From Thermodesulfobacteriota bacterium (GTDB taxonomy: Bacteria > Desulfobacterota > Desulfobacteria > Desulfobacterales > C00003060): a stretch of 64,000 nt of DNA. The notes under the pieces were generated by a model. It worked only from the letters and a program-made list of their open reading frames with translations, was not told the DNA's origin and ran no database searches. Positions 1 through 64,000 of this stretch are shown piece after piece; positions within the stretch are counted from its first letter, which is position 1; every line of letters starts with the position of its first letter. The DNA lies in NCBI GenBank assembly GCA_034189385.1, contig JAXHVD010000013.1, forward strand, positions 68,259 through 132,258, read 5' to 3'. Made by a program: the position numbers and the translations under genes.

Positions 1-37
1 TCCAGCTTCTAAATCTTCTGAGGAAAGGAGGGAGATC

Positions 38-979
38 ATGGCTGATCTGACCAAGATGATCGTCGTACCCATGGATGGCTCCAAGAACGAATTGAGATCC
101 TTAGACTATCTGAACCTCATTTTTGGTCCCAGGCACAATTTAGACGTGACTCTCTTCTATGTGCTTTCCAGTCTGCCCCCAATCCCGTTGGAGGAGCAAG
201 GTATGAACCGAGAGAGCAGGCTCCAGGTAAAATCTGTTGAGGAACAGAACATCCGGATGGCCGAGCGTATTCTCAGAGAAGCCAAGGTTGCCCTTGTTCG
301 AAAAGGATTCGAAAAAGGGCGTGTGAAGACGCTCTATAAGCGCAGAAAGGTCGGTACTGCCCGAGATATTTGCATGTGGGCAGACGACAATCGTGCCGAT
401 AGCGTACTCATTAGTACTAGGGGGCGAAGTCGCTTACAGGCTTTTTTATGGGGAAAATCTCTAGGAAGTTACTGGAATATTGTAAGGTTTGCCCGGTTTG
501 GATAGTATCAGGCCCTGTTGCCTCTGCACAGGTGCTCGTTGCTATCGATAGCTCAGAGGACGCTATCAGAGCAGTAGACCATGCCGGCTTCGTCTTCTCG
601 GGAACTGACTGTGAAATTACCCTCTTTCATACCATGCGACATCTAAGGCGCTACGTTCCACAAGGGGGTTTTGCAGGCTGCGCCGGAACTTGAAGGGCTT
701 TGTAAGCAGAAAGCTGGAGAACAAATAGATCCCTTCATGAAGAAAGCTAGAGAGATGCTGCTTCAAGCAGGGCTTGCGGAAACTCAGGTTGCTACCAAAG
801 TGGTAGACGGGAGCAGAAGTGCGGCGAATGATATCGTTAAGGAAGCTAAGAAAAGAAGATTTGGAACCATCGTCTTGGGACGCCGAGGCGAGTCCGGGAG
901 CAAAGAGTTCCTCATGGGTTGCGTGGCCGGCAAGGTTTTAGAGGCTGCTGACGATATGACCGTCATGATCGTTCAGTAG
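38..979 (+). pseudogene. Tandem universal stress protein (two UspA-type domains) interrupted by two frameshifts
   Basis: Three ORFs (38-505, 448-693, 671-979) each hold pieces of USP domains. Domain 1 ends ...STRGRSRLQA / FFMGKISRKLLEYCKVCPVWIV, domain 2 starts VLVAIDSSEDAIRAVDHA, and domain 2 ends TIVLGRRGESGSKEFLMGCVAGKVLEAADDMTVMIV. The frame switches map to a T6 run (442-447) and a G5 run (664-668). Confidence 0.65.
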
Positions 980-1088
980 GGCGCCATTGGGTATAATCCT
1001 CTGCCTGAAAGGCCAGGTTACCCATCTTTTCATATCTTTCAAAACGACTGACCAAAATGCAATATCCTTTCTGCGCGAGTAATTAACA

Positions 1089-2060
1089 GTGACCGCCTTG
1101 CTGCCATATGTCCTTCTTATTATTGGGTTTGTCCTGCTCATCAAGGGTGCGGACTTTCTGGTTGATGGCGCTTCATCCATTGCCAGGCGGTTTAATGTGT
1201 CTGATCTGGTGATTGGCCTTACCGTTGTTGCTTTTGGCACATCAACCCCTGAATTGTTTGTCAATATTGTTGCCAGCATCAAGGGCAACACCGACATCGC
1301 CATTGGCAACGTCTTGGGCAGCAATATCGCCAATGTGTTCCTCATCCTTGGTGTTTCCTCTATTATTTACCCCTTGACAGTGACAAAGGGCACAGTCTGG
1401 AAAGAGATTCCATTAAGTCTTCTGGCGGCTGTTCTCCTAGGCATCTTGGCAAATGACCAACTCATCGATAGACGCCAGTTCTCTTCGTTGACCAGGATAG
1501 ATGGGCTGGTGCTTCTTTCCTTCTTTATCATATTCATTTATTACTCTTTGAGCATAGCAAAGAGAATAGAGGGCATGGAAGAACACGTTCCTGCCAAGCA
1601 GTATGGAGTGCTAAAGTCGTTGCTTTTTGTTTTCGCAGGGCTCGCCTGTTTGAGCGTTGGGGGAAAGTGGATTGTCGAAGGGGCTGTGCATTTAGCTTTG
1701 ACTCTGGGAATGAGCCAATCATTGGTGGGACTGACGGTGGTTGCCATCGGCACATCACTGCCTGAATTGGCCACATCGGCTGTCGCTGCCCATAGAAAGA
1801 ATGTCGAAATAGCGGTGGGCAATGTGGTCGGCTCAAATATCTTTAACATTTTCTTTGTCTTGGGGATTAGTGCGACCGTCAAGCCGCTTCCCTTTAAGAC
1901 CACGAGCAACATAGACGTGGGCATGGTAATTGTGGCCAGCCTACTACTATTCACGTACATGTTTACTGGGAAAAAGCGGCAACTAGACAGGTGGGAGGGG
2001 GGAATATTTGTTGTCCTGTACGTGGGTTATCTCGTGTTTCTGATTGTGAAAGGGCACTGA
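1089..2060 (+). CDS. Ca2+/cation antiporter, CaCA (YrbG-like) family
   Basis: 323-aa polytopic membrane protein with a GTG start. It has the two alpha-repeat signatures GNVLGSNIANVFLILG and GNVVGSNIFNIFFVLG, each preceded by GTS(T/L)PEL. Confidence 0.85.
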   Translation: MTALLPYVLLIIGFVLLIKGADFLVDGASSIARRFNVSDLVIGLTVVAFGTSTPELFVNIVASIKGNTDIAIGNVLGSNIANVFLILGVSSIIYPLTVTKGTVWKEIPLSLLAAVLLGILANDQLIDRRQFSSLTRIDGLVLLSFFIIFIYYSLSIAKRIEGMEEHVPAKQYGVLKSLLFVFAGLACLSVGGKWIVEGAVHLALTLGMSQSLVGLTVVAIGTSLPELATSAVAAHRKNVEIAVGNVVGSNIFNIFFVLGISATVKPLPFKTTSNIDVGMVIVASLLLFTYMFTGKKRQLDRWEGGIFVVLYVGYLVFLIVKGH

Positions 2061-2287
2061 TTCTTAGTCTGAATCGAGAGGGATGTGCTGAATGTGCAAA
2101 AGGAAAAAGATATCAGACATAAAGCATATTGGCTTTATTTCCAATAGGTTTTCAGGAACTGACGACGTGTCACTGGAGACAGCAAAACAAGAGAACAGAG
2201 AACAAAGGACCCCGGACCCCTTGGTAAGTTCATCGCATTACTTCTAAGATTATATTTTTGGCAAGAACTTGCCTCTGTCAACAAACG

Positions 2288-2974
2288 CTACTCCTTGCCA
2301 GGCTTATCTGTGGCCATCCGTTCATATTCTTCTTTGGCATTTTCTGCTTCAACGATTTCAAGTTTCTCCTTGATAGCCGCCTTGTCGAAACTCCGCTGCT
2401 TCTCCTCGACTTTCTTCTGATAATCCGTCATTGAATACTTCTGAGCTGAGGGAGCCTTTTCAGCAACGAGCTGTGTTATCCAAGCCAAATCTCGTTTAGC
2501 TTCAGCTAATTCTACTCCAAACTTAGCTTTCTTTACCCCGGTCTTCCGAGCTTTCACTACTTCTGTTTTCCAGCTCACAAGCAGGTTGGCCACTTGCATG
2601 TCTTGCCGTGCCTTCTTGACTGCCGCAGCAGCAGTACCCATCCGATCCGTCTCACCATTTTCTTCTGCAGCTTTTTCTTCAGCCCTAACTGCCTTTAGTT
2701 CCAATTCTTTTATTTGAAGAGTGCGTTTTGCATTTGTTAAATCTTTTTCAGCCTTTTTCTTTTCCTCCTCTGCACGAGCCAGTTCCACTCGCGCCAGGAA
2801 CACCTCAAGTTCGGGCTCCTTGAGTGCTTCCAGGCCGTCTGGAGAAAGCTGTGTCAAGTCAGCAAACTTCACTGAATCTCCGAAAAGGCCGGCCTGAGTA
2901 TTCGTATGCAAAGCCACTAAAAAGCAAAAAAAGACTGCGGAAACCAGTTTTGGCAGCGTGTTCATGGCTTTCAT
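2288..2974 (-). CDS. Secreted coiled-coil protein of unknown function (last gene of the tamA-tamB transcription unit)
   Basis: Internal ATG at 2974 is preceded by the RBS AGGGGGAAAC. The signal peptide is MKAMNTLPKLVSAVFFCFLVALHTNTQA, followed by a long K/E/A-rich heptad-like sequence. The longer ORF-track start (3109) has no support. Confidence 0.55.
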   Translation of the reverse strand: MKAMNTLPKLVSAVFFCFLVALHTNTQAGLFGDSVKFADLTQLSPDGLEALKEPELEVFLARVELARAEEEKKKAEKDLTNAKRTLQIKELELKAVRAEEKAAEENGETDRMGTAAAAVKKARQDMQVANLLVSWKTEVVKARKTGVKKAKFGVELAEAKRDLAWITQLVAEKAPSAQKYSMTDYQKKVEEKQRSFDKAAIKEKLEIVEAENAKEEYERMATDKPGKE

Positions 2975-3168
2975 CTTGTTTCCCCCTATTCTGTCTGGGT
3001 TACTATCGTTTCCATTTCCATTTTGACAAAGGGCTGCAGCTGTCTCGGTTCCTATATATAACAATAGGCTTCCGCTGTCCAGATCCTGGCCACTTCCACC
3101 CCTACACACGAGATGAGGCTCGCAGAACTAATTACCCGTCTGCCCATTCTCACAGGCACCATCGTGCT

Positions 3169-6100
3169 TCAGTAATTTTTTTTCCAGTTAATGCCGGCCC
3201 CTCCTTCGGCGTTTTCGCCAATCTCAGTTTCCAATGTAATGCTTGGTGTGACATCGATCTCTATGGAAGTCTTTCCGCTTTCGGGCCCTGACCCCTTTTC
3301 CACCTCAAGGTACACGCCCTCCCGCAGATACTTGCCGGCGCTGATGCTGGCCTCTTTGGCGTCTTCTCCTGACTGTTTGACTTCCAACTGGTCCACGCCC
3401 AACATCTTGCGGGCCCGTCCCATGAAGTCAAAGCCGCCCCCGGACGTAAGGGTCCTGGCGGCATGGGCCAACCTGACGGCCTGCATGGGAGTGATGTGGG
3501 CTACGCCCCGGCCGAAAAGCACGCGAGACAGGACTTCGTCTGACGGCAGTTCAGGGACGGAAGAAAGCGTAACCTCTGGTGCAAGAACAGACCCAGAAAG
3601 CTGGAGGTGCGCAGTGATCTCCTTGGCCTGGCATTCGCCCAGGACGTCCAAGTAGGGCGACAATGGGAGCGAAGGATCCAGTGTGAGCGTCCCCCGTTGA
3701 AGAGAAAAGCGTTTCCCCATAAAGTTGAAGTGCCCCCGCACGACAGAAAGCTTCCCTGTTATGACCGGGCTGCTGGCGCTACCAGTGATGGTAAGGCTGC
3801 CTTGCCATTCAGAGTCCAGTCCTCGACCGCGCAAGAAGGCCCTTCCAGGGGAGTCCACTTGCATATTCAAGTCAAGGGCCATGGCTTCTTCACCCTTCTT
3901 GGCCGGCAGAGCAGGTCCATTTTCGCTTTCGCCATGGAGTTCGATGACGTCCAGCTCAACTATTTCAGGAGGGATCCGGTTGGGAATGCGGAGTTCTGCC
4001 TGCGGCACTTGGAGGTTGCCTGAAAGGGACGCCTTGGCAAGGGCTCCCGATAACACCACCTGTCCTGTGGCCGTGGCCGTGGCATTGTCGAGTCTAAGCA
4101 CTGTGGCTTGATCCAGGGTCATGGCCAATTGGAAAGGGAAACCCTTTTTAGAAAGAAGCTCCAGCCAACCTTCAGCCGAGATGGTACCAGTCCCCCCGTC
4201 GGTGGCCCGGGCGTGCCTGATGCCCAGCCGCCGGTTTTCCGTGGTCACGGCCATGTCGATCTCTTTGAAGGTGGTGCCGCTTCGGAGGTGTTCATAAGCC
4301 CCATTTCCCACAGAGCCGGTGACGGTTACGTTCGGGGCGCCCATTGTGCCGTCTAAGGCCAGACTGAGATCAAGGGTCCCCTCCATGACCTGGTCGTCCA
4401 GCAAGAAGGCCGACGGCATCCATGCCATGTCGATTTCGCCGGTAAGTTGGCCACGGAGTCTTCCGTCAGCCGGCATGGCCCAGGCAAAAGGCGCGAGGGA
4501 GAACTTGAAAGGCATATCGAGGTCGGCCTCAAAAGGCTGGTCACCCAGGCCCTGGAGCGTGAGGGCGGTCTGGAGCCTGTCTTGTCCCAGTTCAGCCTTG
4601 GCCTTGAGTGTTGCCATCGGAACCCCTTGAGATGGGGACGCACGGCGAGCCATCTCCCGGATGTGCAGTTCCACAGCCCCCGCAGGTTTCTCAGGGGGGC
4701 CGTGAAGGTGGATGTTCCCATCCAATATGCCGGAGAGGACCGGGGCCCCAATGAGGCTTAGGGCCTGCATGGGCAAGGCCTCCATTGTCCCCTTTAGAGT
4801 GAAGGCTGCTTTGGAAAAATCACCTGAGCATTCGAGATGCCCTAAGCCAACGTTTAGGCCGAAGGGATTTAAGGTGTATCCTGCCTCGGTGCTCGTGACG
4901 GATGTAGGTTTTGACAGCATGAAGGGGAACTCCGCATAGTGTCCATCCAGTTGGCTGAATTCCAGAGTCTTGACTTTTGGGGTGACCCTGAAAACCCCGG
5001 CGGTATTGATTTCCAATCTGTCTTGGTATTGGCCTTTGGCGCTGCTGGAAAAGTTCACCTCATGGCTGTTTCCGCTAGCGTTGAGGAGAAGAGACTCCAG
5101 GGTAAGGTCGTTGCGCCCATAACCCTTCAGCTCAAGTTCTGTAGTCACCTCTGGATTTTGGAAGGGGGTCGTCACCTCGCCCCGCCATATCAAGTTTCCT
5201 ACTTCTCCATAGGGGCTCGTCAAATTTTTTCCCTGAGCGACAACAATGACGTTTTGGCCCCTTTCTTCCACATCAAGGTTGCATGCAAGTTCAGCAGCTC
5301 CCTTGATTTCCGGCCCGATCAAAGGGGACAGGTCTGAAAGCTTGCGAAACGCTCCTTGAAGCTCTCCCACCACTGTGTGCCTGTTCAAATCCAAAGTCAC
5401 GTTGCCAGTCAGGGCGTTTGCTCCGACTTTGGTTGAGAGGGCGGTCAGGCTTAGCGAGGGACCCTCCACGGCGAAGTCACTGACAAGTTCAAAGGGCTGT
5501 TCTCCATGTCGGAGGCTTACCTGTAAATCGCCTTCCCCTCGGGTGGGCCACCCCTCGGCGTTTAGGGAGGCATGGACTTGTTGGATCAGGAGCCCTGCCA
5601 GCAGAAGCTGCTCAGACGCTACCTCCACATTCAAGTGTGGCTCGGCGAACGGTCCCTGGACCTTCCCATCTACCTGCAATGTGCCTTCAAGACTCCGTCC
5701 AAGGGCCGGACCAAGGATGGCAAGGGTTGGCACGGTCAAGTGGCAGGAAACTTCAAGGTGTTCCTCCAGCAAGTCCACAGAAGCGCTACCGGCAAGCTGT
5801 ACTGCCGCAGTCTGGATCTCGAACTGCTTAACGGTGAGTCCCTTTGTCTCCTCAAGTGTCACATGGCTGGAAAAATCCACCCCATCCCCTAAGAGGGCAT
5901 TTAAAAACGGGGCTGTTTGCTCCAGAAAGTGGATGGCGCCATGAACATAGACGGCAATGTCCCCGGCCTGGCCATGGCCGTTCATGGAGGCCTCGAACCT
6001 GAAACGGGCGCTTTTGCCGACCATAGCCTCGCCAAGGGCGAGCTCCTCAATGGCAAGGCGCTGGATCGTTACTTGCCCCAAGGTCTTGGGCCAGGCCGGT

Positions 6101-6501
6101 GATCCTTCGGGGCCCCCCTGTCCCTTGTCATTACCGTTGAGCGGCAGTCGGTCAAGCTCCATGCTGTTGACGCCGAGTTCTGCAATGTGGATTCGCCCAC
6201 GGAGAAGAGCCAAGGGTGACCAGCGCAGCGTCACGTCTTTGACTGCCAGCCACTGGCCGTCCCCATCATTGAAGGCGATCCGGTTCACACCAAGGCTGAA
6301 TGGGACGAGGCCCCTGATCTCGCCCATCTCAACCTGCCCCTCACCAGGTTTGCTCAGGCCGGAGGCGACCAGGTTTTTTATGTACCTTCTAGCTGGGCCT
6401 GTTTGGGCTGCACCGATCACAAGGGCAAGAACAAGGACAACCGCCGCTGTACCGAGGCCCACCCATTGGGCCATCCTTTTTATGATGTGCTTCGAGTTCA
6501 T
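3169..6501 (-). CDS. tamB: Translocation and assembly module protein TamB (AsmA-like, DUF490 C-terminus)
   Basis: 1110 aa with an N-terminal membrane anchor (GLGTAAVVLVLALVIGAA), a long beta-rich body and a TamB-type C-terminus (...GKYLREGVYLEVEKGSG...GINWKKNY). It lies directly downstream of an Omp85 gene. Confidence 0.8.
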   Translation of the reverse strand: MNSKHIIKRMAQWVGLGTAAVVLVLALVIGAAQTGPARRYIKNLVASGLSKPGEGQVEMGEIRGLVPFSLGVNRIAFNDGDGQWLAVKDVTLRWSPLALLRGRIHIAELGVNSMELDRLPLNGNDKGQGGPEGSPAWPKTLGQVTIQRLAIEELALGEAMVGKSARFRFEASMNGHGQAGDIAVYVHGAIHFLEQTAPFLNALLGDGVDFSSHVTLEETKGLTVKQFEIQTAAVQLAGSASVDLLEEHLEVSCHLTVPTLAILGPALGRSLEGTLQVDGKVQGPFAEPHLNVEVASEQLLLAGLLIQQVHASLNAEGWPTRGEGDLQVSLRHGEQPFELVSDFAVEGPSLSLTALSTKVGANALTGNVTLDLNRHTVVGELQGAFRKLSDLSPLIGPEIKGAAELACNLDVEERGQNVIVVAQGKNLTSPYGEVGNLIWRGEVTTPFQNPEVTTELELKGYGRNDLTLESLLLNASGNSHEVNFSSSAKGQYQDRLEINTAGVFRVTPKVKTLEFSQLDGHYAEFPFMLSKPTSVTSTEAGYTLNPFGLNVGLGHLECSGDFSKAAFTLKGTMEALPMQALSLIGAPVLSGILDGNIHLHGPPEKPAGAVELHIREMARRASPSQGVPMATLKAKAELGQDRLQTALTLQGLGDQPFEADLDMPFKFSLAPFAWAMPADGRLRGQLTGEIDMAWMPSAFLLDDQVMEGTLDLSLALDGTMGAPNVTVTGSVGNGAYEHLRSGTTFKEIDMAVTTENRRLGIRHARATDGGTGTISAEGWLELLSKKGFPFQLAMTLDQATVLRLDNATATATGQVVLSGALAKASLSGNLQVPQAELRIPNRIPPEIVELDVIELHGESENGPALPAKKGEEAMALDLNMQVDSPGRAFLRGRGLDSEWQGSLTITGSASSPVITGKLSVVRGHFNFMGKRFSLQRGTLTLDPSLPLSPYLDVLGECQAKEITAHLQLSGSVLAPEVTLSSVPELPSDEVLSRVLFGRGVAHITPMQAVRLAHAARTLTSGGGFDFMGRARKMLGVDQLEVKQSGEDAKEASISAGKYLREGVYLEVEKGSGPESGKTSIEIDVTPSITLETEIGENAEGGAGINWKKNY

Positions 6502-6509
6502 GTATCTAA

Positions 6510-7009
6510 CTCAAGTTTTCGCCAGGCGGCTTCAAAAGAGGCGCACCCCTTATTTCCACAATTAGTGGGTGTGTCAAGACTTGTATCCCCCGGATTTGGC
6601 AACAGAGGGATGGGGAAATTCGCAGAGCGAAGGCCTACAGCCATTGCCACCTAGAATTTCATTCACAGACTCGCAAGAAGTCTTTTCGCGAACGACATTG
6701 AGCATTCTTGGGATAAGATTCATGATAAGCGGAGCGTAAGAATCGCGAACTGTTTGAGGGCGTGAGCCCGAGTTTTCGTGATTTAGCGGAGCGCAGAATG
6801 AATCCCAAGAATTCTCACGGAGTGAGCGAATCGGACTTTTTGCGAACCCCCTTTGCAAGGTACTAAAGGCATTATTGGAGGCCGAAGAGAAGCGGATTCC
6901 CCCATCCCGAGGCTTCAATTGCAGAGAAGAGGCCCAAACCAGTGCCCTTCCGCTTTGTAGACATCTCAGCATGCTCTTAGCTTTTACTTCAACTGGTTGA
7001 TATGGGTGC
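6510..7009 (-). repeat. Dispersed intergenic repeat, copy A (long variant, ~500 bp) between tamA and tamB
   Basis: The reverse complement aligns with copy B (46730-47013) at three places: the left part (ATCAACCAGTTGAA...GCGGNAGGGCNCTGGTTTGG), the central module (TAAAGGCATT..GGAGGCCGAAGAGAAGCG.ATTCCCCC, 6864-6910) and the terminal module (GCGCCTCTTTTGAAGCCGCC.GGCG.AAACTTG, 6510-6547). It carries ~225 bp of extra internal sequence. Confidence 0.6.
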
Positions 7010-8902
7010 GAAACCTACGTAAAAAGCTTCTCCAAGGCTCACGTAGACTTGAAAGCTATCGTCAATCTCAGGCCTTCGATTTAACGGCACACCGACGTCA
7101 AGACGGAAAGGGCCGATGGGGGTGAAATACCGAAGCCCCAATCCTGTGCCCCAACCAAGCGTGTGGCTGAAATCCGGACTCGTCGTCTCAAAGGCAGTTC
7201 CTCCATCCAGGAAAGCGACCAGGCCGATGCGATCTGTCACCTTCAGTCGCAATTCTGTGGAGAGTTCAAAAAGGGACCTGCCGCCAAGGGGCTCGTCTTC
7301 CTCCAAGGGACCCACGGTCTGGAAGGGATAGCCCCGGATGGACCCGCCCCCGCCCGCATAAAAACGCTCATCTGCGGGGATGGCGTCACGGGAGGCGCCT
7401 ACCATGGAGCCCACCGCAACCCGCGCCGCCACCAGCGTGGAGGGATTGTCAACCATTTCCAGACAGCGACTCAGGCTCACCTTCCCCTTCAAAAAAGCGA
7501 AATCCTCACCGACCACATCGAAATAGGGGGTCAGTTGAAAGACAAGGCGGCCGCCATATGTGGGTTCCAGCACGTCGTCTCTGGTGTCCCAGTCAAAATG
7601 CCATGGTGATGAGACCAGACTGAAGCTCTCCTCCTCGTCCAGTTGGGTGACCGTGGAAGTCTTAAACGCCAGGCCTCCGCCTATGGTCATTCCTTTGCCC
7701 AAATCACGTTCCACAAGGGCCGAGCTTCTCAGGTTGCGGCTGGTGTAGGCCTCCGGGCGGTCTTCGGCCACACGCACATTTAGAAGCAAGGTCTGGTCCG
7801 GTCTCCAGAGGCTGGGCTTTCTGGCGGTCCCTTCTGCGGCCCGGGTGAAATCCGATGCGGTGGCCGTGAGGGTCAGACGTTCACCATGATGGAAGAGGTT
7901 ACGGTGCTCCCATGAGATCTTTGCCCCCGGTCCCTCATCTGTCTTGTAGCTCACACCAGCTCCCACGGAACGGTGCTTGCGCTCGGTGACCCCGATGGTT
8001 ATTGGGAGCAAGCCCCGTTCATCCAGGTGTTGATCCGGAGTAACCCTGACCATGGCAAAAAGCCCTGTCTTGGTGAGGCCCCTCTGAACCTCTACCAGAA
8101 AATCAGCATTATAGGCATCTCCTTGTTTCCAGGGGATCTTTCCGCGCACCAGGTCTTCGTCTACTGATTGAAGGCCCGTGATCTTTAAGGTCCCGAATCG
8201 GGCCGCCGGCCCTGGCTCGATGCGAAAATGGACGGCAACGGACCGGTCAGCATGGTCCACCAGGACCTTCCGCTCGTCGATTGTTGAAAAGGGAAAGCCT
8301 CTTGATTTCATGAGGCCCAGGAGTTTTTCTTCCCCGTCCAGGATGATCCGGGCCCGGGCGGGCTCGCCTTTTTGGAGGCCGATTTGTTCCGGTTCAGGCA
8401 GGCGAAGTCCCGATGGCGCTGCTCCGGCGGTTTCAATGTCAACACTTTTTAGAAGGTAAACCGGTCCCAAGTCCACCTGAAAGGTGACCCGGACAGGCAC
8501 TTTCTGTGCGTCTATATGGAGTTTGACTTGCCCCCCGTAGTAGCCTTCGGCCCGAAAGGCCTTTGTGAGCAGAGGAACATCACCTTCTGCTCGCCTGCGC
8601 AACTGGGAGAGGCTCACGGGGGGGCGCTCTTTTCTCAGGATCACGACATCAGAGATCTCCTCAAGGGTCTTTCGCAACTCCTTTTCCTCGACCCCTGTAA
8701 TGGTCGCCTGGTAGTCAAGCCCTGAGGGTTTGGCAAAGACTGTGTGTTCGAGTGAAATGAAAGCAAGGCAGAAAAGGAACACGAAGACCACCTGAGGGCG
8801 GAAACAGTGCCCACTAGGGGTCGTCCCGTGGCGGATGGCCAAGGAGGGCCACTTCTTTTCATTGGCATTGCTGTACGTCTTTTCACCGGCTGTCATGAGC
8901 AC
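6989..8902 (-). CDS. tamA: Omp85-family outer membrane protein TamA (POTRA domains plus beta-barrel)
   Basis: 637 aa with a signal-like segment VVFVFLFCLAFISLEHTVFA, POTRA-like repeats and an Omp85 barrel (...GGGGSIRGYPFQ..., ...LGLRYFTPIGPFRLDVG...). It is adjacent to tamB. The exact start is uncertain, and the last ~6-10 codons overlap repeat copy A. Confidence 0.8.
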   Translation of the reverse strand: MLMTAGEKTYSNANEKKWPSLAIRHGTTPSGHCFRPQVVFVFLFCLAFISLEHTVFAKPSGLDYQATITGVEEKELRKTLEEISDVVILRKERPPVSLSQLRRRAEGDVPLLTKAFRAEGYYGGQVKLHIDAQKVPVRVTFQVDLGPVYLLKSVDIETAGAAPSGLRLPEPEQIGLQKGEPARARIILDGEEKLLGLMKSRGFPFSTIDERKVLVDHADRSVAVHFRIEPGPAARFGTLKITGLQSVDEDLVRGKIPWKQGDAYNADFLVEVQRGLTKTGLFAMVRVTPDQHLDERGLLPITIGVTERKHRSVGAGVSYKTDEGPGAKISWEHRNLFHHGERLTLTATASDFTRAAEGTARKPSLWRPDQTLLLNVRVAEDRPEAYTSRNLRSSALVERDLGKGMTIGGGLAFKTSTVTQLDEEESFSLVSSPWHFDWDTRDDVLEPTYGGRLVFQLTPYFDVVGEDFAFLKGKVSLSRCLEMVDNPSTLVAARVAVGSMVGASRDAIPADERFYAGGGGSIRGYPFQTVGPLEEDEPLGGRSLFELSTELRLKVTDRIGLVAFLDGGTAFETTSPDFSHTLGWGTGLGLRYFTPIGPFRLDVGVPLNRRPEIDDSFQVYVSLGEAFYVGFAPISTS

Positions 8903-9202
8903 ATCTCACGGGACCCCCTATGGCGACATGCATTGGGGGCTTGCCCAGAACCTCTTGATCGGTTATAGAGTCTTAGACTCAAGTGTCTTCAGCACGCCTG
9001 GACACGGTTGACCCTCTTCATTTATGAGGATTCGTTTGGGCCGGCGTACGTTCTTTCCCAAAGGTCCCTATTTTAAGAAGTGGTGGCATTTCTATCGCAC
9101 GAAGGTGGCTGATGCAATAGCTTGATGACAAGGACATGGTCTCCATGACCGTTCATTTGAGATATCACATGGCAAGTTACAATGAGAGGGGGTAAATCTG
9201 CG

Positions 9203-9772
9203 ATGAAAGGAAAAAGACTATTAGGGGTATGGACCCTGGCGTTTTTAGGCGTTGCAGGGCTTTTTGCCCTTACATGGGCAGGCGATGACATAAAGACTCG
9301 CGCCATGCTCCGTGGCCTCGGCCCAATCTCCGTAGAGGTGGAGCACTTTGATCTTGAATTGAGAGACCGACTAAAAAGGGGAGGACTGACGGAAGACGGA
9401 CTCCTTGCAGCGGTGGAACGCAAACTCCAAGCGGCTGGAATCAGATTGCTTTCTGATGAAGATTCACAGAAAGCCCCTTTCCCTCCCGTCCTTTATGTAA
9501 ACCTCCAGATTCTGGTGCCTGAAGTCAAGTTCACCTATACTGTGGGGGGGGAGCAGATCTCCAAGGAGAAATCTGGGGAGAGGCATTTCTATAGAGTTGA
9601 TGTAGAGCTTCGTCAAATGGCTTCCCTGTTGAGAGATCCCCTTATCAATGGGGAAGTTGCCACGTGGTCGTCGGGGTCCATGGGTTTTCGCCGGTTGCCT
9701 CGTATCCAGGCCGACGTCATGGACCAGGTAGACGCTTTCATCAGCGCCTGTTCAGGCGAAAGCACTAAGTAG
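9203..9772 (+). CDS. Hypothetical secreted protein
   Basis: ATG 9203 follows the RBS GAGGGGG. The signal peptide is MKGKRLLGVWTLAFLGVAGLFALTWA. I recognise no family. Confidence 0.5.
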   Translation: MKGKRLLGVWTLAFLGVAGLFALTWAGDDIKTRAMLRGLGPISVEVEHFDLELRDRLKRGGLTEDGLLAAVERKLQAAGIRLLSDEDSQKAPFPPVLYVNLQILVPEVKFTYTVGGEQISKEKSGERHFYRVDVELRQMASLLRDPLINGEVATWSSGSMGFRRLPRIQADVMDQVDAFISACSGESTK

Positions 9773-9830
9773 TGTGAACATGACTCCGAAGATTATTCTG
9801 CTCCGTAGCGACTGAGGGGAGGTGCATTCA

Positions 9831-10895
9831 ATGCCCAGGTTCATAAAGAGAACGTCAAAAAAGGCCGGTCTTGCGCCTGGAACACTCGTTCATATTGGAG
9901 AAAAGAAGGTTGAAGCCGCAAGGGTGATGGTCATCGACTACGACAAGGAGCGATTTCAGCAAAAGGAGCTGAAAACCGTTGAAGAGTGCTTTCCCTTCAA
10001 GGAAGCCCCCACTATTACATGGATAAACATAGACGGACTTCATGATATTGAGATCATTGAGAAGATAGGCAAATGTTTTGACATACATCCCCTTACGTTG
10101 GAAGATATTGTAAACACGGCACACAGGCCGAAATTGGAGGATTTTGATGATTACGTGTTTGTCGTCTTAAAGATGCTTCACTATGACAAGGAAAGCAGCA
10201 GCGTCAAGTCTGAGCAAGTCAGCCTCATTCTGTGTCAGCATTGTCTCATTTCCTTTCAAGAGAGGGAAGGAGACGTCTTCAGCATGGTCCGTGAGAGAAC
10301 AAAGAAAGGCAAAGGGCACATCCGAAAGGGAGGTGTTGACTATCTTGCCTATGCGCTCATTGATGCCATCGTTGACCATTACTTCATCATCCTGGAGACT
10401 TTCGGAGAGCAGATAGAAGAACTGGAAGAAGCCCTGGTTACAAGTCCTACGTCCGAGATCCTGGAAAGCATTCACCACATGAAAAAAGAGATGATCTATC
10501 TCCGCAAACAGGTCTGGCCTCTGAGGGAAGTGGTGGCCGGCCTGAGAAGAGGAGAGATTGCACTCATACGTGAATCAACAAACATCTTTCTGGCTGATGT
10601 GTATGATCACACAGTGCATGTCATCGATACCATAGAGTCCCTTCGAGATGTCCTGTCCGGTATGCTTGATATCTATCTTTCCACCGTAAGCAACAAAATG
10701 AACGAGGTGATGAAGGTGCTCACGATTATGGCGACCATCTTCATCCCACTGACCTTTATTGCCGGAGTTTATGGCATGAATTTCAAATACATGCCGGAAC
10801 TTGAATGGCACTGGGGCTATTTTGGAGCGTTGTCCATCATGGTCGGTGTGGCGGTTTTCATGGTCTTCTATTTCAAGAAAAAGACATGGCTGTAA
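9831..10895 (+). CDS. corA: Magnesium/cobalt transporter CorA
   Basis: CorA fold with the signature GVYGMNFKYMPEL between two C-terminal TM helices. ATG 9831 lies 8 nt after GGAGG. Confidence 0.9.
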   Translation: MPRFIKRTSKKAGLAPGTLVHIGEKKVEAARVMVIDYDKERFQQKELKTVEECFPFKEAPTITWINIDGLHDIEIIEKIGKCFDIHPLTLEDIVNTAHRPKLEDFDDYVFVVLKMLHYDKESSSVKSEQVSLILCQHCLISFQEREGDVFSMVRERTKKGKGHIRKGGVDYLAYALIDAIVDHYFIILETFGEQIEELEEALVTSPTSEILESIHHMKKEMIYLRKQVWPLREVVAGLRRGEIALIRESTNIFLADVYDHTVHVIDTIESLRDVLSGMLDIYLSTVSNKMNEVMKVLTIMATIFIPLTFIAGVYGMNFKYMPELEWHWGYFGALSIMVGVAVFMVFYFKKKTWL

Positions 10896-11005
10896 ACGCA
10901 CCGAACAGCACTCTTCAAACCCTGGCTTTACAGTGTCATCAAGAAGAAAACAGCCCTCGAATTCATGAGCACACCCCACATTTGTGTGGAGCACAAGGAG
11001 GGAAC

Positions 11006-12091
11006 ATGGTTCTTCTCAGGAGCATTCTGCTCTGTGTCACGCTTTTAATTGTCCTGGGCGCCAGTGGCTTGGAGGCGCAAGAACAGCCTTTGGGCCGTGG
11101 CACCTTGATGGTGGGAACCAAAGAGGCGCCTCCTTTTTCCACGAAGACAGAGGACGGCTCGTGGAGAGGGATTAGCATTGATCTGTGGAACGAGATTGCC
11201 TCTGAATTGAATCTCATTTTTGAGTTCCGCGAGCTGGATCTGGCCGGCTTGCTGGACGGAGTGGCCAACGGCAATCTGGATGTGGCCGTTGCCGCCCTGA
11301 CCATTACGCCCGAGCGGGAGAAGGCCTTTGATTTCACCCATCCCTTCCACACTACCGGCCTTGGCATCGCTGTTGCCTCGAAGACCAAAAGCCCCTGGAT
11401 TGCGGTCCTGAAACGGTTCTTCTCGCTCGCCTTTCTTAGAGTCCTGGTGGCCCTTTCCGCCTTGTTGCTGGCGGTGGGCATCGTTGTGTGGTGGTTTGAA
11501 AGAAGGGGAAACCCAGGGCAATTCGGAGAAGGCACCGTAAAGGGGATAGGTTCCGGGTTTTGGTGGTCCGCGGTGACCATGACCACGGTCGGCTACGGAG
11601 ACAAAGCCCCTGTGACCGTGGGAGGACGCGTTGTGGCCCTCATATGGATGTTCGCCGGCATTATCGTGATATCGAGCATCACTGCGGCCATTACCTCAGC
11701 GCTGACGGTGACTCAGCTGGAATCAGGGGTCCGAGGGCCGGAAGACCTCACCGATGTAATCGTCGGCGCTCTGGCGGACTCTTCCAGTGCTGCCTATCTG
11801 CGAGAAAACCGGATCTCCTTCGACGAGTATGACACCGCCATGGACGGACTCCAGGCCGTGTCAGAGGGTATGATCGATGCCTTGGTATATGACGCCCCCA
11901 TTCTCCGTTATGTCGTGAACCAGGAATTCCGGGGCGAACTGCAGGTGTTGCCAAATACGTTTCAACGCCAGGATTACGGGATCGCCTTGCAGACCGGAAG
12001 TCCCCTGCGAGAGCCGATTAACCGTGTTTTGCTGCAAAAGATTCAAGCGCCGATATGGCAGGACACGCTGTATTGGTATCTGGGCGGATGA
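11006..12091 (+). CDS. GluR0-type ligand-gated potassium channel (periplasmic SBP-3 lobes flanking a K+ channel pore)
   Basis: ATG 11006 follows AAGGAGG. A signal peptide and solute-binding lobe 1 are followed by M1-P-M2 with the selectivity filter TMTTVGYGD, then lobe 2. The ORF-track start at 10805 overlaps corA and is rejected. Confidence 0.8.
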   Translation: MVLLRSILLCVTLLIVLGASGLEAQEQPLGRGTLMVGTKEAPPFSTKTEDGSWRGISIDLWNEIASELNLIFEFRELDLAGLLDGVANGNLDVAVAALTITPEREKAFDFTHPFHTTGLGIAVASKTKSPWIAVLKRFFSLAFLRVLVALSALLLAVGIVVWWFERRGNPGQFGEGTVKGIGSGFWWSAVTMTTVGYGDKAPVTVGGRVVALIWMFAGIIVISSITAAITSALTVTQLESGVRGPEDLTDVIVGALADSSSAAYLRENRISFDEYDTAMDGLQAVSEGMIDALVYDAPILRYVVNQEFRGELQVLPNTFQRQDYGIALQTGSPLREPINRVLLQKIQAPIWQDTLYWYLGG

Positions 12092-12493
12092 AGACCGATC
12101 TGTAAAGCCCTGAGTGAGTCACGACATCTAAACCGATTGTATTTTAGCGGACGATGGGACCCGACAGTTGGAAAATAGGCTGCAGTTGTGGTCTTGGAGC
12201 GAAAAGAAGACTCTTTTCTGTACATTGTTCAGCAAGGGAAATTTTCCAAACACACCTTGAACCGATTAAGCGAGCGCATTCTCCACAGGAGAGCTACCGC
12301 AGCCCCGTAGGTTCTGCCTGACGGCAGTGCTAACGCGGTGAGGCTGCGGGGTTAGCGAGCGTATATAAAATGAGACATATTCCTTACGGTCGCTGCGAAG
12401 CACTGCCGCTAGGTAGAACATTCCCTGCAGCTTGCTGCAGGGTCTTCAATGGTTTGTGAGCAAATCATCCAATAAGAAGCGAGAGTGGGCATC

Positions 12494-12664
12494 ATGGTCA
12501 GGTATATCATTGGAGCTTTGGCGGGTGCGGCGATTGGGGGCATCATAGGATATTTGGGTAAATGTTCCGGAAACACCTGAGGCATGACGGGCAGCCCCTG
12601 GTCAGGGGCTATTACCGGTGCAATAATCGGGATTATGATTGCCTCTTCCACTGTTTCCGGATAG
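12494..12664 (+). CDS. Candidate small membrane selenoprotein (56 codons, UGA at codon 29, C-x4-U motif)
   Basis: The ATG 12494 frame reads MVRYIIGALAGAAIGGIIGYLGKCSGNT-TGA(12578-12580)-GMTGSPWSGAITGAIIGIMIASSTVSG-TAG(12662). The frame stays open after the TGA and encodes a glycine-zipper helix. A hairpin with a GGUC loop follows the TGA. Confidence 0.55.
12588..12616 (+). promoter_or_regulatory. SECIS-like hairpin downstream of UGA 12578
   Basis: AGCCCCT (12593-12599) pairs with AGGGGCT (12604-12610), giving a perfect 7-bp stem and an apical loop GGUC (12600-12603) at nt 23-26 from the U of UGA. A lower CGG/CCG extension is present. This matches the loop and spacing I recall for the E. coli fdhF SECIS. 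Confidence 0.5.
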
Positions 12665-12834
12665 TCGCAGCCGCGCTTCGACTGTGAGCCAACGAAACGC
12701 CGAACAAGTGGATCGATGACGATTCATTAATCTGTGCGGCGTCAAGTTATGGCTTCCCAAGAGGGTCACCCACGGTGTTGGGTGCCGTGTAAAGATCTGC
12801 TAGCGACGCCCCGACTGGACGGGGGCTGCTTGGC

Positions 12835-13680
12835 ATGCAAGGAAGGCTCTCAATGAAAATCTTCAAGATCGGGTTTCCTTTGGTGGTTTCGGGTGCCGTG
12901 GCGGCATGTGTCGTGTTGGTGCTCAGGCCCCACGTTCAATACCAGGGGATCGTCGAAGACGTCTCGTCATGGGGTTCCTTTTTCACCGTCTTTGGTGTCA
13001 TCTACGCCATTGTTGCCGGCTTTCTCCTCGTCACTGTTCTGAACCGATACAGCGCTTTGAATTAGACGATCGAAGATGAGCTGAATGCTGTTGAGTGCGT
13101 CCGGGACTTTCTTGTATATTTGGACGACGAAAAACGCGGCGCGAAAACTGCCATTAAACGGGCGCTTGCGAACTACGTGAGGTCTCTGTCCATTAAGGAA
13201 TGGGAAGAGATGGCCGATCCTCGCACGCCGATGAACTCCGACACATCAGAGGAGCTGTACGAAATCATGCGCAAGGGAAAGGGGATACAGGTGACGAGAG
13301 AGCGCGACAGTGTCGTCCTTTCTGCGCTGGTGGAGAACATCTCAGAGATTACGAAAATGCGAACAAGGCGCATTGCACTCGCCAATGAAAGGCTGCCTCC
13401 TAGGCTCCGAATACTGATGGTTTTCATGTCAATTGCTCTCGTGGGCGCCTTTGTCCTCCTGGGCGTTCGGTGCGTATTCACACATGTATTCATTGTCGTA
13501 ACCCTCACCATTTCGATTCACCTTCTCTACATGATCATAGAAGACCTTGATCACCCCTTCCACGGTGTCTGGAACATCAACCGGGCGCCGCTGGACGAAC
13601 TCGCGAAAAGCTTCGAGGATGAGCTGAGAGAGAATCAGACCCATAACAGGCCCAACACTCTGTGGTCGGGGGAGGGTTAG
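12835..13680 (+). pseudogene. DUF4239-like membrane protein interrupted by a single in-frame TAG
   Basis: ORFs 12835-13065 and 13120-13680 are in the same frame. The only stop between them is TAG 13063-13065 (...NRYSALN*TIEDELNAVECV...). The joined product has N- and C-terminal TM helices and a KEWEEM motif typical of DUF4239, as I recall it. Confidence 0.55.
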
Positions 13681-13735
13681 GGAAAGGTGAGATGTCTTCC
13701 TGCAAGACGGTTGAAAGAGGAATCGATATTCTCTC

Positions 13736-14710
13736 TCACAGCCACTTTATCCGCTTGAACCATCCCACCAATAGTACTGCAAGGCCCACAAGGCCTAGAG
13801 CCACGATAGCAAAGGCCCATTTGTATTCTGCTCCCGGAATACCGCCGACATTGATCCCAAGCAGTCCTGTAAGGAGCCCCAAGGGCAAGAATATGGCCGC
13901 TACGATGGAAAGCAAGTACATGGCCTTGTTCATCTGTTCCGACAAACGGTTGTTCAGTTCTTCCTGGGTGACAGCAGCATGCTCACGGGCTGAGTCAATA
14001 TCTTCAACAAAACGTGCCGTGCGTTCCCATACCTCGCGTATGTGCGCTTTGTCCATGTCATCCAGCCATGGAATGCGTTCATTCTGCAACCGTGCAATAA
14101 CATCCCGCTGAGGGGCCACATATCGCCGCAGACTGATGGTCTGGCGCCGCAGGTCGGAAAGCTTGGGTCGTAGTTCCTTGCTTTCGGCAGTGAGCACTGT
14201 GTCTTCCAGTTCATCTACGCTGTCGTCAATTTCAGCCACCACGTCTCCCATCCGGTCTGTTATGCGACGGCAGACCATGATCAGAAAATCAGCCGAAGAG
14301 GTAGGCCCTGTACCGGACTTGATCGCGTTGCCAATGTCGTCAATGGCCATCACGCGCCTGTGTCTCATAGATAGGATGCGATGTTCGGTAAACAACATGC
14401 GCAATGAGACCATATCCTCAGGATCGGCTCCGGGGTTGCAGTTTACCCCCCGCAGTATCAAAAGGAGGCCCTCCTCAGAAAAGACGCAACGGGGCCGTGT
14501 CTCCTCTGCAAGCAAGGATTCCGATAATATGGAACTAAGGCCGCTGTCGTCCGATAACCATTTTTGAACTTTTTCATTGGCATAATCAAGGTGCAACCAC
14601 AGTACCCCTTGCTCCGCAGACCACTGCTTGACTCCTTTCCAATCGATAGCTTGGCCGCCACCCTGACCATCGAGGACATACGCAAATACGAGGCCTTCCT
14701 GTTCGTTCAT
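13736..14710 (-). CDS. zntB: Zinc transporter ZntB (CorA superfamily), copy 1
   Basis: 324 aa. The C-terminal TM pair carries the ZntB-type motif LTGLLGINVGGIPG and the ending ...WFKRIKWL. RBS AAGGGAGGGA. Confidence 0.9.
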   Translation of the reverse strand: MNEQEGLVFAYVLDGQGGGQAIDWKGVKQWSAEQGVLWLHLDYANEKVQKWLSDDSGLSSILSESLLAEETRPRCVFSEEGLLLILRGVNCNPGADPEDMVSLRMLFTEHRILSMRHRRVMAIDDIGNAIKSGTGPTSSADFLIMVCRRITDRMGDVVAEIDDSVDELEDTVLTAESKELRPKLSDLRRQTISLRRYVAPQRDVIARLQNERIPWLDDMDKAHIREVWERTARFVEDIDSAREHAAVTQEELNNRLSEQMNKAMYLLSIVAAIFLPLGLLTGLLGINVGGIPGAEYKWAFAIVALGLVGLAVLLVGWFKRIKWL

Positions 14711-14775
14711 GTTCCGTCCCTCCCTTGGATTGAAGCCCCATGTTTAAGTTGCCGCTGACGAAAACCCATGATCGG

Positions 14776-14804
14776 AATCTAATGGATGCCACAAGACCTG
14801 TCAA
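14776..14804 (-). promoter_or_regulatory. Putative sigma70-type promoter of zntB copy 1
   Basis: On the minus strand: TTGACA (14804-14799), a 17-nt spacer, then TAGATT (14781-14776), about 65 nt upstream of the zntB ATG. Confidence 0.4.
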
Positions 14805-15538
14805 ACACCGGACCTGAATCCAGCCAGATTGCCCACATCATGGCCCTTCCGTCTCATTGCGTGGGGGAAACCCGTCTCAGTACATGGAAAGAAAAGGGCC
14901 ATCCATTTCCTACTCCTTTGCGACGTTTCCCCCACTTGACATTCCTCTGCAATGTATGTAAGCAAAATGCAGACACACCTCTGGAGGGCAGCGAAGACTT
15001 TTTCCCCAGACGGCTTCTGGCAGCGTGCGCCTCTGCATGACTGGTCATTTTTCAGTGTTTTGCGTTGTTGGTCAACACAAGGGTTCGGGGTGAGTTGAGT
15101 TTCTCGTATGGAGGAGGGGTGAATGCGAGTGACTTTGGGACAACGCAATGGCCCAGCTTTGTTACCCCCTCTTTGTGCCCATATGGCACGTGAAATATTG
15201 CTCAACCAGGGGCTACCAATCACAGTGCCTCCTTTCCATGCCACCGGCCGCAGTGACGGCCAAGCAATCTACCTTTGTGGCGAAGAAGAATCACGACCCC
15301 ACCCTGTTTGCAGGCCTTTTCGCACACCTGCCGGCTCCGTCCGGGGTCGGATTGAGAGATGCCCTAATTATCTTAAACCGTTAGGCGAATCGCCGGCACA
15401 ATGTGCGCCTGTTGAAACCCTATGGGGCCGACCTCATCCCTTTGTGATCCATGGAATCGGAATGAAGACACGGGGGCTCAAGCATGGGTGGTCGTCCATG
15501 TTTGTGGCAAGTCTGGTGGAGCGCCCTGGAGAAGATAT

Positions 15539-15568
15539 CTGACAAGACTGACAAGCTTCAAATATACT
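15539..15568 (+). promoter_or_regulatory. Putative sigma70-type promoter of hsp20
   Basis: CTGACA (15539-15544), an 18-nt spacer, then TATACT (15563-15568), about 45 nt upstream of ATG 15614. Both hexamers are lost in the second repeat copy, which lacks hsp20. Confidence 0.35.
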
Positions 15569-15613
15569 CAATGTTGCCATCCTGGGGAGGCACACTGACA
15601 AGGAGGTGGTTGT

Positions 15614-16057
15614 ATGGACATAGTTCCGTGGAGGCCTTTTAGAGAACTCGGGACCCTGCGAAGAGAGATGGACAGCCTTTGGAATCGGTTCTTCGGGGAG
15701 ACATCGTTGCCAAGTGTTTTTTCACAAGAATGGGCGCCAAGGGTGGATGTCTCGGAGACCAAAAACAGTGTGGTGGTCAAGGCTGAGATCCCTGGCATGG
15801 AGGCAAAGGACATGGACGTAAGCGTCTCTGGCGATGTCTTGACTATTAGAGGCGAAAAGAAGAAGGAAGAGGAAAAGAAGGATGAGCATTACCATTATCG
15901 TGAAAGGTACTCGGGGTCCTTTCAGCGCTCATTCCAGCTTCCTGTGACCGTCAAAGGCGAGAAAGCGGATGCAACATTTAAGGATGGTGTCTTAACGATC
16001 ACCATTCCTAAGGCGGAGGAAGCCAAGAAAAAGGAAATCAAAGTCAAAACTGCGTAA
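15614..16057 (+). CDS. hsp20: Small heat-shock protein, Hsp20/alpha-crystallin family
   Basis: 147 aa with an alpha-crystallin domain (PRVDVSETKNSVVVKAEIPGMEAKDMDVSVSGDVLTIRGEKK...GVLTITIPK). RBS AAGGAGG. Confidence 0.9.
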   Translation: MDIVPWRPFRELGTLRREMDSLWNRFFGETSLPSVFSQEWAPRVDVSETKNSVVVKAEIPGMEAKDMDVSVSGDVLTIRGEKKKEEEKKDEHYHYRERYSGSFQRSFQLPVTVKGEKADATFKDGVLTITIPKAEEAKKKEIKVKTA

Positions 16058-16246
16058 GAATATATTCCCTCCCCGGGAGGCATGCACAGAGGCAAAAAGG
16101 CGGGTTTGCCACGATTTCCCTTTGCAGGCAAGGTGATGGTGGCACCGGTCCAACAAGGTGCTGGTTCAATCATCGCTCTTCCTGGAAATGCCAGCATTGG
16201 GTGGCAATATTCTATAAACCCAAGGAAAACGAACAGGAGGTTAAAG

Positions 16247-16381
16247 ATGGCAAATGTCAAGAAGGTCGGTGAAGTGTATAGATGTGAAGTCTGCGGGAAT
16301 GTGGTCGAGGTGAAGGAGGTTGGCGGAGGGGAGCTGGTCTGTTGCGGCCAAGCGATGATATTGGAAAAGGGAGGCAAATAG
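16247..16381 (+). CDS. Desulforedoxin (44 aa, Fe(Cys)4 protein)
   Basis: [44 protein letters not shown] has the C-x2-C ... C-C pattern of desulforedoxin and the desulfoferrodoxin N-domain. RBS AGGAGG. The longer ORF-track start 16082 is unsupported. Confidence 0.8.
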
Positions 16382-16441
16382 GAGGTCTCTTATGTCACAG
16401 GAAAAAACGCGAATGAAAGAGTCGATAGACTGGAGGAGATA

Positions 16442-17629
16442 ATGGCCGGCGTGAGAATCTATTCGGCAAAAGGATGTCCGTTCTGTGACAGGGCCAAATC
16501 GTTTTTGGAGGAGAAGGGAATCACCTTTGAAGAGATTGAGACCGTACCGGAATCAAAGGCCTGGATGGAGATGAAGGAGAAGACCGGAAGCGGTTCTCTG
16601 CCTCAGATAGTGATCCATGGCGAGCCGGTGGGGGGATACAGTGATCTTGTTAACATGGAAGCCGGTGGCGAATTCTACAAGAAACTGGGGCGTACTGAAC
16701 CGGAAGCATCCCCCCGTCTTTTCGATGTGATCATCATCGGGACCGGTCCTGCGGGCTTGAGTGCTGCCATTTATACGGCCCGGAAGGTCCTTAAAACCCT
16801 TGTTATTGGCAAAGAGATGGGCGGGCAGGTGGCATGGACATTTGATGTGGACAACTACTTGGGGTTCAGTCATGTCGACACAGCTGACCTGATCTCAAAG
16901 TTCGAGGAACATGTGGAAAAATATGGCGTGGAGAAGGTCACCGGCGTTGAGGTCACCGCCTTGGATCTTAGCGGCAAGGTGAAAAAAGTCACCGCAGGCG
17001 AGGCAGAGACGTATCAGGCCAAGACGGTCATTATTGCCACGGGGAAGCGGCCCAGACCCCTCAATGTGCCTGGTGAAAAAGAGCTGATCGGTAGGGGCGT
17101 GGCCTATTGTGCCACCTGCGATGCCCCTCTGTTTGCAGACCTTGATGTGGTGGTGGCAGGGGGCGGCAATTCAGCCTTGCAGTCAGCCATTGACCTTATA
17201 AAAGTCGCCCGAAAGGTCTACGTAGTCTCGTTGACCCCCTTGACGGCCGACCAGATCCTTCAGGACAAGGTAACCAGTGCCGCCAACGTGGAGATCTTCA
17301 CGGAATACAAAATTACCAGAGTCTTGGGAGACACGGCCGTCGAGGGCTTGGAGATGGAGGCCCTTGAGACAGCTGAGGCAAAGACCTTGAAGGTTCAGGG
17401 CGTATTTGTGGAGATCGGCCTCCTTCCCAACTCTGAGCTCGTGGTGGACACCTTGCGGACCAATCGTGTGGGAGAGATTGTCGTCGACAACAGGTGTCGC
17501 ACCGGCGTCGCGGGCGTGTTTGCCTGCGGGGATGTGACGGATGTTCCGTATAAACAAGTCGTTGTGGCAGCAGGGGAAGGGGCAAAAGCAGGCCTCTCGG
17601 CCTATGAGTATATCATTACCCAGAAGTAG
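16442..17629 (+). CDS. Glutaredoxin-domain / thioredoxin-disulfide reductase fusion protein
   Basis: The N-terminal Grx fold has CPFC. It is followed by a low-Mr TrxR-like flavoprotein (VIIIGTGPAGLSAAIY, redox-active CATCD, second dinucleotide fold VVAGGGNSA). Confidence 0.85.
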   Translation: MAGVRIYSAKGCPFCDRAKSFLEEKGITFEEIETVPESKAWMEMKEKTGSGSLPQIVIHGEPVGGYSDLVNMEAGGEFYKKLGRTEPEASPRLFDVIIIGTGPAGLSAAIYTARKVLKTLVIGKEMGGQVAWTFDVDNYLGFSHVDTADLISKFEEHVEKYGVEKVTGVEVTALDLSGKVKKVTAGEAETYQAKTVIIATGKRPRPLNVPGEKELIGRGVAYCATCDAPLFADLDVVVAGGGNSALQSAIDLIKVARKVYVVSLTPLTADQILQDKVTSAANVEIFTEYKITRVLGDTAVEGLEMEALETAEAKTLKVQGVFVEIGLLPNSELVVDTLRTNRVGEIVVDNRCRTGVAGVFACGDVTDVPYKQVVVAAGEGAKAGLSAYEYIITQK

Positions 17630-17775
17630 TAGATTGACATAGGGGGCAATCCTTCATTCTGCGGTTCAGAAGGCAGACAAAGAGGTCTTCGTGTCTTAAG
17701 GCATAAGGTTTTGCAGTCAGCCCTTGGCTGGCGCGCAGGGGCCGATCGACGGTTCTGTGTAAGGAGGAATGGTTT

Positions 17776-19590
17776 ATGGAAAAGCAGTATAAGTTTTCCA
17801 TCTGGTATGTGCTCATCGCCATCTGGATCGTGCTGATTCTTCAAAACATGATCTTCCAGTTCTTTTCAGTAGAGAGGGTGCCGTACAGTGAATTTGTCAA
17901 GGCTCTGCAAGGGGGGAAGGTGATAGAGGTGGCCGTGACCCAGGATCGCCTTCAGGGAAAGATGAGGGTCGAAAAGGACGGCAAAGAGACAGAAAAGGTG
18001 TTCAGCACCGTCCGTGTGGATTCGAACCTTTCCGAACTGTTGGAGAGGTATAATGTCACCTTCAAGGGGGTTGTGGAGAGCAACTTTCTAAAGAACCTCG
18101 CTTCGTGGGTCATTCCTATCTTTATTTTTGTGGGTGTCTGGTACTTCATGATGAAACGTTTTGCTTCGCAACAGGGCGGTTTCCTGACGCTAGGTAAGAA
18201 AAAGGCGAAGGTCTACGTGGAAGATGAAGTCGGGGTGCGCTTTGAAGATGCCGCCGGCGTCGACGAAGCCAAGGAGGAACTCGTGGAAGTGATCGAGTTC
18301 CTGAAGTTCCCAGACAAGTTCACAAGATTGGGCGGAAAGCTTCCCAAAGGGATCTTGCTGGTGGGCCCTCCGGGAACGGGTAAGACCCTCTTGGCCCGAG
18401 CAGTAGCCGGAGAAAGCGGTGTGCCCTTTTTCAGCATGAGCGGCTCAGAGTTCGTGGAACTCTTTGTGGGCATGGGCGCCGCCCGCGTACGGGATCTCTT
18501 TGCCCAAGCTAAAGAGAAGGCCCCTTGTATCATTTTCGTTGACGAACTTGACGCCCTGGGCAAGGCTCGGGGTATCGGCATGACCGGGGGCCATGACGAG
18601 AGAGAACAGACCTTGAACCAGCTCTTGGTGGAGATGGATGGATTTGACCCCACCATAGGGGTCATTCTGATGGCCGCCACCAATCGTCCGGAGATTCTGG
18701 ATCCGGCCCTGCTGCGAGCCGGCCGCTTTGACCGACACATCCTGGTGGATAGACCGGACAAAAACGGCAGAGCGGATATTCTGAAGGTTCACTTAAAAGG
18801 GATCACGATGGGCAAAGACATTGACGTGGATGCCGTGGCAGGGATGACGCCCGGATTTGTGGGGGCCGATTTGGCCAATCTGGTGAACGAAGCCGCCCTT
18901 TTGGCCGTGCGGCACGACAAAGAGAAGGTCGGGATGGCCGAGTTTCAGGAGGCAGTGGAACGTATCGTTGCCGGACTGGAAAAGAAGAACCGTCTCATCA
19001 ACAAAAAGGAAAGAGAAATTGTGGCCTATCACGAGGTGGGCCATGCGCTCGTGGCCCTTTCTTTGCCCGGGACCGACCCGGTTCGAAAGATCTCCATCGT
19101 GCCGAGGGGGGTGGCCGCCCTGGGTTATACTCTCCAGGTGCCCACCGAGGACCGCTTTCTGATGAGCAAAAGCGAACTCTTGAACAAGATCGCTGTGGCA
19201 CTCGGCGGCCGGGCCGCAGAAGAGATCAAGTTTGAAGACATCTCAACGGGCGCACACAATGATCTTGCCAGGGCTACGGATATTGCGCGAAGCATGGTCA
19301 AGCAATACGGTATGAGCCCCCAGCTGGGCCACATCTACTTTGAGAAAGAACGCACTCGGCAGTATTTTCTTGATATGGGGATGAGTTCACCAAAAGACTA
19401 CAGCGAGAAGACGGCAGGACTCATTGACCATGAGATGAGGGACATTATTGACCAGCAGTACCAGGTGGCCAGGGGGATACTGACCAAGCATAGAAAGGCC
19501 CTGGATGAGGGGGCGGCCCTGGTGTTAAAAGAAGAGAACATCGAGGGCGATCGCTTGAAGAACCTCCTTGGAGCCGAGAAGACAGGCTAG
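17776..19590 (+). CDS. ftsH: ATP-dependent zinc metalloprotease FtsH
   Basis: 604 aa with two N-terminal TM helices, AAA+ Walker A GPPGTGKT, Walker B IIFVDELD, an SRH region and the zinc site HEVGHA. Confidence 0.95.
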   Translation: MEKQYKFSIWYVLIAIWIVLILQNMIFQFFSVERVPYSEFVKALQGGKVIEVAVTQDRLQGKMRVEKDGKETEKVFSTVRVDSNLSELLERYNVTFKGVVESNFLKNLASWVIPIFIFVGVWYFMMKRFASQQGGFLTLGKKKAKVYVEDEVGVRFEDAAGVDEAKEELVEVIEFLKFPDKFTRLGGKLPKGILLVGPPGTGKTLLARAVAGESGVPFFSMSGSEFVELFVGMGAARVRDLFAQAKEKAPCIIFVDELDALGKARGIGMTGGHDEREQTLNQLLVEMDGFDPTIGVILMAATNRPEILDPALLRAGRFDRHILVDRPDKNGRADILKVHLKGITMGKDIDVDAVAGMTPGFVGADLANLVNEAALLAVRHDKEKVGMAEFQEAVERIVAGLEKKNRLINKKEREIVAYHEVGHALVALSLPGTDPVRKISIVPRGVAALGYTLQVPTEDRFLMSKSELLNKIAVALGGRAAEEIKFEDISTGAHNDLARATDIARSMVKQYGMSPQLGHIYFEKERTRQYFLDMGMSSPKDYSEKTAGLIDHEMRDIIDQQYQVARGILTKHRKALDEGAALVLKEENIEGDRLKNLLGAEKTG

Positions 19591-19806
19591 CTGTCTGTCG
19601 GTATCTTTCGATCGTGTTGGAGGTGGCCGAATGCAAAGGGGTTGTCGCCCAAGTCCCTTTTGCCTGAACCGTTTTTGCATGGATCCATCGCTTGTCCGAG
19701 CCCGCCTTGTATGGCAGATTCGTTGGAATCTATGGACAAGAAATGTTTCAAAGAAGGGCCTGGAGGAATTTCTGTCTGGGCAACAGCCCGTAGAAAGGGG
19801 GAGGAG

Positions 19807-20136
19807 ATGAAAAAAGCTGGTTTGGGTCTTTTGATCGTCTGTTTGCTGGGATCGGTCGGTATGGGAGCGGAGAAGGAAAAAGGCGTGTTCCATGAATTGA
19901 GGTGTGACATATGTCACAAGGCAGAGCCTTCCGGAAACTCGCCTTCTTTGAAGGAAATAGCCCAGGGTTACCAGGGGAAAGAAGATCACCTCCTGGGCTA
20001 TTTGAAGGGGGATGTGGACCCCATCGTGAAACCGGGCGGCGCAGGTGTGATGAAGAGATATCTTGAAAAGACAAAGGCCCTTTCAGCTACGGAGACGAAA
20101 TCATTGGCTGACTTTATCATGAGCCAGTCAAAATAG
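19807..20136 (+). CDS. Small periplasmic monohaem c-type cytochrome
   Basis: ATG 19807 follows GGGGGAGGAG. The signal peptide is MKKAGLGLLIVCLLGSVGMGA, there is a single CDICH haem motif, and a distal Met candidate lies in GAGVMKRY. Confidence 0.7.
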   Translation: MKKAGLGLLIVCLLGSVGMGAEKEKGVFHELRCDICHKAEPSGNSPSLKEIAQGYQGKEDHLLGYLKGDVDPIVKPGGAGVMKRYLEKTKALSATETKSLADFIMSQSK

Positions 20137-20252
20137 GAAACAAGTCTTAGGGCAACAGCCCGTCCAGACCCAGCCATTTCAAGTCCGGTGTGTTAGGGAT
20201 ATCGACCTTGGAGATGTGGATGTCTCCTAAGATGAAATAGGGAGGTGACGCT

Positions 20253-20957
20253 ATGGAAGGAGCCCCTGTAGCAAGAGAAAGAACACAGGTCGTGGTCAAC
20301 GATTTTGTGAGGAGTGTTTACAACTGGATGGGCGTGGGACTTGCACTGACCGGATTTATCGCCTTGTACGTCTCCACCAGTGAGACCCTGATGCGGCTCG
20401 TTTTCGGCAACCAACTTATTTTTTTCGGGTTGATCATAGCCGAGCTTGCCCTGGTCTTTTCCATAAGCGCGAGAGTAGACAAGATGAGCGCAGGCACAGC
20501 CACCACCCTCTTTGTTATCTATTCCGCCCTCAATGGGGTGACCTTGTCCTTCATATTTCTCGTCTATGCCCGGGCCTCCATTGTAAGTACGTTCTTCATC
20601 TGCTCAGCCACTTTTCTGGCGTGTAGTGTTTACGGCTGGACGACCAAGAGGGATTTGACCTCCTGGGGCGGATTTCTCATGATGGGGCTGATCGGTGTCA
20701 TTATCGCCTCTTTGGTCAATATGTTCATCCAAAGCAGCGCGGTGAACATGATGGTCAGCTACATAGGGGTGCTCGTATTTGTGGGCCTGACCGCCTATGA
20801 TACCCAGAAATTGAAAAACATGGCCGTGACACAGCCCGCTGGCCTTGACGCCGCCGTGATCAAAAAGGGAGCTGTTTTAGGTGCCCTGTCTCTTTATCTT
20901 GACTTCATTAACCTCTTCTTGCTGCTGCTCAGGATTCTTGGCCGGGGGCGGGACTAG
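20253..20957 (+). CDS. Bax inhibitor-1/YccA family membrane protein
   Basis: 234 aa with seven predicted TM helices. The N-terminus (FVRSVYNWMGVGLALTG) and C-terminus (ALSLYLDFINLFLLLLRILG) are typical of BI-1/YccA. Confidence 0.8.
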   Translation: MEGAPVARERTQVVVNDFVRSVYNWMGVGLALTGFIALYVSTSETLMRLVFGNQLIFFGLIIAELALVFSISARVDKMSAGTATTLFVIYSALNGVTLSFIFLVYARASIVSTFFICSATFLACSVYGWTTKRDLTSWGGFLMMGLIGVIIASLVNMFIQSSAVNMMVSYIGVLVFVGLTAYDTQKLKNMAVTQPAGLDAAVIKKGAVLGALSLYLDFINLFLLLLRILGRGRD

Positions 20958-21080
20958 GTTTTAAAGGAGACATGTTTGGGGTTTGTCGATCGTGTGCCGC
21001 TTGCCCTTGTGATACTGAGGCCCAGGCTAGTGATGCAGCGTGACCAAGAGTAAGGCGTAAGAGGTATTCTTATTGCTTCC

Positions 21081-22511
21081 ATGAAAGCGCATTCAAAACG
21101 GGCAAGGACCAAGATTGTGTGCACCTTGGGCCCGGCCACCTTTGCGGCCGATGGCATTCGGCGGCTTATTCTCTCGGGAATGGATGTGGCTCGTCTCAAC
21201 TTTTCCCATGGGGACCACGACACCCATCGTCAGACCCTTCGGATCATCAGAGAGCTCTCTAAGGAATTGGGAAAAGAGGTTGGGGTCCTCCAGGACCTTG
21301 GGGGACCGAAAATCCGTATCGGAAACCTGCCGGTTCAAGAAAGACGCCTCCAGCCTGACGAACCTGTTGTTCTGAGCCCAGCGGCCACATCGGATCCATC
21401 CGTGATCCCCGTGAACTATCCTTATATTGTGGAGGACGTAGAAGTCGGCAGTCGCATTCTCCTTGCCGACGGCCTGATTGAACTTGAGGTGCAAGGGAAA
21501 GAGGCGGACCGGCTGGTTTGTCGGGTGGTGGTGGGAGGGATGGTGCAGTCTCACAAGGGGATCAATTTGCCATCCAGCACGCTCAGGGTGCCGGCTTTCA
21601 CTGACAAGGACCGGGAAGATCTTGCCGTTGGATTGGAAGAGGGAGTGGATTTTGTAGCCCTATCCTTTGTTCGTCACGAACAGGACCTGGAACCGGTGCG
21701 GGCAATTTTAGACCAGAGCCCGAAACCTCCTTTGTTGATCGCTAAGATTGAAAAAGCCCAGGCCATCCAAAGGTTTGATAAGATCCTGGCCATGGTTGAC
21801 GGTGTCATGGTGGCCCGGGGTGATCTGGGCGTAGAAATGCCTCTGGAGGCGGTGCCGATGATCCAGAAGAAGATCATTCGGATTGCCCGTCAGTCTGGCA
21901 AACCGGTGATCACTGCCACGCAGATGCTCCGATCCATGGTTGAGAGCCCCCGGCCCACCCGCGCGGAGGCAACGGATGTGGCAAACGCTATTTTAGACGG
22001 TACGGATGCCCTGATGCTCTCCGAGGAGACGGCTATGGGAGCTTATCCCATAGAGGCTGTGAAGGTCCTCGACAGAATTGCTCGAACCACGGAACCGTAC
22101 TTAAGGGAACGTGACTTGCTGAACGAACCAATGGCCGAGTCCCTTCCCATGACCGCGTCGAGCATCAGTCGGTCTGCCTGCTGGATGGCTGACAATCTTC
22201 ATGCAGCCGGCATCGTTGCCGGCACGTCTTCGGGCAGCACGGCCCGTTTAGTGGCGCGATTTCGACCCGCATGCCCTGTGGTGGGGTTGACCCCTCGCCT
22301 TGAGACGCAACGCCAGTTGACCTTGTCTTGGGGGGTACTCCCCACCTTGGCGACATCCTTTTCAGACACAGAGCAGATGTTTGACTTGGCCCGTTCATGG
22401 GCCGTGGAGTACGGCCTTGCCCGCCAAGGAGACCGTCTAGTCGTGACTGCGGGCGTCCCGTTGGGAGCCCCTGGAAGCACGAATCTTCTGAAAGTCATTG
22501 AGATTACATAG
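21081..22511 (+). CDS. pyk: Pyruvate kinase
   Basis: 476 aa. Motifs: TKIVCTLGPA, MDVARLNFSHG, VMVARGDLGVEMP and ATQMLRSM. Confidence 0.95.
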   Translation: MKAHSKRARTKIVCTLGPATFAADGIRRLILSGMDVARLNFSHGDHDTHRQTLRIIRELSKELGKEVGVLQDLGGPKIRIGNLPVQERRLQPDEPVVLSPAATSDPSVIPVNYPYIVEDVEVGSRILLADGLIELEVQGKEADRLVCRVVVGGMVQSHKGINLPSSTLRVPAFTDKDREDLAVGLEEGVDFVALSFVRHEQDLEPVRAILDQSPKPPLLIAKIEKAQAIQRFDKILAMVDGVMVARGDLGVEMPLEAVPMIQKKIIRIARQSGKPVITATQMLRSMVESPRPTRAEATDVANAILDGTDALMLSEETAMGAYPIEAVKVLDRIARTTEPYLRERDLLNEPMAESLPMTASSISRSACWMADNLHAAGIVAGTSSGSTARLVARFRPACPVVGLTPRLETQRQLTLSWGVLPTLATSFSDTEQMFDLARSWAVEYGLARQGDRLVVTAGVPLGAPGSTNLLKVIEIT

Positions 22512-22740
22512 GCCCAGAAAGGGACAGGAGTGCGTATGGTGAAGTTGGTGCTGCTCCGCCGCGGGCCAGCGAGCCTTGAACCTGGAAAACTTGATATACG
22601 AATGCATGTCTCCTTCGGAGATGGTTGGAATTACTCGCTTTCAGGCGAAGTAAGTTTTCAAGTGTTTGGATACAGCCGTGTAGGAGTTTTGTCGTTCCGG
22701 CCCTGTATCAAGGACGGGGTAGACTGCAGCCGGGCACGCA

Positions 22741-22782
22741 GTGCCTCTTTTGAAGCCGCCGGGCGCAAACTTGAGATACATG
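22741..22782 (+). repeat. Dispersed repeat, copy D (terminal module only) upstream of glgP
   Basis: GTGCCTCTTTTGAAGCCGCCGGGCGCAAACTTGAGATACATG matches the terminal module of copies A and B, including the CTTGAG..GATACATG tail shared with copy A. Confidence 0.5.
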
Positions 22783-22800
22783 CTTAGAGGAATGTAAGAC

Positions 22801-24927
22801 ATGGAGTCTGAAGAAAGTCTATTTCTCAACCTCCCCCAGCGTCTTGTGGGACTGGGGGAGCTGGCTGAAAATTTGTGGTGGAGCTGGCATCCCGCTGCGA
22901 GAATGCTTTTCAAGACGCTGAGCCGTCGAGCGTGGAAGGAGACCGGCCACAATCCCGACAAACTGCTCAGGGAGTTGCCCCAAGAGATTTTAGAATCAGC
23001 CGCCAAGGATCCTGAGTATTTGCGCCAGTATGACGTCGTGCTTGCTCGGTTTCAGGGGGAGATTTCGGAGGCATGCTGCCTGGTCAATGCCGGAAGTGAT
23101 CCGAACATCCACGCCATCGCCTATTTTTCCGCAGAATATGGCCTGCATCATTCCTTGCCCTTTTATGCCGGGGGATTGGGTTTTTTGGCCGGGGATTTTG
23201 TCAAGGAGTGCAGCGACTTGAGGTTGCCAATGGTGGCTGTGGGCTTCATGTATCCGGAGGGCTACGTTCAACAGCGGATTCGCGAAGACGGCTGGCAGGA
23301 GAACCTGGATCAGGCCCTTGACCGGGATGCTGCGTCCATATCCAGGGTTCTGAATGAAAAGGGAGAGCAGGTGGTGGTGAAAGTCCCTTTTATCGAGCCG
23401 CCCATTCATGTGGCCGTGTGGAAGGTGACGGTCGGCAGGGTCCCCCTTTTTCTCATGGACACGGATATTGAGATCAACGATCCGTGGTACCGCGCCATAT
23501 CGGCGCGTCTCTACACGGGCGACATTGAGCAGCGGCTGCGGCAAGAAATCGTCCTCGGCATTGGAGGGACAGAGGTCTTGCAGGCCCTTGGCATCAAACA
23601 CACGGTACTCCATCTAAATGAAGGACACGCTGCTTTTGCCCTCCTTGAGAGAATTAGGGCCAGGGTGGAGGCAGGAATGGGGTATGAAGAGGCTGCAGAC
23701 CAGGTAAGGCGCACCGCCATTTTCACGACCCACACCCCGGTGCCGGCAGGTCATGATGTGTTCCCTTTTCAATTGATGGGAAAGTACTTTCATTCTTACT
23801 GGCCGGCCTTGGGCCTGGATCACGACAGGTTCCTGGAGCTGGGTGTTCACCCCCAAGAACCGGCAGCAGGATTTAACATGACGGCCTTTGCCCTCAGAAT
23901 GTCCGGGTATAGCAATGCCGTGAGTAGAAAACACGGGGAGGTGAGTCGGCGCATGTGGCAGAGCCTGTGGCAGGAGGGGGCTGAAGATCACGTGCCCATT
24001 GGCCATGTGACCAACGGTGTGCATGTGCCCACATGGATTGAACCCAAGCTGGAACTCCTTTTCAATAAATATCTCGGCCCAGACTGGTTGCGGGATCACG
24101 ATAATCCCTCTCTTTGGGAGTTGATCGACAATGTCCCGGATGAAGAGCTATGGCAGACCCATTACTGGCTGAAGATCAAATTGATCGATGCCGTGCGGGA
24201 GCGATCTCGCCAGCTCTGGGCCAAGGAGCGGGTCAGCCCTTCCATTGGGCTTGCCGGAGGAGCCTTGCTGGACCCTTCAGTATTGACATTGGGCTTTGCA
24301 AGACGCTTTGCGACCTATAAAAGGGCGGATCTCATCTTCAGTGATATGGAACGATTGAAAAGGCTTCTGAACGACAGATGGAGGCCGATACAGATTATCT
24401 TTGCGGGCAAGGCCCACCCGGCAGACGACCCGGGCAAGCGCATTCTGCAGAGAGTATTTAATGCTGCCCGCGACCCGGAGATGGGCGGGCGGATCGCCTT
24501 TGTACAAGATTACGGTGAGCAGTTTGCACAATACATGGTCCATGGGGTGGATGTATGGTTAAATACCCCTCTACCGCCCATGGAGGCAAGCGGCACGAGC
24601 GGCATGAAAGCGGCCTTAAATGGCGTGCCCCAACTGAGTATCATGGACGGGTGGTGGATCGAGGGATTCAACGGCAAGAACGGTTGGGCCTTTGGGCAAG
24701 AAGCAATAGACGGGAACGGGGACCAGCAAGACGCCGATGGCCTTTACACTATTCTGGAAAAGGAAGTCATCCCTCTTTACTATAAGGTCTCGGACAATGG
24801 TACGCCCCACGACTGGGTCAGGGTCATGAAGGAGTCTATCAAGAGCAATGGGGCCAGGTTTTCAAGTAGGCGGATGGTGAGGGAATATACTCAAAAATTC
24901 TATATGAAGGCGTTGAAAGAGGCATGA
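22801..24927 (+). CDS. glgP: Alpha-glucan (glycogen/maltodextrin) phosphorylase, GT35
   Basis: 708 aa with the short bacterial alpha-glucan phosphorylase architecture. The PLP-lysine region is EASGTSGMKAALNG. Confidence 0.9.
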   Translation: MESEESLFLNLPQRLVGLGELAENLWWSWHPAARMLFKTLSRRAWKETGHNPDKLLRELPQEILESAAKDPEYLRQYDVVLARFQGEISEACCLVNAGSDPNIHAIAYFSAEYGLHHSLPFYAGGLGFLAGDFVKECSDLRLPMVAVGFMYPEGYVQQRIREDGWQENLDQALDRDAASISRVLNEKGEQVVVKVPFIEPPIHVAVWKVTVGRVPLFLMDTDIEINDPWYRAISARLYTGDIEQRLRQEIVLGIGGTEVLQALGIKHTVLHLNEGHAAFALLERIRARVEAGMGYEEAADQVRRTAIFTTHTPVPAGHDVFPFQLMGKYFHSYWPALGLDHDRFLELGVHPQEPAAGFNMTAFALRMSGYSNAVSRKHGEVSRRMWQSLWQEGAEDHVPIGHVTNGVHVPTWIEPKLELLFNKYLGPDWLRDHDNPSLWELIDNVPDEELWQTHYWLKIKLIDAVRERSRQLWAKERVSPSIGLAGGALLDPSVLTLGFARRFATYKRADLIFSDMERLKRLLNDRWRPIQIIFAGKAHPADDPGKRILQRVFNAARDPEMGGRIAFVQDYGEQFAQYMVHGVDVWLNTPLPPMEASGTSGMKAALNGVPQLSIMDGWWIEGFNGKNGWAFGQEAIDGNGDQQDADGLYTILEKEVIPLYYKVSDNGTPHDWVRVMKESIKSNGARFSSRRMVREYTQKFYMKALKEA

Positions 24928-25289
24928 GGCAATGAAACACCGTTTGGCGAGGGTGTCGCGCTCTAGAGGTTATGCGCAAAGGACAAAAAGGGCTTCAGGT
25001 GAAGATCGGTGAATTTAAAGAGGAATGGACGCTCCGAGCGATGACACACAACCCCTAAGAAGATCTTCCACTTGGCATGCACGCTGAGCAGCTCATGCTG
25101 AAAATCATCTGGTATTTCGGTTTTTCGGAAAAAACTGGTCTGGTTGTAGGAGGGCTGGCTGGCGAGAGCAAGCAACTCAAGCAGGTCTTTAGCATAAGAA
25201 CCTCATCATTGAACTGAATAAAATCCAATAAGGAAAGCAATTGAATGGGCAGTATAGATTTGTCTCACCTGATAAGGAGTAATTTATTC

Positions 25290-26771
25290 ATGAATGTTAA
25301 TTTTCAATACAGGCCTATCTTTCTTCTCTTATGTTTTAATGCCCTTTTTGCGTTCAATCTTTACGGCTGCATTCAGAAAAAATCATATAATTATAAAGAT
25401 GTCAAAAAAGAGGTAGAAGTTAAAAAGATGTCGACCTCTTTCAATCGAAAAACCGTGCAAGAACCGGATTTTATTGTTCCTTCATCACCTTTACCCTTGG
25501 TGGATGCTATCAAAATCGCCCTTCAAAATAATCCTGAAATCGAGATGGCCGTAGCCCGGATAAACCAGTCCGAGGCGTTGATCGACGAAGCAACAGCATC
25601 ATTCTGGCCTGTCATCTCGACCTTCATGGAATACATACAGGGTGATGCTCCTTCTGCCTTTCTCTTCAAGACCATGGACCAAAGGAAATTGCAGCAGGGT
25701 GTCAACTTCAATGACCCTGGCTGGTTTGAAAATTACGAAATCGGTTTAAAAGCGACGATCAACCTCTACAATGGAGGACGAGATTTGCTTCGCAAGCGAA
25801 TGGCCGAGACTGGCCTTGAAATTTATGAACTAGATTATCAGAGTGTTGAGAATGCACTCATTGCATCCGTAATTGGGGGATATTTCAATGCCCTTGCAGC
25901 CAACGATTTCATAGAGATCGCCAAGGAGTCTGTAACTACGGTTGAGAAACAACTTAGAATCATGCGTGTGAGATATGAAGAGGGAGGGGCTCTCAAATCG
26001 GATGTCCTTTCCCTTGAGGTGCGATTGGCCCAGGCACGGGAAGATCTTGTTAGGGCCAGAAACAATTACATGCTTTCCATTGCAGCCCTTTCGAATCTTC
26101 TGGGTTTACATCCAAATGTGGCTCTGTCATGTAAAAAAGGTGAAGAGACCCCTTTAGAATTACCACCTGATTACGAATCAGGTATCGTTCACGCCCTCGC
26201 CAACCGTCCCGAACTGCAAAAAGTAAGGCTTCAGATCATCCAATCACGAATGGGTTTGGATGTGGCCCGTGCGGGATATATCCCTCGCCTAGATGCTCAG
26301 AGCAGGGTCTATTATGATGATCCAGATTTTGATTTTTCTGATGACCGGAGGAACTGGACAGCCGGTGTCATCCTGAATTGGGATCTCTTCTCAGGATTCA
26401 GTACGAGAGCTCACGTTGCCAAGGAAAGAGCAATTCTTGAAGAGATGATAGCCGCTGACCGAAAAACCACCCAGGCCGTCCAATTGGATTTGAAAACCGC
26501 TTATCTAAAGATGGCGGAGTCTGAGGCGCGTCTGGAGGTAACAAAGGCAAGCGTTGCCCAGGCAGACGAGACCCTGAGACTCGTTAAGAAGCAATATGAG
26601 GGTGGTTCCGCGAGCATCACTCGATACCTGGATGCGGAACTGACAAGAAACAAGGCCAAGATTAGAACCGCGGCTGCACTCTATGACCTGCAAAAGGCCA
26701 AAGCCGCGGTGGGCCGTGCACTGGGTATTTGGGCCATCTTTGCGGAAGGAGTACATGACAAGTATGAATAA
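25290..26771 (+). CDS. TolC/NodT-family outer membrane efflux protein
   Basis: ATG 25290 follows TAAGGAG. A lipoprotein-like signal ends in LYGC, and there are two OEP repeats with long coiled coils. It is the first gene of an OMF-MFP-RND operon. Confidence 0.85.
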   Translation: MNVNFQYRPIFLLLCFNALFAFNLYGCIQKKSYNYKDVKKEVEVKKMSTSFNRKTVQEPDFIVPSSPLPLVDAIKIALQNNPEIEMAVARINQSEALIDEATASFWPVISTFMEYIQGDAPSAFLFKTMDQRKLQQGVNFNDPGWFENYEIGLKATINLYNGGRDLLRKRMAETGLEIYELDYQSVENALIASVIGGYFNALAANDFIEIAKESVTTVEKQLRIMRVRYEEGGALKSDVLSLEVRLAQAREDLVRARNNYMLSIAALSNLLGLHPNVALSCKKGEETPLELPPDYESGIVHALANRPELQKVRLQIIQSRMGLDVARAGYIPRLDAQSRVYYDDPDFDFSDDRRNWTAGVILNWDLFSGFSTRAHVAKERAILEEMIAADRKTTQAVQLDLKTAYLKMAESEARLEVTKASVAQADETLRLVKKQYEGGSASITRYLDAELTRNKAKIRTAAALYDLQKAKAAVGRALGIWAIFAEGVHDKYE

Positions 26772-27936
26772 AAGTTTCAAGAGGATGTTAAGGATTGTGA
26801 CCTATATCTCGGGTGCATTGCTGCTTGTTCTATTTATCATCTACATGGGGGGATTATTGACTCCGGGGAAAATCGGACCGGGCAGGGTAAAAAAGATATC
26901 TTCAGAGTTCATCCCACCCGGAAAAACGGGCCGTGCTGAGATTTCCAAGATTACAGAATTCTACGAAGCCATTGGAACGGTGCGTCCTCGGACCGAGACC
27001 AAAATCGAAGCCCAGGTAACGGGCAGGGTCATGGAGGTCCTTGTTCGACCCGGTGATGCGATCAGTAAAGGGAAGCTTCTGATCGTGCTGAATAGCGAAG
27101 AGTTTCAAGCCCGTGTGGATCAGGCCAGACAGGGCCTAGTTTCGGCAGTAGCCCGAAAAGAACAGGCCAAACAGGGCGTTTTTGCAGCCCGGGCGGCTTA
27201 TGCGGAGGCGGAATCCACCTACCAAAGGGTAGAGAAGTTCTTTGCATCGGAGGCTGCTACGAAACAGGATTTGGAACAAGCCGAATCGGCCTATCTTCAG
27301 GCTAAGGCTAGGCTGAAACAGGCCGAAGATGTCTTGAAGGAAGCGGAAGCCGGGGTTAACCGCACGAGAAAAATCGTTGAAGAGAGTTCTATCACCCTTG
27401 ATTATAACAAAATAAGGGCTCCGGACAATGGACAGGTGGTCGAACGTTTGGCAGAACCCGGTGACCTGGCCTGGCCCGGCAAGCCTCTGCTCGTGCTACA
27501 GACCAGGGAAGCCCTCCAACTGGAGGCCCTCGTCCGTGAAGGACTGATTCATAAGGTAAACCCCGGCATAGCCCTTGAGGTCCACATAAACGCTCTGAAC
27601 AGAACCATGGAGGGAAAAGTGGAGGAAGTGATCCCATCTGCGGATCCATCGACGCGGACATTCCTCGTCAAGGTGGGCCTTCCAACCCAGCAAGACCTTT
27701 ATCCCGGTATGTTCGGACGCCTGCTTGTCCCTATCAAAGAGAATGAAGTTGTCGTGGCCCCAGGTTCCGCGATACGTCGCATAGGCCAGCTAGATGTCGT
27801 GATGATCGAGGAGAAAGGTGAATGGAAAGAGATTTTTGTCAAAACGGGCAGACCCGTGAGCGGTGACAAAGTTGAAATCCTCTCCGGGCTCAATGGGAAT
27901 GAGACCATCGCGCTGTTAGGAGAAAAAGATGCCTGA
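26755..27936 (+). CDS. RND efflux periplasmic adaptor (membrane fusion protein, HlyD family)
   Basis: ATG 26755 follows GAAGGAG and overlaps the OMF stop. It has an N-terminal anchor, a coiled-coil hairpin and lipoyl/beta-barrel motifs (IRAPDNGQVV..., PGMFGRLLVPI). Confidence 0.85.
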   Translation: MTSMNKSFKRMLRIVTYISGALLLVLFIIYMGGLLTPGKIGPGRVKKISSEFIPPGKTGRAEISKITEFYEAIGTVRPRTETKIEAQVTGRVMEVLVRPGDAISKGKLLIVLNSEEFQARVDQARQGLVSAVARKEQAKQGVFAARAAYAEAESTYQRVEKFFASEAATKQDLEQAESAYLQAKARLKQAEDVLKEAEAGVNRTRKIVEESSITLDYNKIRAPDNGQVVERLAEPGDLAWPGKPLLVLQTREALQLEALVREGLIHKVNPGIALEVHINALNRTMEGKVEEVIPSADPSTRTFLVKVGLPTQQDLYPGMFGRLLVPIKENEVVVAPGSAIRRIGQLDVVMIEEKGEWKEIFVKTGRPVSGDKVEILSGLNGNETIALLGEKDA

Positions 27937-30900
27937 CATCAATCACTCCCCTGAGGGTTTGATTCCCAAAATCGTTCGTCACTTCTTGGATTACCGTCTC
28001 TCCATCTTGTTCCTGCTATTCGCCATTTGTGCGGGCATTTCTGCGATCATGATAACGCCCAGGGAGGAAGAACCCCAGATTGTCGTTCCCCTTGCAGATG
28101 TGTTCGTACAGGTACCGGGTGCAACAGCTGAAGAAGTGGAAAAACTCGTTGCAACGCCGCTGGAGAGACTGCTGTGGCAGATTGACGGTGTGGAGTATGT
28201 CTATTCCGTGTCACGCAGGGATATGGCTGTCGTTACGGTCCGATTCTGTGTAGGAGAAGATCGGGAACGGTCCCTGGTCAAGTTACACAACAAAATCAGC
28301 ATGAATGTAGATCAGGTGCCTCCGGTTGTCGGGAGATGGGTCATTAAGCCGGTGGAAATCGATGATGTCCCTATCGTTAATTTGACGATTCATTCATCCA
28401 GGTATAGCGATTCGGAACTGCGCCGGATCGGAGAAGAGGTCCTCTCTCGTCTGGCAGAGGTGGAGGATGTCTCGCGAACCCAGATCATTGGCGGCCGAAG
28501 CTGGGAAGTGCGGGTTGAGGTGATTCCGGAACGGATGTCCGGCTACGGTGTTTCTTTATTGGAAGTAGAACGGGCCTTACGGGGAACGGACGCCTCTGTG
28601 ACTGCGGGGGCATTCAACCGCAGAAACCGGGAAACAGCGGTCACCAGTACTTCCTTTGTGGCCTCGGTCCAGGAAGTGGAAAACATTGTGGTTGGTGTGC
28701 ACGCAGCCAGACCCGTTTATCTCAGGGATATCGCAGAAGTTCTCGATGCCCCTGAAGAGGCAAAAACCTATTCAAGGATCGGATTCTCAAACCGTCAGCT
28801 TCAGGAAAAGTCTCCCGACGCCACTTCTTCTTTGCAGCCGGCGGTCACGCTGGCCATCGCCAAGAAAAAGGGAGCAAATGCGGTTCTCGTGGCCAGGAAT
28901 ATCCTTCAAAGGGTTGAGGCGTTGAAGCGTGACGTTATTCCGGCTGGTGTTCAGGTTCAAGTGACCCGAAATTACGGCCAGACGGCACAGCAAAAGGTGA
29001 GCGATCTCATAGAGTCCCTTGTTTTCGCCATCCTCACGGTCGTCGGCCTCCTGGCATTGACCCTTGGATGGAGAGAAGCCCTTATTGTTGCAGTAGCCGT
29101 ACCCATCAGTTTTTCCCTCGCCCTTTTTGTCAACTATCTGTTCGGGTACACCATTAACCGTGTAACCCTGTTTGCCCTGATCCTCTCCCTGGGCCTCGTC
29201 GTTGACGACCCGATTACCAATGTGGACAACATTCAGAGACATATTCGGATGGGCAAACGGAATCCCGTCGAAGCCACCCTGTTTGCCGTCAAGGAAGTTC
29301 TGCCTCCGGTGATCATGTCTACCCTTGCCATCATCGTCTCCTTCACTCCACTGTTTTTTATAACCGGCATGATGGGACCCTATATGGCCCCAATGGCCGC
29401 CAATGTACCGCTGACGGTCAGCTTTTCCACTGTCTGCGCGCTTACCTTTGTTCCCTGGTTGTCCTATCTATTATTGAGGGGGCGGAAAATAGAGGCTGGT
29501 GATAAGAACGATGCCCAGCAGGCAGATGTAACACATCCGTGGATAAAGCGCGGGTACGGCGCTCTTATGTCCCCTCTCTTGGCATCAGGGAGCAAAAGAG
29601 TTTTGCTCGCAGTCGTTGTTTTGGCTCTTCTGGCAATATCGGTTGCTCTCCCTGCCATTCGGTATGTCCCTTTCAAAATGCTTCCTTTTGACAATAAAAA
29701 CGAGTTTCAAATTGTCGTGGATATGCCGGAAGGAACCACGCTGGAGACCACCGACAGGGTGGTTCGCGCCTTTGAAGACCACCTAAAGGAGGTACCTGAG
29801 GTCACACATTTCATATCTTGTGTGGGAACATCTTCTCCCATGGATTTTAATGGCATGGTCCGTCACTACTATCTGAGGGAAGGGGGTAATATGGCCGATA
29901 TCCGGGTCAACCTGGCAGACAAAGCAAAGAGGAAACAACAGAGCCATGAGATCGTTTTGAGAATTCGTAAGGATCTTGAGGCCATCGCTTCCGAAAGAGG
30001 TGCACTGATCAAACTCGTGGAGGTTCCGCCCGGGCCGCCTGTTGTTTCCACACTGGTAGCAGAAATCTACGGATCTCCGGACAGATCATACGATCAATTG
30101 ATCCAGGGTGCAGCCCACATCAAGACGGTCATGGAGAAAGAACCATACGTCGTGGACATTGACAACACGGTTGAAACACCCCGGGACAGGGTCGATTTCA
30201 TTCTAGATAAGGAAAAGGCGGCGCTGCATGGCGTGAACACCAAAATGATTACACAGACCTTGAAGATGACCTTGGAAGGTGAGAACCCGGCCACGGTTCA
30301 TAAACCGGGCGAGCGGCAGCCCTTACCCATTAAGCTCATTCTTCCCCGCGACAGACGCACTGGAACAACCTCCCTTTCTCAGATACCCATCAAGACTTCA
30401 ACCGGGGGAATGGTTCCCCTGGCCGAGATGGGCAGCTTCGTAAAAATCCGGGAGAATCAACCCATTTACCACAAGAACCTGCTGCGGGTGGTCTATGTAT
30501 TCGGGGAAATGGCTGGCAGGGCTCCTGCCGAAGCGGTTCTTGACATGCAGAAAAAACTAGAAAAAAATCCTCTTCCTCCGGGCATTAGGGTTGACTGGGC
30601 AGGGGAAGGAGAGTGGAAGATTACTCTGCAAGTTTTCAGAGATTTGGGCATTGCCTTTACGGCGGCATTGATGGGGATCTATATTTTGCTTGTGATCCAG
30701 ATGAAATCGTTCTTCATGCCTATTTTGATCATGGTTGCGATCCCCCTCACCCTGATCGGCATCATGCCGGGATTCTGTCTTTTCAATGTTTTTTTTACAG
30801 AGACGATAGGAGGTTTTCAAAATCCCGTTTTCTTTACAGCCACCAGTATGATCGGTATGATCGCCCTTGGCGGGATCGTGATCCGAAATTCACTGGTTCT

Positions 30901-31156
30901 TATAGAGTTTATTGAGGCGGCTCTGAAAGAGGGGCTGACCCTACAGGAGGCGATCCTGCGGAGCGGTGCTGTAAGATTCAGGCCCATTGTATTGACGGCC
31001 GCCACAACGGCCCTCGGCGCATGGCCCATCACCCTGGACCCCATCTTTTCCGGACTGGCCTGGGCCCTGATTTTCGGCTTGGTTGCATCGACCCTCTTTA
31101 CTCTCTTTGTTGTTCCAGTAACATATTACGCTCTGAACCGAAGGAGGCTTGGTTAA
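27929..31156 (+). CDS. RND efflux transporter permease (AcrB/CzcA superfamily)
   Basis: 1075 aa with 12 TM helices and two large periplasmic loops. Its start overlaps the MFP stop. Confidence 0.9.
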   Translation: MPDINHSPEGLIPKIVRHFLDYRLSILFLLFAICAGISAIMITPREEEPQIVVPLADVFVQVPGATAEEVEKLVATPLERLLWQIDGVEYVYSVSRRDMAVVTVRFCVGEDRERSLVKLHNKISMNVDQVPPVVGRWVIKPVEIDDVPIVNLTIHSSRYSDSELRRIGEEVLSRLAEVEDVSRTQIIGGRSWEVRVEVIPERMSGYGVSLLEVERALRGTDASVTAGAFNRRNRETAVTSTSFVASVQEVENIVVGVHAARPVYLRDIAEVLDAPEEAKTYSRIGFSNRQLQEKSPDATSSLQPAVTLAIAKKKGANAVLVARNILQRVEALKRDVIPAGVQVQVTRNYGQTAQQKVSDLIESLVFAILTVVGLLALTLGWREALIVAVAVPISFSLALFVNYLFGYTINRVTLFALILSLGLVVDDPITNVDNIQRHIRMGKRNPVEATLFAVKEVLPPVIMSTLAIIVSFTPLFFITGMMGPYMAPMAANVPLTVSFSTVCALTFVPWLSYLLLRGRKIEAGDKNDAQQADVTHPWIKRGYGALMSPLLASGSKRVLLAVVVLALLAISVALPAIRYVPFKMLPFDNKNEFQIVVDMPEGTTLETTDRVVRAFEDHLKEVPEVTHFISCVGTSSPMDFNGMVRHYYLREGGNMADIRVNLADKAKRKQQSHEIVLRIRKDLEAIASERGALIKLVEVPPGPPVVSTLVAEIYGSPDRSYDQLIQGAAHIKTVMEKEPYVVDIDNTVETPRDRVDFILDKEKAALHGVNTKMITQTLKMTLEGENPATVHKPGERQPLPIKLILPRDRRTGTTSLSQIPIKTSTGGMVPLAEMGSFVKIRENQPIYHKNLLRVVYVFGEMAGRAPAEAVLDMQKKLEKNPLPPGIRVDWAGEGEWKITLQVFRDLGIAFTAALMGIYILLVIQMKSFFMPILIMVAIPLTLIGIMPGFCLFNVFFTETIGGFQNPVFFTATSMIGMIALGGIVIRNSLVLIEFIEAALKEGLTLQEAILRSGAVRFRPIVLTAATTALGAWPITLDPIFSGLAWALIFGLVASTLFTLFVVPVTYYALNRRRLG

Positions 31157-31218
31157 AACCTATAGAACCAATCGTAACACAACAAATATTGCTTATTATG
31201 TAAATCTGCAGCTTCAAG

Positions 31219-31557
31219 GTGAAAAGCTTCAGTTTGACAGACAGTGCCGCTAGCCTAATCACCCAAAAGGGCTGTAGACATTCAGATTCTATGCATCATC
31301 ATGATCTGATTCTGTTTTTTCTTCAAATCTGTGTGATGCTCATGGCCGCCATCACCTTTGGCCAGGTGATGCTCATGCTTCGCCAGCCTTCTGTCCTCGG
31401 GGAATTGATGGGGGGCATGGTGCTCGGCCCCACCGTCTTTGGCGCATTGGCACCCCAGTCATACACCTGGCTATTCCCTAGCGAGGACGTCACCTCATTG
31501 GGGCGGGAAGCAGTGATGAAGATCGGCATGTTGTTCTTTCTCTTCCGCGTATTCTAG
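31219..31557 (+). pseudogene. N-terminal fragment of a CPA2-type cation:proton antiporter
   Basis: Only 112 codons. The motif LRQPSVLGELMGGMVLGPTVFG matches the first two TM helices of Kef/NapA-type antiporters. The frame ends at TAG-TGA, and ~430 bp without a credible ORF follow. Confidence 0.55.
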
Positions 31558-31985
31558 TGAACATTGCCTCTCTCATATCGGGGGGCATGAAAGGGGTCAT
31601 CACCAAACGAGACGCCTTTCGACGGGCCCCAGATGGCAACCGTCCGGATAATCCTTGAACGAAAGAAGAAGATAAGGGATTCGCAGACCATGTGCAGGAA
31701 ATATCCTGCGGAGACGTGCAAAATATCAACAGCTTCTGCCTTGAACTTGCAGAGGGTCGGCATCCCGTTTGTCAGTCTGTCTCATGAGTATGACCATGTG
31801 GCACGATGCAAAAACAGCTGTCATGGAGTCTGATTTGTGAATAGATGTGATGATAACAACAGCCACAGTGGCCTTGAGGAGAATACTCCAGTTTTGTGGG
31901 GGCGATGGAGTTGCCCCTTGGCAAAGCAGGTGGAAGCTCGGCCTTGGGAGGCTAAAGGCACCGGTAACAGTTCGCAGGATCTTTC

Positions 31986-33050
31986 TTGAGCAAAGAGATA
32001 TCCAAGCATAGGAATCAAGCAGGACCTCAGGGAAGGGATGATGTAAGGGCTCGCCTCATCGCCATCACGTTGTCCTTTGTGGTCGGCGCTTCATTGATGG
32101 CGGTGAAGTTTTACGCCTACCGGCTTACCCATTCTTCTGCTATCCTCTCCGATGCCCTTGAATCCATCATCAATGTGGTCGCCAGTGCCTTCGCCCTTGG
32201 AAGTATTTTGCTTGCAGCCAAGCCTCCAGATGAAAGCCATCCTTATGGACACGGAAAGATCGAGTACTTCTCAGCAGGCTTTGAGGGTGCCCTAATTGTC
32301 TTGGCCGCATTAGGCATCTTCAAGACGGGTATTGGTCACCTCCTCCATCCCCAGCCCCTTCCGCTCCTTGAAATGGGGTTGATCATTCTACTCGGTGCCG
32401 GTCTCATCAATCTCCTGTTGGGGATGGGGCTCATACGCGTGGGCAAGCGAACCCATTCCCTTGCCCTTATAGCCGACGGCAAACACGTGCTTACCGATGT
32501 CTACACCTCGGCAGGGGTGTTGGTCGGTCTTTTCTTGGTCCGTCAGACCGGCTGGTATTGGCTGGATGGTGCCATTGCCTGCTTGGTGGGCTTGAATATC
32601 CTTGTCACAGGAGCAAAACTGGTACGCCAATCTTTTTCGGCCCTTATGCACGCATCAGACCCTGAGCTCCTCAAAGAGATTGCCACCTTGCTTGTCGAAC
32701 ACCGCAAGGATGTGTGGATCGATATTCATCAGCTTCGAGCGTGGCGTTCGGGGAGTTTCGTATACATCGACTTTCACCTGGTTCTCCCGCGAGATTACAG
32801 CCTGGAAGAAGCCCATGGTGAGGTGAAAGAGCTGGAAGAGGTGATTGCCGATCACTTCGGCGGGGCTGCCAGTCTCCTTATCCACACAGACCCGTGCGTG
32901 GATCCCGATTGTCCCATTTGCCGTCGTCATCTGTGCGGGCTGCGCCAGAAGGACTATAAGGCCGAGGTTCCCTGGAAATGGCAGACACTGATCCAGCAAG
33001 GCGGGGCAGGGGAGCGTTTAGAGGGGCTTGCTGAAGACTCCGACTCCTAG
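31986..33050 (+). CDS. Cation diffusion facilitator (CDF) family metal efflux transporter
   Basis: 354 aa with a TTG start and six TM helices. The metal site motifs are [10 protein letters not shown] and [10 protein letters not shown] cytoplasmic CTD is followed by a Cys-rich tail ([14 protein letters not shown]). Confidence 0.85.
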
Positions 33051-34699
33051 ACGCCTGCCGCCTTGAAGGCCCCATTCACGATGGCTTGGGCCTCCTCTTG
33101 AATCTGCCTTAAATGTTCCTTCCCTTTGAAACTCTCCGCATAGATTTTGTAGACATCCTCTGTCCCTGACGGTCGGGCCGCGAACCATCCATTTTCAGCT
33201 ACCACCTTGAGTCCGCCGATAGGCGCTTCGTTGCCCGGGGCCCGTGTCAGTTTAGCCACGATCTTCTCGCCGGCCAGCGCCTTGGCCGTCACTGTGTCAG
33301 GAGAGAGTTTCTTCAATGCCGCTTTTTGGGCGGGTATAGCTGGCGCGTCAATCCGTTCGTAGACCGGGCTCCCCAGTTTTTCTTCCAATTCGGTGTATAC
33401 CTCGCCCGGATCGCGGCCCATTTTGGCGGTGATTTCAGCACCAAGAAGGTCCATGATGATGCCGTCCTTATCCGTGGTCCAGACGGTGCCGTCTTTGCGC
33501 AGGAATGAAGCGCCCGCACTTTCTTCACCGGCGAATCCAAAAGTGCCGTCCATGAGCCCATTCACGAACCATTTGAAGCCCACAGGGACCTCCACCAGTT
33601 TTCGTCCCAAGTGTGACGCCACACGGTCGATCATGGAGCTTGATACCAGGGTCTTTCCAATGGCAACGTGAGGCTTCCAATTTGGTCGGTTTTGAAAAAG
33701 ATACCAAACGGCCACGGTAAGGTAGTGGTTGGGATTAAGAAGCCCGGAGCTCTTCGTGACAATGCCGTGACGGTCCGTATCGGCGTCGTTGCCAAAGGCA
33801 ATGTCAAACTTGTCCTTCAGGTTGATAAGGCTGGCCATGGCATAAGGAGAGGAGCAATCCATGCGGATCTTGCCGTCCTTGTCCAGGGTCATGAACCCGA
33901 AGGCGGGATCAACGGTCCGATTGAGCACTTCCATATTCAATCCATGCTGGTCTACAATGGGGTCCCAAAAGGCCACGGACGAGCCCCCCAAAGGATCTAC
34001 GCCGAGTTTCAATCCGGCGGCCGCGATGACATCCATGTTGATGACATTGCGAAGATCGTTCACATAAGGTCCTACATAGTCGTATTCATGGGTGGTGTGT
34101 GCGGCCATGGCCTTTTCAAGGGGTGTGCGACGCACCTCTTTGTTTCTTGAGCCCAGGATATGGTTGGCCCTTTCTTGGATGATCGCCGTGGTGTCCGTGT
34201 CAGCCGGACCGCCCGTTGGGGGGTTGTACTTGAACCCGCCGTCTTCCGGCGGGTTGTGCGAAGGCGTGATCACCACGCCATCAGCCTGGCCGCTCTTTCT
34301 TTTTCGGTTGTACGTGAGAATCGCATGGGAGATGACCGGGGTGGGCGTATGGCCTAGCCCCTTTTGAACCATCACCGTGACGCCGTTGGCTGCGAACACC
34401 TCTACGGCACTTGCCAGGGCCGGTTCTGAGAGGGCGTGGGTGTCCATCCCTACAAAGAGAGGACCGGTGATGCCTTTAGACTTCCTGTGCTCTGCAATGG
34501 CCTGGGAGATGGCCAACACATGGTTTTCGTTGAAGCTTTTGTTAAACGACGACCCCCGGTGGCCAGAAGTGCCAAAGGCGACCCGCTGGGAAGGGTCTGC
34601 AACATCCGGCTTGTGGGCATAGTAGGCCGTTACCAGCCTGGGGATATTGACGAGAAGTTCGCGGGGTGCTGGTTTACCGGCAAGTTCTGACAACGGCAT
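33047..34699 (-). CDS. pgm: Phosphoglucomutase (alpha-D-glucose phosphate-specific)
   Basis: 550 aa with the phosphoserine loop [15 protein letters not shown], the Mg site [10 protein letters not shown] and the sugar loop GEESAG. Confidence 0.95.
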
Positions 34700-35009
34700 G
34701 GCATTCCTCCTATAAGGGCATATGGTATAAAATGTAGCAGATCTGTCGGCATATATCCAGAAGCAAAGCCTGGCCGTCGCTTCATAGCAAACGTAGTAAT
34801 AAGTTCATGTCATTGCGTCGGTTGCTTGATTCTGGTATGGATTCAATTGTGTGACTCTGCCCTTTCCAACAAGCCTTCACCGGGACGAAGGCGTTGTTCT
34901 ATGGCCCACACAAGGGTTTTTATGGTGTCATCAACAAAGATGGAATGATAAAAATAGCCATTCGCCCGCGAAGAGACTTCTCACGAACATGTCAACAAAG
35001 GAGCAAGCC

Positions 35010-35309
35010 ATGTTGTCTAAATCAAAATCAGAGAAAAAGGCTAGCAGACGGAGGGTGACCCTTTGGTTGGAGGCGCCAATGGCAAAAGAGGTGGTCCTGC
35101 TGGGAGATTTCAACAGCTGGAACTCCAAGACCCATCCCATGAAGAAGGGGCGAGACGGAGTCTGGAAAAAGAGCTTGATGCTTTTGCCAGGAAGGTATGA
35201 GTACAAGTTCCTGGTCGACGGACAATGGCACCATGATCCGGAGAACAGCGACTTTTGCTTCACCGGCCTGGGGACTTGTAACAACTTGCTTTTCGTAAGC
35301 GGGGCATAA
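35010..35309 (+). CDS. Glycogen-binding (CBM48/AMPK-beta-like) domain protein
   Basis: ATG 35010 lies 6 nt after AAGGAG. The sequence VTLWLEAPMAKEVVLLGDFNSWNSKTHPMKKGRDGVWKKSLMLLPGRYEYKFLVDGQWHHDPEN is the E-set/CBM48 fold signature. Confidence 0.7.
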   Translation: MLSKSKSEKKASRRRVTLWLEAPMAKEVVLLGDFNSWNSKTHPMKKGRDGVWKKSLMLLPGRYEYKFLVDGQWHHDPENSDFCFTGLGTCNNLLFVSGA

Positions 35310-35464
35310 CCGGGCTCCAGCTTAGGGAAGACACCGACCTCTCATCCCTGGATGAGGCCTTCGGAAAGATCGTTGGTGAGGTTTGTCTCGGGACCTGTTG
35401 CAGACCAGTTGGCTGGCTGGATACGTAAGAAAAAGCACAAAGGGGCGGAAAAGACCACTTAGAA

Positions 35465-36505
35465 ATGGTTGAAAGGAGGCATTTGGTGACACACCGAGGG
35501 GTGTTATTGGCGTGCTTTATGGCTGTTGTTCTATTGTGGACACTGCCTGCAGTGGCGGACGAAGTACGCCTGGCAAATGGTAGCCGGCTCATTGGAGAGA
35601 TTGTAAACATGGAACAGGAGGTACTTCACTTTAAAGCAACTTTCGCTGGTGAGATCAAGATTGCGTGGGCCGAAGTGGTGCGCCTCCACTCGGATCAAGA
35701 CCATACATATGTCCTCATGAGCCAAGAAGTTTTTACTGGGCAGGCCACATGCCCTTCTAACGGTAACATCCAGATCGTGGATGAGCGCATTGGTAAATTA
35801 CCGGAGTTGTCCCTCGGAGATGTTACGGTCATCAATCCCTCGCCTGCGATGAGCTACAAGGGGAGCATGACTGCCGGCGGGAGTATGAACACAGGAAATA
35901 CAGATAGCAAAGCAGGGAATGCTTCGGCCAAGTTTCAAGCCAGATCCAAGCGCCATCGGTTTTCTCTGGGAGCAAAACACAACTATGCAGAAGACGATGA
36001 CGAACTGACGGCCCGAAAGACCACAGGCAGCCTCAAGTATGATTTCTTTCTGACGCAGAAGCTTTACATTTATGCACACTCGTTGTTTGAACGTGATGAC
36101 ATGCAGGATATTAACCTGCGAAGCACTATGGGTCCTGGCCTTGGGTACCAATTCCTTGACTCAGAGCGGGCCAGTCTCTTTGCCGAGGCGGGCGTGTCGT
36201 ATTTCAATGAAGACTACGATGAAGGCGAAGACCAGCAATACACATCAGGACGGTGGTCGGTGGGATTTGACTACGAACTGTTGCCTGAGCGGGTGAAGTT
36301 CTTCCACTTCCATGAGGGCTACTACAGCCTGGAAGAGTCCGGCTCTTACTACCTTCGTTCTGAGCAGGGATTTCGTTTTCTCCTTATCGGAAATCTATTT
36401 GCCAATATTGAGGTCGATTATGACTACAACAACAAGCCGCTGGCCGAAAAAGAGAAGTCGGACACAACTTATATCTTTGGCCTAGCTTATGAACACGCAT
36501 TCTAA
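35465..36505 (+). CDS. DUF481-family putative outer membrane beta-barrel protein
   Basis: A signal peptide and an N-terminal LANGSRLIGEI motif are followed by GNTDS and alternating beta-strand repeats. The protein ends in the aromatic residue ...LAYEHAF. Confidence 0.65.
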   Translation: MVERRHLVTHRGVLLACFMAVVLLWTLPAVADEVRLANGSRLIGEIVNMEQEVLHFKATFAGEIKIAWAEVVRLHSDQDHTYVLMSQEVFTGQATCPSNGNIQIVDERIGKLPELSLGDVTVINPSPAMSYKGSMTAGGSMNTGNTDSKAGNASAKFQARSKRHRFSLGAKHNYAEDDDELTARKTTGSLKYDFFLTQKLYIYAHSLFERDDMQDINLRSTMGPGLGYQFLDSERASLFAEAGVSYFNEDYDEGEDQQYTSGRWSVGFDYELLPERVKFFHFHEGYYSLEESGSYYLRSEQGFRFLLIGNLFANIEVDYDYNNKPLAEKEKSDTTYIFGLAYEHAF

Positions 36506-36754
36506 GGTGATAGTCATGTTACCAGGTGAAGGTTTTTTCATGATTCAGGCCTTCACCAGGAGAACGGGACTCTCCTGTCAAAAGGGGCAGGCCGATGGAT
36601 TCCCGTTTTTATGAGCAAAAGCTGGATTCCGTTTCCAGAGCTGCATTGGTTCAAACAGGCTTGGTGCCGTACAACCGCTATTGAGACTAATCAACAGGCG
36701 TCTATGAAGCTTGCTTCAAGGCCTGCAAAAAAAGTATCCACTAATACACTTTTT

Positions 36755-37729
36755 TCACAACCATTTTATCCGCTTGAACCATCCCACCAATAGTACTGCA
36801 AGGCCCACAAGGCCTAGAGCCACGATAGCAAAGGCCCATTTGTACTCTGCGCCTGGAATGCCGCCAACATTGATCCCGAGCAGTCCGGTAAGGAGCCCCA
36901 AGGGCAAGAATATTGCCGCTACGATGGAAAGCAAATACATGGCCTTGTTCATCTGTTCCGACAAACGGTTGTTCAGTTCTTCCTGGGTGACAGCAGCATG
37001 CTCACGGGCTGAGTCAATATCTTCAACAAAACGTGCCGTGCGTTCCCATACCTCGCGTATGTGCGCTTTGTCCATGTCATCCAGCCATGGAATGCGTTCA
37101 TTCTGCAACCGTGCAATAACATCCCGCTGAGGGGCCACATATCGCCGCAGACTGATGGTCTGGCGCCGCAGGTCGGAAAGCTTGGGTCGTAGTTCCTTGC
37201 TTTCGGCAGTGAGCACTGTGTCTTCCAGTTCATCTACGCTGTCGTCAATTTCAGCCACCACGTCTCCCATCCGGTCTGTTATGCGACGGCAGACCATGAT
37301 CAGAAAATCAGCCGAAGAGGTAGGCCCTGTACCGGACTTGATCGCGTTGCCAATGTCGTCAATGGCCATCACGCGCCTGTGTCTCATAGATAGGATGCGA
37401 TGTTCGGTAAACAACATGCGCAATGAGACCATATCCTCAGGATCGGCTCCGGGGTTGCAGTTTACCCCCCGCAGTATCAAAAGGAGGCCCTCCTCAGAAA
37501 AGACGCAACGGGGCCGTGTCTCCTCTGCAAGCAAGGATTCCGATAATATGGAACTAAGGCCGCTGTCGTCCGATAACCATTTTTGAACTTTTTCATTGGC
37601 ATAATCAAGGTGCAACCACAGTACCCCTTGCTCCGCAGACCACTGCTTGACTCCTTTCCAATCGATAGCTTGGCCGCCACCCTGACCATCGAGGACATAC
37701 GCAAATACGAGGCCTTCCTGTTCGTTCAT
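36755..37729 (-). CDS. zntB: Zinc transporter ZntB (CorA superfamily), copy 2
   Basis: The protein is identical to copy 1. About 12 nucleotide differences, all synonymous, are confined to the last ~180 nt of the gene. Confidence 0.9.
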   Translation of the reverse strand: MNEQEGLVFAYVLDGQGGGQAIDWKGVKQWSAEQGVLWLHLDYANEKVQKWLSDDSGLSSILSESLLAEETRPRCVFSEEGLLLILRGVNCNPGADPEDMVSLRMLFTEHRILSMRHRRVMAIDDIGNAIKSGTGPTSSADFLIMVCRRITDRMGDVVAEIDDSVDELEDTVLTAESKELRPKLSDLRRQTISLRRYVAPQRDVIARLQNERIPWLDDMDKAHIREVWERTARFVEDIDSAREHAAVTQEELNNRLSEQMNKAMYLLSIVAAIFLPLGLLTGLLGINVGGIPGAEYKWAFAIVALGLVGLAVLLVGWFKRIKWL

Positions 37730-37794
37730 GTTCCGTCCCTCCCTTGGATTGAAGCCCCATGTTTAAGTTGCCGCTGACGAAAACCCATGATCGG

Positions 37795-37823
37795 AATCTA
37801 ATGGATGCCACAAGACCTGTCAA
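37795..37823 (-). promoter_or_regulatory. Putative sigma70-type promoter of zntB copy 2
   Basis: The sequence is identical to 14776-14804 (TTGACA-17-TAGATT on the minus strand). Confidence 0.4.
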
Positions 37824-38645
37824 ACACCGGACCTGAATCCAGCCAGATTGCCCACATCATGGCCCTTCCGTCTCATTGCGTGGGGGAAACCCGTCTCAGT
37901 ACATGGAAAGAAAAGGGCCATCCATTTCCTACTCCTTTGCGACGTTTCCCCCACTTGACATTCCTCTGCAATGTATGTAAGCAAAATGCAGACACACCTC
38001 TGGAGGGCAGCGAAGACTTTTTCCCCAGACGGCTTCTGGCAGCGTGCGCCTCTGCATGACTGGTCATTTTTCAGTGTTTTGCGTTGTTGGTCAACACAAG
38101 GGTTCGGGGTGAGTTGAGTTTCTCGTATGGAGGAGGGGTGAATGCGAGTGACTTTGGGACAACGCAATGGCCCAGCTTTGTTACCCCCTCTTTGTGCCCA
38201 TATGGCACGTGAAATATTGCTCAACCAGGGGCTACCAATCACAGTGCCTCCTTTCCATGCCACCGGCCGCAGTGACGGCCAAGCAATCTACCTTTGTGGC
38301 GAAGAAGAATCACGACCCCACCCTGTTTGCAGGCCTTTTCGCACACCTGCCGGCTCCGTCCGGGGTCGGATTGAGAGATGCCCTAATTATCTTAAACCGT
38401 TAGGCGAATCGCCGGCACAATGTGCGCCTGTTGAAACCCTATGGGGCCGACCCCATCCCTTTGCGATTCATGGAATCGGAATAGAGATATGTGGCTCAAG
38501 GATCGGTGGGCGTCCATGTTTGTGGCAAGTCTGGTGGGTGGGGCACGCTGGAGAAGACATCTCACAAGACTTCAACATAAAGAGGACAGACTTGACGGCT
38601 TCGTAAAAAGTCGAAAAACACCTCTTTCTTTCATTTAACTTCTGG

Positions 38646-38685
38646 ATCCCGGCTCGTGCCCCGTTTCACGAGGCTTGGCCGGGAT
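38646..38685. repeat. REP-like extended palindrome
   Basis: ATCCCGGC (38646-38653) pairs with GCCGGGAT (38678-38685), with an inner TCGTG/CACGA stem. It is preceded by TTCTGG, as is the next palindrome. Confidence 0.45.
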
Positions 38686-38786
38686 GACAAATTATGACAC
38701 AGCCTCGAAAGCTGGGCACGTAGTGGCTCTTTTTAGGCCGTGAGGCGCAACCCTAAGCCCTATCCAGTCCTTTCAACAAGTTCTGG

Positions 38787-38807
38787 ATGCCGGATCAAGT
38801 CCGGCAT
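38787..38807. repeat. REP-like palindrome (second copy of the TTCTGGAT.CCGG motif)
   Basis: ATGCCGGA-TCAAG-TCCGGCAT is a perfect 8-bp stem. It shares the 5' context (A)GTTCTGGAT(G/C)CCGG with 38639-38653. Confidence 0.45.
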
Positions 38808-38966
38808 GGTGATTCAAGGACTTTTTGCGACGCTGTCAACGTTAAGAAGGTGGGAGAAATCTACAGATGCAAAGCCGGTGGGAATGTCGACGAGGTGCTG
38901 GAGGTCGACTGGGGGAAACTGGTATGCTGCGGCCAACCAATTGTATTGGAAAAACCAGGAGAATAG
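38787..38966 (+). CDS. Desulforedoxin-like small ORF with a degenerate metal site (possibly a pseudogene)
   Basis: The frame reads ...AVNVKKVGEIYRCKAGGNVDEVLEVDWGKLVCCGQPIVLEKPGE*, compared with dx at 16247 ([43 protein letters not shown]). The second Cys of C-x2-C is replaced (CKAG). The only in-frame ATG (38787) lies inside a palindrome. Confidence 0.4.
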   Translation: MPDQVRHGDSRTFCDAVNVKKVGEIYRCKAGGNVDEVLEVDWGKLVCCGQPIVLEKPGE

Positions 38967-38976
38967 GAGGTACACC

Positions 38977-40014
38977 ATGTCACAAGCGAAGCCAGGAATT
39001 AATCGTAGGGATTTCATTAAGTTGGGGGCACTCGCTGCTGGCGGGGCGGCTCTTTCAGGAAGGATACCCTTTGCGCAGGCCGCTGGCACAAGCGAAGAGC
39101 CTGACAGCCCCATCTATTTGGCCCTCAACATGTCTAAAGTGGCCAACAACGAGGAGAGCTTTCGCCTGATGAAAAAAGTCGGTCCCAAGGTGTGCATCAC
39201 CACGGCCTCCCATCCCGGATTTGTAGGATTTCAGGCCAACATCCAGACCGGCATCCTCCCCTTAGCTGGTCGGTATGGTGGAGGAAAGGTGCACATGGAA
39301 AAAGAACTCAACCCCATTCGCAACTACCAGTATACCATGTGGAAACGATGGGAAGATCATGACGATTTTCATGCCAAACAATTCAACAGGACCTTTGAAC
39401 TGTGCGGCAGTTGTCTTTCCATGGTCGTTGAAGGGCCGTGGGAGCCTGTGTACAGGATCGTGAAGGCCAAAATGCCTCCCGTGCGGTCCATGGGTCAGAT
39501 TACCGACCTTGGAGTCGACATGCAGCACAAAAAAGAGTTTATCCGTTTTGCCACCCCCATGCGCTGTGTAGCCATGGCAGAGCACACGGTGAAGACTGGC
39601 AGAGAGGCTGATTTTGAACAAGGGGCCATTGCCACCATGGAGGCCCTGTCCGATTCCACAGGATTTCTCGGGTACATGATTCTAAAGCAGATGGGCGTTT
39701 GTGCCTTGGGGAGTTTCATGCTGGATCCCCAATCCATGGGGGAGGCATTGCAGACTCTGGGCGCGAATCCTCCAAAAGATCCCAAACCCCTTTTCAAGAC
39801 ACCCGAGGCCATGCCGAGCCCTCCGGAGTACCTGATCCATACTGAATGGGACGCCGTGGAGATGGCCCGACTCGGTTTTGCCAAGGTCCTGGTCAATCAC
39901 AGGATCAAGAAAATACATGACGATGGGGTCATGGCACACCTTATGCGGGGACCGTACATCATGTTCTTCCAGCCTATGATGGAAGAGCCGGGCTGGCGGG
40001 CCATGCTTGGGTAG
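38977..40014 (+). CDS. sor: Sulfur oxygenase reductase (SOR) homologue with a Tat signal peptide
   Basis: ATG 38977 follows TAGGAGG. The Tat leader is [35 protein letters not shown]. The mature part matches SOR ([49 protein letters not shown]; YGPYI-like [13 protein letters not shown]). The 79 codons upstream in the ORF track are rejected. Confidence 0.85.
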   Translation: [345 protein letters not shown]

Positions 40015-40075
40015 TGAAAGCAGCGGAAAGGCTTGAGAAACAAGTGGCGGATGTAACGTCTAACAGGCAAGAGGT

Positions 40076-40609
40076 ATGAATATGAATCAGACGGCCGGTC
40101 AAAGCGCTTGGAACCCTTATTTGGCAGGCATCTTAAGTGGCTTGGTCCTTGTCCTGTCGGTGTGGGCTTCAGGCAAGTACTTTGGGGCGTCAACCACCTT
40201 TGTTCGCTCCGCAGGCCTCATTGAAAGAGTCTTCACTGCCGAGCGGGTAGCCAAGATGGATTATTTCGTAAAAGAAGTGCCTCAGATCGACTGGCAGTGG
40301 ATGTTTGTAGCAGGCATTTTTTTCGGGTCTCTCTTAGGATCGACCACCTCCGGCAGCTTTCGATGGAAGGCTGTGCCGGACATGTGGGCCGGACGCTTCG
40401 GGCCTAGCCGGTTGAAGCGTGCCGCAGCAGCCTTTCTCGGAGGGCTGGTTGCCATGTTCGGGGCTCGTCTGGCCGATGGGTGACCGAGCGGCCATGGGCT
40501 GGGCGGGTCGGTTCAGCTGGCGGTAAGTGCCTATATTGCTTTGGTCTGCTTCTTCATGGGCGGCATCATCATGGCACGCATCCTCTACAGAGGAGATGGC
40601 CAGAGATGA
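40076..40609 (+). CDS. YeeE/YedE-family sulfur-transport protein, N-half, candidate selenoprotein (UGA at codon 136)
   Basis: ORF 40076-40483 stops at TGA within ...FGARLADG-TGA-PSGHGLGGSVQLAVSAYIALVCFFMGGIIMARILY.... The frame then stays open to TGA 40607-40609, which overlaps the next start (ATGA). The UGA sits where the family has the conserved Cys of G-C-x-S-G-H-G. Confidence 0.6.
40498..40517 (+). promoter_or_regulatory. SECIS-like hairpin downstream of UGA 40481
   Basis: GCUGGGC (40498-40504) pairs with GUUCAGC (40511-40517), giving 5 Watson-Crick and 2 G-U pairs. The apical loop GGGUCG contains GGUC at nt 26-29 from the U of UGA. Confidence 0.4.
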
Positions 40610-41133
40610 CAATCCTAACATACGGTTTGGTCACAGGGGTGCTTTTTGGCTTCTTCTTGCAGAAGGCCAGGGTCATTCGTTATGACAAGCAGCTCGGTGC
40701 CCTGCGCCTGAAAGACATGACAATCGTCAAGTTCATGTTTTCCACCGTCTTGACCGGGATGGTTGGCGTGTACCTATTTGTGGATCTCGGCTTGGCCCAA
40801 CTTTCTGTTAAAACGACAGTCTTGGGCGGCAACATCCTTGGCGGATTGATTTTTGGTCTTGGCTGGGGTTTACTGGGCTACTGCCCTGGCACAGCAGTGG
40901 GTGCCTTGGGTGAAGGCAGATGGGACGGGTTGTGGGGTGTCCTTGGCATGCTTGCTGGTGCGGCGCTCTTTGCCGAGGCCTATCCGATTTTCAAGGGGAC
41001 CGTTCTCACGTGGGGCGCTTTCGACAAGATCACCCTACCTCAGATTCTGAGGGTGAACCATTGGATTGTCATCGGCCTCTTTGTTGTCGGAGGATTGAGC
41101 CTCTTTGGGTGGTTTGAAAAGAAGGGCTTGTGA
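40606..41133 (+). CDS. YeeE/YedE-family sulfur-transport protein, C-half
   Basis: 175 aa with four TM helices and the motif GLGWGLLGYCPGTAVGALGEG. Its start overlaps the stop of the extended upstream gene. Confidence 0.8.
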   Translation: MTILTYGLVTGVLFGFFLQKARVIRYDKQLGALRLKDMTIVKFMFSTVLTGMVGVYLFVDLGLAQLSVKTTVLGGNILGGLIFGLGWGLLGYCPGTAVGALGEGRWDGLWGVLGMLAGAALFAEAYPIFKGTVLTWGAFDKITLPQILRVNHWIVIGLFVVGGLSLFGWFEKKGL

Positions 41134-41292
41134 TTGCTGCACGGCTCTGCTCAGGGTTTTGGACAGAGAAGGGAAAACTGGACGAAGCTGTCCACGGAAC
41201 GTGGGCCTTTTTGAAAATAAGGGTCCTTTTTATATGTTGCCGGTTTTGAGAAACGAGAACCAAGGCCTGAAGGGATCTTCTCCGAGGATGTC

Positions 41293-42318
41293 ATGGCACT
41301 TCGTTTGATTGAAATAGTCCTTCCTGAGGATACGGCAAAGGAGGTCCAAGACGTCTTGGAAGAATCTCAGGTCAACCAGGTGTGGCTCGAGAAAAATTCC
41401 GACAAACAGATTCTTATACAGTTGCTTGTCCCGGCACAAAAGTCGGAAGCTGTGTTGGACGTGTTAGAAAAGCGCTTTTCTACACGAGAGGGTTTCACTA
41501 TTGTACTTCTGCCAGTCGAGGCAGCCTTGCCCCGATCAGAGGAGCCTGAACCAGAATCTTCATATCCGGAAGACCAAGCATCTTCGGGAGAACCTGCACA
41601 GACGAAAATAGGGCGCATATCCCGTGAGGAGCTGTACCATGACGTACTCGATGTTACCCAGTTTTCCAAGGTGTTCTTTGTCATGGTCGTCCTGTCGTCT
41701 TTGGTGGCAGCCATTGGGATTCTGCGAGACAATGTTGCTATCATTATAGGGGCAATGGTCATCGCCCCGCTGCTGGGGCCGAACGTGGCTCTTTCTCTGG
41801 CCACCACCCTGGGAGACGAGAAGCTGGGTCGGACGGCGTTGAAGACCCTGTTAGTCGGTATTTTGGTCGTCACAGCGGTCTCTGTTTCTGTGGGCGTTTT
41901 CGTCCCATTTGATATTACAACTCTTCATGAAGTTATCACCAGAACTGAAGTGGGGTTGGGAGATATTGCCCTTGCCTTATCATCTGGAATGGCTGGCACG
42001 TTATCCTTCACGACAGGCCTCTCAACCACATTGATCGGTGTCATGGTGGCCGTGGCCTTGCTTCCACCTCTGGTGACGTTTGGACTACTATGCGGCGCTC
42101 ATGAGATCTCTATGGCAATGGGTGCCCTGCTGCTCTTTGTGACCAACGTTGTCTGTATCAACGTTTCAGGGGTTGCCACATTTCTGATACAAGGCGTCCG
42201 GCCCATATCATGGTGGGAAGCGACCACTGCGAAAAGGGCAACCCGGAAGGCCATGCTCATTTGGGGGCTGTTGCTTGTCGCCCTTGTCTTGTTGATTCTC
42301 TTTTCCCAGAGGGCGTGA
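41293..42318 (+). CDS. DUF389 / TIGR00341-family membrane protein
   Basis: The N-terminal soluble domain (MALRLIEIVLPEDTAKEVQDVLEE...) is followed by the hydrophobic DUF389 domain (IIIGAMVIAPLLGPNVALSLA...). Confidence 0.7.
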   Translation: MALRLIEIVLPEDTAKEVQDVLEESQVNQVWLEKNSDKQILIQLLVPAQKSEAVLDVLEKRFSTREGFTIVLLPVEAALPRSEEPEPESSYPEDQASSGEPAQTKIGRISREELYHDVLDVTQFSKVFFVMVVLSSLVAAIGILRDNVAIIIGAMVIAPLLGPNVALSLATTLGDEKLGRTALKTLLVGILVVTAVSVSVGVFVPFDITTLHEVITRTEVGLGDIALALSSGMAGTLSFTTGLSTTLIGVMVAVALLPPLVTFGLLCGAHEISMAMGALLLFVTNVVCINVSGVATFLIQGVRPISWWEATTAKRATRKAMLIWGLLLVALVLLILFSQRA

Positions 42319-42394
42319 GCCTGACCGAAATGTGCCAGATTGACTAACAATTTCGATGATTTATTTTCTTACACATTCATTGAAGGGGACTATT

Positions 42395-43255
42395 ATGTCG
42401 GACGTCATTGCCATCATTTTGGGCCGTCTAGGAAAGATATTCGACCCGCAGTCCTTGGGCAATCTTCTTGTCGGTTGGCTGATGAACCTGGTTGTGGCCA
42501 TGGCAATTATGGCAGCCTTCTACTTGTTGTGGCTCATGGCAAAGGTGGTTCTGGGCTTCACGCTACGCCGGAAAGTCGATCCAACGAGTTTTTCCTTTAT
42601 TGAAACCATTCTTAAGTTCTCTCTGTTAATCATCGGGGTCATCACAGCACTGGATTCTGCCGGCATCAAAACCTCGGCCCTGTTGACGTCACTGGGCATT
42701 GCGGGGCTGACCATCGGATTTGCTGCACGGGATGCCCTTTCCAATCTCATTTCAGGCATCCTGATCTTCATTGATCGCCCCTTTGTCCTCGGCGATCTGG
42801 TGGAGATTGACGGTGCCTACGGCAAGGTCGAGCGCATCACCCTGCGGTCGACGCGGGTAGTGACTTCCGACGGCCGGATGTTGGCCGTGCCCAATACGGA
42901 AATCATCAACAAGACTGTGGCATCTTATACAAATTTTCCCCATCTTCGTCTCGATGTCGGCGTGACCGTCGGTGTCAAGGAAGACCTGGAGCAGGTCCGC
43001 CAGCTGTTGCTGGCGCTGCCGAAGGACGATCCCGCCTTTCTTGACGATCCCGCCCCACGGGTCGTGGCGACAGCGCTCAATGACTACAATGTCGCCATGG
43101 AACTTCAGGTCTGGCTTGACGATGAGCGCCGTCACGTTGAAAAACGTTATGAGTTGCGGGAAAAAGTATTCAATACGCTAACGCGGGCAGGTGTGGACTT
43201 GCCTTTCGAAACGCTGCAACTACAACCTGTTGACGTCAAGGTGCACGGGCAGTAA
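42395..43255 (+). CDS. Small-conductance mechanosensitive channel (MscS family)
   Basis: ATG 42395 follows GAAGGGGA. Three TM helices are followed by the MscS beta-domain signature NLISGILIFIDRPFVLGDLVEIDGAYGKVERITLRSTRVVTSDGRMLAVPN. Confidence 0.85.
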   Translation: MSDVIAIILGRLGKIFDPQSLGNLLVGWLMNLVVAMAIMAAFYLLWLMAKVVLGFTLRRKVDPTSFSFIETILKFSLLIIGVITALDSAGIKTSALLTSLGIAGLTIGFAARDALSNLISGILIFIDRPFVLGDLVEIDGAYGKVERITLRSTRVVTSDGRMLAVPNTEIINKTVASYTNFPHLRLDVGVTVGVKEDLEQVRQLLLALPKDDPAFLDDPAPRVVATALNDYNVAMELQVWLDDERRHVEKRYELREKVFNTLTRAGVDLPFETLQLQPVDVKVHGQ

Positions 43256-43267
43256 GGCCGGCAGCTG

Positions 43268-43624
43268 TTTGTGGATCTTGGCTTGGTCCAACTTGTTGTT
43301 AAAGCGACAGTTGTAGGCAGCAACATCCTTGGCGGATTGATTTTTGGTCTTGGCTGGGGTTTGCTGGGCTACTGTCCTGCCACAGCAGTGGGTGCCTTAG
43401 GAGAAGGCAGATGGGACGGGTTGTGGGGTGTCCTCGGCATGCTTGCTGGTGCGGCCCTCTTTGCCGAGGCCTATCCGGTTTTCAAGGGGACCGTTCTCGC
43501 GTGGGGCGCTTTTGACAAGATCACTCTGCCTCAGATTCTCCGGGTGAACCATTGGGTTATCATGGCTTTGTTTGTTGTTGGAGGAGTGAGCCTTTTTGGG
43601 TGGTTTGAAAAAGGGAGGCTCTGA
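43268..43624 (+). pseudogene. Truncated duplicate of the yedE C-half gene (last 117 codons only)
   Basis: ~90% nucleotide identity to 40777-41133 at an offset of 2491. It begins immediately after the mscS stop and has no RBS or native start. The ORF-track Met is an in-frame GTG. Confidence 0.75.
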
Positions 43625-43706
43625 CTGTTGACAGGGACGGAAAGGGTCAGCGAATGTCAACAGAACCAAGTACAAAAGCTTATCCTAAGGGAAGGAGAAC
43701 AGCGTT

Positions 43707-44519
43707 ATGAAGGCCCTGAGAAATGATGCTATCGTCGTTGTATTGCTTATCACCTTATTACTGTCTTGCAGTACCGTTCCCATCACCGGCAGAAAGCAAC
43801 TCGATTTTATTCCCATCTCTAGCATGCTGGCCATGAGCGTTCAGGAATACGACGCTTTTTTGAAGTCCAACAAACTGAGCACCAATCAAAAGCAGACGCA
43901 GATGGTAAAAGAAGTGGGCTTGCGGGTTCAAAAGGCCGTGGAGGCGTACTTTGCCAAGAATCAGCAATCCGGCGCCCTGGACGGCTACGGCTGGGAGTTC
44001 AATCTCGTGGAAAGTGACGAGGTAAACGCCTGGTGCATGCCCGGGGGAAAGGTCGTGGTCTACACAGGGATTCTTCCCATCACCCAGGATGAGGCCGGTC
44101 TTGCCACGGTCATGGGCCATGAAATAGCGCACGCAGTGGCCAGGCACGGCAATGAGCGCATGAGTCAGGCCCTGATAGCACAAATGGGAGGCATAGGGCT
44201 GGCAGCGGCCTTGAAGGAAAAACCGCAGAAGACCAAAGAACTCTGGATGACGGCCTTTGGATTGGGTACTCAGGTAGGGGTCCTTTTGCCTTACAGCCGT
44301 TTGCAGGAAAAAGAGGCGGACCACTTGGGCCTCATTTTCATGGCCATGGCCGGTTATGACCCTAACCGGGCGGTAGATTTCTGGCAGAGGATGGCCCAGA
44401 AGAAAGGCGGGCAGGCCCCGCCGGAATTTCTGAGCACCCACCCTGCTGATGAAACCAGAATCGCCAAGATTAAGGAATTGATGCCCGAGGCCATGGGGTA
44501 CTATGCCAGGCCACAGTAA
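43707..44519 (+). CDS. M48-family zinc metalloprotease lipoprotein
   Basis: Lipobox LLSC, HExxH as HEIAHAVARH, and a downstream Glu in EKEADHLG. Size and layout are like the YcaL/LoiP class. Confidence 0.85.
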   Translation: MKALRNDAIVVVLLITLLLSCSTVPITGRKQLDFIPISSMLAMSVQEYDAFLKSNKLSTNQKQTQMVKEVGLRVQKAVEAYFAKNQQSGALDGYGWEFNLVESDEVNAWCMPGGKVVVYTGILPITQDEAGLATVMGHEIAHAVARHGNERMSQALIAQMGGIGLAAALKEKPQKTKELWMTAFGLGTQVGVLLPYSRLQEKEADHLGLIFMAMAGYDPNRAVDFWQRMAQKKGGQAPPEFLSTHPADETRIAKIKELMPEAMGYYARPQ

Positions 44520-44663
44520 CTACGTTCCGGCATGAGGAGTGATTTTTTGGTAACGTTGAAAAGTTGAAGCAAACTCTCCTAACGGGCAGCTAAAAGGATA
44601 GGGAGGATGGCTGAACGAAGGCATACAGCCATCTCCATCCAGAGCAATAATATATGGGCTACT

Positions 44664-44707
44664 TAAAGGCATTGGATGCCGAAGAGAAGCGATTCGCCCT
44701 ATCCGAA
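44664..44707 (-). repeat. Dispersed repeat, copy C (central module only) upstream of mlaE
   Basis: TAAAGGCATTGGATGCCGAAGAGAAGCGATTCGCCCTATCCGAA matches 6864-6910 and the reverse complement of 46861-46903. Confidence 0.45.
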
Positions 44708-44772
44708 AGTTGTCCACAGACATAGACGATGTCACAACTTCTGAACGTTACTAATCTTTTTCTCTGGTAGTG

Positions 44773-45927
44773 ATGAAAAACCCGTTCCGTAACAACAAAA
44801 ATGGGCCTGCTGCATCGATCCGGGTTGAAGGGCAGGAACCGGAGGGGCTGACCCTGACGATCGAGGGTCGTCTGGACTCAAACACAACGGCGAAGTTGTG
44901 GCATGAGGCAACGGAGGCGATCAGCAAGATGTCTCCAAGCCGGATTCTGGTGGATGCCTCTAAAATGGATTACTGCGATGTCTCCGGAATTGGTCTCTTG
45001 GTGGAGATTCTCCGTCACAAGCAACGCACAGGCGCAGAGGTGGAGATCCGGGGCCTCCAGGAAAGATTCCAGCAACTGCTCCATCTTTTTGACACATCGA
45101 AATTTGGTGAAGAACCGGGGCGAAAGCAAAGGCCCGGCAGGCTGCCTGAAGAGGTTGGTCGATCGGTTTTCAGGTTTTGGCAAGACACCCATGACCTAGT
45201 CGTCTTTGTAGGGGAACTCACTTTTTCCCTCGGGCTCGCCCTTCGCCACCCCGGTCGGATCCGTTGGAAAGATGCTTTTCTTGCGGGGGAAGCCACAGGG
45301 GTAAACGCCCTTCCCATCGTTGCCTTGGTCAGTTTCCTTGTAGGCCTTATCATGGCTTTTCAGGCCGTCATTCCCATGCGCCGATTCGGAGCCGAAATCT
45401 TTGTGGCAGATCTTGTTGGCCTGGCCATGGTAAGAGAGTTGGGCCCGCTCATGACGGCCATTGTTCTGACAGGGCGTTCCGGCTCGGCCTTTGCTGCAGA
45501 GCTTGGAACCATGAAAGTGAATGAAGAGATAGACGCCCTCAACACCATGGGGCTTGATCCCGTTCGATTTCTTGTGGTGAGCCGGGTCCTTGCAGCCCTT
45601 GCCATGACCCCGCTGTTGACCGTTTTTGCAGATTTCATAGGCGTCATGGGCGGCTCTCTCGTGTTGCGCTCTCTGGGGTATCCTTTTGTTACGTATTTCA
45701 ACCAGTTTGCGTCAGCAGTGGATCAGGTCGATCTTGTGGGGGGCCTTGTAAAATCTGTGGTTTTTGGCATTATGGTGGCTGGAATAGGGTGTCTGCGCGG
45801 TTTGCAGACCAGAACAGGTCCTGCTGCCGTGGGCGAATCGGCCACACGGGCGGTGGTGAGCGGGATCATTCTTATTGTCATTGTTGATGGCATTTTTTCG
45901 GCAGTCTACTATTATCTTGGAGTCTAA
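44773..45927 (+). CDS. mlaE: MlaE-type ABC transporter permease with N-terminal STAS domain
   Basis: The STAS-like N-domain (LTIEGRLDSNTTAKLW...DYCDVSGIGLLVE) is fused to an MlaE/Ttg2B permease core (...ELGPLMTAIVLTGRSGSAFAAELGTMKVNEEIDAL...). Confidence 0.8.
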   Translation: MKNPFRNNKNGPAASIRVEGQEPEGLTLTIEGRLDSNTTAKLWHEATEAISKMSPSRILVDASKMDYCDVSGIGLLVEILRHKQRTGAEVEIRGLQERFQQLLHLFDTSKFGEEPGRKQRPGRLPEEVGRSVFRFWQDTHDLVVFVGELTFSLGLALRHPGRIRWKDAFLAGEATGVNALPIVALVSFLVGLIMAFQAVIPMRRFGAEIFVADLVGLAMVRELGPLMTAIVLTGRSGSAFAAELGTMKVNEEIDALNTMGLDPVRFLVVSRVLAALAMTPLLTVFADFIGVMGGSLVLRSLGYPFVTYFNQFASAVDQVDLVGGLVKSVVFGIMVAGIGCLRGLQTRTGPAAVGESATRAVVSGIILIVIVDGIFSAVYYYLGV

Positions 45928-46719
45928 ATGTCGATGGTTGCCACAGAAGATGCCATCATACGCGTTGAGAACCTCACGGCTGGTTACGGGGAGACTCCGG
46001 TCGTTGACAACATCTCCTTTTTGGTCAAGCCGGGTGAGGTGTTCGTCATTTTGGGGGGCTCCGGTTCCGGCAAGAGTACCATCTTGAAATGCATGATCGG
46101 GCTCTACAAGCCTGCGTCTGGGAAGGTTTTGATCGGCGGGGACGATATTGTATCTGCCGAGGGGGAGCACCGCTTTCAAATCCTCAACAGGATTGGCGTC
46201 ATGTACCAGAAGGGGGCGCTCTTTGGTTCCATGACCTTGCTCGAAAATGTCCGTCTGCCGCTGGAGGAGTTCACGGAACTCCCTCCCCCTGCCATGGATC
46301 TCATTGCCACGCTGAAACTGGGGCTGGTGGGACTGCGCGGATTCGAAGACAAGGTGCCAGCGGAGCTGAGTGGAGGGATGCAAAAGCGCGCAGCCATTGC
46401 CAGGGCCATGGCCCTTGATCCTGAGATCCTGTTTCTTGACGAGCCGTCGTCAGGCTTAGACCCCATTACCTCGGCAGAGGTAGATCAGCTCGTTTTGAAT
46501 CTCGCCCGGAACCTGGGCATGACTTTTGTCATCGTAAGTCACGATCTTGCCAGCACTTATATGATCGCAGATCGGGTGGTCATCCTAGATACAAAGACCA
46601 AGGGCATCGCCGCAACAGGAAGCCCCACGGAGCTGAGGGATAGCAGTGAGAGCCCATGGGTGCGGCAATTCTTGAACCGCCAGGTGACGCCTGAATGGAA
46701 TAAGCGAGCGCATAGCTAA
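45928..46719 (+). CDS. mlaF: ABC transporter ATP-binding protein (MlaF-type)
   Basis: Walker A GGSGSGKST, signature LSGGMQKR and Walker B ILFLDEP. The start abuts the mlaE stop. Confidence 0.9.
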   Translation: MSMVATEDAIIRVENLTAGYGETPVVDNISFLVKPGEVFVILGGSGSGKSTILKCMIGLYKPASGKVLIGGDDIVSAEGEHRFQILNRIGVMYQKGALFGSMTLLENVRLPLEEFTELPPPAMDLIATLKLGLVGLRGFEDKVPAELSGGMQKRAAIARAMALDPEILFLDEPSSGLDPITSAEVDQLVLNLARNLGMTFVIVSHDLASTYMIADRVVILDTKTKGIAATGSPTELRDSSESPWVRQFLNRQVTPEWNKRAHS

Positions 46720-46729
46720 AAGACGCCAG

Positions 46730-47013
46730 TTTGCGCCTCACGGCTTGAAAAGAGGCGCACCATTATCAACCAGTTGAAATGACGAGTAAACACGTGCCAA
46801 GGCTTCTATGAAGCGGCAGGGCGCTGGTTTGGACCTTTTTGATGCAATGGGAGCCTCGGGAGGGGGGAATTCGCTTCTCTTCGGCCTCCAATGCCTTTAC
46901 TAAGCGAATTTCCCCCTCCCTTTGTTGCACATCCACAGGGGGGTACAAGTCTTGATGCACGTACGATTAGTGGAGACGAGGGTTGCGCCTCTTTTGAAGC
47001 CGCCAGGCGCAAA
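46730..47013 (+). mobile_element. MITE-like dispersed repeat, copy B (284 bp, ~32-bp terminal inverted repeats) between mlaF and mlaD
   Basis: The left end is TTTGCGCCTCACGGCTTGAAAAGAGGCGCACC (46730-46761). The reverse complement of the right end (46981-47013) is TTTGCGCCTGGCGGCTTCAAAAGAGGCGCAACC, about 28/32 identical. The interior matches copy A. No transposase is present. Confidence 0.55.
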
Positions 47014-47162
47014 CTTGCGTTAAAAGACAAACCTTTTACGGTGCTGCGGAGCTCTCCCGCCAGGGAGAACATTCCCCGTAGCTTGCCGCGGGAGAGTTCA
47101 ATCCAGAACCGGCCTTTAGATGGCTGAGGGAGCTCCGGCAAGGATCTTCAAGCAATTGTACC

Positions 47163-48218
47163 ATGAGCGGAAGAGCGAATTATTTTAAGATAGGCCTCTT
47201 TGTCATCGTCGCCACCACCTTGGCCGTCGTTTCTGTGATCATTTTGGGGGCCGGGGCGCTTTTTCAGAAAAAAACACTCATGGAGAGCTACTTTGAGGAG
47301 TCGGTGCAGGGGTTGGAGGTTGGTTCACCTGTCAAGTTTCGTGGGGTGGGGATCGGCAATGTGGAACTTATCACCCTCGTTGACAGAGAGTATGCCACGG
47401 CCCTTCAACACGTGCTTGTTCGGGTGGGGCTTTCCTCTGATGTGTGGAAGGCCAAACCGAAACAAGTGGGAGACCTAACAGAAGAGATAGAGCGAGGCCT
47501 TCGGGTTCGCCTTGCCTTTCAAGGGCTCACCGGAACGGCCTATCTCGAAGCCGATTACCTAGATCCCGAGCGCAACCCTCCCTTGAAGATCGATTGGACA
47601 CCTCGTTATTGTTACATCCCTTCTGCACCGAGCACCATCACGCGTCTTAGCGAGTCTCTAGACAGGATCATGAGGAGGCTGGAACAGGTCAAGATCGACA
47701 GAATCACAGAAGTGGTAGAGACCTCCTTAAAGGCATTCACCCAGGCTACCGAGGATGTTGACTTGAAAGAGACCAATGCCCAGGCGCAGGAGTTGTTGAT
47801 AGACTTGAGGGAGACCAACCGCCTTATCGCTGAAAGCCTGAAGGGGGGCAGATTGGAGTCCATCTTGTCAGACACCTCGGCGACCATGGGTGCGGCCCGT
47901 CGTATCGTTGAGGGCTCAGAGCCGTCTCTGGCAGAATTCCCAGCGGCCCTTTTGGAGGCCTCAAGGAATGTGGAGGCCTTCACGAAAAGGCTGGATGCAA
48001 TGTCTCAGGGCCTGCCCGATGCCTTTTCCAGACTCAAGGAGATTTTACACGAGATAGACGATCTCCTTTCCAGCCAGCAGCAAGACATTGCCATCACGGT
48101 TCGCAATATCAAGGCCGCTTCAGAGAACTTGAGAGAGCTGACCGAAAACGCCACAAGGTATCCGGCCCAGGTTCTTTTTGGAGAACCTCCGAGCCCCGTG
48201 GACCCTCAAGGGGAATGA
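47163..48218 (+). CDS. mlaD: MCE/MlaD-family substrate-binding protein
   Basis: An N-terminal anchor and the MCE domain (GLEVGSPVKFRGVGIGNVELI) are followed by a long helical C-terminal region. Confidence 0.8.
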   Translation: MSGRANYFKIGLFVIVATTLAVVSVIILGAGALFQKKTLMESYFEESVQGLEVGSPVKFRGVGIGNVELITLVDREYATALQHVLVRVGLSSDVWKAKPKQVGDLTEEIERGLRVRLAFQGLTGTAYLEADYLDPERNPPLKIDWTPRYCYIPSAPSTITRLSESLDRIMRRLEQVKIDRITEVVETSLKAFTQATEDVDLKETNAQAQELLIDLRETNRLIAESLKGGRLESILSDTSATMGAARRIVEGSEPSLAEFPAALLEASRNVEAFTKRLDAMSQGLPDAFSRLKEILHEIDDLLSSQQQDIAITVRNIKAASENLRELTENATRYPAQVLFGEPPSPVDPQGE

Positions 48219-48847
48219 GAATGGGCGCCCGTGTTTTGCTCAATACGATTGTTTTCACTGTGAGCCTTTGCCTGGTGAGCGGATGCGTCAGGCTTGAAAG
48301 AAGCTACCCTGACAAGCGTTGCTTTTTAATTCACCTTTCTCGCCCCGAAAAGGCCTCTCGTGCCTTGACAGATGAAGCCCTGAGGGTCTTTACCTTTTCC
48401 GTCTCTCCCCCTTACGAGGGAAAGGGCTTTGTTTACGCCAGAGGTGACAACAGGGTTGAGACTGACTTTTACAATGGGTTCGTCATCTCGCCCGGCACCA
48501 TGGTTACCGAAGAGGTCAGGCGGTGGATGGCAGGGTCTGGCTTATTCGGCCATGTTGGAGATATTTCCGCCTACGGCAACCCGGGCTATTTGTTGGGAGG
48601 CCGGGTTGCCGCCTTATACGGAGACTACGGTGATCCATCTGCCCCGAAAGCGGTTCTGAAAATGGAGTTTCTTCTCGCCCGCGACGTTTCTGCCGGCAAG
48701 GAAATCGTCTTTGAGAATCACTACCAGAGAACGATCTCCCTGGATAGGGGCTCTGCCAAGGCATTGGTTAACGGCTGGAGGGAGGCCCTCGAGGGCATTC
48801 TGCAAGATTTCGAAGGGGATCTAAGGGACTGCCTGCAAGGCCCCTGA
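48215..48847 (+). CDS. ABC-type transport auxiliary lipoprotein (DUF330/PqiC-like)
   Basis: Lipobox LVSGC. The ATG overlaps the mlaD stop, and its size and position after an MCE gene fit the family. Confidence 0.6.
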   Translation: MRMGARVLLNTIVFTVSLCLVSGCVRLERSYPDKRCFLIHLSRPEKASRALTDEALRVFTFSVSPPYEGKGFVYARGDNRVETDFYNGFVISPGTMVTEEVRRWMAGSGLFGHVGDISAYGNPGYLLGGRVAALYGDYGDPSAPKAVLKMEFLLARDVSAGKEIVFENHYQRTISLDRGSAKALVNGWREALEGILQDFEGDLRDCLQGP

Positions 48848-49056
48848 GGAGGTATGTCGTCCCTTCCTTACACAGTGGGCTTGACGATCTTTGGCGCTAT
48901 CGACTATACGAAGATAATTTGCTGGCCTGATCCTTTGCTGCTCACAGCGCAGCTTCAGTGTGCCTCAAAGCGCCACCGTAGAGAAACTGCCGCGAGGAGG
49001 CGAGAGACCGGGTCTGTGAATCCGTTTTCTGAAGGAAGGGAAAGAGGAGGTTGAAG

Positions 49057-49275
49057 ATGACGCTGAAAGGTATCATTTTTGTTGTGGGTTCTTTACTCTT
49101 TGCCACCTTTGTGGTGCAGAACGCCCAGGTGGTGGAGGTGCGATTTCTCTTCTGGCACACCGAGGCCTCAAGGGCTTTGGTCTTGGTTGGGACTTTTGCC
49201 TTTGGACTGATCGCCGGCTGGCTGACCGGCTGGCTGCGGAAAAAAGAACCCAAGGCCACGGAAAAAGACGACTGA
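49057..49275 (+). CDS. LapA-domain (DUF1049) small inner membrane protein
   Basis: ATG 49057 lies 6 nt after GAGGAGG. Two TM helices flank NAQVVEVRFLFWHTEASRALV, the LapA_dom pattern. Confidence 0.6.
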   Translation: MTLKGIIFVVGSLLFATFVVQNAQVVEVRFLFWHTEASRALVLVGTFAFGLIAGWLTGWLRKKEPKATEKDD

Positions 49276-49368
49276 GCAGTGATTGAGGGGGCTAGTTGAT
49301 GGGGTGGGAAGAGGTGCTGTGTTCACCCCTGGAGGGCGCTTTTTCAAAGCTGCGTCTCATGGGCATGG

Positions 49369-51972
49369 ATGTTTGCTGCACCAATAGGTGAACTAATGGG
49401 ACAGGGCGCCCAAAGGCCGGTGGATTGGAAGCGGAAGAAAGGTACCCTTGGAACCTTCGCCGGGGTCTTCACTCCGAGCATCTTGACCATCCTTGGGATT
49501 ATCCTGTTCCTGCGGTTGGGCTACGTGGTGGGAAATGCGGGCCTGGCTCGGGCATTTGTAATCATTTGCCTTGCCAATGCCATCTCCATTCTCACCTCCT
49601 TTTCCCTGTCTGCCATTGCCACGAACCTCAAGGTCAAGGGCGGCGGCGATTACTACCTTATATCGCGCACCCTTGGTGTGGAGTTTGGCGGCGCTATAGG
49701 CATCGTCCTGTTCCTTGCCCAATCGGTTTCCATTGCCTTTTACTGCATCGGTTTTGGCGAGGCCGTGGTCGGCATGTTGCCGGACACGACTACAGTCCCC
49801 CCTCAAATGGTTGCAGCAGCAGCCGTGTCCTTTCTTTTCATCTTTGCTTGGCTAGGGGCGGATTGGGCCACAAGGTTCCAGTATGTCGTGATGGGCTTAC
49901 TGGTTTGCGCCCTGCTATCATTTTTTATTGGCGGCCTGGCAAAATGGGACACTGCCACTCTCGTCCAGAACTGGGCAAGGCCTGCGGCCGGTCCAGGTTT
50001 CTGGGTTCTGTTCGCTATCTTCTTCCCCGCCGTCACCGGCTTCACACAAGGCGTGAGCATGTCCGGCGACCTTGAAGATGCAGGAAAAAGTCTTCCCCTC
50101 GGTACTTTCTCGGCCGTAGGGATATCGATCATCGTTTACTTTGCCGTGGCCATTATTTTTGCTGCCGGTCAGCCCGGCAGCGTGTTGATGTCCGATTACG
50201 GTGTGATGAAACGTGTTGCCCACACCGGCGTTCTCATTAATGCGGGTGTGGTTGCTGCCACGCTGTCATCGGCTATGGCCTCCTTTCTGGGCGCCCCCCG
50301 GATCCTGCAATCCATGGCAACCGATCGGATCTTTACCTTTCTTCTGCCCTTTGCCAAAGGTGCCGGGCCGAGCGGCAATCCTCGCAGAGGCGTCTTGCTT
50401 TCCATGGCCATCGCGTTTGTCACCATTGGTCTGGGAAAACTCAACGTGATCGCGCCGGTGGTATCCATGTTCTTTCTGATTTCATACGGTCTTCTCAACT
50501 ATGCTACATTTTATGAGGCACGGGCATCGAGCCCTTCTTTCCGTCCTCGATTTCGTTGGTATGATCTTCGATTAAGTCTCTTGGGGGGGATTGTCTGCCT
50601 CGGTGCCATGCTGGCCGTTGACCTAACGGCAGGCGCCATGGCCATGGCCGTTCTCTTTGCCCTCTACCAGTATCTTAAGAGGACCGCAGGCCCAGCACGC
50701 TGGGCCGACAGCACCCGATCCTATCATCTCCAGCGCGTTCGGGAGCATCTCCTGGCCACAGCTGCAGAGCCCGAGCATCCTCGGGATTGGCGGCCCCAGA
50801 TTCTTGCCCTGTCCAATCATTCCCATAGACGCGAGCAGTTGCTTCGTTTCGCCTCCTGGATTGAAGGTGGAAGCGGCCTAACCACAGCAGTTCGTGTTCT
50901 AGAGGGAGAAGGAGTCAAGATGCTGAAGCTTCGGGAAGAAGCTGAAGCAGAACTCTCTGAAGATATTGCCGAGCATGGGTTGAAGGCATTTCCCTTGGTG
51001 GTCGTTGCCCCCAGCCTTCCGGTCGGCATCCACACGTTGGTTCAGGCCTTTGGCGTTGGGCCTCTGAAGGTGAATACAGTTCTCCTTAACTGGCTTGAGG
51101 AGACTCCCAAGGGCGTTCTGGCTTTTGGAGAGCGGCTGTACGGAAGGAATCTTCGGGTGGCTTTTCGACTGGGCTGCAATATCATTGTGTTGGATGCTGA
51201 GGAAAACGAGTGGTTGGCCCTGGAAGGGGTCTCTACCGAGAATCGGCGCATCGATGTCTGGTGGTGCGACGATGCAACAGGTCGGCTCATGTTATTGCTA
51301 GCCTATCTTATGACCAGAAGCGAGGCCTGGCGAGAGTCAAAAATCAGGCTTCTTCAGGTCTGCTGCCAGCATGCATCAGACGAAACAAGGCAACGTCTGG
51401 AACAGGTACTCGCAGAGGTGCGGATCGAGGCCGAACCAGAGATCGTGGAGAACACGAGCCCCGATGCCGTGGCCGAGCATTCGGCCGGGGCAGCCCTTGT
51501 GTTTCTTCCCTTTCGCCTTAAGGGGAATCAAGTGGTGGACCCATTCGGCGGCCCCTTGGGCGACACCCTTTCACGACTGCCTGTGGCGGCGGCTGTGCTC
51601 GCGGCTGAGGACATCGATCTGGACGCCGAACCTGAAGAAGGAAAGGCCGGCAAGGTTGCCGAGGCCCTGGATGCCTTGGCCGATGCGGAAAAAAAGGCTG
51701 AGGAGACGGAAAAGGCAGCTGTCGAAGCTGCTGAAAAGGCCGATGACAAGCTACAAGAAATGAGAAACGTCGTCGCCTCGGGCGTCGATGCTGAGACTAT
51801 GGCAAAGATAGGCGCCGATGCCAAGAAGGCGAGGGATGAGGCGACGCGGGCTGCCCGACGGGCTGCAAAGGCTCAGGCCAAGACGGAAAATGCGGCCAGG
51901 GAAGTAGAGAGGCTGGGGGCGAAACCGGCCAAGGCCGAAAAAGGGGTGGAGGAAAAAGAGGAGGGGCAATGA
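49369..51972 (+). CDS. APC-superfamily cation-chloride cotransporter-like permease (SLC12-like) with a large cytoplasmic C-domain
   Basis: 867 aa. The 12-TM amino-acid-permease fold (GTFAGVFTPSILTILGIILFLRLGYVVG) is followed by an SLC12-type C-terminal domain and an A/E/K-rich coiled tail. The exact start is uncertain (49369 or 49396). Confidence 0.75.
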   Translation: MFAAPIGELMGQGAQRPVDWKRKKGTLGTFAGVFTPSILTILGIILFLRLGYVVGNAGLARAFVIICLANAISILTSFSLSAIATNLKVKGGGDYYLISRTLGVEFGGAIGIVLFLAQSVSIAFYCIGFGEAVVGMLPDTTTVPPQMVAAAAVSFLFIFAWLGADWATRFQYVVMGLLVCALLSFFIGGLAKWDTATLVQNWARPAAGPGFWVLFAIFFPAVTGFTQGVSMSGDLEDAGKSLPLGTFSAVGISIIVYFAVAIIFAAGQPGSVLMSDYGVMKRVAHTGVLINAGVVAATLSSAMASFLGAPRILQSMATDRIFTFLLPFAKGAGPSGNPRRGVLLSMAIAFVTIGLGKLNVIAPVVSMFFLISYGLLNYATFYEARASSPSFRPRFRWYDLRLSLLGGIVCLGAMLAVDLTAGAMAMAVLFALYQYLKRTAGPARWADSTRSYHLQRVREHLLATAAEPEHPRDWRPQILALSNHSHRREQLLRFASWIEGGSGLTTAVRVLEGEGVKMLKLREEAEAELSEDIAEHGLKAFPLVVVAPSLPVGIHTLVQAFGVGPLKVNTVLLNWLEETPKGVLAFGERLYGRNLRVAFRLGCNIIVLDAEENEWLALEGVSTENRRIDVWWCDDATGRLMLLLAYLMTRSEAWRESKIRLLQVCCQHASDETRQRLEQVLAEVRIEAEPEIVENTSPDAVAEHSAGAALVFLPFRLKGNQVVDPFGGPLGDTLSRLPVAAAVLAAEDIDLDAEPEEGKAGKVAEALDALADAEKKAEETEKAAVEAAEKADDKLQEMRNVVASGVDAETMAKIGADAKKARDEATRAARRAAKAQAKTENAAREVERLGAKPAKAEKGVEEKEEGQ

Positions 51973-52009
51973 AGATAGATGGATGTGAATACCTGGTCGG
52001 AGAGACTGT

Positions 52010-53116
52010 ATGAATGTGGCAGACTCCATAAGGGCCTTTTCCTGGTCCCTTGGTGTGTTTGGTGCAGCCGTTCTGACGGGGCTTGTGGGACACTTCTTGC
52101 TCTTCAAAATCGGGGCCCTGTTGGCCGGACGCACGGAGGCTGTTTTTGACAATTCCATGTTCCAACGTTTTCGCGGCCCTTCTCGGCTTATTATCCCCCT
52201 TCTGGCGGTAAGCTTTGTGATACCACTGACGGGTCTATCTCCTGCCACAGAGGGTTTGTTGAGGCAGGCCGTCAGCCTCGTTCTCATTGCTGCAACGGCA
52301 TGGCTGATGATCAGGGCGGTCTATGTGCTTGAAGATGTGGTCGTGTTTCGATTCAGAGTGGATGTGGCAGACAATATCAGGGCCAGAGCCATTCATACAC
52401 AGTTTCAGATCTTCAAGAAAGTGGCCATCGTTGTTATCATCATACTGGCATTGGCCATCATCCTTACGACCTTTGAGAAGGTCCGCCACCTGGGCACGAG
52501 CATCCTGGCATCAGCCGGCATCGCCGGCATCATCGTGGGCTTTGCGGCCCAGCGGTCTATCAGCACCTTGCTGGCGGGGCTTCAGATTGCCATCACCCAA
52601 CCGATTCGACTTGATGACGTGGTGGTCGTAGAAGGCGAATGGGGACGGATCGAAGAGATCACCCTGACCTATGTGGTCGTTCGCATCTGGGATTTGCGGC
52701 GTCTGGTTCTTCCCATTACTTACTTTCTTGAAAAGCCCTTTGAAAATTGGACAAGGGTCTCGGCCGAGGTGCTGGGCACGGTGTTCGTCTATGTGGACTA
52801 TACCGTCCCGGCAGAGGCCGTTCGGGAAGAACTGCGCCGTATCGTGGAGAAATCACCGTCGTGGGACGGCAAGGTGTGCCTCCTGCACGTCACGAACGCC
52901 ACCGAGCGCACGGTGGCGTTGCGAGCCCTTGTGAGCGCCAGGGATTCTGGAAAGGCCTGGGACCTTAGATGTGAGGTAAGGGAGAAACTCATTGCCTTCG
53001 TTCAAGAGAAATATCCCGACGGGTTGCCCAAGGTGCGCGCTGAGTTTGAAGCTTTGAAAAAAGAGGCCAACCTCACCCAGCTTTCTGAAGCAAAGGAGAG
53101 GGGGAAAGATGGATAA
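52010..53116 (+). CDS. Mechanosensitive ion channel (MscS family)
   Basis: 368 aa with TM helices and the MscS core ISTLLAGLQIAITQPIRLDDVVVVEGEWGRIEEITLTYVVVRIWDLRRLVLP. Confidence 0.85.
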   Translation: MNVADSIRAFSWSLGVFGAAVLTGLVGHFLLFKIGALLAGRTEAVFDNSMFQRFRGPSRLIIPLLAVSFVIPLTGLSPATEGLLRQAVSLVLIAATAWLMIRAVYVLEDVVVFRFRVDVADNIRARAIHTQFQIFKKVAIVVIIILALAIILTTFEKVRHLGTSILASAGIAGIIVGFAAQRSISTLLAGLQIAITQPIRLDDVVVVEGEWGRIEEITLTYVVVRIWDLRRLVLPITYFLEKPFENWTRVSAEVLGTVFVYVDYTVPAEAVREELRRIVEKSPSWDGKVCLLHVTNATERTVALRALVSARDSGKAWDLRCEVREKLIAFVQEKYPDGLPKVRAEFEALKKEANLTQLSEAKERGKDG

Positions 53117-53191
53117 ATCATCAAAACGGCCCGGCCTGCGCGGCGGCCCGGTCGTTGATAGACCCTTTCATCTGTTTAGGAGAAACATTTT

Positions 53192-55459
53192 ATGAAACAG
53201 ACTGGCAACCGCAGCATTGGTGCACTTTTTTTTGTGTGTTTTTTTGTGGTTTCAGCGCTCCTTGTTCTTATGAGCCCTTCGAATTTTTTGGAGGGTGTTC
53301 AGCACACTGCTCATGCCTCATCAAGGGCCGTCAAGGAGGCAGATAGGACCGGGAACAATGGGCAAGCCCCAAGGGGTAAGTCAGAGGCTGAGGAACAGCG
53401 CGAAGAAGGTGGGGCAACCGATGAAAAGACGTTGAAAGCACCTCAGGAGAGGGACAAGGCAGGCGCCCAGAAACTGAAACAGGCACCCCAGGGTCCCAAG
53501 GCCTGTCCGGAAGATAATGCTGGGAAGGCAAAGGAGGGGGGACCCTCCCATCTCCTTGCGCGGAGAACCGGTGCGTTGAAGGGGCTGGGGTGGGGGGCGA
53601 TTGGAGAAGAACTGGGCCGCCTGACCAGCCATCTCGTCATTTTATTCTCAGCAAGTGCGTGGGCAGGCGGAATCAAGAGCATCTGGAATGCAAGCGGCTT
53701 TTCAGGTTTTTCTCCAATTCTCCTTCTCATGATCATCCTCTTTCTGGCTTTCCGACTACGCCACCGCTGTATGGTTCTTGCACAACGTCCCTTTTGGGAT
53801 ACGCGCCCCTGGCCCCATGTTGGAATGGAGCTTTTCTATCGTTCGCTGCCACTCTTTGCAGTGGTCCTGTTTCTGTATGCCTCCATGGAAGCTCAGTACG
53901 GCGACTTCACCCTTCCACTTGTTCGGGCTGTCTTCTATGTCCTGATGATATGGTTGTTCTCCAGATGGGCCCATGGCTTTCTCCGGTTTTGGCAGGAACG
54001 GGAGGGTTTGCTCTTTTCAAAGAAGGCCATAAACCGTCTGCGTATCCTTGTTACAATGGCCATGGCTTTCAGCATCGCCTATATCGTCATAGGGTCTATG
54101 CTCGGCAGCGAGAGCATGCTTCTTCTCATTGGCCGCTTGGGCTTTTCAGTAGCCTTTTTTTTCTGGACGGCATCTTTTTCAAAGGCTCTTACCCCAAAGG
54201 CGGCTGAAGCTTTGCCGACAGAACCTCCACTGTTTTTGAAGACCAGGTCAGTCTTGATCGGTTTCCTGTACGTGATTGCCTCGGTCGGTTTCCTCGTGGA
54301 ACTGGCAGGCTATGGCCGACTGGCGTTATACTGGTACATATCATGGGGGCGGACCGCTGTCGTCGTGCTGTGGGCTACAGTCTTCCTGTTCTTGCTCCAC
54401 GAATGGCATTTGGATTTTGCCAGAAGCTCCTTGAGCGATGAGAACGGGTCAAAGGTGACGACCCGTCCCATCAAGTGGCTCCTTATGCGCCTTGCCTGGG
54501 TGGCCTGGCTTGGAGCAGTTATTGCCTTTTTCTTACTTGCCTGGGGGGCCAAGCAGACCGTATTGCTCAGCTGCATCCAAGTGTTGAGCCGCCCCATCCA
54601 GGCGGGGAGCATACGTTTCAGCCTGGTGGGTTTTGTGTATGCCTTCTTCATCTTGCTCATCACGCGCACGGCAGCCCGCTTTGGGCGCCACGTCCTTGAA
54701 AGCAGGTTGCTGATAGACAGCGGGCTGGAAGCAGGTGTGCAGGAGTCGGTTATCTCTGTTACGGTCTACCTCTTGTGGGCCTTGGGCATCGTGGTTGCCC
54801 TGACTGCCCTCGGCTTCAGCACCACGTCTCTCACCGTGGCCTTGGGCGCCTTAGGCGTTGGCCTTGGGTTTGGCTTGCAGAACATCTTCAATAATTTCGT
54901 CAGCGGTCTCATCCTTCTTTTTGAAAGACCGGTGCAAGTGGGAGATGCTATTGAAGTGAATGGGACTTGGGGGACCATTTCAAAAATAAGAGTCCGATCC
55001 ACTGTCGTTCAGACCTACGACAACGCTTCCCTAATCATCCCCAATGCCGACATGATCAGCAACCAGGTCACCAACTGGAGCTTCAGGGATCTTCGGTTAC
55101 GACGGTGGATCACGGTGGGGGTGGCCTACGGATCGGATACGGAATTGGTGCGAAAAACACTTTTGGAAATTGCTCACGCAGAGCGGAAGGTCTTAAAGAG
55201 GCCCCGCCCCGATGTCCTATTTAGGGATTTCGGCGACAGCGCTCTCATTTTCAGTTTGCGGGTATGGAGCACCATAGACGATTTCATCGCCATGGAAACC
55301 AATGTCCGTTTTGAGGTCGATCGGCTCTTCAGGGAGAGAAACATCGAGATCGCCTTCCCCCAGCGCGACATCCACATCCGCTCCGTGGTTGAAGGGGCCG
55401 AACCTTTGGCTCCAGTCGGCCAACGTGAGGAGATCAAAAAAACCGACGAGACCGGGTAG
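53192..55459 (+). CDS. Large mechanosensitive channel (MscK/MscM-like, MscS family)
   Basis: 755 aa with a signal/anchor, a low-complexity charged region, ~10 TM helices and the MscS core NNFVSGLILLFERPVQVGDAIEVNGTWGTISKIRVRSTVVQTYDNASLIIPN. Confidence 0.85.
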   Translation: MKQTGNRSIGALFFVCFFVVSALLVLMSPSNFLEGVQHTAHASSRAVKEADRTGNNGQAPRGKSEAEEQREEGGATDEKTLKAPQERDKAGAQKLKQAPQGPKACPEDNAGKAKEGGPSHLLARRTGALKGLGWGAIGEELGRLTSHLVILFSASAWAGGIKSIWNASGFSGFSPILLLMIILFLAFRLRHRCMVLAQRPFWDTRPWPHVGMELFYRSLPLFAVVLFLYASMEAQYGDFTLPLVRAVFYVLMIWLFSRWAHGFLRFWQEREGLLFSKKAINRLRILVTMAMAFSIAYIVIGSMLGSESMLLLIGRLGFSVAFFFWTASFSKALTPKAAEALPTEPPLFLKTRSVLIGFLYVIASVGFLVELAGYGRLALYWYISWGRTAVVVLWATVFLFLLHEWHLDFARSSLSDENGSKVTTRPIKWLLMRLAWVAWLGAVIAFFLLAWGAKQTVLLSCIQVLSRPIQAGSIRFSLVGFVYAFFILLITRTAARFGRHVLESRLLIDSGLEAGVQESVISVTVYLLWALGIVVALTALGFSTTSLTVALGALGVGLGFGLQNIFNNFVSGLILLFERPVQVGDAIEVNGTWGTISKIRVRSTVVQTYDNASLIIPNADMISNQVTNWSFRDLRLRRWITVGVAYGSDTELVRKTLLEIAHAERKVLKRPRPDVLFRDFGDSALIFSLRVWSTIDDFIAMETNVRFEVDRLFRERNIEIAFPQRDIHIRSVVEGAEPLAPVGQREEIKKTDETG

Positions 55460-55529
55460 GGGGAAGCTCCTTTCCTTGCTCGCCTTTGGCGCGAGGGGGA
55501 AGGTGAGGCGGTTACTGGAGGACTTTGGT

Positions 55530-57155
55530 ATGAGTGTGCGTGAACAGATCGAATCCATATTTCCAGAAGAAGAGGAGATCCCCGAAAGGGTCCTTGCTGG
55601 GATTCCCATCCACCAAGACAGATTCCTTGTCAACGGGGAGGTCAGGCGCTGGAGCGGCCCCATGCAGGAGGTCTATTCGCCCGTTTGCGTGACAACGTCG
55701 AAAGAGGCTTTCCCAAAAAGAGTGGGCAGCTATCCGCTCCTGACAGAAAAGGAGGCCGTGGACGCCCTGGACGGGGCTGTTCAGGCCTATGACCATGGCA
55801 GGGGGCTCTGGCCCACCATGCCTGTAGGGGAGAGGATTGCCCACATTGAAGACTTCACCCATAGGATGATCGAAAAGAGGGACGATGTGGTGAACCTTTT
55901 GATGTGGGAAGTGGGCAAGTCCTGCCAGGATTCAGAGAAGGAGTTTGACAGAACGGTCCAGTATATCGGAGACACCATAGGCGCCCTAAAAGACCTGGAT
56001 CGCCTCTCATCGCGGTTCGTTATTGAACAGGGCATTATGGGGCAGATCCGCCGCGCCCCCCTGGGTGTTGCCCTCTGTATGGGGCCCTTCAACTATCCCT
56101 TGAATGAGACATTTGCTACCCTTATTCCAGCGCTCATCATGGGCAACAGCGTCATCATCAAACCGCCGAAACACGGGGCGTTACTTTACGGTTGTCTCCT
56201 GGAGGCCTTCAGGGACGCTTTTTCCAAAGGCGTGGTCAACACGGTCTACGGAAAGGGCCGCGAAGTCCTGCCGCCCCTTATGTCCTCTGGGAAGATCGAC
56301 GTCCTTGCCTTTATTGGTACCAGCCGTGGGGCGAACCAGTTAAAAAAACAGCACCCGAGGCTGCACCGATTGCGTTCCGCCCTAGGGATGGAAGCAAAGA
56401 ACGCGGGTATCATTCTGCCTGATGCGGACATGGATCTCGCTGTGAGAGAGTGTGTCCTGGGATGCCTGTCATTCAACGGCCAGCGGTGCACGGCGCTCAA
56501 GATCCTTTTTGTCCATTCGAGGATTTTGGATTCCTTTCTTGAGAGCTTTTCTGAAGCCATTGGCAGGCTCACATGCGGCATGCCCTGGGAAGAGAAGGTT
56601 TTCATCACCCCCCTTCCTGAGCCGAAGAAACCGGATTACTTGACCGGATTAGTGGAAGATGCCGTACATTTCGGTGCCAAGGTCGTCAATAAGGATGGCG
56701 GTTGCGTGAATCAGACCTTTTTTTATCCTGCATTGCTCTTTCCGGTAAACGACGCCATGAAGGTCTATCACGAAGAGCAGTTCGGGCCGGTGATTCCCGT
56801 CATTGCCTTTGACGATATCGAAACACCGATACAGTATGTCATCGGCTCCAATTATGGACAGCAGTTGAGTATATTTGGCACCGATCCTGGCGCCATCGCC
56901 CGTTTGATCGACCCCCTGGTCAATCAGGTGTGCAGGGTCAACATCAACAGCCAGTGTCAGAGGGGGCCTGACACCTTTCCCTTTACGGGCAGAAAAGACT
57001 CTGCTGAAGGGACCCTCTCTGTTGCAGATGCCCTGCGGGTCTTTTCCATCAGGACCCTTGTGGCGGCCAAAGAGGCGGAAATAAACAAGGAGATCATGAC
57101 CAGGATTGTGAGGGATCGTGCCTCAAAGTTTCTTTCCACTGACTTCATCCTGTAG
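55530..57155 (+). CDS. gapN: NADP-dependent non-phosphorylating glyceraldehyde-3-phosphate dehydrogenase-like aldehyde dehydrogenase
   Basis: ALDH superfamily with the catalytic Cys in FNGQRCTALK and Glu in MEAKNAG-type context. The N-terminus VNGEVRRWSG is typical of GapN. The ORF-track start 55302 overlaps the upstream gene and is rejected. Confidence 0.7.
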   Translation: MSVREQIESIFPEEEEIPERVLAGIPIHQDRFLVNGEVRRWSGPMQEVYSPVCVTTSKEAFPKRVGSYPLLTEKEAVDALDGAVQAYDHGRGLWPTMPVGERIAHIEDFTHRMIEKRDDVVNLLMWEVGKSCQDSEKEFDRTVQYIGDTIGALKDLDRLSSRFVIEQGIMGQIRRAPLGVALCMGPFNYPLNETFATLIPALIMGNSVIIKPPKHGALLYGCLLEAFRDAFSKGVVNTVYGKGREVLPPLMSSGKIDVLAFIGTSRGANQLKKQHPRLHRLRSALGMEAKNAGIILPDADMDLAVRECVLGCLSFNGQRCTALKILFVHSRILDSFLESFSEAIGRLTCGMPWEEKVFITPLPEPKKPDYLTGLVEDAVHFGAKVVNKDGGCVNQTFFYPALLFPVNDAMKVYHEEQFGPVIPVIAFDDIETPIQYVIGSNYGQQLSIFGTDPGAIARLIDPLVNQVCRVNINSQCQRGPDTFPFTGRKDSAEGTLSVADALRVFSIRTLVAAKEAEINKEIMTRIVRDRASKFLSTDFIL

Positions 57156-57275
57156 CCAGGGGAGTGAAACCCTTTGTGCGGTCACCTCACCGCCAGAACA
57201 GGCTGGTGGGCAAGTGACCTGCGGTGGCAAACCCAGGCCCCTGGAGGAAGTCAATGACAAGGGGGCGATACACTA

Positions 57276-60017
57276 ATGGGGGCTTATACACAGAGAATGA
57301 AAGAAGAAGCAGAAAAACCCTGGGCCCGTTCATGGGAAGAGGTGGTCAAAGAACTTCTTGTCTCACCGGAAAAGGGCCTTTCTTCTGCCGAGGCGGCTGA
57401 AAGACGCCGGCAATACGGCCCGAATCGTCTTCGGGAAACTAAGCCTTTAAGTGTCTGGGCTATTCTTTTTAATCAATTCAAGGGCCTCATTGTTGTCTTC
57501 CTTATAGCTGCCGCGGTGGTCGCTTTTGCCTTTGGCGATCATGTGGAGGGCGCGGCCATCATTGCAGTGATTTTGATAAACGCCCTGATCGGTTTTGTCA
57601 CAGAGTTAAAAGGCGCACGCTCTGTAGAGGCCTTGCGAAAGATGGGCAGCGTGGCCTCAAGGGTCCGTCGCGACAGCAAGATCCAGGAGATTGCAGCCCA
57701 GGATCTTGTGCCCGGCGACATGGTTGTCCTTGAAGGCGGTGATGTGATTACGGCAGACTTGCGCCTGGTCACACAGTCAAAGCTTCAAGCCGACGAATCC
57801 GTCCTCACCGGTGAATCCTTGCCCGTGGAAAAGGGTGTGGAACCCCTCCAAGAAAAGGCCCCTCTTGCTGAGCGACGCAACATGCTTTTTAAGGGGACGG
57901 TCCTGACCAGGGGATCGGCAGAGGCCGTGGTGGTGGGCACGGGGATGCACACGGAGTTGGGCAACATCTCCTCGCTCGTAGACGAAACAGAGGACGAGAG
58001 CACGCCTCTGGAAGAGCGGCTGGACCAGCTCGGTCACTGGCTCATCTGGTTAAGCCTTGCCCTTGCGGTCTTTGTGGCTGTCACAGGGATCATGGCCGGC
58101 AAGGAGACATTCCTCATGATCGAGACGGCCATTGCCTTGGCCGTGGCAGCCATCCCCGAAGGGCTCCCCATCGTGGCCACCATCGCCCTTGCCCGAGGGG
58201 TGTGGCGCATGGCACAGAGAAACGCCCTGGTGAAAAGGCTCTCTGCCGTGGAGACCCTGGGCTCCACAAGCGTCATCCTTACGGACAAGACAGGCACCTT
58301 GACGGAAAACCGCATGACGGTGACACGGCTCGTGCTTCCATCAGGGAACATTGAGGTGGACTGGGCATCATCAGGCAGTGACGGTGCCTTTAAGCGAGAC
58401 GGCCACGTTCTTGATCCTGCCGGAGACAGGGCCTTGGTGGAAGCCTTGGAGGTGGGGGCCCTTTGCAACAATGCCGCCTATTCCGCGGAGGGGGGATCAA
58501 ACCCACAGGGCGTGGGCGATCCCCTGGAGGTGGCCTTGTTGGCCGTTGCTGCCAATGCAGGGATTCGTCGAAAGGAGCTTATAGAAAAAACACCGGAGGT
58601 GAGAGAGGAGGCCTTTGACTCCAGCACCAAGATGATGGCCACCTTTCACCAAAATGGCGGTCCCTGTCGTGTGGCCGTGAAAGGGGCCCCTGAACCTGTG
58701 CTTGAAGCCTCTTCTGCTCTCTTGATCGAAGAAGGCGAGCGAGAGATCTCTGAAGACGATCGCAAGGCCTGGCTTGCCAGCAATCAGGAGATGGCTGAAG
58801 AGGGCCTTCGGGTATTGGCGCTGGCCACAAAGTCTGCCGAGTCCTGCGAGGCCGCGCCATACCAGGGCTTGACCTTCCTGGGCCTTGTGGGCCTCCTTGA
58901 TCCCCCAAGAAAGGAGGTCAAACAAGCCCTTTCCTCATGCAAAGAGGCCGGCATCAGGGTGATCATGGCCACGGGAGACCAGGCCGTGACAGCGCGGATC
59001 ATCGGCCATGCCGTGGGCCTGGTGGATGACAGGCAGGCCCAAGTGGTGAGCGGCCAAGATCTCAAGCATGAAGAGGCCTTGACCGAGGAAGAGCAAAGGC
59101 AGCTCCTTCAGGTGCCCCTCTTTGCCAGGGTGAGCCCTGAACAGAAACTCGATCTGATCGCCATTCACCAAAAGAACAATTCCATCGTGGCCATGACAGG
59201 AGACGGTGTAAACGACGCCCCGGCCCTCAAGAAGGCGGACATCGGCATTGCCATGGGCCAGCGGGGGACCCAGGTGGCCCGCGAGGCCTCGGACATGATC
59301 CTCAAAGATGACGCCTTTTCCTCCATTGTGGTGGCCGTGGAGCAAGGACGCATCATTTTTGGCAACATCAGGAAGTTCGTTTTATATCTTCTCTCCTGCA
59401 ATGTGAGCGAGCTCATGGTCGTGACCCTGGCCGCCATGGTGAACGCGCCACTTCCCATTCTTCCCCTTCAGATACTCTTTTTGAATCTTGTCACAGATGT
59501 CTTCCCTGCCTTGGCCCTTGCTGCGGGCGAAGGAAGCCCCGGCATCATGAGACGCCCGCCTCGTGACCCGGAAGAGCCCATTGTCTCCCGCAAGCATTGG
59601 CTTAAAGTGGGCGGTTATGGCGCGGTCATGACAGTGGCGGTCCTTGCAGCCTTTGCCCTTGCCCTGGTCTGGCTCAACATGGAGGCGCGACAGGCCGTGA
59701 CCGTCTCTTTTCTTACCCTGGCCTTTTCGCAGTTGTGGCACGTCTTTAACGTGCGCGACCGAGGATCCAGGCTTCTTCAAAACGAGATCACGGGCAATCG
59801 TTTCGTGTGGGGGGCCCTGGGGCTGTGCACCCTATTGCTTCTTGGCGCCGTCTATCTGCCGGGCCTTTCCCATGTGTTGAAGACGGCAAACCCGGGCACT
59901 GCGGGCTGGCTGCTCATTGTGGTTGCGAGCCTGATCCCTTTTGTGGTCGGGCAGGTCATGAAGGCCATCCCCTTTTCCGGTCAGGCATCCTTTAGCCCTG
60001 AAAGCACCTCGTCGTAG
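57276..60017 (+). CDS. P-type cation-transporting ATPase (P2-type, Ca2+-ATPase-like)
   Basis: 913 aa with TGES, the phosphorylation site DKTGTLT, the hinge TGDGVNDAPALKKADIGIAMG, and an N-terminal cation-ATPase domain. Confidence 0.9.
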   Translation: MGAYTQRMKEEAEKPWARSWEEVVKELLVSPEKGLSSAEAAERRRQYGPNRLRETKPLSVWAILFNQFKGLIVVFLIAAAVVAFAFGDHVEGAAIIAVILINALIGFVTELKGARSVEALRKMGSVASRVRRDSKIQEIAAQDLVPGDMVVLEGGDVITADLRLVTQSKLQADESVLTGESLPVEKGVEPLQEKAPLAERRNMLFKGTVLTRGSAEAVVVGTGMHTELGNISSLVDETEDESTPLEERLDQLGHWLIWLSLALAVFVAVTGIMAGKETFLMIETAIALAVAAIPEGLPIVATIALARGVWRMAQRNALVKRLSAVETLGSTSVILTDKTGTLTENRMTVTRLVLPSGNIEVDWASSGSDGAFKRDGHVLDPAGDRALVEALEVGALCNNAAYSAEGGSNPQGVGDPLEVALLAVAANAGIRRKELIEKTPEVREEAFDSSTKMMATFHQNGGPCRVAVKGAPEPVLEASSALLIEEGEREISEDDRKAWLASNQEMAEEGLRVLALATKSAESCEAAPYQGLTFLGLVGLLDPPRKEVKQALSSCKEAGIRVIMATGDQAVTARIIGHAVGLVDDRQAQVVSGQDLKHEEALTEEEQRQLLQVPLFARVSPEQKLDLIAIHQKNNSIVAMTGDGVNDAPALKKADIGIAMGQRGTQVAREASDMILKDDAFSSIVVAVEQGRIIFGNIRKFVLYLLSCNVSELMVVTLAAMVNAPLPILPLQILFLNLVTDVFPALALAAGEGSPGIMRRPPRDPEEPIVSRKHWLKVGGYGAVMTVAVLAAFALALVWLNMEARQAVTVSFLTLAFSQLWHVFNVRDRGSRLLQNEITGNRFVWGALGLCTLLLLGAVYLPGLSHVLKTANPGTAGWLLIVVASLIPFVVGQVMKAIPFSGQASFSPESTSS

Positions 60018-60229
60018 GCAGCATTGTGCCAGGCACAGGCCGAGCAGACCAGTATGGGGGCTTGCCCGCATTCGTCACAAATGGGACAGTGGACTGTTTC
60101 GCCCTTGTAGGAAGTTGCCGTATATCCTGAGCAGTACACCTCTCCCCCACACTCCGGACAGTGCTCAAAGTGGACTTTGGGCCCCTCTCCCGGCGACCTG
60201 TTTTCTAGACATATTTCGCAAATAGCCAT
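59981..60229 (-). CDS. Cys-rich zinc-ribbon protein (82 aa)
   Basis: ATG 60229 follows AAGGAGGG. There are four C-x2-C pairs (CEIC, CPEC, CPIC, CSAC). It overlaps the convergent ATPase 3' end by 37 nt. Confidence 0.5.
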   Translation of the reverse strand: MAICEICLENRSPGEGPKVHFEHCPECGGEVYCSGYTATSYKGETVHCPICDECGQAPILVCSACAWHNAAYDEVLSGLKDA

Positions 60230-60254
60230 GTTGTTACCCTCCTTTTTCATGAGA

Positions 60255-60695
60255 TCATATTGCCTGCGGCACATCCCTTCCAGATCCAGTGCCGTTTCTG
60301 CCCAAGGGGGGACTTTCCAGAATTCTACTTTCCAAAATCTTTTCAACTTTCTCTTTGATCACCCTTAAAGGCGACGGCTTCAGGATGCAGGAAATGCCCT
60401 TTTCCAAAAGAAAGGAGCTCCGTTCCTGGGAAAGGGCTCCAGTAAAAAAGAGGAATCTTTTCCCGATGTCCGGATCGGTTTTTGCCGCCTCTTTATAGAA
60501 ACCAACGCCGTCCAACGCAGGCATGTCTATATCCGAGATAATGACATTAAAAAAACCGTTCGTTTGTCTTCTCCAGTGCCAGTCTTCATAGTCAGCCAGA
60601 TGTCTCAGAAAGGTGGACAGTTCTCTGTCGTCTGCGAAGTAATCGCCCCCTGTCTGTAGATTCTCCCAGCCTTTTTCTCAATCTCTCTGATCCAT
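60255..60695 (-). pseudogene. Stand-alone response-regulator receiver domain without a usable start codon
   Basis: Receiver motifs run across the ORF-track start: ...DYFADDRELSTFLRHLADYED...FNVIISDIDMPALDG...FFTGAL...ILKP. The only upstream in-frame ATG (60695) is separated from them by TGA 60678-60680. Confidence 0.45.
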
Positions 60696-60746
60696 TCGAT
60701 AAGGTTCTGCGTCCCAACATCCTTCCAGCTCCACCACTGGTGCGAG

Positions 60747-61925
60747 TCACTGTGCCGCTGCCACCTTTGGCTTCGTCCAAAAAGGGGAAAGCTCTCTGAG
60801 TCGCTCAATGATCGGTGGAAGCCTCTCGATAATGAAGTCCATTTCTTCTTCTGTGTTGTAAACACTTAAACTGAAGCGGATGGAGCCATGGGCCGATGTA
60901 AATGGGACGCCCATGGCACGGAGCACATGAGAGGGCTCCAAGGACCCGGAGGTGCATGCCGACCCTGAAGATGCACAGATGCCCAGCTCATTCATCATGA
61001 GAAGGATGGCCTCGCCTTCCACATATTCGAAACTTATGCTCGTGGTGTTGGGCAAGCGATAGTTGGTGTCACCATTGACCATGGCATTGGGGACGCGGTC
61101 CAGGATGCCCTCTTCAAGCTTGTCTCTGAGGCGGCTGACGCGCGTATTCTCGTCTTCCATGTGAGCTGCCGCCAGCTCAGAGGCCTTCCCAAGCCCAACA
61201 ATGGAGGCCACGTTTTCCGTCCCTCCCCTTCGGCCTCTCTCTTGATGCCCCCCGATGACAAAGGGCGAAAACTTCGTCCCCTTTCGAACATAGAGGGCCC
61301 CAATGCCCTTGGGCGCATGGAGTTTATGTCCTGAAAGAGAAAGCATGTCCACGGGGGTCTGCTTGACATCAATGGGAATCTTTCCGACGGCCTGCACCGC
61401 ATCGGTATGGAAGACGATGCCTCTGGCTTTCAAGACCGGGGCGATTTCTTCTATGGGAAAGAGGACCCCAGTTTCATTGTTGGCCCACATGATGCTCACG
61501 ATGGCCGTATCATCAGAGAGGCTATCGAATAGGCGATTCACATTCAGCCTGCCGTAGCGGTCTACTGGAAGAAAAGTGACCCGATATCCCTTTTTCCCCA
61601 AGTCCTCGCCCAGGTTTTTCACAGCCGGATGTTCCACCCTGGTGGTGATGATGTGTTTCTTTTCAGGATGTGATTCAAGGGCAGCCTTAATAGCTGTATT
61701 ATCACTTTCTGTGCCAGAGCTGGTGAAGAGAATCTCATCGGCAGACGCTCCAATGAGACGGGCCACCTGCTCTCTGGCTTCTCCCAATTTTGCCGCCACC
61801 TGCCCGCCAAAGGTGTGCATGCTTGAAGGGTTGCCGTAGAGGTCGTGAAAGTAGGGGAGCATCTCAGCCAGCACCTCGGGCGCAACCTGTGTTGTTGCGT
61901 TGTTGTCTACATAGATGACCTTCAT
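60747..61925 (-). CDS. nifS: Cysteine desulfurase NifS
   Basis: 392 aa with the PLP lysine in SLSGHKLHAPKG and the active-site loop SSGSACTSG. Confidence 0.9.
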   Translation of the reverse strand: MKVIYVDNNATTQVAPEVLAEMLPYFHDLYGNPSSMHTFGGQVAAKLGEAREQVARLIGASADEILFTSSGTESDNTAIKAALESHPEKKHIITTRVEHPAVKNLGEDLGKKGYRVTFLPVDRYGRLNVNRLFDSLSDDTAIVSIMWANNETGVLFPIEEIAPVLKARGIVFHTDAVQAVGKIPIDVKQTPVDMLSLSGHKLHAPKGIGALYVRKGTKFSPFVIGGHQERGRRGGTENVASIVGLGKASELAAAHMEDENTRVSRLRDKLEEGILDRVPNAMVNGDTNYRLPNTTSISFEYVEGEAILLMMNELGICASSGSACTSGSLEPSHVLRAMGVPFTSAHGSIRFSLSVYNTEEEMDFIIERLPPIIERLRELSPFWTKPKVAAAQ

Positions 61926-62752
61926 GACGCCACCTCCACTACCTCTAGTTCCGGTGTCACCATTTCGTGAAGCTTGGATTCCACATAATGCTTCAGGGTC
62001 ACCTGAGACGCCACACAGGAGGCGCAGGTTCCCTGGAGCCTCACATAGACCTTGTTCCCGTCCACGTCAAAGAGTTCGATGTCGCCACCGTCCTTGTGGA
62101 GAGAAGGCCTGATCTCCCGTTCCAGGGTTTCTTCGATGAGTTTAATCTTTTGAAGGTTGGTCAATGGCGCAGGTTTGCTTCTTGCTACATAGGGTTTGCC
62201 GTGGACCTTGTTGATGATCTCCAGAATCTTGTCATGGCAGCTTTCACACCCTCCGCCGGCTTTGGTATAGCCGGTCACATCCTCAATGGTGGCCAGGTTG
62301 TTTTCGCGAACAGCCCGCTCTATTTCTACATCGGTCACACCAAAACACTCACAGACGAGCTCTCCTTCAACGGCTTTTTCCGGTTCGCCGCGGGAATGGG
62401 CAATGGCCTTTTCAAGGGCCTCTCGGCCCATGACAGAGCAGTGCATCTTCTCCTTTGGCAGCCCCCCAAGATAATCGGCGATATCCTGATTCGTCACCTT
62501 TTCGGCTTCCTCCAGGGTCATGCCCTTGATCATCTCTGTGAGGGCTGAAGAAGAGGCAATGGCGCTGGCGCAGCCAAAGGTCTTAAACTTGGCATCCTTG
62601 ATCTTCTTGTCTTTGTCCAACTTAAAGGTCAGCTTCAACGCATCGCCACACGCCAGAGACCCTACCTCGCCAACGCCTTCAGGATCTTCCACCTCGCCCA
62701 CATTTCGAGGGTTCAAAAAGTGTTCTTTTACTTTTTCTGTATATTCCCACAT
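61922..62752 (-). CDS. nifU: Fe-S cluster assembly scaffold NifU (three-domain)
   Basis: ATG 62752 follows AAGGAGAAAG. The IscU-like N-domain (GSLACGDALKL, FGCASAIASS) is followed by a central BFD-like 2Fe-2S domain (CECFGV..., GGGCESC) and a C-terminal NifU domain (GTCASC). Confidence 0.9.
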   Translation of the reverse strand: MWEYTEKVKEHFLNPRNVGEVEDPEGVGEVGSLACGDALKLTFKLDKDKKIKDAKFKTFGCASAIASSSALTEMIKGMTLEEAEKVTNQDIADYLGGLPKEKMHCSVMGREALEKAIAHSRGEPEKAVEGELVCECFGVTDVEIERAVRENNLATIEDVTGYTKAGGGCESCHDKILEIINKVHGKPYVARSKPAPLTNLQKIKLIEETLEREIRPSLHKDGGDIELFDVDGNKVYVRLQGTCASCVASQVTLKHYVESKLHEMVTPELEVVEVAS

Positions 62753-62813
62753 GGCTCTTTCTCCTTCATATAGACGGCCTGGTGAGCGGATCAAGATAGC
62801 TCAGTGGATCTCA

Positions 62814-63740
62814 TCATTCCTTGAAAAGATCCGTTGTGATGTACCGCTCGCCCGTACTTGGAACGACCACCACGATTTGCTTGCCCCTGCTCTCCTCCCG
62901 TCGTGCCACCTGCAGGGCGGCCCATATGGCCGCTCCAGAGGAAATCCCGCAGAGGATCCCCTCTTCCTTTGCAAGGCGCCTTGCTGTATCAAAGGCCTCA
63001 TCATTGCCTACCGTGATCACTTCGTCGATCACATCCACATTGAGCACCTTGGGCACAAACCCTGCGCCAATCCCCTGTATTTTATGCGGCCCGGCGTTTC
63101 CACCAGAAAGAACCGGGGAGTCTTCGGGCTCCACGGCAATGGCCATGAATGAGGGTTTCCGAGCCTTGATCACCTCTGACACGCCCGTAATGGTTCCTCC
63201 TGTGCCCACGCCAGAAACCAGTATGTCCACGTTGCCATCCGTATCTTTCCAGATCTCTTCGGCCGTGGTTTCTCGGTGGATCTGGGGGTTGGCCGGATTG
63301 CTGAACTGGTCGGGCATGAAGGCATCCTCCGCGCTGGTCAGGATCTCTACCGCCTTGGCAATGGCCCCTTTCATGCCTTCACTTCCAGGGGTCAACACAA
63401 GCTGGGCCCCCAAGTGCTTCAAGAGCTTTCTTCGCTCCATGCTCATGGTGTCGGGCATGGTGAGACAGAGACGGTACCCTTTTGCCGCGCATATAAAGGC
63501 CAAGGCAATACCCGTATTCCCGCTCGTGGGTTCCACGATCAATGTATTCGGACCGATTCTGCCGTCACGCTCTGCAGCCTCTATCATGGAGGCCCCGATA
63601 CGATCCTTGATGCTGCCCAGGGGATTAAAGAATTCCAGCTTTGCAATGATCTCCCCGTTCAGGCCTCTGCCCAGTTTGTTGATTCTGACCAAAGGGGTAT
63701 TTCCTACGGTCTTTCCTATTTGGGAGTAGATTCTTCCCAT
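62814..63740 (-). CDS. cysK: Cysteine synthase A (O-acetylserine sulfhydrylase)
   Basis: 308 aa with the PLP lysine in NPLGSIKDR, the asparagine loop [10 protein letters not shown] and GTGGTITG. Confidence 0.95.
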
Positions 63741-63752
63741 CTCAGGGCCTCC

Positions 63753-64000
63753 TTACTTGTAGATCAGCCTGGGGGGCTCCAGAAGGACCTTCGTATCTGG
63801 AGGAACAGACTCTGTTACCCACACATTGCCTCCTATGACGGAGCGAGCCCCGATGACCGTATCTCCCCCGAGGATAGTGGCCCCCGCGTAAATGATCACA
63901 TCGTCTTCGATCGTTGGATGACGCTTCTTGCCCTTAAGACGTTCTCCTGCATCCTTTGGCAACGACAGGGCCCCTAGGGTCACACCCTGATAGATGCGGA
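63753..64000 (-). CDS. cysE: Serine O-acetyltransferase, C-terminal part (gene continues beyond the window)
   Basis: Left-handed beta-helix hexapeptide repeats ([27 protein letters not shown]). It lies directly upstream of cysK on the same strand. Confidence 0.8.

What the first reader, a model, noticed from the sequence alone, without database searches (positions are those of the whole stretch)
12494..12664. 56-codon glycine-zipper membrane protein with a C-x4-U motif and a textbook-like SECIS hairpin
No ORF of 60 aa or more is called here on the plus strand. Even so, ATG 12494 opens a frame reading MVRYIIGALAGAAIGGIIGYLGKCSGNT-UGA-GMTGSPWSGAITGAIIGIMIASSTVSG-TAG. The part after the UGA is clearly protein-like, with a GxxxG-rich TM helix. 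The pattern G-K-C-x4-[U]-x2-T-x2-P-W matches a family of ~50-60-aa bacterial membrane proteins with G-C-x4-C-x-x-T-x-x-P that I recall (possibly a DUF61xx entry; the name is not verifiable here). The UGA therefore again replaces a Cys of a putative redox or metal-binding C-x4-C pair. Twelve nt after the UGA a perfect 7-bp stem (AGCCCCU/AGGGGCU) closes a GGUC tetraloop at nt 23-26. E. coli fdhF has GGUC at nt 22-25.
Basis: partly seen in the sequence, partly recalled or inferred. Interest (0 to 1): 0.7.

Follow-up and report, generated by a model that had tools for sequence, protein, structure and literature searches.

The report
Small membrane selenoprotein gene (DUF6132)
A 56-codon gene that looks cut in half by a stop codon most likely encodes a tiny two-helix membrane protein in which that stop codon is read as selenocysteine, and this protein family is absent from the current selenoprotein catalogues I could check.

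Summary
Window 12494-12664 (+) reads MVRYIIGALAGAAIGGIIGYLGKCSGNT-UGA-GMTGSPWSGAITGAIIGIMIASSTVSG-TAG. A perfect 7-bp stem with a GGUC loop starts 12 nt after the UGA.

- **Family:** with U→C the peptide matches Pfam DUF6132 across the UGA (44 bits, cutoff 23). The UGA aligns with the second Cys of a C-x4-C pair present in 206 of 207 family proteins.
- **Orthologues:** seven other distinct genes (one Chloroflexota MAG, six metagenomic) keep TGA at the same codon, an open downstream frame under purifying selection, and the same hairpin. The hairpin's Gly codon is GGG in 8/8, against 15% elsewhere in these genes. Four Cys-form genes lack the hairpin.
- **Sec decoding:** the window also holds a YeeE/YedE gene with the published GUxSG Sec motif, and one orthologue lies 1 kb from a Sec-type MsrA.
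- **Not found:** sel genes and tRNA-Sec are absent from the window, and there are no expression data.
- **Function (inferred):** Cys forms are fused or adjacent to rhodanese and thioredoxin, suggesting a membrane Cys–Sec redox or sulfur relay.
- **Novelty:** the family is not among the 119 catalogued prokaryotic selenoprotein families, nor in NCBIfam. It is a new member of a known kind, of moderate interest.

The parts
12494..12577 (+). N-terminal coding part: 28 codons covering helix 1 and the start of the turn. It contains the conserved Cys24 codon TGT at 12563-12565.
   Evidence: Translation. The Pfam DUF6132 match covers residues 2-51. The ATG start matches homologue N-termini MVRYIIGA and MIRYILGA. 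pN/pS is 0.23 across 8 orthologues.
12578..12580 (+). In-frame UGA, read as selenocysteine (residue 29). It occupies the position of the second Cys of the family's invariant C-x4-C.
   Evidence: TGA is at the same codon in all 8 distinct Sec-form genes. It aligns with invariant C29. TGA is otherwise an ordinary stop, used by 14 of 36 window genes.
12581..12661 (+). C-terminal coding part: 27 codons covering the rest of the turn (GMTGSPWSG) and helix 2.
   Evidence: The frame is open in all 8 orthologues. Variable columns by codon position are 10/8/18 of 21, and pN/pS is 0.40. A restart codon just after the UGA exists only in the window and L001, and the other six have ATT or ATA there.
12662..12664 (+). 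True stop codon, TAG.
12593..12610 (+). Bacterial SECIS-type hairpin inside the coding sequence. It has a 7-bp stem (AGCCCCU/AGGGGCU) and a GGUC apical loop at 12600-12603, with 19 nt between the UGA and the loop.
   Evidence: Fold. A 6-bp core is conserved in 7 of 8 orthologues (L013 has an A·G mismatch inside it), with two G·U changes and one compensatory G-C to A-U change. The 3'-arm Gly codon is GGG in 8/8, against 14/92 elsewhere. Four Cys-form genes have no equivalent hairpin. The geometry fits the published bSECIS consensus: G in the first two loop positions, 16-37 nt from the UGA, a 6-8 bp stem, and G about 20 nt downstream (PMC13188914 section 5; PMC4605307).
12582..12621 (+). Possible lower stem extending the hairpin: GCAU 12582-12585 with GUGC 12618-12621, and CGG 12588-12590 with CCG 12615-12617.
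   Evidence: Present in the minimum-free-energy fold of the window sequence. Similar outer pairs appear in L005 and L011 but not in all orthologues, and RNAalifold does not keep it. Weak.

Best explanation
Window 12494-12664 is one gene for a 56-residue selenoprotein of the DUF6132 family.

**Recoding (inferred from the standard bacterial mechanism).** When the ribosome reaches UGA 12578, the hairpin 12593-12610 sits just outside the mRNA entrance. It recruits SelB·GTP·Sec-tRNASec through its GGUC loop. Selenocysteine is then inserted instead of termination, and translation continues to TAG 12662.

**Product (partly inferred).** The protein is a two-helix hydrophobic hairpin, most likely membrane-embedded. 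Its inter-helix turn carries Cys24-x4-Sec29.

**Function (inferred from the neighbourhoods of Cys-form relatives).** The Cys/Sec pair cycles between a reduced state and a selenenyl-sulfide or persulfide-carrying state. In this reading it acts as a membrane-anchored redox or sulfur-transfer relay that works with thioredoxin- and rhodanese-type partners.

**Shown here:**
- the sequence features;
- family membership;
- the Cys/Sec alignment;
- conservation of the TGA, the downstream frame and the hairpin in 8 genes;
- absence of the hairpin in Cys forms;
- other selenoprotein-type genes on the same DNA.

**Inferred only:** actual Sec insertion, membrane topology and the chemistry.
For: 1. **Family match.** The U→C peptide matches PF19628 DUF6132 at 44.2 bits (cutoff 23.2) over residues 2-51, spanning the UGA.
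2. **Cys/Sec alignment.** The UGA aligns with the second Cys of C-x4-C, invariant in 31/31 aligned sequences and present in 206/207 family proteins. The family has 1400 cluster representatives at E<=1e-3.
3. **Orthologues.** Seven further distinct genes (L001 Chloroflexota MAG; L004, L005, L007, L011, L012, L013 metagenomic) all have TGA at this codon and a conserved open frame after it.
4. **Selection downstream.** Variation concentrates at third codon positions (18/21 against 10/21 and 8/21), and pN/pS is 0.40. There is no conserved restart codon.
5. **Hairpin conservation.**
  - It occupies the same place in all 8 genes, with 92.9% of cells paired against 32-66% in slid controls. There is one compensatory pair and two G·U changes.
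  - The 3'-arm Gly codon is GGG in 8/8, against 15% for the other Gly codons of the same genes.
6. **Cys-form control.** Cys-form genes L002, L015, L018 and L019 lack the hairpin.
7. **SECIS geometry.** It fits the published bSECIS model (PMC13188914; PMC4605307).
8. **Sec decoding on the same DNA.**
  - The window's YeeE/YedE gene has ARLADG-UGA-PSGHG, the catalogued GUxSG motif, and matches Sulf_transp at 79 bits across the UGA.
  - L005 has MsrA with G-UGA-FWG and a full PMSR match.
9. **Genetic code.** TGA is a normal stop in 14/36 window genes, so the code is standard.
10. **Function.**
  - L002 and P0003 are DUF6132-rhodanese fusions.
  - L020 reads DUF6132-rhodanese-DUF6132-DUF302-thioredoxin.
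  - L015 and L023 have thioredoxin overlapping DUF6132.
  - L019 reads ArsR-DUF6132-Fer4-Trx-DsbD_TM-rhodanese.
  - Sec forms sit next to MsrB/MsrA, FMN reductase or an FAD/Fe-S/CCG oxidoreductase.
11. **Structure.** The AlphaFold2 model of a Cys form gives helix 2-25, turn 26-34 and helix 35-52.
Against: - No selA, selB, selD or tRNA-Sec lies in the window or in any held locus.
- Rfam gives no SECIS match even at E<=10. This is weak evidence, because Rfam has no general bacterial SECIS model.
- The hairpin's local fold is not exceptional (z -1.1).
- Covariation is statistically weak, with 72 of 500 shuffles reaching the observed score on only 8 related sequences.
- The stem overlaps the conserved peptide S-P-W-x-G-A, so part of its conservation is protein-driven.
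- L013's stem has an A·G mismatch.
- Codon-usage scoring does not separate the sense frame from the antisense ORF 12409-12651.
- The structural model has only moderate confidence, pLDDT 68.
- The window's own immediate neighbours are ion channels and CorA, not redox genes, so the functional inference rests on relatives.
- There are no expression or proteomic data.
Confidence: 0.85

Rival explanations
1. Pseudogene or sequencing error. A DUF6132 gene whose second Cys codon (TGY) mutated to TGA would be a dead gene, and the hairpin would be coincidental.
For: A single-base change TGT/TGC to TGA suffices. The neighbouring bestrophin-like gene does carry an in-frame TAG at 13063, so disrupted genes exist in this window. 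Hairpins of this quality follow 0.38% of TGAs by chance.
Against: TGA sits at the identical codon in 8 distinct genes of 59-71% identity from different samples and phyla. The downstream frame stays open and shows third-position-biased variation, with pN/pS 0.40. The Sec forms are a distinct subfamily (GKC...U[GI][IM]T) with their own conserved hairpin and a GGG codon bias.
Confidence: 0.03
2. Two separate products. Translation ends at UGA 12578, giving a 28-aa peptide, and a second 26-aa peptide starts at ATG 12584 (MTGSPWSG...). This would be a split two-peptide system without selenocysteine.
For: In the window and in L001 an ATG lies two codons after the TGA. Single-helix glycine-rich peptides do exist.
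Against: In the other six orthologues that codon is ATT or ATA, and the next in-frame start lies 10-25 codons downstream, inside or beyond helix 2. There is no ribosome-binding site, because the upstream sequence is the coding turn. The Pfam match and the Cys-form homologues are continuous across the junction. The conserved hairpin would sit over the start of the second ORF.
Confidence: 0.04
3. UGA is read through without selenium, for example near-cognate insertion of Trp or Cys, or context-dependent leaky termination. The product would be full-length but not a selenoprotein.
For: Sec machinery was not found in the window. Stop-codon read-through stimulated by downstream structure is known in bacteria (own knowledge).
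Against: The UGA replaces an invariant redox-type Cys, which is the hallmark of Sec/Cys pairs. The hairpin has SelB-type geometry and a GGU loop. Selenoprotein-type genes of two catalogued families, YeeE/YedE (predicted) and MsrA (experimentally verified), lie on the same DNA in the window and in L005. TGA is a frequent genuine stop here.
Confidence: 0.05
4. The real gene is the 80-aa antisense ORF 12409-12651 (-), and the plus-strand frame is a by-product.
For: It is the longest ORF at the locus, and its codon-usage score (0.21) is no worse than that of the sense pieces (0.15-0.17). L004 also has an antisense ORF of 104 aa.
Against: Its Pro/Ala/Ile-rich sequence is what the reverse complement of a Gly/Ala/Ile-rich gene gives. 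The corresponding antisense frame carries stops in 5 of 8 orthologues. Variation falls on the third positions of the plus-strand frame. Only the plus-strand peptide matches a curated family.
Confidence: 0.02

Closest known systems
Pfam PF19628 DUF6132 (Cys-containing forms)
   Same: Same family by HMM (44 bits against a cutoff of 23). Members share a 50-80 aa length, two hydrophobic Gly/Ala-rich helices, a G-C-x-x-G-x-[C/U]-x-[IL/IM]-T-x-x-P-[YW] turn, and invariant positions G11, G15, C24, T32, P35 and G46.
   Different: The second Cys is replaced by UGA/Sec. The subfamily signature is YLGKC...U[GI][IM]T rather than [VI]GC..G.CP[IL]T. The residue after Cys/Sec is Gly or Ile instead of Pro. 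An in-ORF hairpin is present that the Cys forms lack. Identity to Cys forms is only about 22-40%.
E. coli fdhF SECIS, the archetypal bacterial SECIS recognised by SelB
   Same: A stem-loop immediately downstream of the UGA and inside the ORF. It has a small apical GGUC loop at almost the same distance (nt 23-26 here, 22-25 in fdhF) and about 11-12 nt between the UGA and the upper stem. It fits the consensus model in PMC13188914 and PMC4605307. The fdhF numbers come from my own knowledge.
   Different: A perfect 7-bp stem without the bulged U of fdhF. SelB binding is untested. There is no Rfam hit.
YeeE/YedE thiosulfate-transporter family selenoprotein (PF04143, motif GUxSG), a catalogued bacterial membrane selenoprotein
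   Same: An integral-membrane protein in which Sec replaces a Cys, linked to sulfur or selenium trafficking. A member is encoded in this same window at 40076-40609.
   Different: An unrelated fold and a much larger protein, a multi-pass transporter half. The motif differs and there is no sequence similarity.
TsoB rhodanese/DsbD fusion-like selenoprotein (NF045694, motif UxxxxU)
   Same: Same x4 spacing of the chalcogen pair. It is also associated with rhodanese and DsbD, as in the contexts of DUF6132 Cys forms.
   Different: A 572-position model with two Sec residues. The DUF6132 peptides do not match it. P0003 touches it only through its rhodanese domain (13 bits against a cutoff of 805). I could not read the primary paper.
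Glycine-zipper small membrane protein families (PF13436, PF13441, PF13488, PF05433)
   Same: GxxxG-rich hydrophobic helices and small size.
   Different: All scores fall below the gathering thresholds (12-18 bits against 24-29). Those families have no C-x4-C turn.

Membership tests
Pfam PF19628 DUF6132 | HMM score above the curated gathering threshold over most of the profile | tested here: met
   44.2 bits against 23.2, E=1.5e-11, residues 2-51 on profile positions 6-55 of 60, with U written as C.
Pfam PF19628 DUF6132 | Conserved G-C-x4-C-x-[IL]-T-x-x-P-[YW] turn between two hydrophobic helices | tested here: met
   The alignment shows G11, G15, C24, C29 (=U), T32, P35 and G46 invariant. 206/207 family proteins have C-x4-C. 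The model of a Cys form gives helix, turn, helix (pLDDT 68).
Bacterial selenoprotein (SelB/SECIS-dependent UGA recoding) | In-frame UGA aligned with a conserved Cys of non-Sec homologues | tested here: met
Bacterial selenoprotein (SelB/SECIS-dependent UGA recoding) | TGA-containing orthologues in other organisms, with a conserved coding frame downstream | tested here: met
   Eight distinct genes all have TGA. Downstream pN/pS is 0.40 with a third-position bias.
Bacterial selenoprotein (SelB/SECIS-dependent UGA recoding) | bSECIS stem-loop: small apical loop with G in its first two positions, 16-37 nt after the UGA | tested here: met
   A 7-bp stem with a GGUC loop 19 nt after the UGA. It is conserved in orthologues and absent in Cys forms. 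The consensus criteria come from PMC13188914.
Bacterial selenoprotein (SelB/SECIS-dependent UGA recoding) | Sec machinery (selA, selB, selC, selD) in the same genome | not testable with these tools
   Not in the 64-kb window, and the source genome could not be located. Indirect support comes from a second Sec-type gene (YeeE/YedE, GUxSG) in the window and a Sec-MsrA in L005.
Bacterial selenoprotein (SelB/SECIS-dependent UGA recoding) | Demonstrated selenium incorporation or UGA read-through | not testable with these tools
   Needs 75Se labelling, mass spectrometry or reporter assays.
Rfam SECIS families | Covariance-model match | tested here: not met
   No hit at gathering thresholds or at E<=10 on 12400-12750. 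From my own knowledge, Rfam's SECIS models cover eukaryotic and a few lineage-specific elements, so this does not argue against a bSECIS.
Catalogued prokaryotic selenoprotein families (NCBIfam selenoprotein models; Table 1 of PMC13188914) | Match to any existing selenoprotein family model or listing | tested here: not met
   NCBIfam release 20 gives no hit for three Sec forms or a Cys form. PF19628, DUF6132 and CxxxxU are absent from the 119-family table and from the BSepDB paper.
Glycine-zipper families (PF13436, PF13441, PF13488, PF05433) | HMM score above the gathering threshold | tested here: not met
   12.4-17.9 bits against cutoffs of 24-29.

The most novel reading that the evidence does not exclude
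This is a previously uncatalogued bacterial selenoprotein family and one of the smallest selenoproteins predicted. It would be a ~55-residue two-helix membrane hairpin whose inter-helix turn carries a Cys-x4-Sec selenenyl-sulfide switch. It would work as a membrane-embedded relay that passes reducing equivalents or sulfane sulfur/selenium between thioredoxin- or rhodanese-type partners and the membrane. That would give the first functional handle on the roughly 1400-cluster DUF6132 family.
Probability: 0.55. Interest if true: 0.55.

Novelty: new member of a known kind. Interest (0 to 1): 0.5.

Why it matters
- **Annotation.** Gene callers miss this gene completely. No full-length relative is present among 5.8 billion protein clusters. 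Every genome carrying it therefore shows an empty gap or a spurious antisense ORF.
- **Catalogue.** Recognising it would add a family to the prokaryotic selenoproteome. It would also provide a clean test case for SECIS prediction: a short ORF, a perfect fdhF-like hairpin and 8 orthologues.
- **DUF6132 function.** Sec substitution marks a residue as redox-active. The finding therefore turns DUF6132, a widespread family of unknown function, into a testable hypothesis: a membrane thiol/selenol relay coupled to rhodanese and thioredoxin.
- **Limits.** It does not change how Sec decoding is understood, and new selenoprotein families are found regularly. The significance is therefore moderate.

Tried and rejected
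- **Word-index homologue search** with the joined peptide found nothing. I read this as absence of full-length Sec-form or close Cys-form proteins in the database, not as absence of a family.
- I used a Cys-form alignment instead.
- **Rfam** at gathering and permissive thresholds gave no SECIS hit.
- **Codon-usage log-odds scoring** of TGA-split frames had too little power on 28-codon Gly-rich pieces. It returned only antisense artefacts inside known genes.
- **Source genome.** Exact-protein look-ups gave only a 2-kb Logan contig for Hsp20 and nothing for pyruvate kinase, so selABCD could not be checked.
- **tRNA scans.** Neither the window nor the nine Sec-form loci I scanned contain a tRNA-Sec.
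- **Promoter and terminator scan** of 12000-13000 gave chance-level hits only.
- **Bestrophin-like gene.** I considered it a second recoding case, but its in-frame stop is TAG, not TGA.
- **TsoB.** I considered DUF6132 to be part of TsoB (UxxxxU). I rejected this because only the rhodanese domain of P0003 touches that model.
- **Literature.** Haft & Tolstoy 2025 (PMC12013261) is not held. I relied on its families as listed in PMC13188914 and NCBIfam.
- **Steps not run.** I did not run fold search on the pLDDT-68 two-helix model, because matches to a generic helical hairpin would be meaningless.
Full report
**1. The observation.**
- From ATG 12494 the plus strand reads MVRYIIGALAGAAIGGIIGYLGKCSGNT, then TGA (12578-12580), then GMTGSPWSGAITGAIIGIMIASSTVSG, then TAG (12662-12664).
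- The mechanical ORF list shows only 31-, 41- and 26-aa pieces on the plus strand. An 80-aa ORF lies on the opposite strand at 12409-12651.
- Twelve nucleotides after the TGA, AGCCCCT (12593-12599) pairs perfectly with AGGGGCT (12604-12610) around a GGTC loop (12600-12603).
- The minimum-free-energy fold of 12575-12625 contains this hairpin at -20 kcal/mol.

On its own the hairpin is not statistically remarkable. The fold has a z-score of only -1.1 against dinucleotide shuffles. In the window, 9 of 2346 TGA trinucleotides (0.38%) are followed by a perfect stem of 7 bp or more with SECIS-compatible distance and loop. The case therefore has to rest on comparative evidence.

**2. Family membership and the Cys/Sec pair.**
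- With U written as C, the 56-aa peptide matches Pfam PF19628 (DUF6132). The score is 44.2 bits against a gathering cutoff of 23.2, E=1.5e-11, over residues 2-51, so the match runs across the UGA.
- Glycine-zipper families score only below threshold, and NCBIfam has no model for the family.
- A Cys-form homologue from an Oscillospiraceae MAG (L002) served as a query and returned 60 DUF6132 proteins.
- In a 31-sequence alignment, C24 and C29 (window numbering) are invariant, and the UGA occupies C29.
- A profile search of 1.84 billion representatives found 1400 family clusters at E<=1e-3. Of the 207 family sequences I hold, 206 have C-x4-C and the other has C-x5-C.

**3. Orthologues that keep the TGA.**
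- The genome scan found a Chloroflexota MAG gene (L001): MVGIVIGVAAGSLIGGVIGYLGKCSGNG-TGA-GMTRSPWSGAVFGAIIGLMIGIA.
- The metagenome scan found 11 more loci, six of them distinct.
- All eight distinct genes, counting the window, have TGA at the same codon, followed by an open, conserved frame of 23-29 codons.
- They form a subfamily with the signature YLGKC[SAG]G[SN]xU[GI][IM]T[GASR][SN]PW. None of the 207 Cys-form sequences carries the GKC signature.
- No full-length relative of the subfamily exists in the 5.8-billion-cluster protein database. This is expected if gene callers always truncate these genes.

**4. Is the part after the UGA translated?** Four results bear on this.
- Downstream of the UGA, 18 of 21 third codon positions vary, against 10 and 8 of 21 first and second positions. 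Mean pN/pS is 0.40, compared with 0.23 upstream.
- Only the window and L001 have an ATG two codons after the TGA. The other six have ATT or ATA there, and no start codon follows for 10-25 codons. This rules out a conserved second ORF.
- The matching antisense frame contains stops in 5 of 8 loci.
- TGA terminates 14 of 36 Pfam-supported genes in the window, so the organism uses the standard code.

A pseudogene, a split gene, an antisense gene and a reassigned codon are therefore all poorly supported.

**5. The hairpin as a SECIS.**
- In all eight genes a hairpin starts 12-13 nt after the TGA.
- On the aligned DNA (A3), 92.9% of cells of the 7-bp helix are standard pairs, against 32-66% when the 3' arm is slid by 1-3 columns. 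There are two G-C to G·U changes (L004, L007) and one double change, G-C to A-U (L011), which also alters two amino acids. L013 has one A·G mismatch. RNAalifold recovers a 6-bp consensus.
- The shuffle control is weak, with 72 of 500 shuffles reaching the observed score. The stem encodes the conserved peptide S-P-W-x-G-A, so covariation alone does not prove an RNA constraint.
- Codon choice does support one. The Gly codon in the 3' arm is GGG in 8/8 genes, whereas only 14 of the other 92 Gly codons in the same genes are GGG. The sequences are related, so this is not a clean probability, but neighbouring synonymous sites vary freely among them.
- Four Cys-form genes (L002, L015, L018, L019) have no comparable hairpin at the equivalent place. 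Their core energies are -0.2 to -9.0 kcal/mol, against -8.1 to -13.2 for the Sec forms.
- The geometry matches published descriptions: a 7-bp stem, a GGUC loop, 19 nt between the UGA and the loop, and the first loop G 20 nt downstream.
  - PMC13188914 describes a G, often followed by G or U, in the first two positions of a small apical loop 16-37 nt from the UGA.
  - PMC4605307 describes a 6-8 bp stem with the conserved G about 20 nt downstream.
- Rfam gives no hit. I do not weigh this, because Rfam lacks a general bacterial SECIS model.

**6. Sec-decoding capacity.**
- The window has no selA, selB, selD or tRNA-Sec, and I could not locate the source genome.
- However, the window contains a second gene of the selenoprotein type. 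At 40076-40609 (+) a YeeE/YedE half-transporter reads ...FGARLADG-TGA(40481)-PSGHGLGG....
  - This is the 'GUxSG' motif listed for the YeeE/YedE selenoprotein family in Table 1 of PMC13188914.
  - With U→C it matches Sulf_transp at 78.9 bits across the UGA.
- In locus L005, MsrB follows the DUF6132 gene, and then comes an MsrA reading ATFALG-TGA-FWGPD.
  - It has a full PMSR match once U→C is applied, and it carries the 'selenoprotein MsrA helical domain'.
- Both lineages therefore very probably decode UGA as Sec.

**7. What it probably does.** An AlphaFold2 model of a Cys form (P0011, 34-sequence alignment) gives helix 2-25, turn 26-34 and helix 35-52 at moderate confidence, pLDDT 68. This is a helical hairpin with the first Cys at the end of helix 1 and the second in the turn.

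Gene neighbourhoods of Cys forms point repeatedly to thiol and sulfur chemistry.
- L002 and P0003 are DUF6132-rhodanese fusions with an intact CRSGNRS loop.
- L020 has DUF6132-rhodanese-DUF6132-DUF302-thioredoxin behind an ECF sigma factor.
- In L015 and L023 a thioredoxin gene overlaps the DUF6132 start.
- L019 reads ArsR-DUF6132-ferredoxin-thioredoxin-DsbD_TM-rhodanese.
- Two contexts, L018 and L021, are uninformative.

Sec forms also sit beside redox genes.
- L005 has MsrB and Sec-MsrA downstream.
- L004 and L009 have an NADPH-dependent FMN reductase upstream.
- In L001 an FAD/4Fe-4S/CCG oxidoreductase ends 8 nt before the start codon.

In the window the immediate neighbours are ion channels and CorA. 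Hsp20, desulforedoxin, a glutaredoxin-thioredoxin-reductase fusion and FtsH follow within 5 kb.

My best inference is a membrane-anchored Cys24/Sec29 redox or sulfur(selenium)-transfer relay that works with thioredoxin- and rhodanese-type partners. This functional step is inference only, and I give it about 40% confidence. A metal(loid)-binding role, hinted at by the ArsR and DUF302 neighbours, is the main alternative.

**8. Comparison with what is known, and novelty.** The mechanism is ordinary bacterial Sec recoding. The family assignment (DUF6132) is met by test. I found no sign that a Sec form of this family has been described.
- 'DUF6132' returns no relevant paper.
- The 2026 catalogue of 119 prokaryotic selenoprotein families lists no PF19628, DUF6132 or CxxxxU entry (PMC13188914, Table 1 read in full).
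- Neither the BSepDB paper nor the deep-Sep paper mentions it.
- NCBIfam release 20, which holds the NF04xxxx selenoprotein models, matches neither Sec nor Cys forms.
- The catalogue entry nearest in motif is TsoB (UxxxxU, a rhodanese/DsbD fusion). It is not homologous through the DUF6132 part.
- One caveat remains: I could not read Haft & Tolstoy 2025 directly.

I therefore classify this as a new member of a known kind. It is a genuine but moderate advance. It is useful for annotation, since the gene is invisible to gene callers, and for assigning a redox role to a widespread DUF. It would not surprise a selenoprotein specialist.

**9. Verdict.**
- Confidence that this is a real Sec-encoding DUF6132 gene with a functional SECIS: about 0.85.
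- Confidence that it is uncatalogued: about 0.65-0.7.
- Interest: 0.5.

Noticed in passing
window 40076-40609 (+), TGA at 40481-40483: A YeeE/YedE (Sulf_transp) half-transporter gene has an in-frame TGA in the motif ARLADG-U-PSGHG. This is the catalogued GUxSG selenoprotein motif. With U→C it matches PF04143 at 79 bits across the UGA. The mechanical ORF list shows only the overlapping out-of-frame partner ORF 40480-41133, the second YeeE half (DUF6691/Sulf_transp).
   Followed up: yes
window 12835-13680 (+), TAG at 13063-13065: The bestrophin-like (PF14023) gene directly downstream of the target is interrupted by a single in-frame TAG, with protein-like sequence on both sides. It could be a pseudogene, a sequencing error or read-through. 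It is not a Sec case.
   Followed up: partly
window 13736-15384 and 36755-38403: A recent duplication. The two CorA-family genes are 964/975 nt identical. TGA-containing frames I scanned in the ~700 nt of non-coding sequence beside each copy (14744-15384 and 37763-38403) translate identically. The copies lie 23 kb apart.
   Followed up: partly
window 40765-41064 and 43256-43555: A 300-nt direct repeat at 91% identity. Part of the second YeeE/YedE half-gene is repeated as a truncated copy (ORF 43271-43822 region) just after an MscS channel gene.
   Followed up: no
window 38740-40014 (+): A sulfur oxygenase reductase (PF07682 SOR, 473 bits) lies immediately upstream of the YeeE/YedE selenoprotein pair. 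This suggests a sulfur-metabolism islet in a window otherwise dominated by ion channels and transporters: CorA x3, a GluR0-like channel, MscS x3, CDF, RND, a P-type ATPase, SLC12 and a Na/Ca exchanger.
   Followed up: no
L005 6250-7679 (+), TGA near 7029: The metagenomic orthologue locus has DUF6132(Sec), then MsrB, then MsrA(Sec, G-U-FWG) on one strand. A hairpin ACUCCCG-GUU-CGGGAGU follows the MsrA UGA. This may be a small operon with two selenoprotein genes.
   Followed up: partly
window 12423-12442 and 12297-12349 (+): The 400-nt gap upstream of the target holds a perfect 9-bp palindromic hairpin (CCCTGCAGC/GCTGCAGGG, 2-nt loop). It also holds an 8-bp inverted repeat (CCGCAGCC/GGCTGCGG) spaced by 37 nt. 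Neither has a T-run, and their function is unknown.
   Followed up: no
L020 2857-3977 (+): One Cys-form locus carries two DUF6132 genes flanking a rhodanese gene. A 78-aa ORF overlaps the start of the first copy, and DUF302 and thioredoxin lie downstream. This is the most complete 'DUF6132 redox cassette' I saw.
   Followed up: no

What the first reader, a model, noticed from the sequence alone, without database searches (positions are those of the whole stretch)
13736..15549. 1.8-kb direct duplication 23 kb apart with a perfectly identical core and diverged edges (gene-conversion signature)
Region 13736-15549 recurs at 36755-38571. The first ~180 bp (the zntB 3' end) carry about 12 substitutions. 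All are synonymous, because the two 324-aa proteins are identical, which implies an old duplication under purifying selection. The next 1517 bp (13917-15433 vs 36936-38452) show no difference I could find. The last ~115 bp drop to roughly 80% identity with small indels. Old edges around an identical core point to recent gene conversion rather than a single recent duplication. The repeats bracket ~21 kb that includes ftsH and pyk, and they could mediate amplification or deletion of that segment. An assembly artefact is the alternative explanation for the identical core.
Basis: seen in the sequence. Interest (0 to 1): 0.6.

Follow-up and report, generated by a model that had tools for sequence, protein, structure and literature searches.

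The report
Two zntB loci homogenised by recombination
Two copies of a zinc-transporter gene and the 0.8 kb upstream of it lie 23 kb apart, are old duplicates, and have been overwritten by one another at least twice; this is ordinary bacterial gene conversion, and the "perfect" identity of the core cannot be trusted in this short-read assembly.

Summary
Region 13736-15549 recurs at 36755-38571. The zntB 3' end carries 11 substitutions, all synonymous. The next 1517 bp are identical. The last ~116 bp are about 82% identical, with two indels.

Two metagenome relatives serve as positional orthologues. L180 matches the copy-1 site (bestrophin-like gene, zntB, spacer, intact desulforedoxin). L088 matches the copy-2 site (DUF481, zntB, spacer, hsp20, decayed desulforedoxin, SOR). 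The desulforedoxin remnants group by locus at 13 of 15 informative sites, so the duplication predates these lineages. The zntB cores group by genome, which is concerted evolution.

Copy 1 carries a roughly 2.4-kb patch of locus-2 ancestry that includes hsp20. Copy 2 has since lost hsp20. The 1517-bp tract is the youngest layer.

One caveat matters. The genome is a de Bruijn assembly with k=121, in which long exact repeats occur only as intra-contig loops and no isolated difference between repeat copies survives. "Zero differences" and the cis order are therefore the assembler's inference.

This is a known kind of event and of low interest.

The parts
13736..15549 (.). Repeat copy 1, as reported (zntB plus upstream non-coding DNA)
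36755..38571 (.). Repeat copy 2
13917..15433 (.). Identical core in copy 1 (1517 bp; youngest homogenised tract)
   Evidence: one search finds no difference; permutation test; assembly caveat
36936..38452 (.). Identical core in copy 2
13736..14710 (-). zntB-1 (CorA-superfamily zinc transporter, 324 aa)
   Evidence: Pfam CorA 1.5e-75; NCBIfam ZntB NF007092 at 305.9 bits, cut-off 292
36755..37729 (-). zntB-2, with an identical protein
14711..15613 (.). Spacer between zntB-1 and hsp20. It is mostly non-coding and 91% identical to L088, with a conserved block at 14981-15107. It contains promoter-like sites for zntB (14804-14776, minus strand) and hsp20 (15539-15568, plus strand)
   Evidence: No Pfam or Rfam hit. 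Substitutions against L088 fall 26/20/19 by codon phase, and the indels are 2 nt long. Promoter scan
15123..15542 (+). 139-codon ORF inside the spacer; coding status unresolved
   Evidence: ATG and Shine-Dalgarno are conserved in L088 and L180, and gene callers called it there. Against this, dN/dS is 0.72 and 0.48, no family exists beyond L088, and the C-terminus is frameshifted between copies
15614..16057 (+). hsp20, present only at copy 1 in this genome. It is 97% identical to the hsp20 at the copy-2-type locus of L088
16247..16381 (+). Desulforedoxin dx1, intact (CxxC...CC); orthologous to the dx of L180
38835..38966 (+). dx2, decayed (no ATG, second Cys of CxxC lost). It is orthologous to the dx pseudogene of L088, which has two in-frame stops
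38572..38837 (.). 265-bp filler that replaces hsp20 and its downstream spacer at copy 2. It is built from dispersed-repeat modules found on at least 15 contigs
13750..16170 (.). Approximate extent of the locus-2-type (B-type) patch inside the copy-1 locus (older overwrite)
   Evidence: dS from the zntB core to L180 is 0.65, against 0.34 for the A-flank (p=0.001). L180 aligns to the copy-1 flank up to the stop codon and again from 16146. L088-type similarity fades near 16190
15550..36754 (.). 21.2-kb segment bracketed by the repeats: hsp20, dx1, grx-trxR, ftsH, cytochrome c, yccA-like, pyk, glgP, tolC-MFP-RND, CPA2 fragment, CDF, pgm, CBM48 fragment, DUF481
   Evidence: pyk and pgm are single-copy in the genome
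12835..13680 (+). Bestrophin-like (DUF4239) gene, left flank of copy 1; syntenic with L180
35465..36505 (+). DUF481 gene, left flank of copy 2; syntenic with L088
38977..40014 (+). Tat-signal sulfur oxygenase reductase, right flank of copy 2; syntenic with L088

Best explanation
Two old paralogous loci each carry the unit zntB (minus strand), a ~0.9-kb spacer and desulforedoxin. Locus A lies beside the bestrophin-like gene. Locus B lies between DUF481 and the Tat-SOR gene. RecA-type homologous recombination between them (ectopic, non-reciprocal gene conversion) has overwritten one with the other at least twice. An older event put about 2.4 kb of B-type sequence into locus A: zntB, spacer, hsp20 and part of the following spacer. 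That patch has since diverged from copy 2 (dS 0.27; about 14% in non-coding DNA). Copy 2 later lost hsp20 to a dispersed-repeat element. The youngest event homogenised 1517 bp, comprising 794 bp of zntB and 723 bp upstream. Shown: the mosaic, the orthology of the flanks, and the grouping of the cores by genome. Inferred: the mechanism, the B-to-A direction of the older event, and how recent the youngest event is. The direction of the youngest event is unknown.
For: The mosaic is confirmed and non-random. L088 and L182 carry a single B-type locus: DUF481, zntB, spacer, hsp20, dx pseudogene, SOR. L182 is an independent assembly, 99.95% identical to L088. L180 carries an A-type locus: bestrophin-like gene, zntB, 850-nt spacer without hsp20, intact dx. 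It is 85% identical to the copy-1 flank, in one alignment that runs through the stop codon. dx informative sites favour (dx1,L180)|(dx2,L088) by 13:2:0 (p=3e-5). In zntB, the core differs from L088 by dS 0.30 and from L180 by dS 0.65, while the A-flank differs from L180 by only 0.34 (p=0.001). The hsp20 of copy 1 is 97% identical to that of L088 (dS 0.10). The edge has 11 synonymous and 0 non-synonymous changes. recA is present. The repeat holds no transposase or integrase.
Against: The assembly is a de Bruijn graph build. Six pairs of contig ends overlap by exactly 121 nt. Every exact repeat longer than 1 kb is an intra-contig loop. No self-alignment of 500 bp or more shows a single difference flanked by at least 121 identical bases on both sides. 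The core is therefore one graph edge used twice: sparse real differences (up to roughly 1%) would have been erased, and the cis order is inferred. A relative at 80-95% identity is co-binned (contigs C26 and C47), so population heterogeneity is real. The outgroups are single short contigs, one per locus type. The two edges give discordant branch patterns (Fisher p=0.007). Informative sites in the zntB edge are unresolved (8:5:3).
Confidence: 0.7

Rival explanations
1. Assembly or population artefact. No single genome holds two cis copies. The assembler threaded one collapsed 1.5-kb graph edge twice through a loop. The real structures would be, for example, a chromosome with one hybrid copy (bestrophin side, core, SOR side) plus a 23-kb circle or a structural variant in a co-occurring strain.
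For: The k=121 signature is present, and every long exact repeat is an intra-contig loop. No isolated differences survive between repeat copies. A relative is co-binned. Contamination is 4.2% and the genome has 64 contigs. No independent assembly of this population was found.
Against: Both ends of the 21-kb middle segment run through unique, diverged edges into the core. Any replicon carrying that segment therefore has the core on both sides, or is a circle. The segment holds the genome's only pyk and pgm and has no replication, partition or integrase genes. Copy 2 keeps the L088 synteny on both flanks and copy 1 keeps the L180 synteny on its left flank, as expected for two real loci. A core diverged by 5% or more would have assembled as its own path, as other 94-97% repeats did.
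Confidence: 0.12
2. A recent duplication followed by imports. The 1.5-kb core marks a young duplication. The diverged edges would be the ends of homologous-recombination imports from related strains, each entering from a flank and stopping inside the repeat.
For: Divergence from L088 varies widely along the region: dS 0.10 for hsp20, 0.16 for SOR, 0.30 for the zntB core and 0.51 for DUF481. That is typical of recombining populations. The left edge of copy 2 together with DUF481 is the most diverged block.
Against: This needs at least two independent imports, both ending inside a 1.8-kb repeat. It does not explain the dx remnants grouping by locus with L180 and L088. Nor does it explain the existence of both locus types in relatives. 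Both show that two loci existed long before the core became identical.
Confidence: 0.08
3. The patch came from outside. The B-type patch in copy 1, or the identical core itself, was acquired by transfer from an L088-like neighbour and integrated by homologous recombination at locus A. It was not copied from this genome's own copy 2.
For: The hsp20 of copy 1 is as close to L088 (dS 0.10) as orthologous flanks are. In the right edge, copy 1 has the longest branch: 11 unique sites against 5 and 2.
Against: The core is identical to the resident copy 2 but 8-9% different from L088. The last event therefore involved the resident copy or a near-clonal donor. The left edge groups copy 1 with copy 2 against L088: 16 L088-unique sites against 7 and 9.
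Confidence: 0.1

Closest known systems
Concerted evolution of dispersed bacterial paralogues by gene conversion. Examples: the prokaryote-wide survey PMC6053082, and tufA/tufB in enterobacteria (recalled from my own knowledge, not checked here)
   Same: The paralogues are more alike within the genome than to their positional orthologues. The homogenised tract is bounded by older, diverged sequence. The process is non-reciprocal and RecA-type. Both copies are under purifying selection.
   Different: Here the tract covers a gene plus 0.72 kb of upstream non-coding DNA. An earlier tract appears to have carried a whole extra gene (hsp20) from one locus to the other. The evidence comes from one short-read metagenome bin.
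Gene conversion between rRNA operons (PMC8022953, PMC6002687)
   Same: Repeated homogenisation of kb-scale dispersed repeats on one chromosome.
Repeat-mediated duplication and conversion that short reads miss or misrepresent (M. tuberculosis long-read studies, PMC12046097 and PMC13061034)
   Same: The same methodological problem applies: short-read assemblies cannot phase differences inside repeats.
   Different: Those studies had long reads. Here none could be consulted.
RecA-dependent amplification or deletion between direct repeats (general bacterial genetics, recalled from my own knowledge)
   Same: Direct repeats of 1.5 kb, 23 kb apart, are a suitable substrate.
   Different: There is no evidence of copy-number change here. 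Deletion would remove the only pyk and pgm.

Membership tests
Ectopic gene conversion / concerted evolution between paralogues | Two paralogous copies in one genome | tested here: met
   The assembly holds two copies on contig C5 and none elsewhere. The cis order rests on the assembler.
Ectopic gene conversion / concerted evolution between paralogues | Over the converted tract, the paralogues are closer to each other than to their positional orthologues | tested here: met
   The two cores are identical. The core differs from L088 by dS 0.30 and from L180 by dS 0.65. Informative sites are 27:0:0.
Ectopic gene conversion / concerted evolution between paralogues | Unconverted parts keep the locus-wise (orthologous) phylogeny | tested here: met
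   dx sites favour (dx1,L180)|(dx2,L088) by 13:2:0 (p=3e-5). The flanks are syntenic with L180 and L088 respectively.
Ectopic gene conversion / concerted evolution between paralogues | Differences significantly clustered (Sawyer/GENECONV-type test) | tested here: met
   None of 200,000 permutations reached the observed run, and the bound is 1e-27. The version restricted to polymorphic sites gives a bound of 1e-18.
Ectopic gene conversion / concerted evolution between paralogues | Identity of the tract verified on reads, not produced by repeat collapse | not testable with these tools
The assembly shows k=121 and no isolated differences between repeat copies.
Ectopic gene conversion / concerted evolution between paralogues | Homologous-recombination machinery present | tested here: met
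   recA scores 569 bits, above the cut-off of 325.
ZntB (CorA-superfamily zinc transporter) | Matches the curated ZntB model above its cut-off and has the CorA fold domain | tested here: met
   NF007092 scores 305.9 bits against a cut-off of 292. PF01544 matches at 1.5e-75 over the full model. A C-terminal G-I-N motif in ...LLGINVGGIPG... is visible in the translation.
ZntB (CorA-superfamily zinc transporter) | Transports zinc | not testable with these tools
   No assay was possible. The name follows the family model only.
Transposon- or IS-borne duplication | Transposase or integrase and terminal inverted repeats at the ends of the repeat | tested here: not met
   The ORFs of the repeat have no Pfam hit other than CorA. 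No inverted repeats lie at its ends. Its boundaries coincide with gene ends and with homology to dx.
Collapsed-repeat assembly artefact | De Bruijn assembly in which long exact repeats appear only as loops and isolated differences are absent | tested here: met
   Six contig-end overlaps are exactly 121 nt. The five exact repeats longer than 1 kb are all intra-contig. No isolated difference appears in any self-alignment of 500 bp or more.
Collapsed-repeat assembly artefact | Only one real copy, or a core as diverged as the edges | tested here: inconclusive
   The unique diverged edges on both sides of the 21-kb segment, and the synteny with two locus types in relatives, argue for two real loci. 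Read evidence is lacking.

The most novel reading that the evidence does not exclude
The two units may be a maintained pair rather than decaying duplicates. Recurrent conversion would keep zntB and its conserved 0.7-kb upstream element identical. One such tract would have relocated a whole gene, hsp20, from the SOR locus to the ftsH/thioredoxin-reductase stress cluster. The resulting 1.5-kb direct repeats would then poise the 23-kb block of metal-efflux, proteostasis and glycogen genes for reversible RecA-dependent amplification under stress.
Probability: 0.1. Interest if true: 0.45.

Novelty: new member of a known kind. Interest (0 to 1): 0.22.

Why it matters
It is a well-documented case of layered concerted evolution in an uncultured sulfate-reducer-type bacterium, with positional orthologues for both loci. 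It shows how a conversion tract can carry a neighbouring gene (hsp20) to a new locus. It also gives a practical warning. In k-mer graph assemblies, an 'identical core with diverged edges' is partly produced by the assembler. The many similar findings in such genomes therefore need read-level checks before anyone calls them 'recent'. For annotation: the genome has two identical zntB genes, one live and one decayed desulforedoxin, and a 21-kb segment flanked by recombination-competent repeats.

Tried and rejected
- **RNA and tRNA searches.** Rfam at gathering threshold on the whole window found nothing. In E-value mode on 14600-15700 it gave only chance eukaryotic hits. No tRNAs were found.
- **Plasmid collection.** No match.
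- **Independent assemblies.** Exact-protein look-up of ZntB returned nothing on record. An exact 40-mer from the core had no hit in JGI metagenomes.
- **Relatives in the genome collection.** Same-genus and same-order genomes carry no DNA match beyond a 68-70% zntB CDS. Their grx-trxR neighbourhoods are unrelated, so they could not show the empty site.
- **Spacer near other zntB genes.** The spacer is absent from the 160 zntB loci fetched. The two close relatives found later, L088 and L180, carry it (L180 only weakly).
- **Spacer as a structured RNA.** The folding z-scores are -1.07 and +1.43, so there is no signal.
- **Spacer as a protein gene.** There is no codon periodicity. The 139-aa ORF has dN/dS of 0.5-0.7 and no family. 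I left this unresolved rather than rejected.
- **Transposon origin.** Rejected, because the repeat has no transposase and no terminal inverted repeats.
- **L180's OEP as the orthologue of the window's tolC.** Rejected at 28% identity.
- **Using the 11 edge sites to assign A or B ancestry.** The result was unresolved (8:5:3).

Full report
**Observation**

A direct repeat, 13736-15549 versus 36755-38571 (offset 23019), is present and is the only pair of its kind in the 4.13-Mb genome. Exact alignment gives three zones.
- The left edge has 11 substitutions between 13741 and 13916.
- The core, 13917-15433 against 36936-38452, has no difference over 1517 bp.
- The right edge, 15434-15549, has 16 substitutions plus a 1-nt and a 4-nt indel.

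The repeat holds a 324-codon gene on the minus strand. It matches Pfam CorA and passes NCBIfam's ZntB model (305.9 bits against a cut-off of 292). The two products are identical and all 11 differences are synonymous.

The clustering cannot be chance. The longest identical run in 200,000 permutations was 629 bp against 1517 observed, with an analytic bound near 1e-27. Synonymous differences number 11 of 48 sites in the edge and 0 of 181 in the rest of the gene (p=1e-8).

**What the unit contains**

Upstream of zntB lie about 0.9 kb without a recognised gene.
- There is no Pfam or Rfam hit.
- Substitutions against the nearest relative show no codon periodicity (26/20/19, against 44/11/5 in zntB), and the indels are 2 nt long.
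- RNA folding shows no unusual stability.
- Promoter-like hexamers face zntB (14804-14776) and hsp20 (15539-15568).
- One ORF, 15123-15542, has a conserved ATG and Shine-Dalgarno and is called as a gene in relatives. Its dN/dS is 0.5-0.7, its C-terminus is frameshifted among copies, and it has no family. I leave its coding status open.

I confirm this. Region 16253-16417 matches 38838-39002 at 72%, including the RBS and first codons of the next gene. dx1 is intact (PF06397). dx2 has lost its ATG and the second Cys of CxxC. The old unit was therefore zntB, spacer and dx, about 2.7 kb. Between the spacer and dx, copy 1 has hsp20 (15614-16057). Copy 2 has instead a 265-bp filler made of modules that recur on at least 15 contigs.

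**Relatives give positional orthologues for both loci**

L088 is a 4.9-kb JGI contig with 95% ZntB identity. It was re-found as L182, an independent ENA assembly 99.95% identical to it. It carries a single arrangement: DUF481, zntB, spacer, hsp20, dx with two in-frame stops, Tat-SOR and yeeE. That is the copy-2 context with hsp20 still in place.

L180 is a 5.2-kb ENA scaffold with 91% ZntB identity. It carries a bestrophin-like gene, zntB, an 850-nt spacer without hsp20, and an intact dx. It aligns at 85% with copy 1 in one continuous alignment through the stop codon into the left flank, down to 12445. That is the copy-1 context.

In dx, 13 of 15 informative sites support (dx1,L180)|(dx2,L088), 2 support (dx1,dx2), and none support the third grouping (p=3e-5). 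The two loci therefore existed before these three lineages split. In zntB the opposite holds: the two cores are identical and all 27 informative sites group them against both relatives. This contrast defines concerted evolution.

**Layers and direction**

The zntB core differs from L088 by dS 0.30. That lies inside the range of the copy-2 flanks (SOR 0.16, yeeE 0.16, DUF481 0.51). It differs from L180 by dS 0.65, twice the value for the copy-1 flank gene (0.34; p=0.001). L088 against L180 is 0.52. The core is therefore of locus-2 (B) ancestry in both copies.

Copy 1 also carries the B-type spacer (91% to L088) and an hsp20 97% identical to that of L088 (dS 0.10), which L180's A-type locus lacks. 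L088-type similarity in copy 1 fades near 16190, and L180-type similarity resumes from 16146. At the other end, the last two variable sites before the stop codon (13741, 13745) have the L180 state in copy 1, which is only a hint.

I infer an older overwrite of about 2.4 kb of locus A by locus-B sequence that brought hsp20 along. Divergence followed (edge dS 0.27; right edge about 14%). Copy 2 then lost hsp20. Finally came the 1517-bp homogenisation, whose direction cannot be told. The two edges have different branch patterns against L088. The left edge has L088-unique 16, copy-1-unique 7 and copy-2-unique 9. The right edge has 2, 11 and 5 (Fisher p=0.007). The history may hold further events.

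A possible origin of the arrangement is a tandem duplication between the dx paralogues followed by deletion. This is speculation.

**Mechanism**

No transposase, integrase or terminal inverted repeats are present. recA is present. The most economical mechanism is RecA-dependent, non-reciprocal recombination between the two units. This is inferred, not shown.

**The assembly caveat**

The genome looks like a metagenome bin: 64 contigs, 90% complete, 4.2% contamination. Contigs C26 and C47 are a syntenic relative at 80-95% identity to the part of C5 just left of the window. Several features point to a de Bruijn graph assembly.
- Six pairs of contig ends overlap by exactly 121 nt, the signature of k=121.
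- All five exact repeats longer than 1 kb (2062, 1888, 1517, 1160 and 1016 nt) are intra-contig. The longest exact run shared between two different contigs is 594 nt.
- No self-alignment of 500 bp or more contains a difference flanked by at least 121 identical bases on both sides.
- The near-identical repeats elsewhere show their few differences only at their ends.

The core is thus one graph edge traversed twice in a loop. Isolated real differences would have been removed as bubbles, and the order left-flank, core, 21 kb, core, right-flank is the assembler's solution.

What survives this caveat:
- Repeats 94-99% identical elsewhere were kept apart, so a core as diverged as the edges would not have collapsed.
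- Both ends of the 21-kb segment run through unique diverged edges into the core.
- That segment holds the genome's only pyk and pgm and has no plasmid functions, so a 23-kb circle is unlikely.
- Each copy keeps synteny with its own locus type in relatives.

I therefore read 'identical' as 'at least about 99% identical'. I put about 0.12 on a structural artefact. Exact-protein and exact-40-mer look-ups found no independent assembly of this population.

**Consequences**

The repeats bracket 21,205 bp holding hsp20, dx1, a Grx-TrxR fusion, ftsH (with paralogues on C2 and C3), cytochrome c, a YccA-like protein, pyk, glgP, a TolC-MFP-RND pump, a CDF transporter and pgm. They are a suitable substrate for amplification. 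Deletion would remove single-copy central-metabolism genes. The assembly cannot show copy number.

**Verdict**

The reading of an old duplication with later gene conversion is supported and extended to at least two layers, an older B-to-A direction and the relocation of hsp20. Perfect identity is not independent evidence in this assembly. The phenomenon is well known (PMC6053082, PMC8022953; short-read limits in PMC12046097). This is a new instance of it, of low general interest. An earlier look-up in this scan's notes shows that the same 'identical core, diverged edges' pattern has been reported in dozens of other genomes, so the assembler effect documented here is worth checking in those cases.

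Noticed in passing
window 6506-7025, 12250-12458, 44540-44766, 46723-47025: Several families of dispersed 150-220-nt repeats (MITE/REP-like) have dozens of copies at 75-97% identity across most contigs of the genome.
   Followed up: partly
window 38572-38837: The 265 bp that replace hsp20 at copy 2 are made of two modules of a dispersed repeat. The modules occur together, in the same order, on C2, C8 and C26, and singly on at least 15 contigs.
   Followed up: partly
window 12835-13680: The bestrophin-like (DUF4239) gene has an in-frame TAG at 13063-13065. The orthologue in L180 has Gln at that position and is uninterrupted. With TAG read through, the Pfam match covers the whole domain. This looks like a young nonsense mutation.
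   Followed up: partly
window 14981-15107: This block of the spacer has only one substitution against L088 in 127 nt, while neighbouring non-coding DNA differs by 9-22%. A promoter-like TTGACC-17-AAAAAT lies on the minus strand at 15075-15047. It is followed by a long hairpin and a U-rich run. It could be a leader or a small RNA. Covariation cannot be tested with only two sequences.
   Followed up: partly
genome contigs C26 (29.5 kb) and C47 (4.5 kb) versus C5:25869-68139, just left of the window: A second, syntenic version of about 40 kb of C5, at 80-95% identity, sits in the same bin. It is either a co-binned related population or a large old segmental duplication.
   Followed up: partly
genome contig C62:28734-30628 versus 35423-37319: The 5' 1.9 kb of two neighbouring giant-protein genes (2084 aa and at least 855 aa) are 94.8% identical and end in a 662-nt exact run. 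This is the same mosaic type as the finding.
   Followed up: no
window 16442-19590 versus genome contig C2:126081-135800: The Grx-TrxR fusion and ftsH inside the bracketed segment have paralogues on C2 (68% and 83% aa) in a second cluster. A third ftsH lies on C3 (48%).
   Followed up: no
L088:1567-1700 (reverse strand) and window 38835-38966: The desulforedoxin gene upstream of the Tat-SOR gene is decayed in both lineages: two stops in L088, and a lost start and Cys in the window. Its 3' end, which carries the SOR ribosome-binding site, stays conserved.
   Followed up: yes
window 40765-41120 versus 43256-43611: This is a 350-bp direct repeat at 90% identity. The second copy is a yedE C-half fragment. 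It was also listed by earlier notes.
   Followed up: no

Follow-up and report, generated by a model that had tools for sequence, protein, structure and literature searches.

Sulfur oxygenase reductase (SOR) is the textbook self-contained cytoplasmic sulfur-disproportionating oxygenase of aerobic extremophiles. The window, a 64,000-nucleotide stretch from a Thermodesulfobacteriota MAG, encodes a homologue of this enzyme which, according to the original prediction, carries a twin-arginine (Tat) signal peptide. The question raised by this locus is whether an SOR can be an exported enzyme, and what it would do at the envelope. Judging from sequence and conservation, the gene, designated sor, very probably encodes an exported SOR-family enzyme, and its most likely place of work is outside the cytoplasm, in an organism that would be expected to avoid oxygen.

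Family membership, active site and fold

The gene and the parts of its product that bear on family membership are located as follows.

38977..40014, + strand: sor, predicted precursor of a Tat-targeted SOR family protein (345 aa plus stop)
39082..40011, + strand: mature SOR domain, residues 36-345 (alignments)
39193-39195, 39403-39405 and 39412-39414, + strand: active-site cysteines C73, C143 and C146, respectively (alignments)
39358-39360, 39370-39372 and 39442-39444, + strand: predicted iron ligands H128, H132 and E156, respectively (alignments)

The claimed SOR identity over the mature length is upheld by a profile HMM search: the 345-aa product matches Pfam SOR (PF07682) with an E-value of 1.8e-142 and 474 bits (gathering cutoff 25), and the match spans residues 46-341 and profile positions 2-300 of 300, i.e. 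the full-length domain. The best solved relative is the SOR of Halothiobacillus neapolitanus (6qpa, E 1.4e-92), and the Acidianus ambivalens enzyme (2cb2) is matched with an E-value of 2.4e-75. The HMMER alignment to A. ambivalens SOR runs without gaps over residues 47-148 at an offset of 42, so that Cys31, His86, His90, Cys101, Cys104 and Glu114 correspond to C73, H128, H132, C143, C146 and E156; the six catalytic residues thus lie at identical spacing, as had been proposed. No substitution at any of the six occurs among 32 clade members; across 67 family members the same is true of C73, H128, H132, C146 and E156, and C143 is conserved in at least 90%. The clade also has substitutions of its own, close in sequence to active-site residues: F131 (Met in aerobic SORs), an extra Cys242 (Ser there), M248 and others.

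A structural model, also suggested with the original prediction, points the same way. The AF2 monomer model, built with canonical SORs in the alignment, reaches a mean pLDDT of 89.2 (43.7 with the 32-sequence alignment alone), and Foldseek superposes it on the solved SORs 6qpa, 2cb2, 3bxv and 6m35 with TM-scores of 0.90-0.92 and an rmsd of 2.0-2.5 Å. In this model the SOR monomer fold, a duplicated ferredoxin-like alpha/beta barrel, is present, and identity to characterised SORs in the structural alignments is 40-46%. By its sequence, the product is a full-length SOR family member with a complete predicted Fe/Cys site. The NCBIfam SOR equivalog NF047630 scores 309.5 bits, below its cutoff of 400, so that an identical function is not asserted by the curated rules; relatives carry the NCBI name ‘sulfur oxygenase reductase family protein’.

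A conserved twin-arginine leader

Characterised SORs (from Acidianus, Sulfuracidifex, Sulfurisphaera, Sulfobacillus, Halothiobacillus and others) are leaderless proteins of 306-326 aa, and SOR has been called cytoplasmic (PMC12345210), both in agreement with the original prediction. The sor product departs from them in bearing a predicted 35-residue Tat leader.

38977..39081, + strand: Tat signal peptide, residues 1-35 (predicted; TIGR01409, 72-sequence logo, coding periodicity)
39001..39021, + strand: twin-arginine core N-R-R-D-F-I-K, residues 9-15 (logo over 72 sequences)
38966..38970, + strand: Shine-Dalgarno sequence GGAGG, 6 nt before the sor ATG (direct sequence reading)
38838..38976, + strand: decayed desulforedoxin paralogue directly upstream of sor, without start codon or CxxC motif

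The leader comprises, in order, an n-region, the RR motif, an Ala/Gly-rich h-region, a basic c-region (R29) and AQA ending at A35, after which signal peptidase I is predicted to cut. The canonical Tat architecture, h-region and AxA site included, passes TIGR01409 (20.5 bits, cutoff 16.7), as expected from the first reading; Pfam TAT_signal (PF10518) gives a borderline 21.6, 1.1 bits short of its threshold of 22.7. The extension itself is real, while its proposed length of about 40 residues has to be reduced to 35 up to the AxA site; beyond this site, the mature N-terminus exceeds that of A. ambivalens SOR by only ∼9 residues. The AF2 model has a low-confidence helix at residues 10-26 of the leader.

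Tat signals follow the consensus (S/T)-R-R-x-F-L-K, in which RR is invariant. A Tat leader is carried by 71 further database clusters (at 90% identity), and the logo over 72 leaders has the consensus [MIL][DN]RRxF[MIL]K[LM]AALAAG...AxA. The twin arginines, whose retention in orthologues the original prediction had posed as a question, are found in 72/72, F in 71/72 and K in 65/72; Ala occupies position -3 in 48/72 and position -1 in 56/72, and K or R the c-region position in 38/72. Within the window, a regular-expression search of all six frames for canonical RRxF[LIVM]K followed by a hydrophobic stretch returned sor only.

The leader also behaves as coding sequence. Differences per site at codon positions 1/2/3 are 0.35/0.20/0.58, a coding-type periodicity, against 0.68/0.64/0.66 by the same measure in untranslated DNA upstream of sor; the leader diverges faster than the mature part, as is typical of signal peptides. 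By these comparisons, it is a translated, conserved Tat signal under purifying selection. The sor ATG lies at 38977 and the stop codon at 40012-40014. An aligned ATG with a Shine-Dalgarno sequence is present in 17/17 Tat-type loci, and GGAGG, GGAG or AGAGG stands equally far from the ATG in every one of them. Codon 52 is an in-frame ATG, so the start might have been mis-called, with translation from the Met of LALNMSK leaving the RR stretch untranslated. This has next to no probability and, at the sequence level, is already contradicted by the data: the ribosome-binding site and ATG hold their upstream position in all 17 loci, the leader combines codon periodicity with conservation at the protein level, and a start at M52 would delete the first beta-strand (residues 47-55 in the AF2 model), which is found in all solved SORs. 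The start is accordingly placed 5' of the RR motif, where the original prediction had it.

The sor ribosome-binding site sits in the 3' end of the desulforedoxin remnant, which translates as KKVGEIYRCKAGGNVDEVLEVDWGKLVCCGQPIVLEKPGE followed by a stop. An intact desulforedoxin copy lies at 16247-16375 of the window, and the remnant recurs in a relative (L060), where in-frame stops interrupt it. In the 1.2-kb ORF-poor region upstream of sor, an Rfam E-value scan gave chance-level matches only and blastn against plasmids gave nothing; Rfam at gathering thresholds had no match in the whole window. The composition of the ORFs at 37820-38263 (- strand) and 38142-38606 (+ strand) suggests that they are non-coding; a second copy of both lies at 14801-15542.

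Hosts and leaderless relatives

The FtsH encoded in the window matches at 100% identity a protein from an NCBI MAG with the name Thermodesulfobacteriota bacterium. The sor gene belongs to a large clade confined to uncultured anaerobe-lineage MAGs. All of the matches listed (120/120, of 259) fall in this clade, and with an Acidianus-type SOR as search seed ∼45 clusters among the matches listed lie outside it. Among the matches listed, the clade holds most SOR sequence clusters in public data, and a large part of it is, by sequence, equipped for Tat export. The Tat-type members all come from uncultured MAGs or metagenomes, with the Tat-bearing forms in Desulfobacterota. One Tat-type host is the SEEP-SRB2 MAG E20SeepSRB2 (L043), a name we take to mean an anoxic methane-oxidising enrichment as source. 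In Bohai Sea sediments, 33 of 39 SOR-bearing MAGs were Desulfobacterota, and sulfide addition raised sor transcripts (PMC12345210). An 8-chain ‘SOR’ (PDB 9rdn) was set aside as uninformative for the clade: it falls on a distant branch (P0138 cluster) at 33% identity to the query.

Leaderless forms occur in Syntrophorhabdus, Smithella, Anaerolineales, Sumerlaeota and Planctomycetota MAGs. Their mature domains are 75-85% identical, share the clade-specific residues and often adjoin the same split YeeE/YedE pair described below. They differ in the absence of a leader and in a gene cluster of their own (typically pmpAB-sor-soxB-like-tauE-soxB-like-CitMHS/TrkA_C), the make-up of which implies cytoplasmic action with sulfite export. 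In these relatives, in-frame stops stand just upstream of the start and no leader remnant is seen, which indicates that the leader is a discrete, selected module. A single origin of the leader is not supported by an NJ tree, on which Tat and leaderless forms are interleaved (9 parsimony changes); the tree is not robust at this similarity, so nothing is concluded beyond the leaderless state being ancestral.

These relatives bear on whether the leader acts as a cleaved export signal at all. It could be an uncleaved membrane anchor, or non-functional with the enzyme staying cytoplasmic: the leaderless paralogues and orthologues are interleaved with the Tat forms, the mature SOR of the clade evidently needs no leader in order to work, Pfam TAT_signal narrowly misses its gathering threshold, and no tatA or tatC was recognised, in passing, among the annotated ORFs of the window. 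We regard this as quite improbable, because the entire signal architecture, including Ala at -3/-1 and the basic c-region residue, is kept across 72 sequences, beyond RR itself. The leader moreover shows purifying selection, its short, Gly/Ala-rich h-region is unlike a transmembrane anchor, and 35 codons of no use would not have been retained among sequences with an overall identity of 69-96%.

An operon with a split YeeE/YedE transporter

Downstream of sor lie the two halves of a split transporter and a candidate terminator.

40076..40609, + strand: pmpA-like half of a split YeeE/YedE transporter, 177 aa (Pfam PF04143, profile positions 170-280)
40606..41133, + strand: pmpB-like half of a split YeeE/YedE transporter, 175 aa (PF04143, profile positions 16-145, plus DUF6691)
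41190..41235, + strand: two overlapping terminator-like hairpins with T-runs (consensus scan only)

The pmpB-like ATG overlaps the pmpA-like stop as ATGA, and the hairpins likely mark the end of a sor-pmpA-pmpB operon. An in-frame TGA of the pmpA-like gene (40481-40483), at which ORF callers end the gene (40483), is a predicted selenocysteine codon within the motif GUPSG. In 5 orthologues a Cys codon (TGC/TGT) stands at the aligned position, in 6 loci TGA, and the frame stays conserved for 41 codons beyond it. A hairpin was predicted in the search for a SECIS after the UGA, with a z-score of -0.39 and one compensatory pair only; the selenocysteine assignment therefore draws on the conserved frame and the alignment of TGA with Cys codons, and RNA structure has no part in it. 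PMC13188914 lists a GUxSG YeeE/YedE selenoprotein family. The pmpB-like protein has the motif GYCPG, giving one conserved Cys position per half.

The pair resembles PmpA and PmpB (PMC11582611), two short proteins (∼130-180 aa) that correspond to the C- and N-terminal halves of PF04143 with one conserved Cys each. It differs in that the PmpA-type Cys is here a predicted selenocysteine and that the pair is operonic with an SOR. It is also distinct from the TsuA/YeeE/SoxT transporters, scoring far below the cutoffs of the NCBIfam TsuA models. YeeE takes up thiosulfate (PMC7449682), and uptake of zero-valent sulfur by PmpAB-type proteins is reported in a passage of PMC11582611 that cites PMC10812762. 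The pair adjoins sor in the window and in L001, L004, L006, L023, L043, L060, L064, L066 and L067. It also accompanies leaderless, presumably cytoplasmic, SORs and is therefore silent on the species moved or the direction.

Elsewhere, Tat-type loci contain genes for a ferritin-like protein, SufC, SufBD, a secreted MauG/CCP-like protein, and DUF255 thioredoxin-like, glutaredoxin-like and FTR-B-like proteins. Desulforedoxin stands directly beside sor in other Tat-type loci, and in L065 a catalase gene lies ∼6 kb downstream of sor. By annotation, these neighbours look like oxygen and thiol-stress genes.

Comparison with known systems

No description of an exported SOR was found in the literature searched, including that from 2023 on. 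H. neapolitanus SOR (6qpa) shares the full-length alignment, the same six catalytic residues and the fold (TM 0.90, rmsd 2.5 Å), and differs as a 314-aa protein without signal peptide from an aerobic sulfur oxidiser, whereas the window protein has a Tat leader, F131, C242, M248 and other clade residues, and a Thermodesulfobacteriota MAG as its source. The family archetype, A. ambivalens SOR (2cb2), has the six catalytic residues at identical spacing (TM 0.92, rmsd 2.0 Å), but is only ∼40% identical and an archaeal, thermoacidophilic, cytoplasmic 24-mer. Its hydrophobic chimney residues F133 and F141 read in the alignment as Ile175 and Met182 of the window protein.

Solved SORs are 24-mers, with 24 chains per entry in 6qpa and 7x9w. 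Such assemblies are hollow spheres, at an estimated ∼870 kDa and ∼15 nm well beyond what Tat could transport, so assembly would have to follow export or be different in this clade. A likeness by mechanism is offered by MncA of Synechocystis, a metal-dependent cupin: this mononuclear-metal enzyme is exported by Tat after folding in the cytoplasm and keeps the metal acquired there, which is thus trapped during folding (PMC4192464). MncA is not homologous, having an unrelated fold, Mn as its metal and no sulfur chemistry.

Proposed role and alternatives

The whole is probably best explained by an SOR-type non-haem-iron enzyme with a cleavable Tat signal, acting at the envelope. SOR would fold and take up Fe in the cytoplasm, be exported by Tat as a monomer or small oligomer, be cut by signal peptidase I after AQA35, and act in the periplasm on zero-valent sulfur or polysulfide. 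Tat rather than Sec would be used because Tat proteins are exported already folded, with the metal that they bound in the cytoplasm. The likeliest chemistry would be the family's known cofactor-independent reaction of S0 with O2 and H2O to sulfite, together with disproportionation to sulfite and sulfide; thiosulfate would arise non-enzymatically. Characterised SORs are reportedly inactive without O2. Since the reaction proceeds without NAD(P)H, ATP or a partner protein, it could run outside the cytoplasm. In a cell of the sulfate-reducer type, the exported enzyme would remove O2 at the envelope and turn insoluble S0 into soluble sulfite and thiosulfate, and the co-transcribed selenocysteine PmpAB-like channel could carry SOR products or sulfane sulfur across the inner membrane. 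For this O2-consuming, product-harvesting role our confidence is tentative, slightly under an even chance. We infer that the protein is exported and cleaved, and likewise its need for O2, what it acts on and forms, which way PmpAB transports, and its oligomeric state. Counting against the proposal, the hosts are anaerobes, where O2 is scarce, and both the equivalog and the TAT_signal scores fall short; SOR is also absent from the cultured S0 disproportionators checked in the literature (PMC8780430).

The same exported enzyme might instead act independently of O2, as a periplasmic disproportionase of zero-valent sulfur or polysulfide or with another oxidant, from which anaerobes would gain sulfite and sulfide from S0 at the envelope. 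This would suit a clade found only in anaerobe-lineage MAGs (Desulfobacterota, Syntrophorhabdus, Smithella, Anaerolineales and Sumerlaeota, including the SEEP-SRB2 MAG) with conserved substitutions of its own near active-site residues in sequence, such as F131 for Met and Cys242 for Ser; the first step of anaerobic S0 disproportionation is called unknown in PMC8780430. It is nevertheless unlikely, as the iron site is without exception of the 2-His-1-carboxylate type, which is typical of enzymes that activate O2, SOR is stated to require molecular oxygen (PMC12345210), and the neighbours resemble oxygen/thiol-stress genes, not energy-conserving modules. The genome of an S0 disproportionator that was checked, D. 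hydrothermale, is without SOR (PMC8780430).

Nor is the name SOR itself beyond question, since a score under the equivalog cutoff (309.5 vs 400), an identity of only 40-46% to characterised enzymes, and an adjacent transporter half that is a predicted selenoprotein, and whose family has been connected with selenium transport as well, could fit an exported SOR-fold protein acting on organic persulfides, polysulfanes or selenium species. We give this little credence: all catalytic residues are kept, the fold matches at 2.0-2.5 Å rmsd, and SoxB-like hydrolases and a TauE/SafE sulfite exporter are encoded in addition in the leaderless sister clusters, which indicates inorganic sulfite/thiosulfate chemistry. 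A bolder idea, which we think improbable, is that the Tat-exported SOR is the missing extracytoplasmic enzyme acting on zero-valent sulfur in strictly anaerobic Desulfobacterota, including the partners of methane-oxidising archaea, with trace O2 or none; the selenocysteine PmpAB channel would then feed sulfite, thiosulfate or sulfane sulfur to dissimilatory sulfite reduction.

Implications

Three findings change the picture of SOR: the dominance of the anaerobe-MAG clade among the matches listed, its Tat equipment, and the links to sulfur-channel and oxygen/thiol-stress genes. If true, an extracytoplasmic SOR would explain the enzyme's access to insoluble sulfur, and would pose the problem of building a 24-mer cage once Tat has transported the protein. 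Sulfate reducers would gain a cofactor-free means of removing O2 at the envelope, and the sulfite and thiosulfate that they would make in the process are electron acceptors superior to sulfate. Were SOR indeed the missing enzyme of strict anaerobes, the ‘aerobic’ SOR family would mostly serve anaerobic sulfur cycling. The sor gene offers a concrete, clonable candidate for asking whether SOR-type chemistry takes part in sulfur turnover at oxic-anoxic interfaces.

SOR family identity of the window protein

By sequence, catalytic residues and modelled fold, the product of the window gene sor is a member of the sulfur oxygenase reductase (SOR) family (Pfam). The gene is defined by two features:

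38966-38970, + strand: Shine-Dalgarno sequence of sor (GGAGG)
38977-40014, + strand: sor, from ATG 38977 to the stop codon at 40012-40014, 345 residues

A longer GTG-initiated ORF listed from 38740 is a mechanical maximum only, and ATG 38977 is taken as the start. The original prediction of a SOR homologue over the whole mature length is borne out by a full-length Pfam match (PF07682, E 1.8e-142) linking residues 46 to 341 to profile positions 2 to 300 of 300; against the NCBIfam SOR equivalog, the protein scores below the cutoff (309.5 vs 400). The best relative among solved structures is 6qpa (E 1.4e-92), the Halothiobacillus neapolitanus SOR according to Foldseek, followed at E 1e-72 to 1e-77 by the enzymes of Acidianus ambivalens, A. 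tengchongensis and Sulfurisphaera tokodaii (6m35 and 7x9w). The six catalytic residues are also present with the spacing first proposed: residues 47 to 148 align without gaps to A. ambivalens SOR at a constant offset of 42, so that Cys31, His86, His90, Cys101, Cys104 and Glu114 correspond to C73, H128, H132, C143, C146 and E156. All six are unvaried in 32 clade members, and in a 67-sequence alignment that takes in archaeal and Firmicutes SORs, five are unvaried and C143 is at least 90% conserved. The AlphaFold2 model built from the latter alignment predicts the SOR fold, with a mean pLDDT of 89.2, low confidence in the first ∼40 residues except for a helix at 10 to 26, and target-normalised TM values of 0.90-0.92 (rmsd 2.0-2.5 Å) to 6qpa, 2cb2, 3bxv and 6m35.

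The anaerobe clade shows at least 90% conservation at 24 positions where aerobic SORs differ, among them F131 (39367-39369), C242 (39700-39702) and M248 (39718-39720). C242 is a fourth conserved cysteine of the clade and a Ser in canonical SORs; between the two iron-binding histidines, Phe replaces the Met of aerobic SORs.

A conserved and translated Tat leader

Unlike the characterised SORs, which are all cytoplasmic and leaderless, the window protein carries a predicted Tat leader (residues 1 to 35). The product scores above the cutoff of the NCBIfam Tat domain TIGR01409 (20.5 vs 16.7) and 1.1 bits under the Pfam TAT_signal threshold; across the whole window, a canonical twin-arginine motif followed by a hydrophobic stretch occurs only here. 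Of the 259 hits of a first protein search, the best 120 clusters (90% identity) were listed, and 71 of these share the N-terminal extension with the window protein. When the resulting 72 leaders are aligned on the arginines, the RR pair proves to be kept by every extension-bearing sequence (72/72), followed by F at +3 (71/72), M/I/L/V at +4 (72/72) and K at +5 (65/72), an Ala/Gly/Leu h-region, K or R at the c-region position (38/72), and Ala at -3 (48/72) and -1 (56/72). Judged from these alignments, this is a textbook Tat architecture, basic ‘Sec-avoidance’ residue included, and a clade-wide feature extending beyond the window. One locus from an uncultured Desulfonema sp. MAG (L016) has the leader VNRKHFKK, an R-K variant of the pair.

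An ATG at the aligned position, preceded by GGAGG, GGAG or AGAGG, is found in the window and in 16 Tat-type genomic loci. In pairwise comparisons of the DNA, the differences per site at the three codon positions amount to 0.35/0.20/0.58 for leader codons 2 to 36 and 0.11/0.06/0.48 for the mature part, compared with 0.68/0.64/0.66 in the 60 nt upstream. This contrast with the upstream DNA indicates that the leader is translated and under purifying selection, which is weaker here than on the enzyme, the usual pattern for signal peptides. Initiation at the Met of LALNMSK, which the original prediction had named as fatal to an exported SOR, is contradicted by the conserved upstream ATG and Shine-Dalgarno sequence and by the coding-type differences; in the AlphaFold2 model, it would also remove the first beta-strand of the fold.

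Distribution of Tat-type and leaderless forms

With an Acidianus-type SOR as the seed, a second protein search brought up the characterised lineages, namely Acidianus, Sulfuracidifex, Sulfolobus/Sulfurisphaera, Sulfobacillus, Sulfoacidibacillus, Alicyclobacillus, Hydrogenisulfobacillus and Thiobacillus. Their SORs measure 306-326 aa and are all leaderless, in agreement with the original prediction. SOR genes have been noted in Desulfobacterota MAGs, and the enzyme treated as cytoplasmic (PMC12345210). When 1.84 billion representatives were searched exhaustively with HMMER, only 95 SOR clusters at 50% identity came up, few of them full-length, so the family is small. By cluster counts, the anaerobe-MAG clade makes up the majority of public SOR-family sequence clusters: all 120 best clusters listed from the 259 hits belong to it, and only ∼45 clusters listed in the Acidianus-type search lie outside it.

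A genome scan with one genome per species yielded 59 sor loci, 58 of them from MAGs or single-cell assemblies; the sole cultured match was Sulfoacidibacillus thermotolerans (46% identity). Tat-type sor is found in Desulfobacterales, Desulfatiglandales, ‘Thermodesulfobacteriaceae’, a SEEP-SRB2 bin (PQXE01000020) and similar Desulfobacterota bins, and in one bin each labelled Myxococcota and Pseudomonadota. An NCBI MAG named Thermodesulfobacteriota bacterium has a protein 100% identical to the window FtsH. Leaderless relatives (71-82% identity) occur in Syntrophorhabdus, Smithella/Smithellaceae, Syntrophaceae, Anaerolineales, Sumerlaeota, Planctomycetota and some Desulfobacterota bins; these loci have in-frame stop codons just upstream of sor and no leader remnant there. 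A neighbor-joining tree of mature domains gives a leaderless root state, with the two forms interleaved and 9 parsimony changes. At such similarity, the only reading drawn from this tree is that the leader appears to have been added within the anaerobe clade, perhaps with more than one gain or loss. One Desulfobacterales MAG (CAYPSZ01) holds two sor loci (L013 and L047), one Tat-type and the other matched only from residue 109 on.

A PmpAB-like transporter pair downstream of sor

The two genes downstream of sor each match one half of the YeeE/YedE ‘Sulf_transp’ family (PF04143, Pfam), and terminator-like hairpins follow them:

40076-40609, + strand: pmpA-like gene, in-frame TGA at 40481-40483, motif GUPSG
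41190-41235: terminator-like hairpins after the transporter pair

Mechanical ORF calling ends the pmpA-like gene at the TGA (135 aa). This codon is a TGA in six loci; five orthologues have the conserved Cys of GARLxGG-C-PSGHG in its place. Conservation of the frame extends 41 codons beyond it, to a stop overlapping the next ATG as ATGA. The gene therefore probably encodes a selenocysteine-containing PmpA-type half-transporter, in agreement with a 2026 review (PMC13188914) that already includes the GUxSG YeeE/YedE family among predicted selenoproteins. A SECIS-like hairpin in the gene was without statistical support. PMC11582611 describes PmpA and PmpB as halves of YeeE-type transporters, each having four helices and one essential Cys, and, citing PMC10812762, reports zero-valent sulfur import for their relatives; YeeE imports thiosulfate (PMC7449682). 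The pair adjoins Tat-type sor in at least 10 loci and lies upstream of leaderless sor in L018, L020, L022, L026 and L029. Since the same pair accompanies leaderless, presumably cytoplasmic SORs, it does not tell the direction of transport.

A 347-bp copy (90% identity) of the pmpB-like 3' end (40774-41120) lies at 43265-43611, after a DUF389/TIGR00341 gene and an MscS gene (genes 41293-43255). In L060, a 96%-identical relative, an M48 peptidase gene directly follows the pmpB-like gene; DUF389 and MscS thus have the appearance of an insertion with a duplicated target on either side.

Other neighbors of sor loci

In leaderless clusters, sor is followed by a leaderless SoxB-like hydrolase (TIGR04486, 355 bits, under the cutoff of 550), a TauE/SafE sulfite exporter, a second SoxB-like protein and a CitMHS/TrkA_C permease. 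The order pmpA-pmpB-sor-soxB-like-tauE/safE-soxB-like-CitMHS/TrkA_C permease is conserved in L018, L019, L020, L022, L026, L029 and L046, with SoxB-like proteins of 483 aa (the first, without signal) and 505 aa. From its gene content, this cluster is a predicted, undescribed cytoplasmic sulfur module of syntroph and Anaerolineales-type MAGs. A SoxB-like gene also lies directly 3' of sor in one Tat-type locus (L011).

Other Tat-type loci carry genes annotated for oxygen and thiol stress (ferritin-like, SufC, SufBD, secreted MauG/CCP-like, DUF255 thioredoxin-like, glutaredoxin-like, FTR-B-like), and L065 has a catalase gene ∼6 kb downstream of sor. Desulforedoxin genes are recurrent neighbors of Tat-type sor: an intact 50-aa gene lies immediately 3' of sor in L061-L063, the copy in L060 is decayed, and the window holds two:

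16247-16375, + strand: intact desulforedoxin copy
38838-38976, + strand (the 140 nt immediately before sor): decayed desulforedoxin copy

The window also contains a 1.8-kb direct duplication (13736-15549 vs 36755-38571, 98.2% identity) comprising a CorA gene and ∼840 bp of ORF-poor DNA, which reflects either a genuine rearrangement of the segment or an error in the assembly of the MAG. After copy 1 come HSP20, the intact desulforedoxin and, at 16392-16417, the opening ∼26 nt of a sor-like start; after copy 2 come the desulforedoxin remnant and the full sor operon. By eye, the GG-N10-GC spacing of a sigma-54 promoter is present in CTGGGCACGTAGTGGCTC at 38708-38727 (+), ∼250 nt upstream of sor; no sigma-70-like site was found upstream of sor on the + strand.

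Proposed function and significance

It is established that the protein has the SOR fold and an intact iron/cysteine site, that its Tat signal is conserved and translated, that its gene shares an operon with a sulfur channel, and that the host lineage is one of anaerobes. Metal binding during cytoplasmic folding is the usual reason for Tat routing of metalloproteins. The SOR would likewise fold and bind Fe2+ in the cytoplasm, as does MncA, a metalloprotein routed through Tat (PMC4192464), before being exported and cleaved after AQA35. The 24-mer of solved SORs cannot pass Tat, and assembly would have to follow export. SOR chemistry needs no external cofactor, as Kletzin (1989) and Urich (2006) reportedly found, and so suits an extracytoplasmic enzyme. 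The periplasmic enzyme would act on S0 or polysulfide. The reaction requires O2 and conserves no energy (PMC12345210); in a sulfate reducer at an oxic-anoxic interface, it could use up O2 before the cytoplasm is reached, yielding sulfite and thiosulfate, which the PmpAB-like channel could bring in for dissimilatory reduction.

The host range makes an O2-independent periplasmic sulfur disproportionase an attractive reading; against it stands the full conservation of the O2-type iron site. Both the conserved AxA site and the selection acting on the leader make it unlikely that the protein is anchored or not exported. An exported SOR-fold protein acting on another substrate is a further, less likely reading. 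The biochemistry may prove to be ordinary SOR chemistry. Literature searches found no description of an exported SOR; the Tat-type protein would thus represent a known enzyme placed in a compartment and a physiological setting that are new for it, a surprise for the sulfur-metabolism specialist and, with a clonable gene, a directly testable hypothesis.
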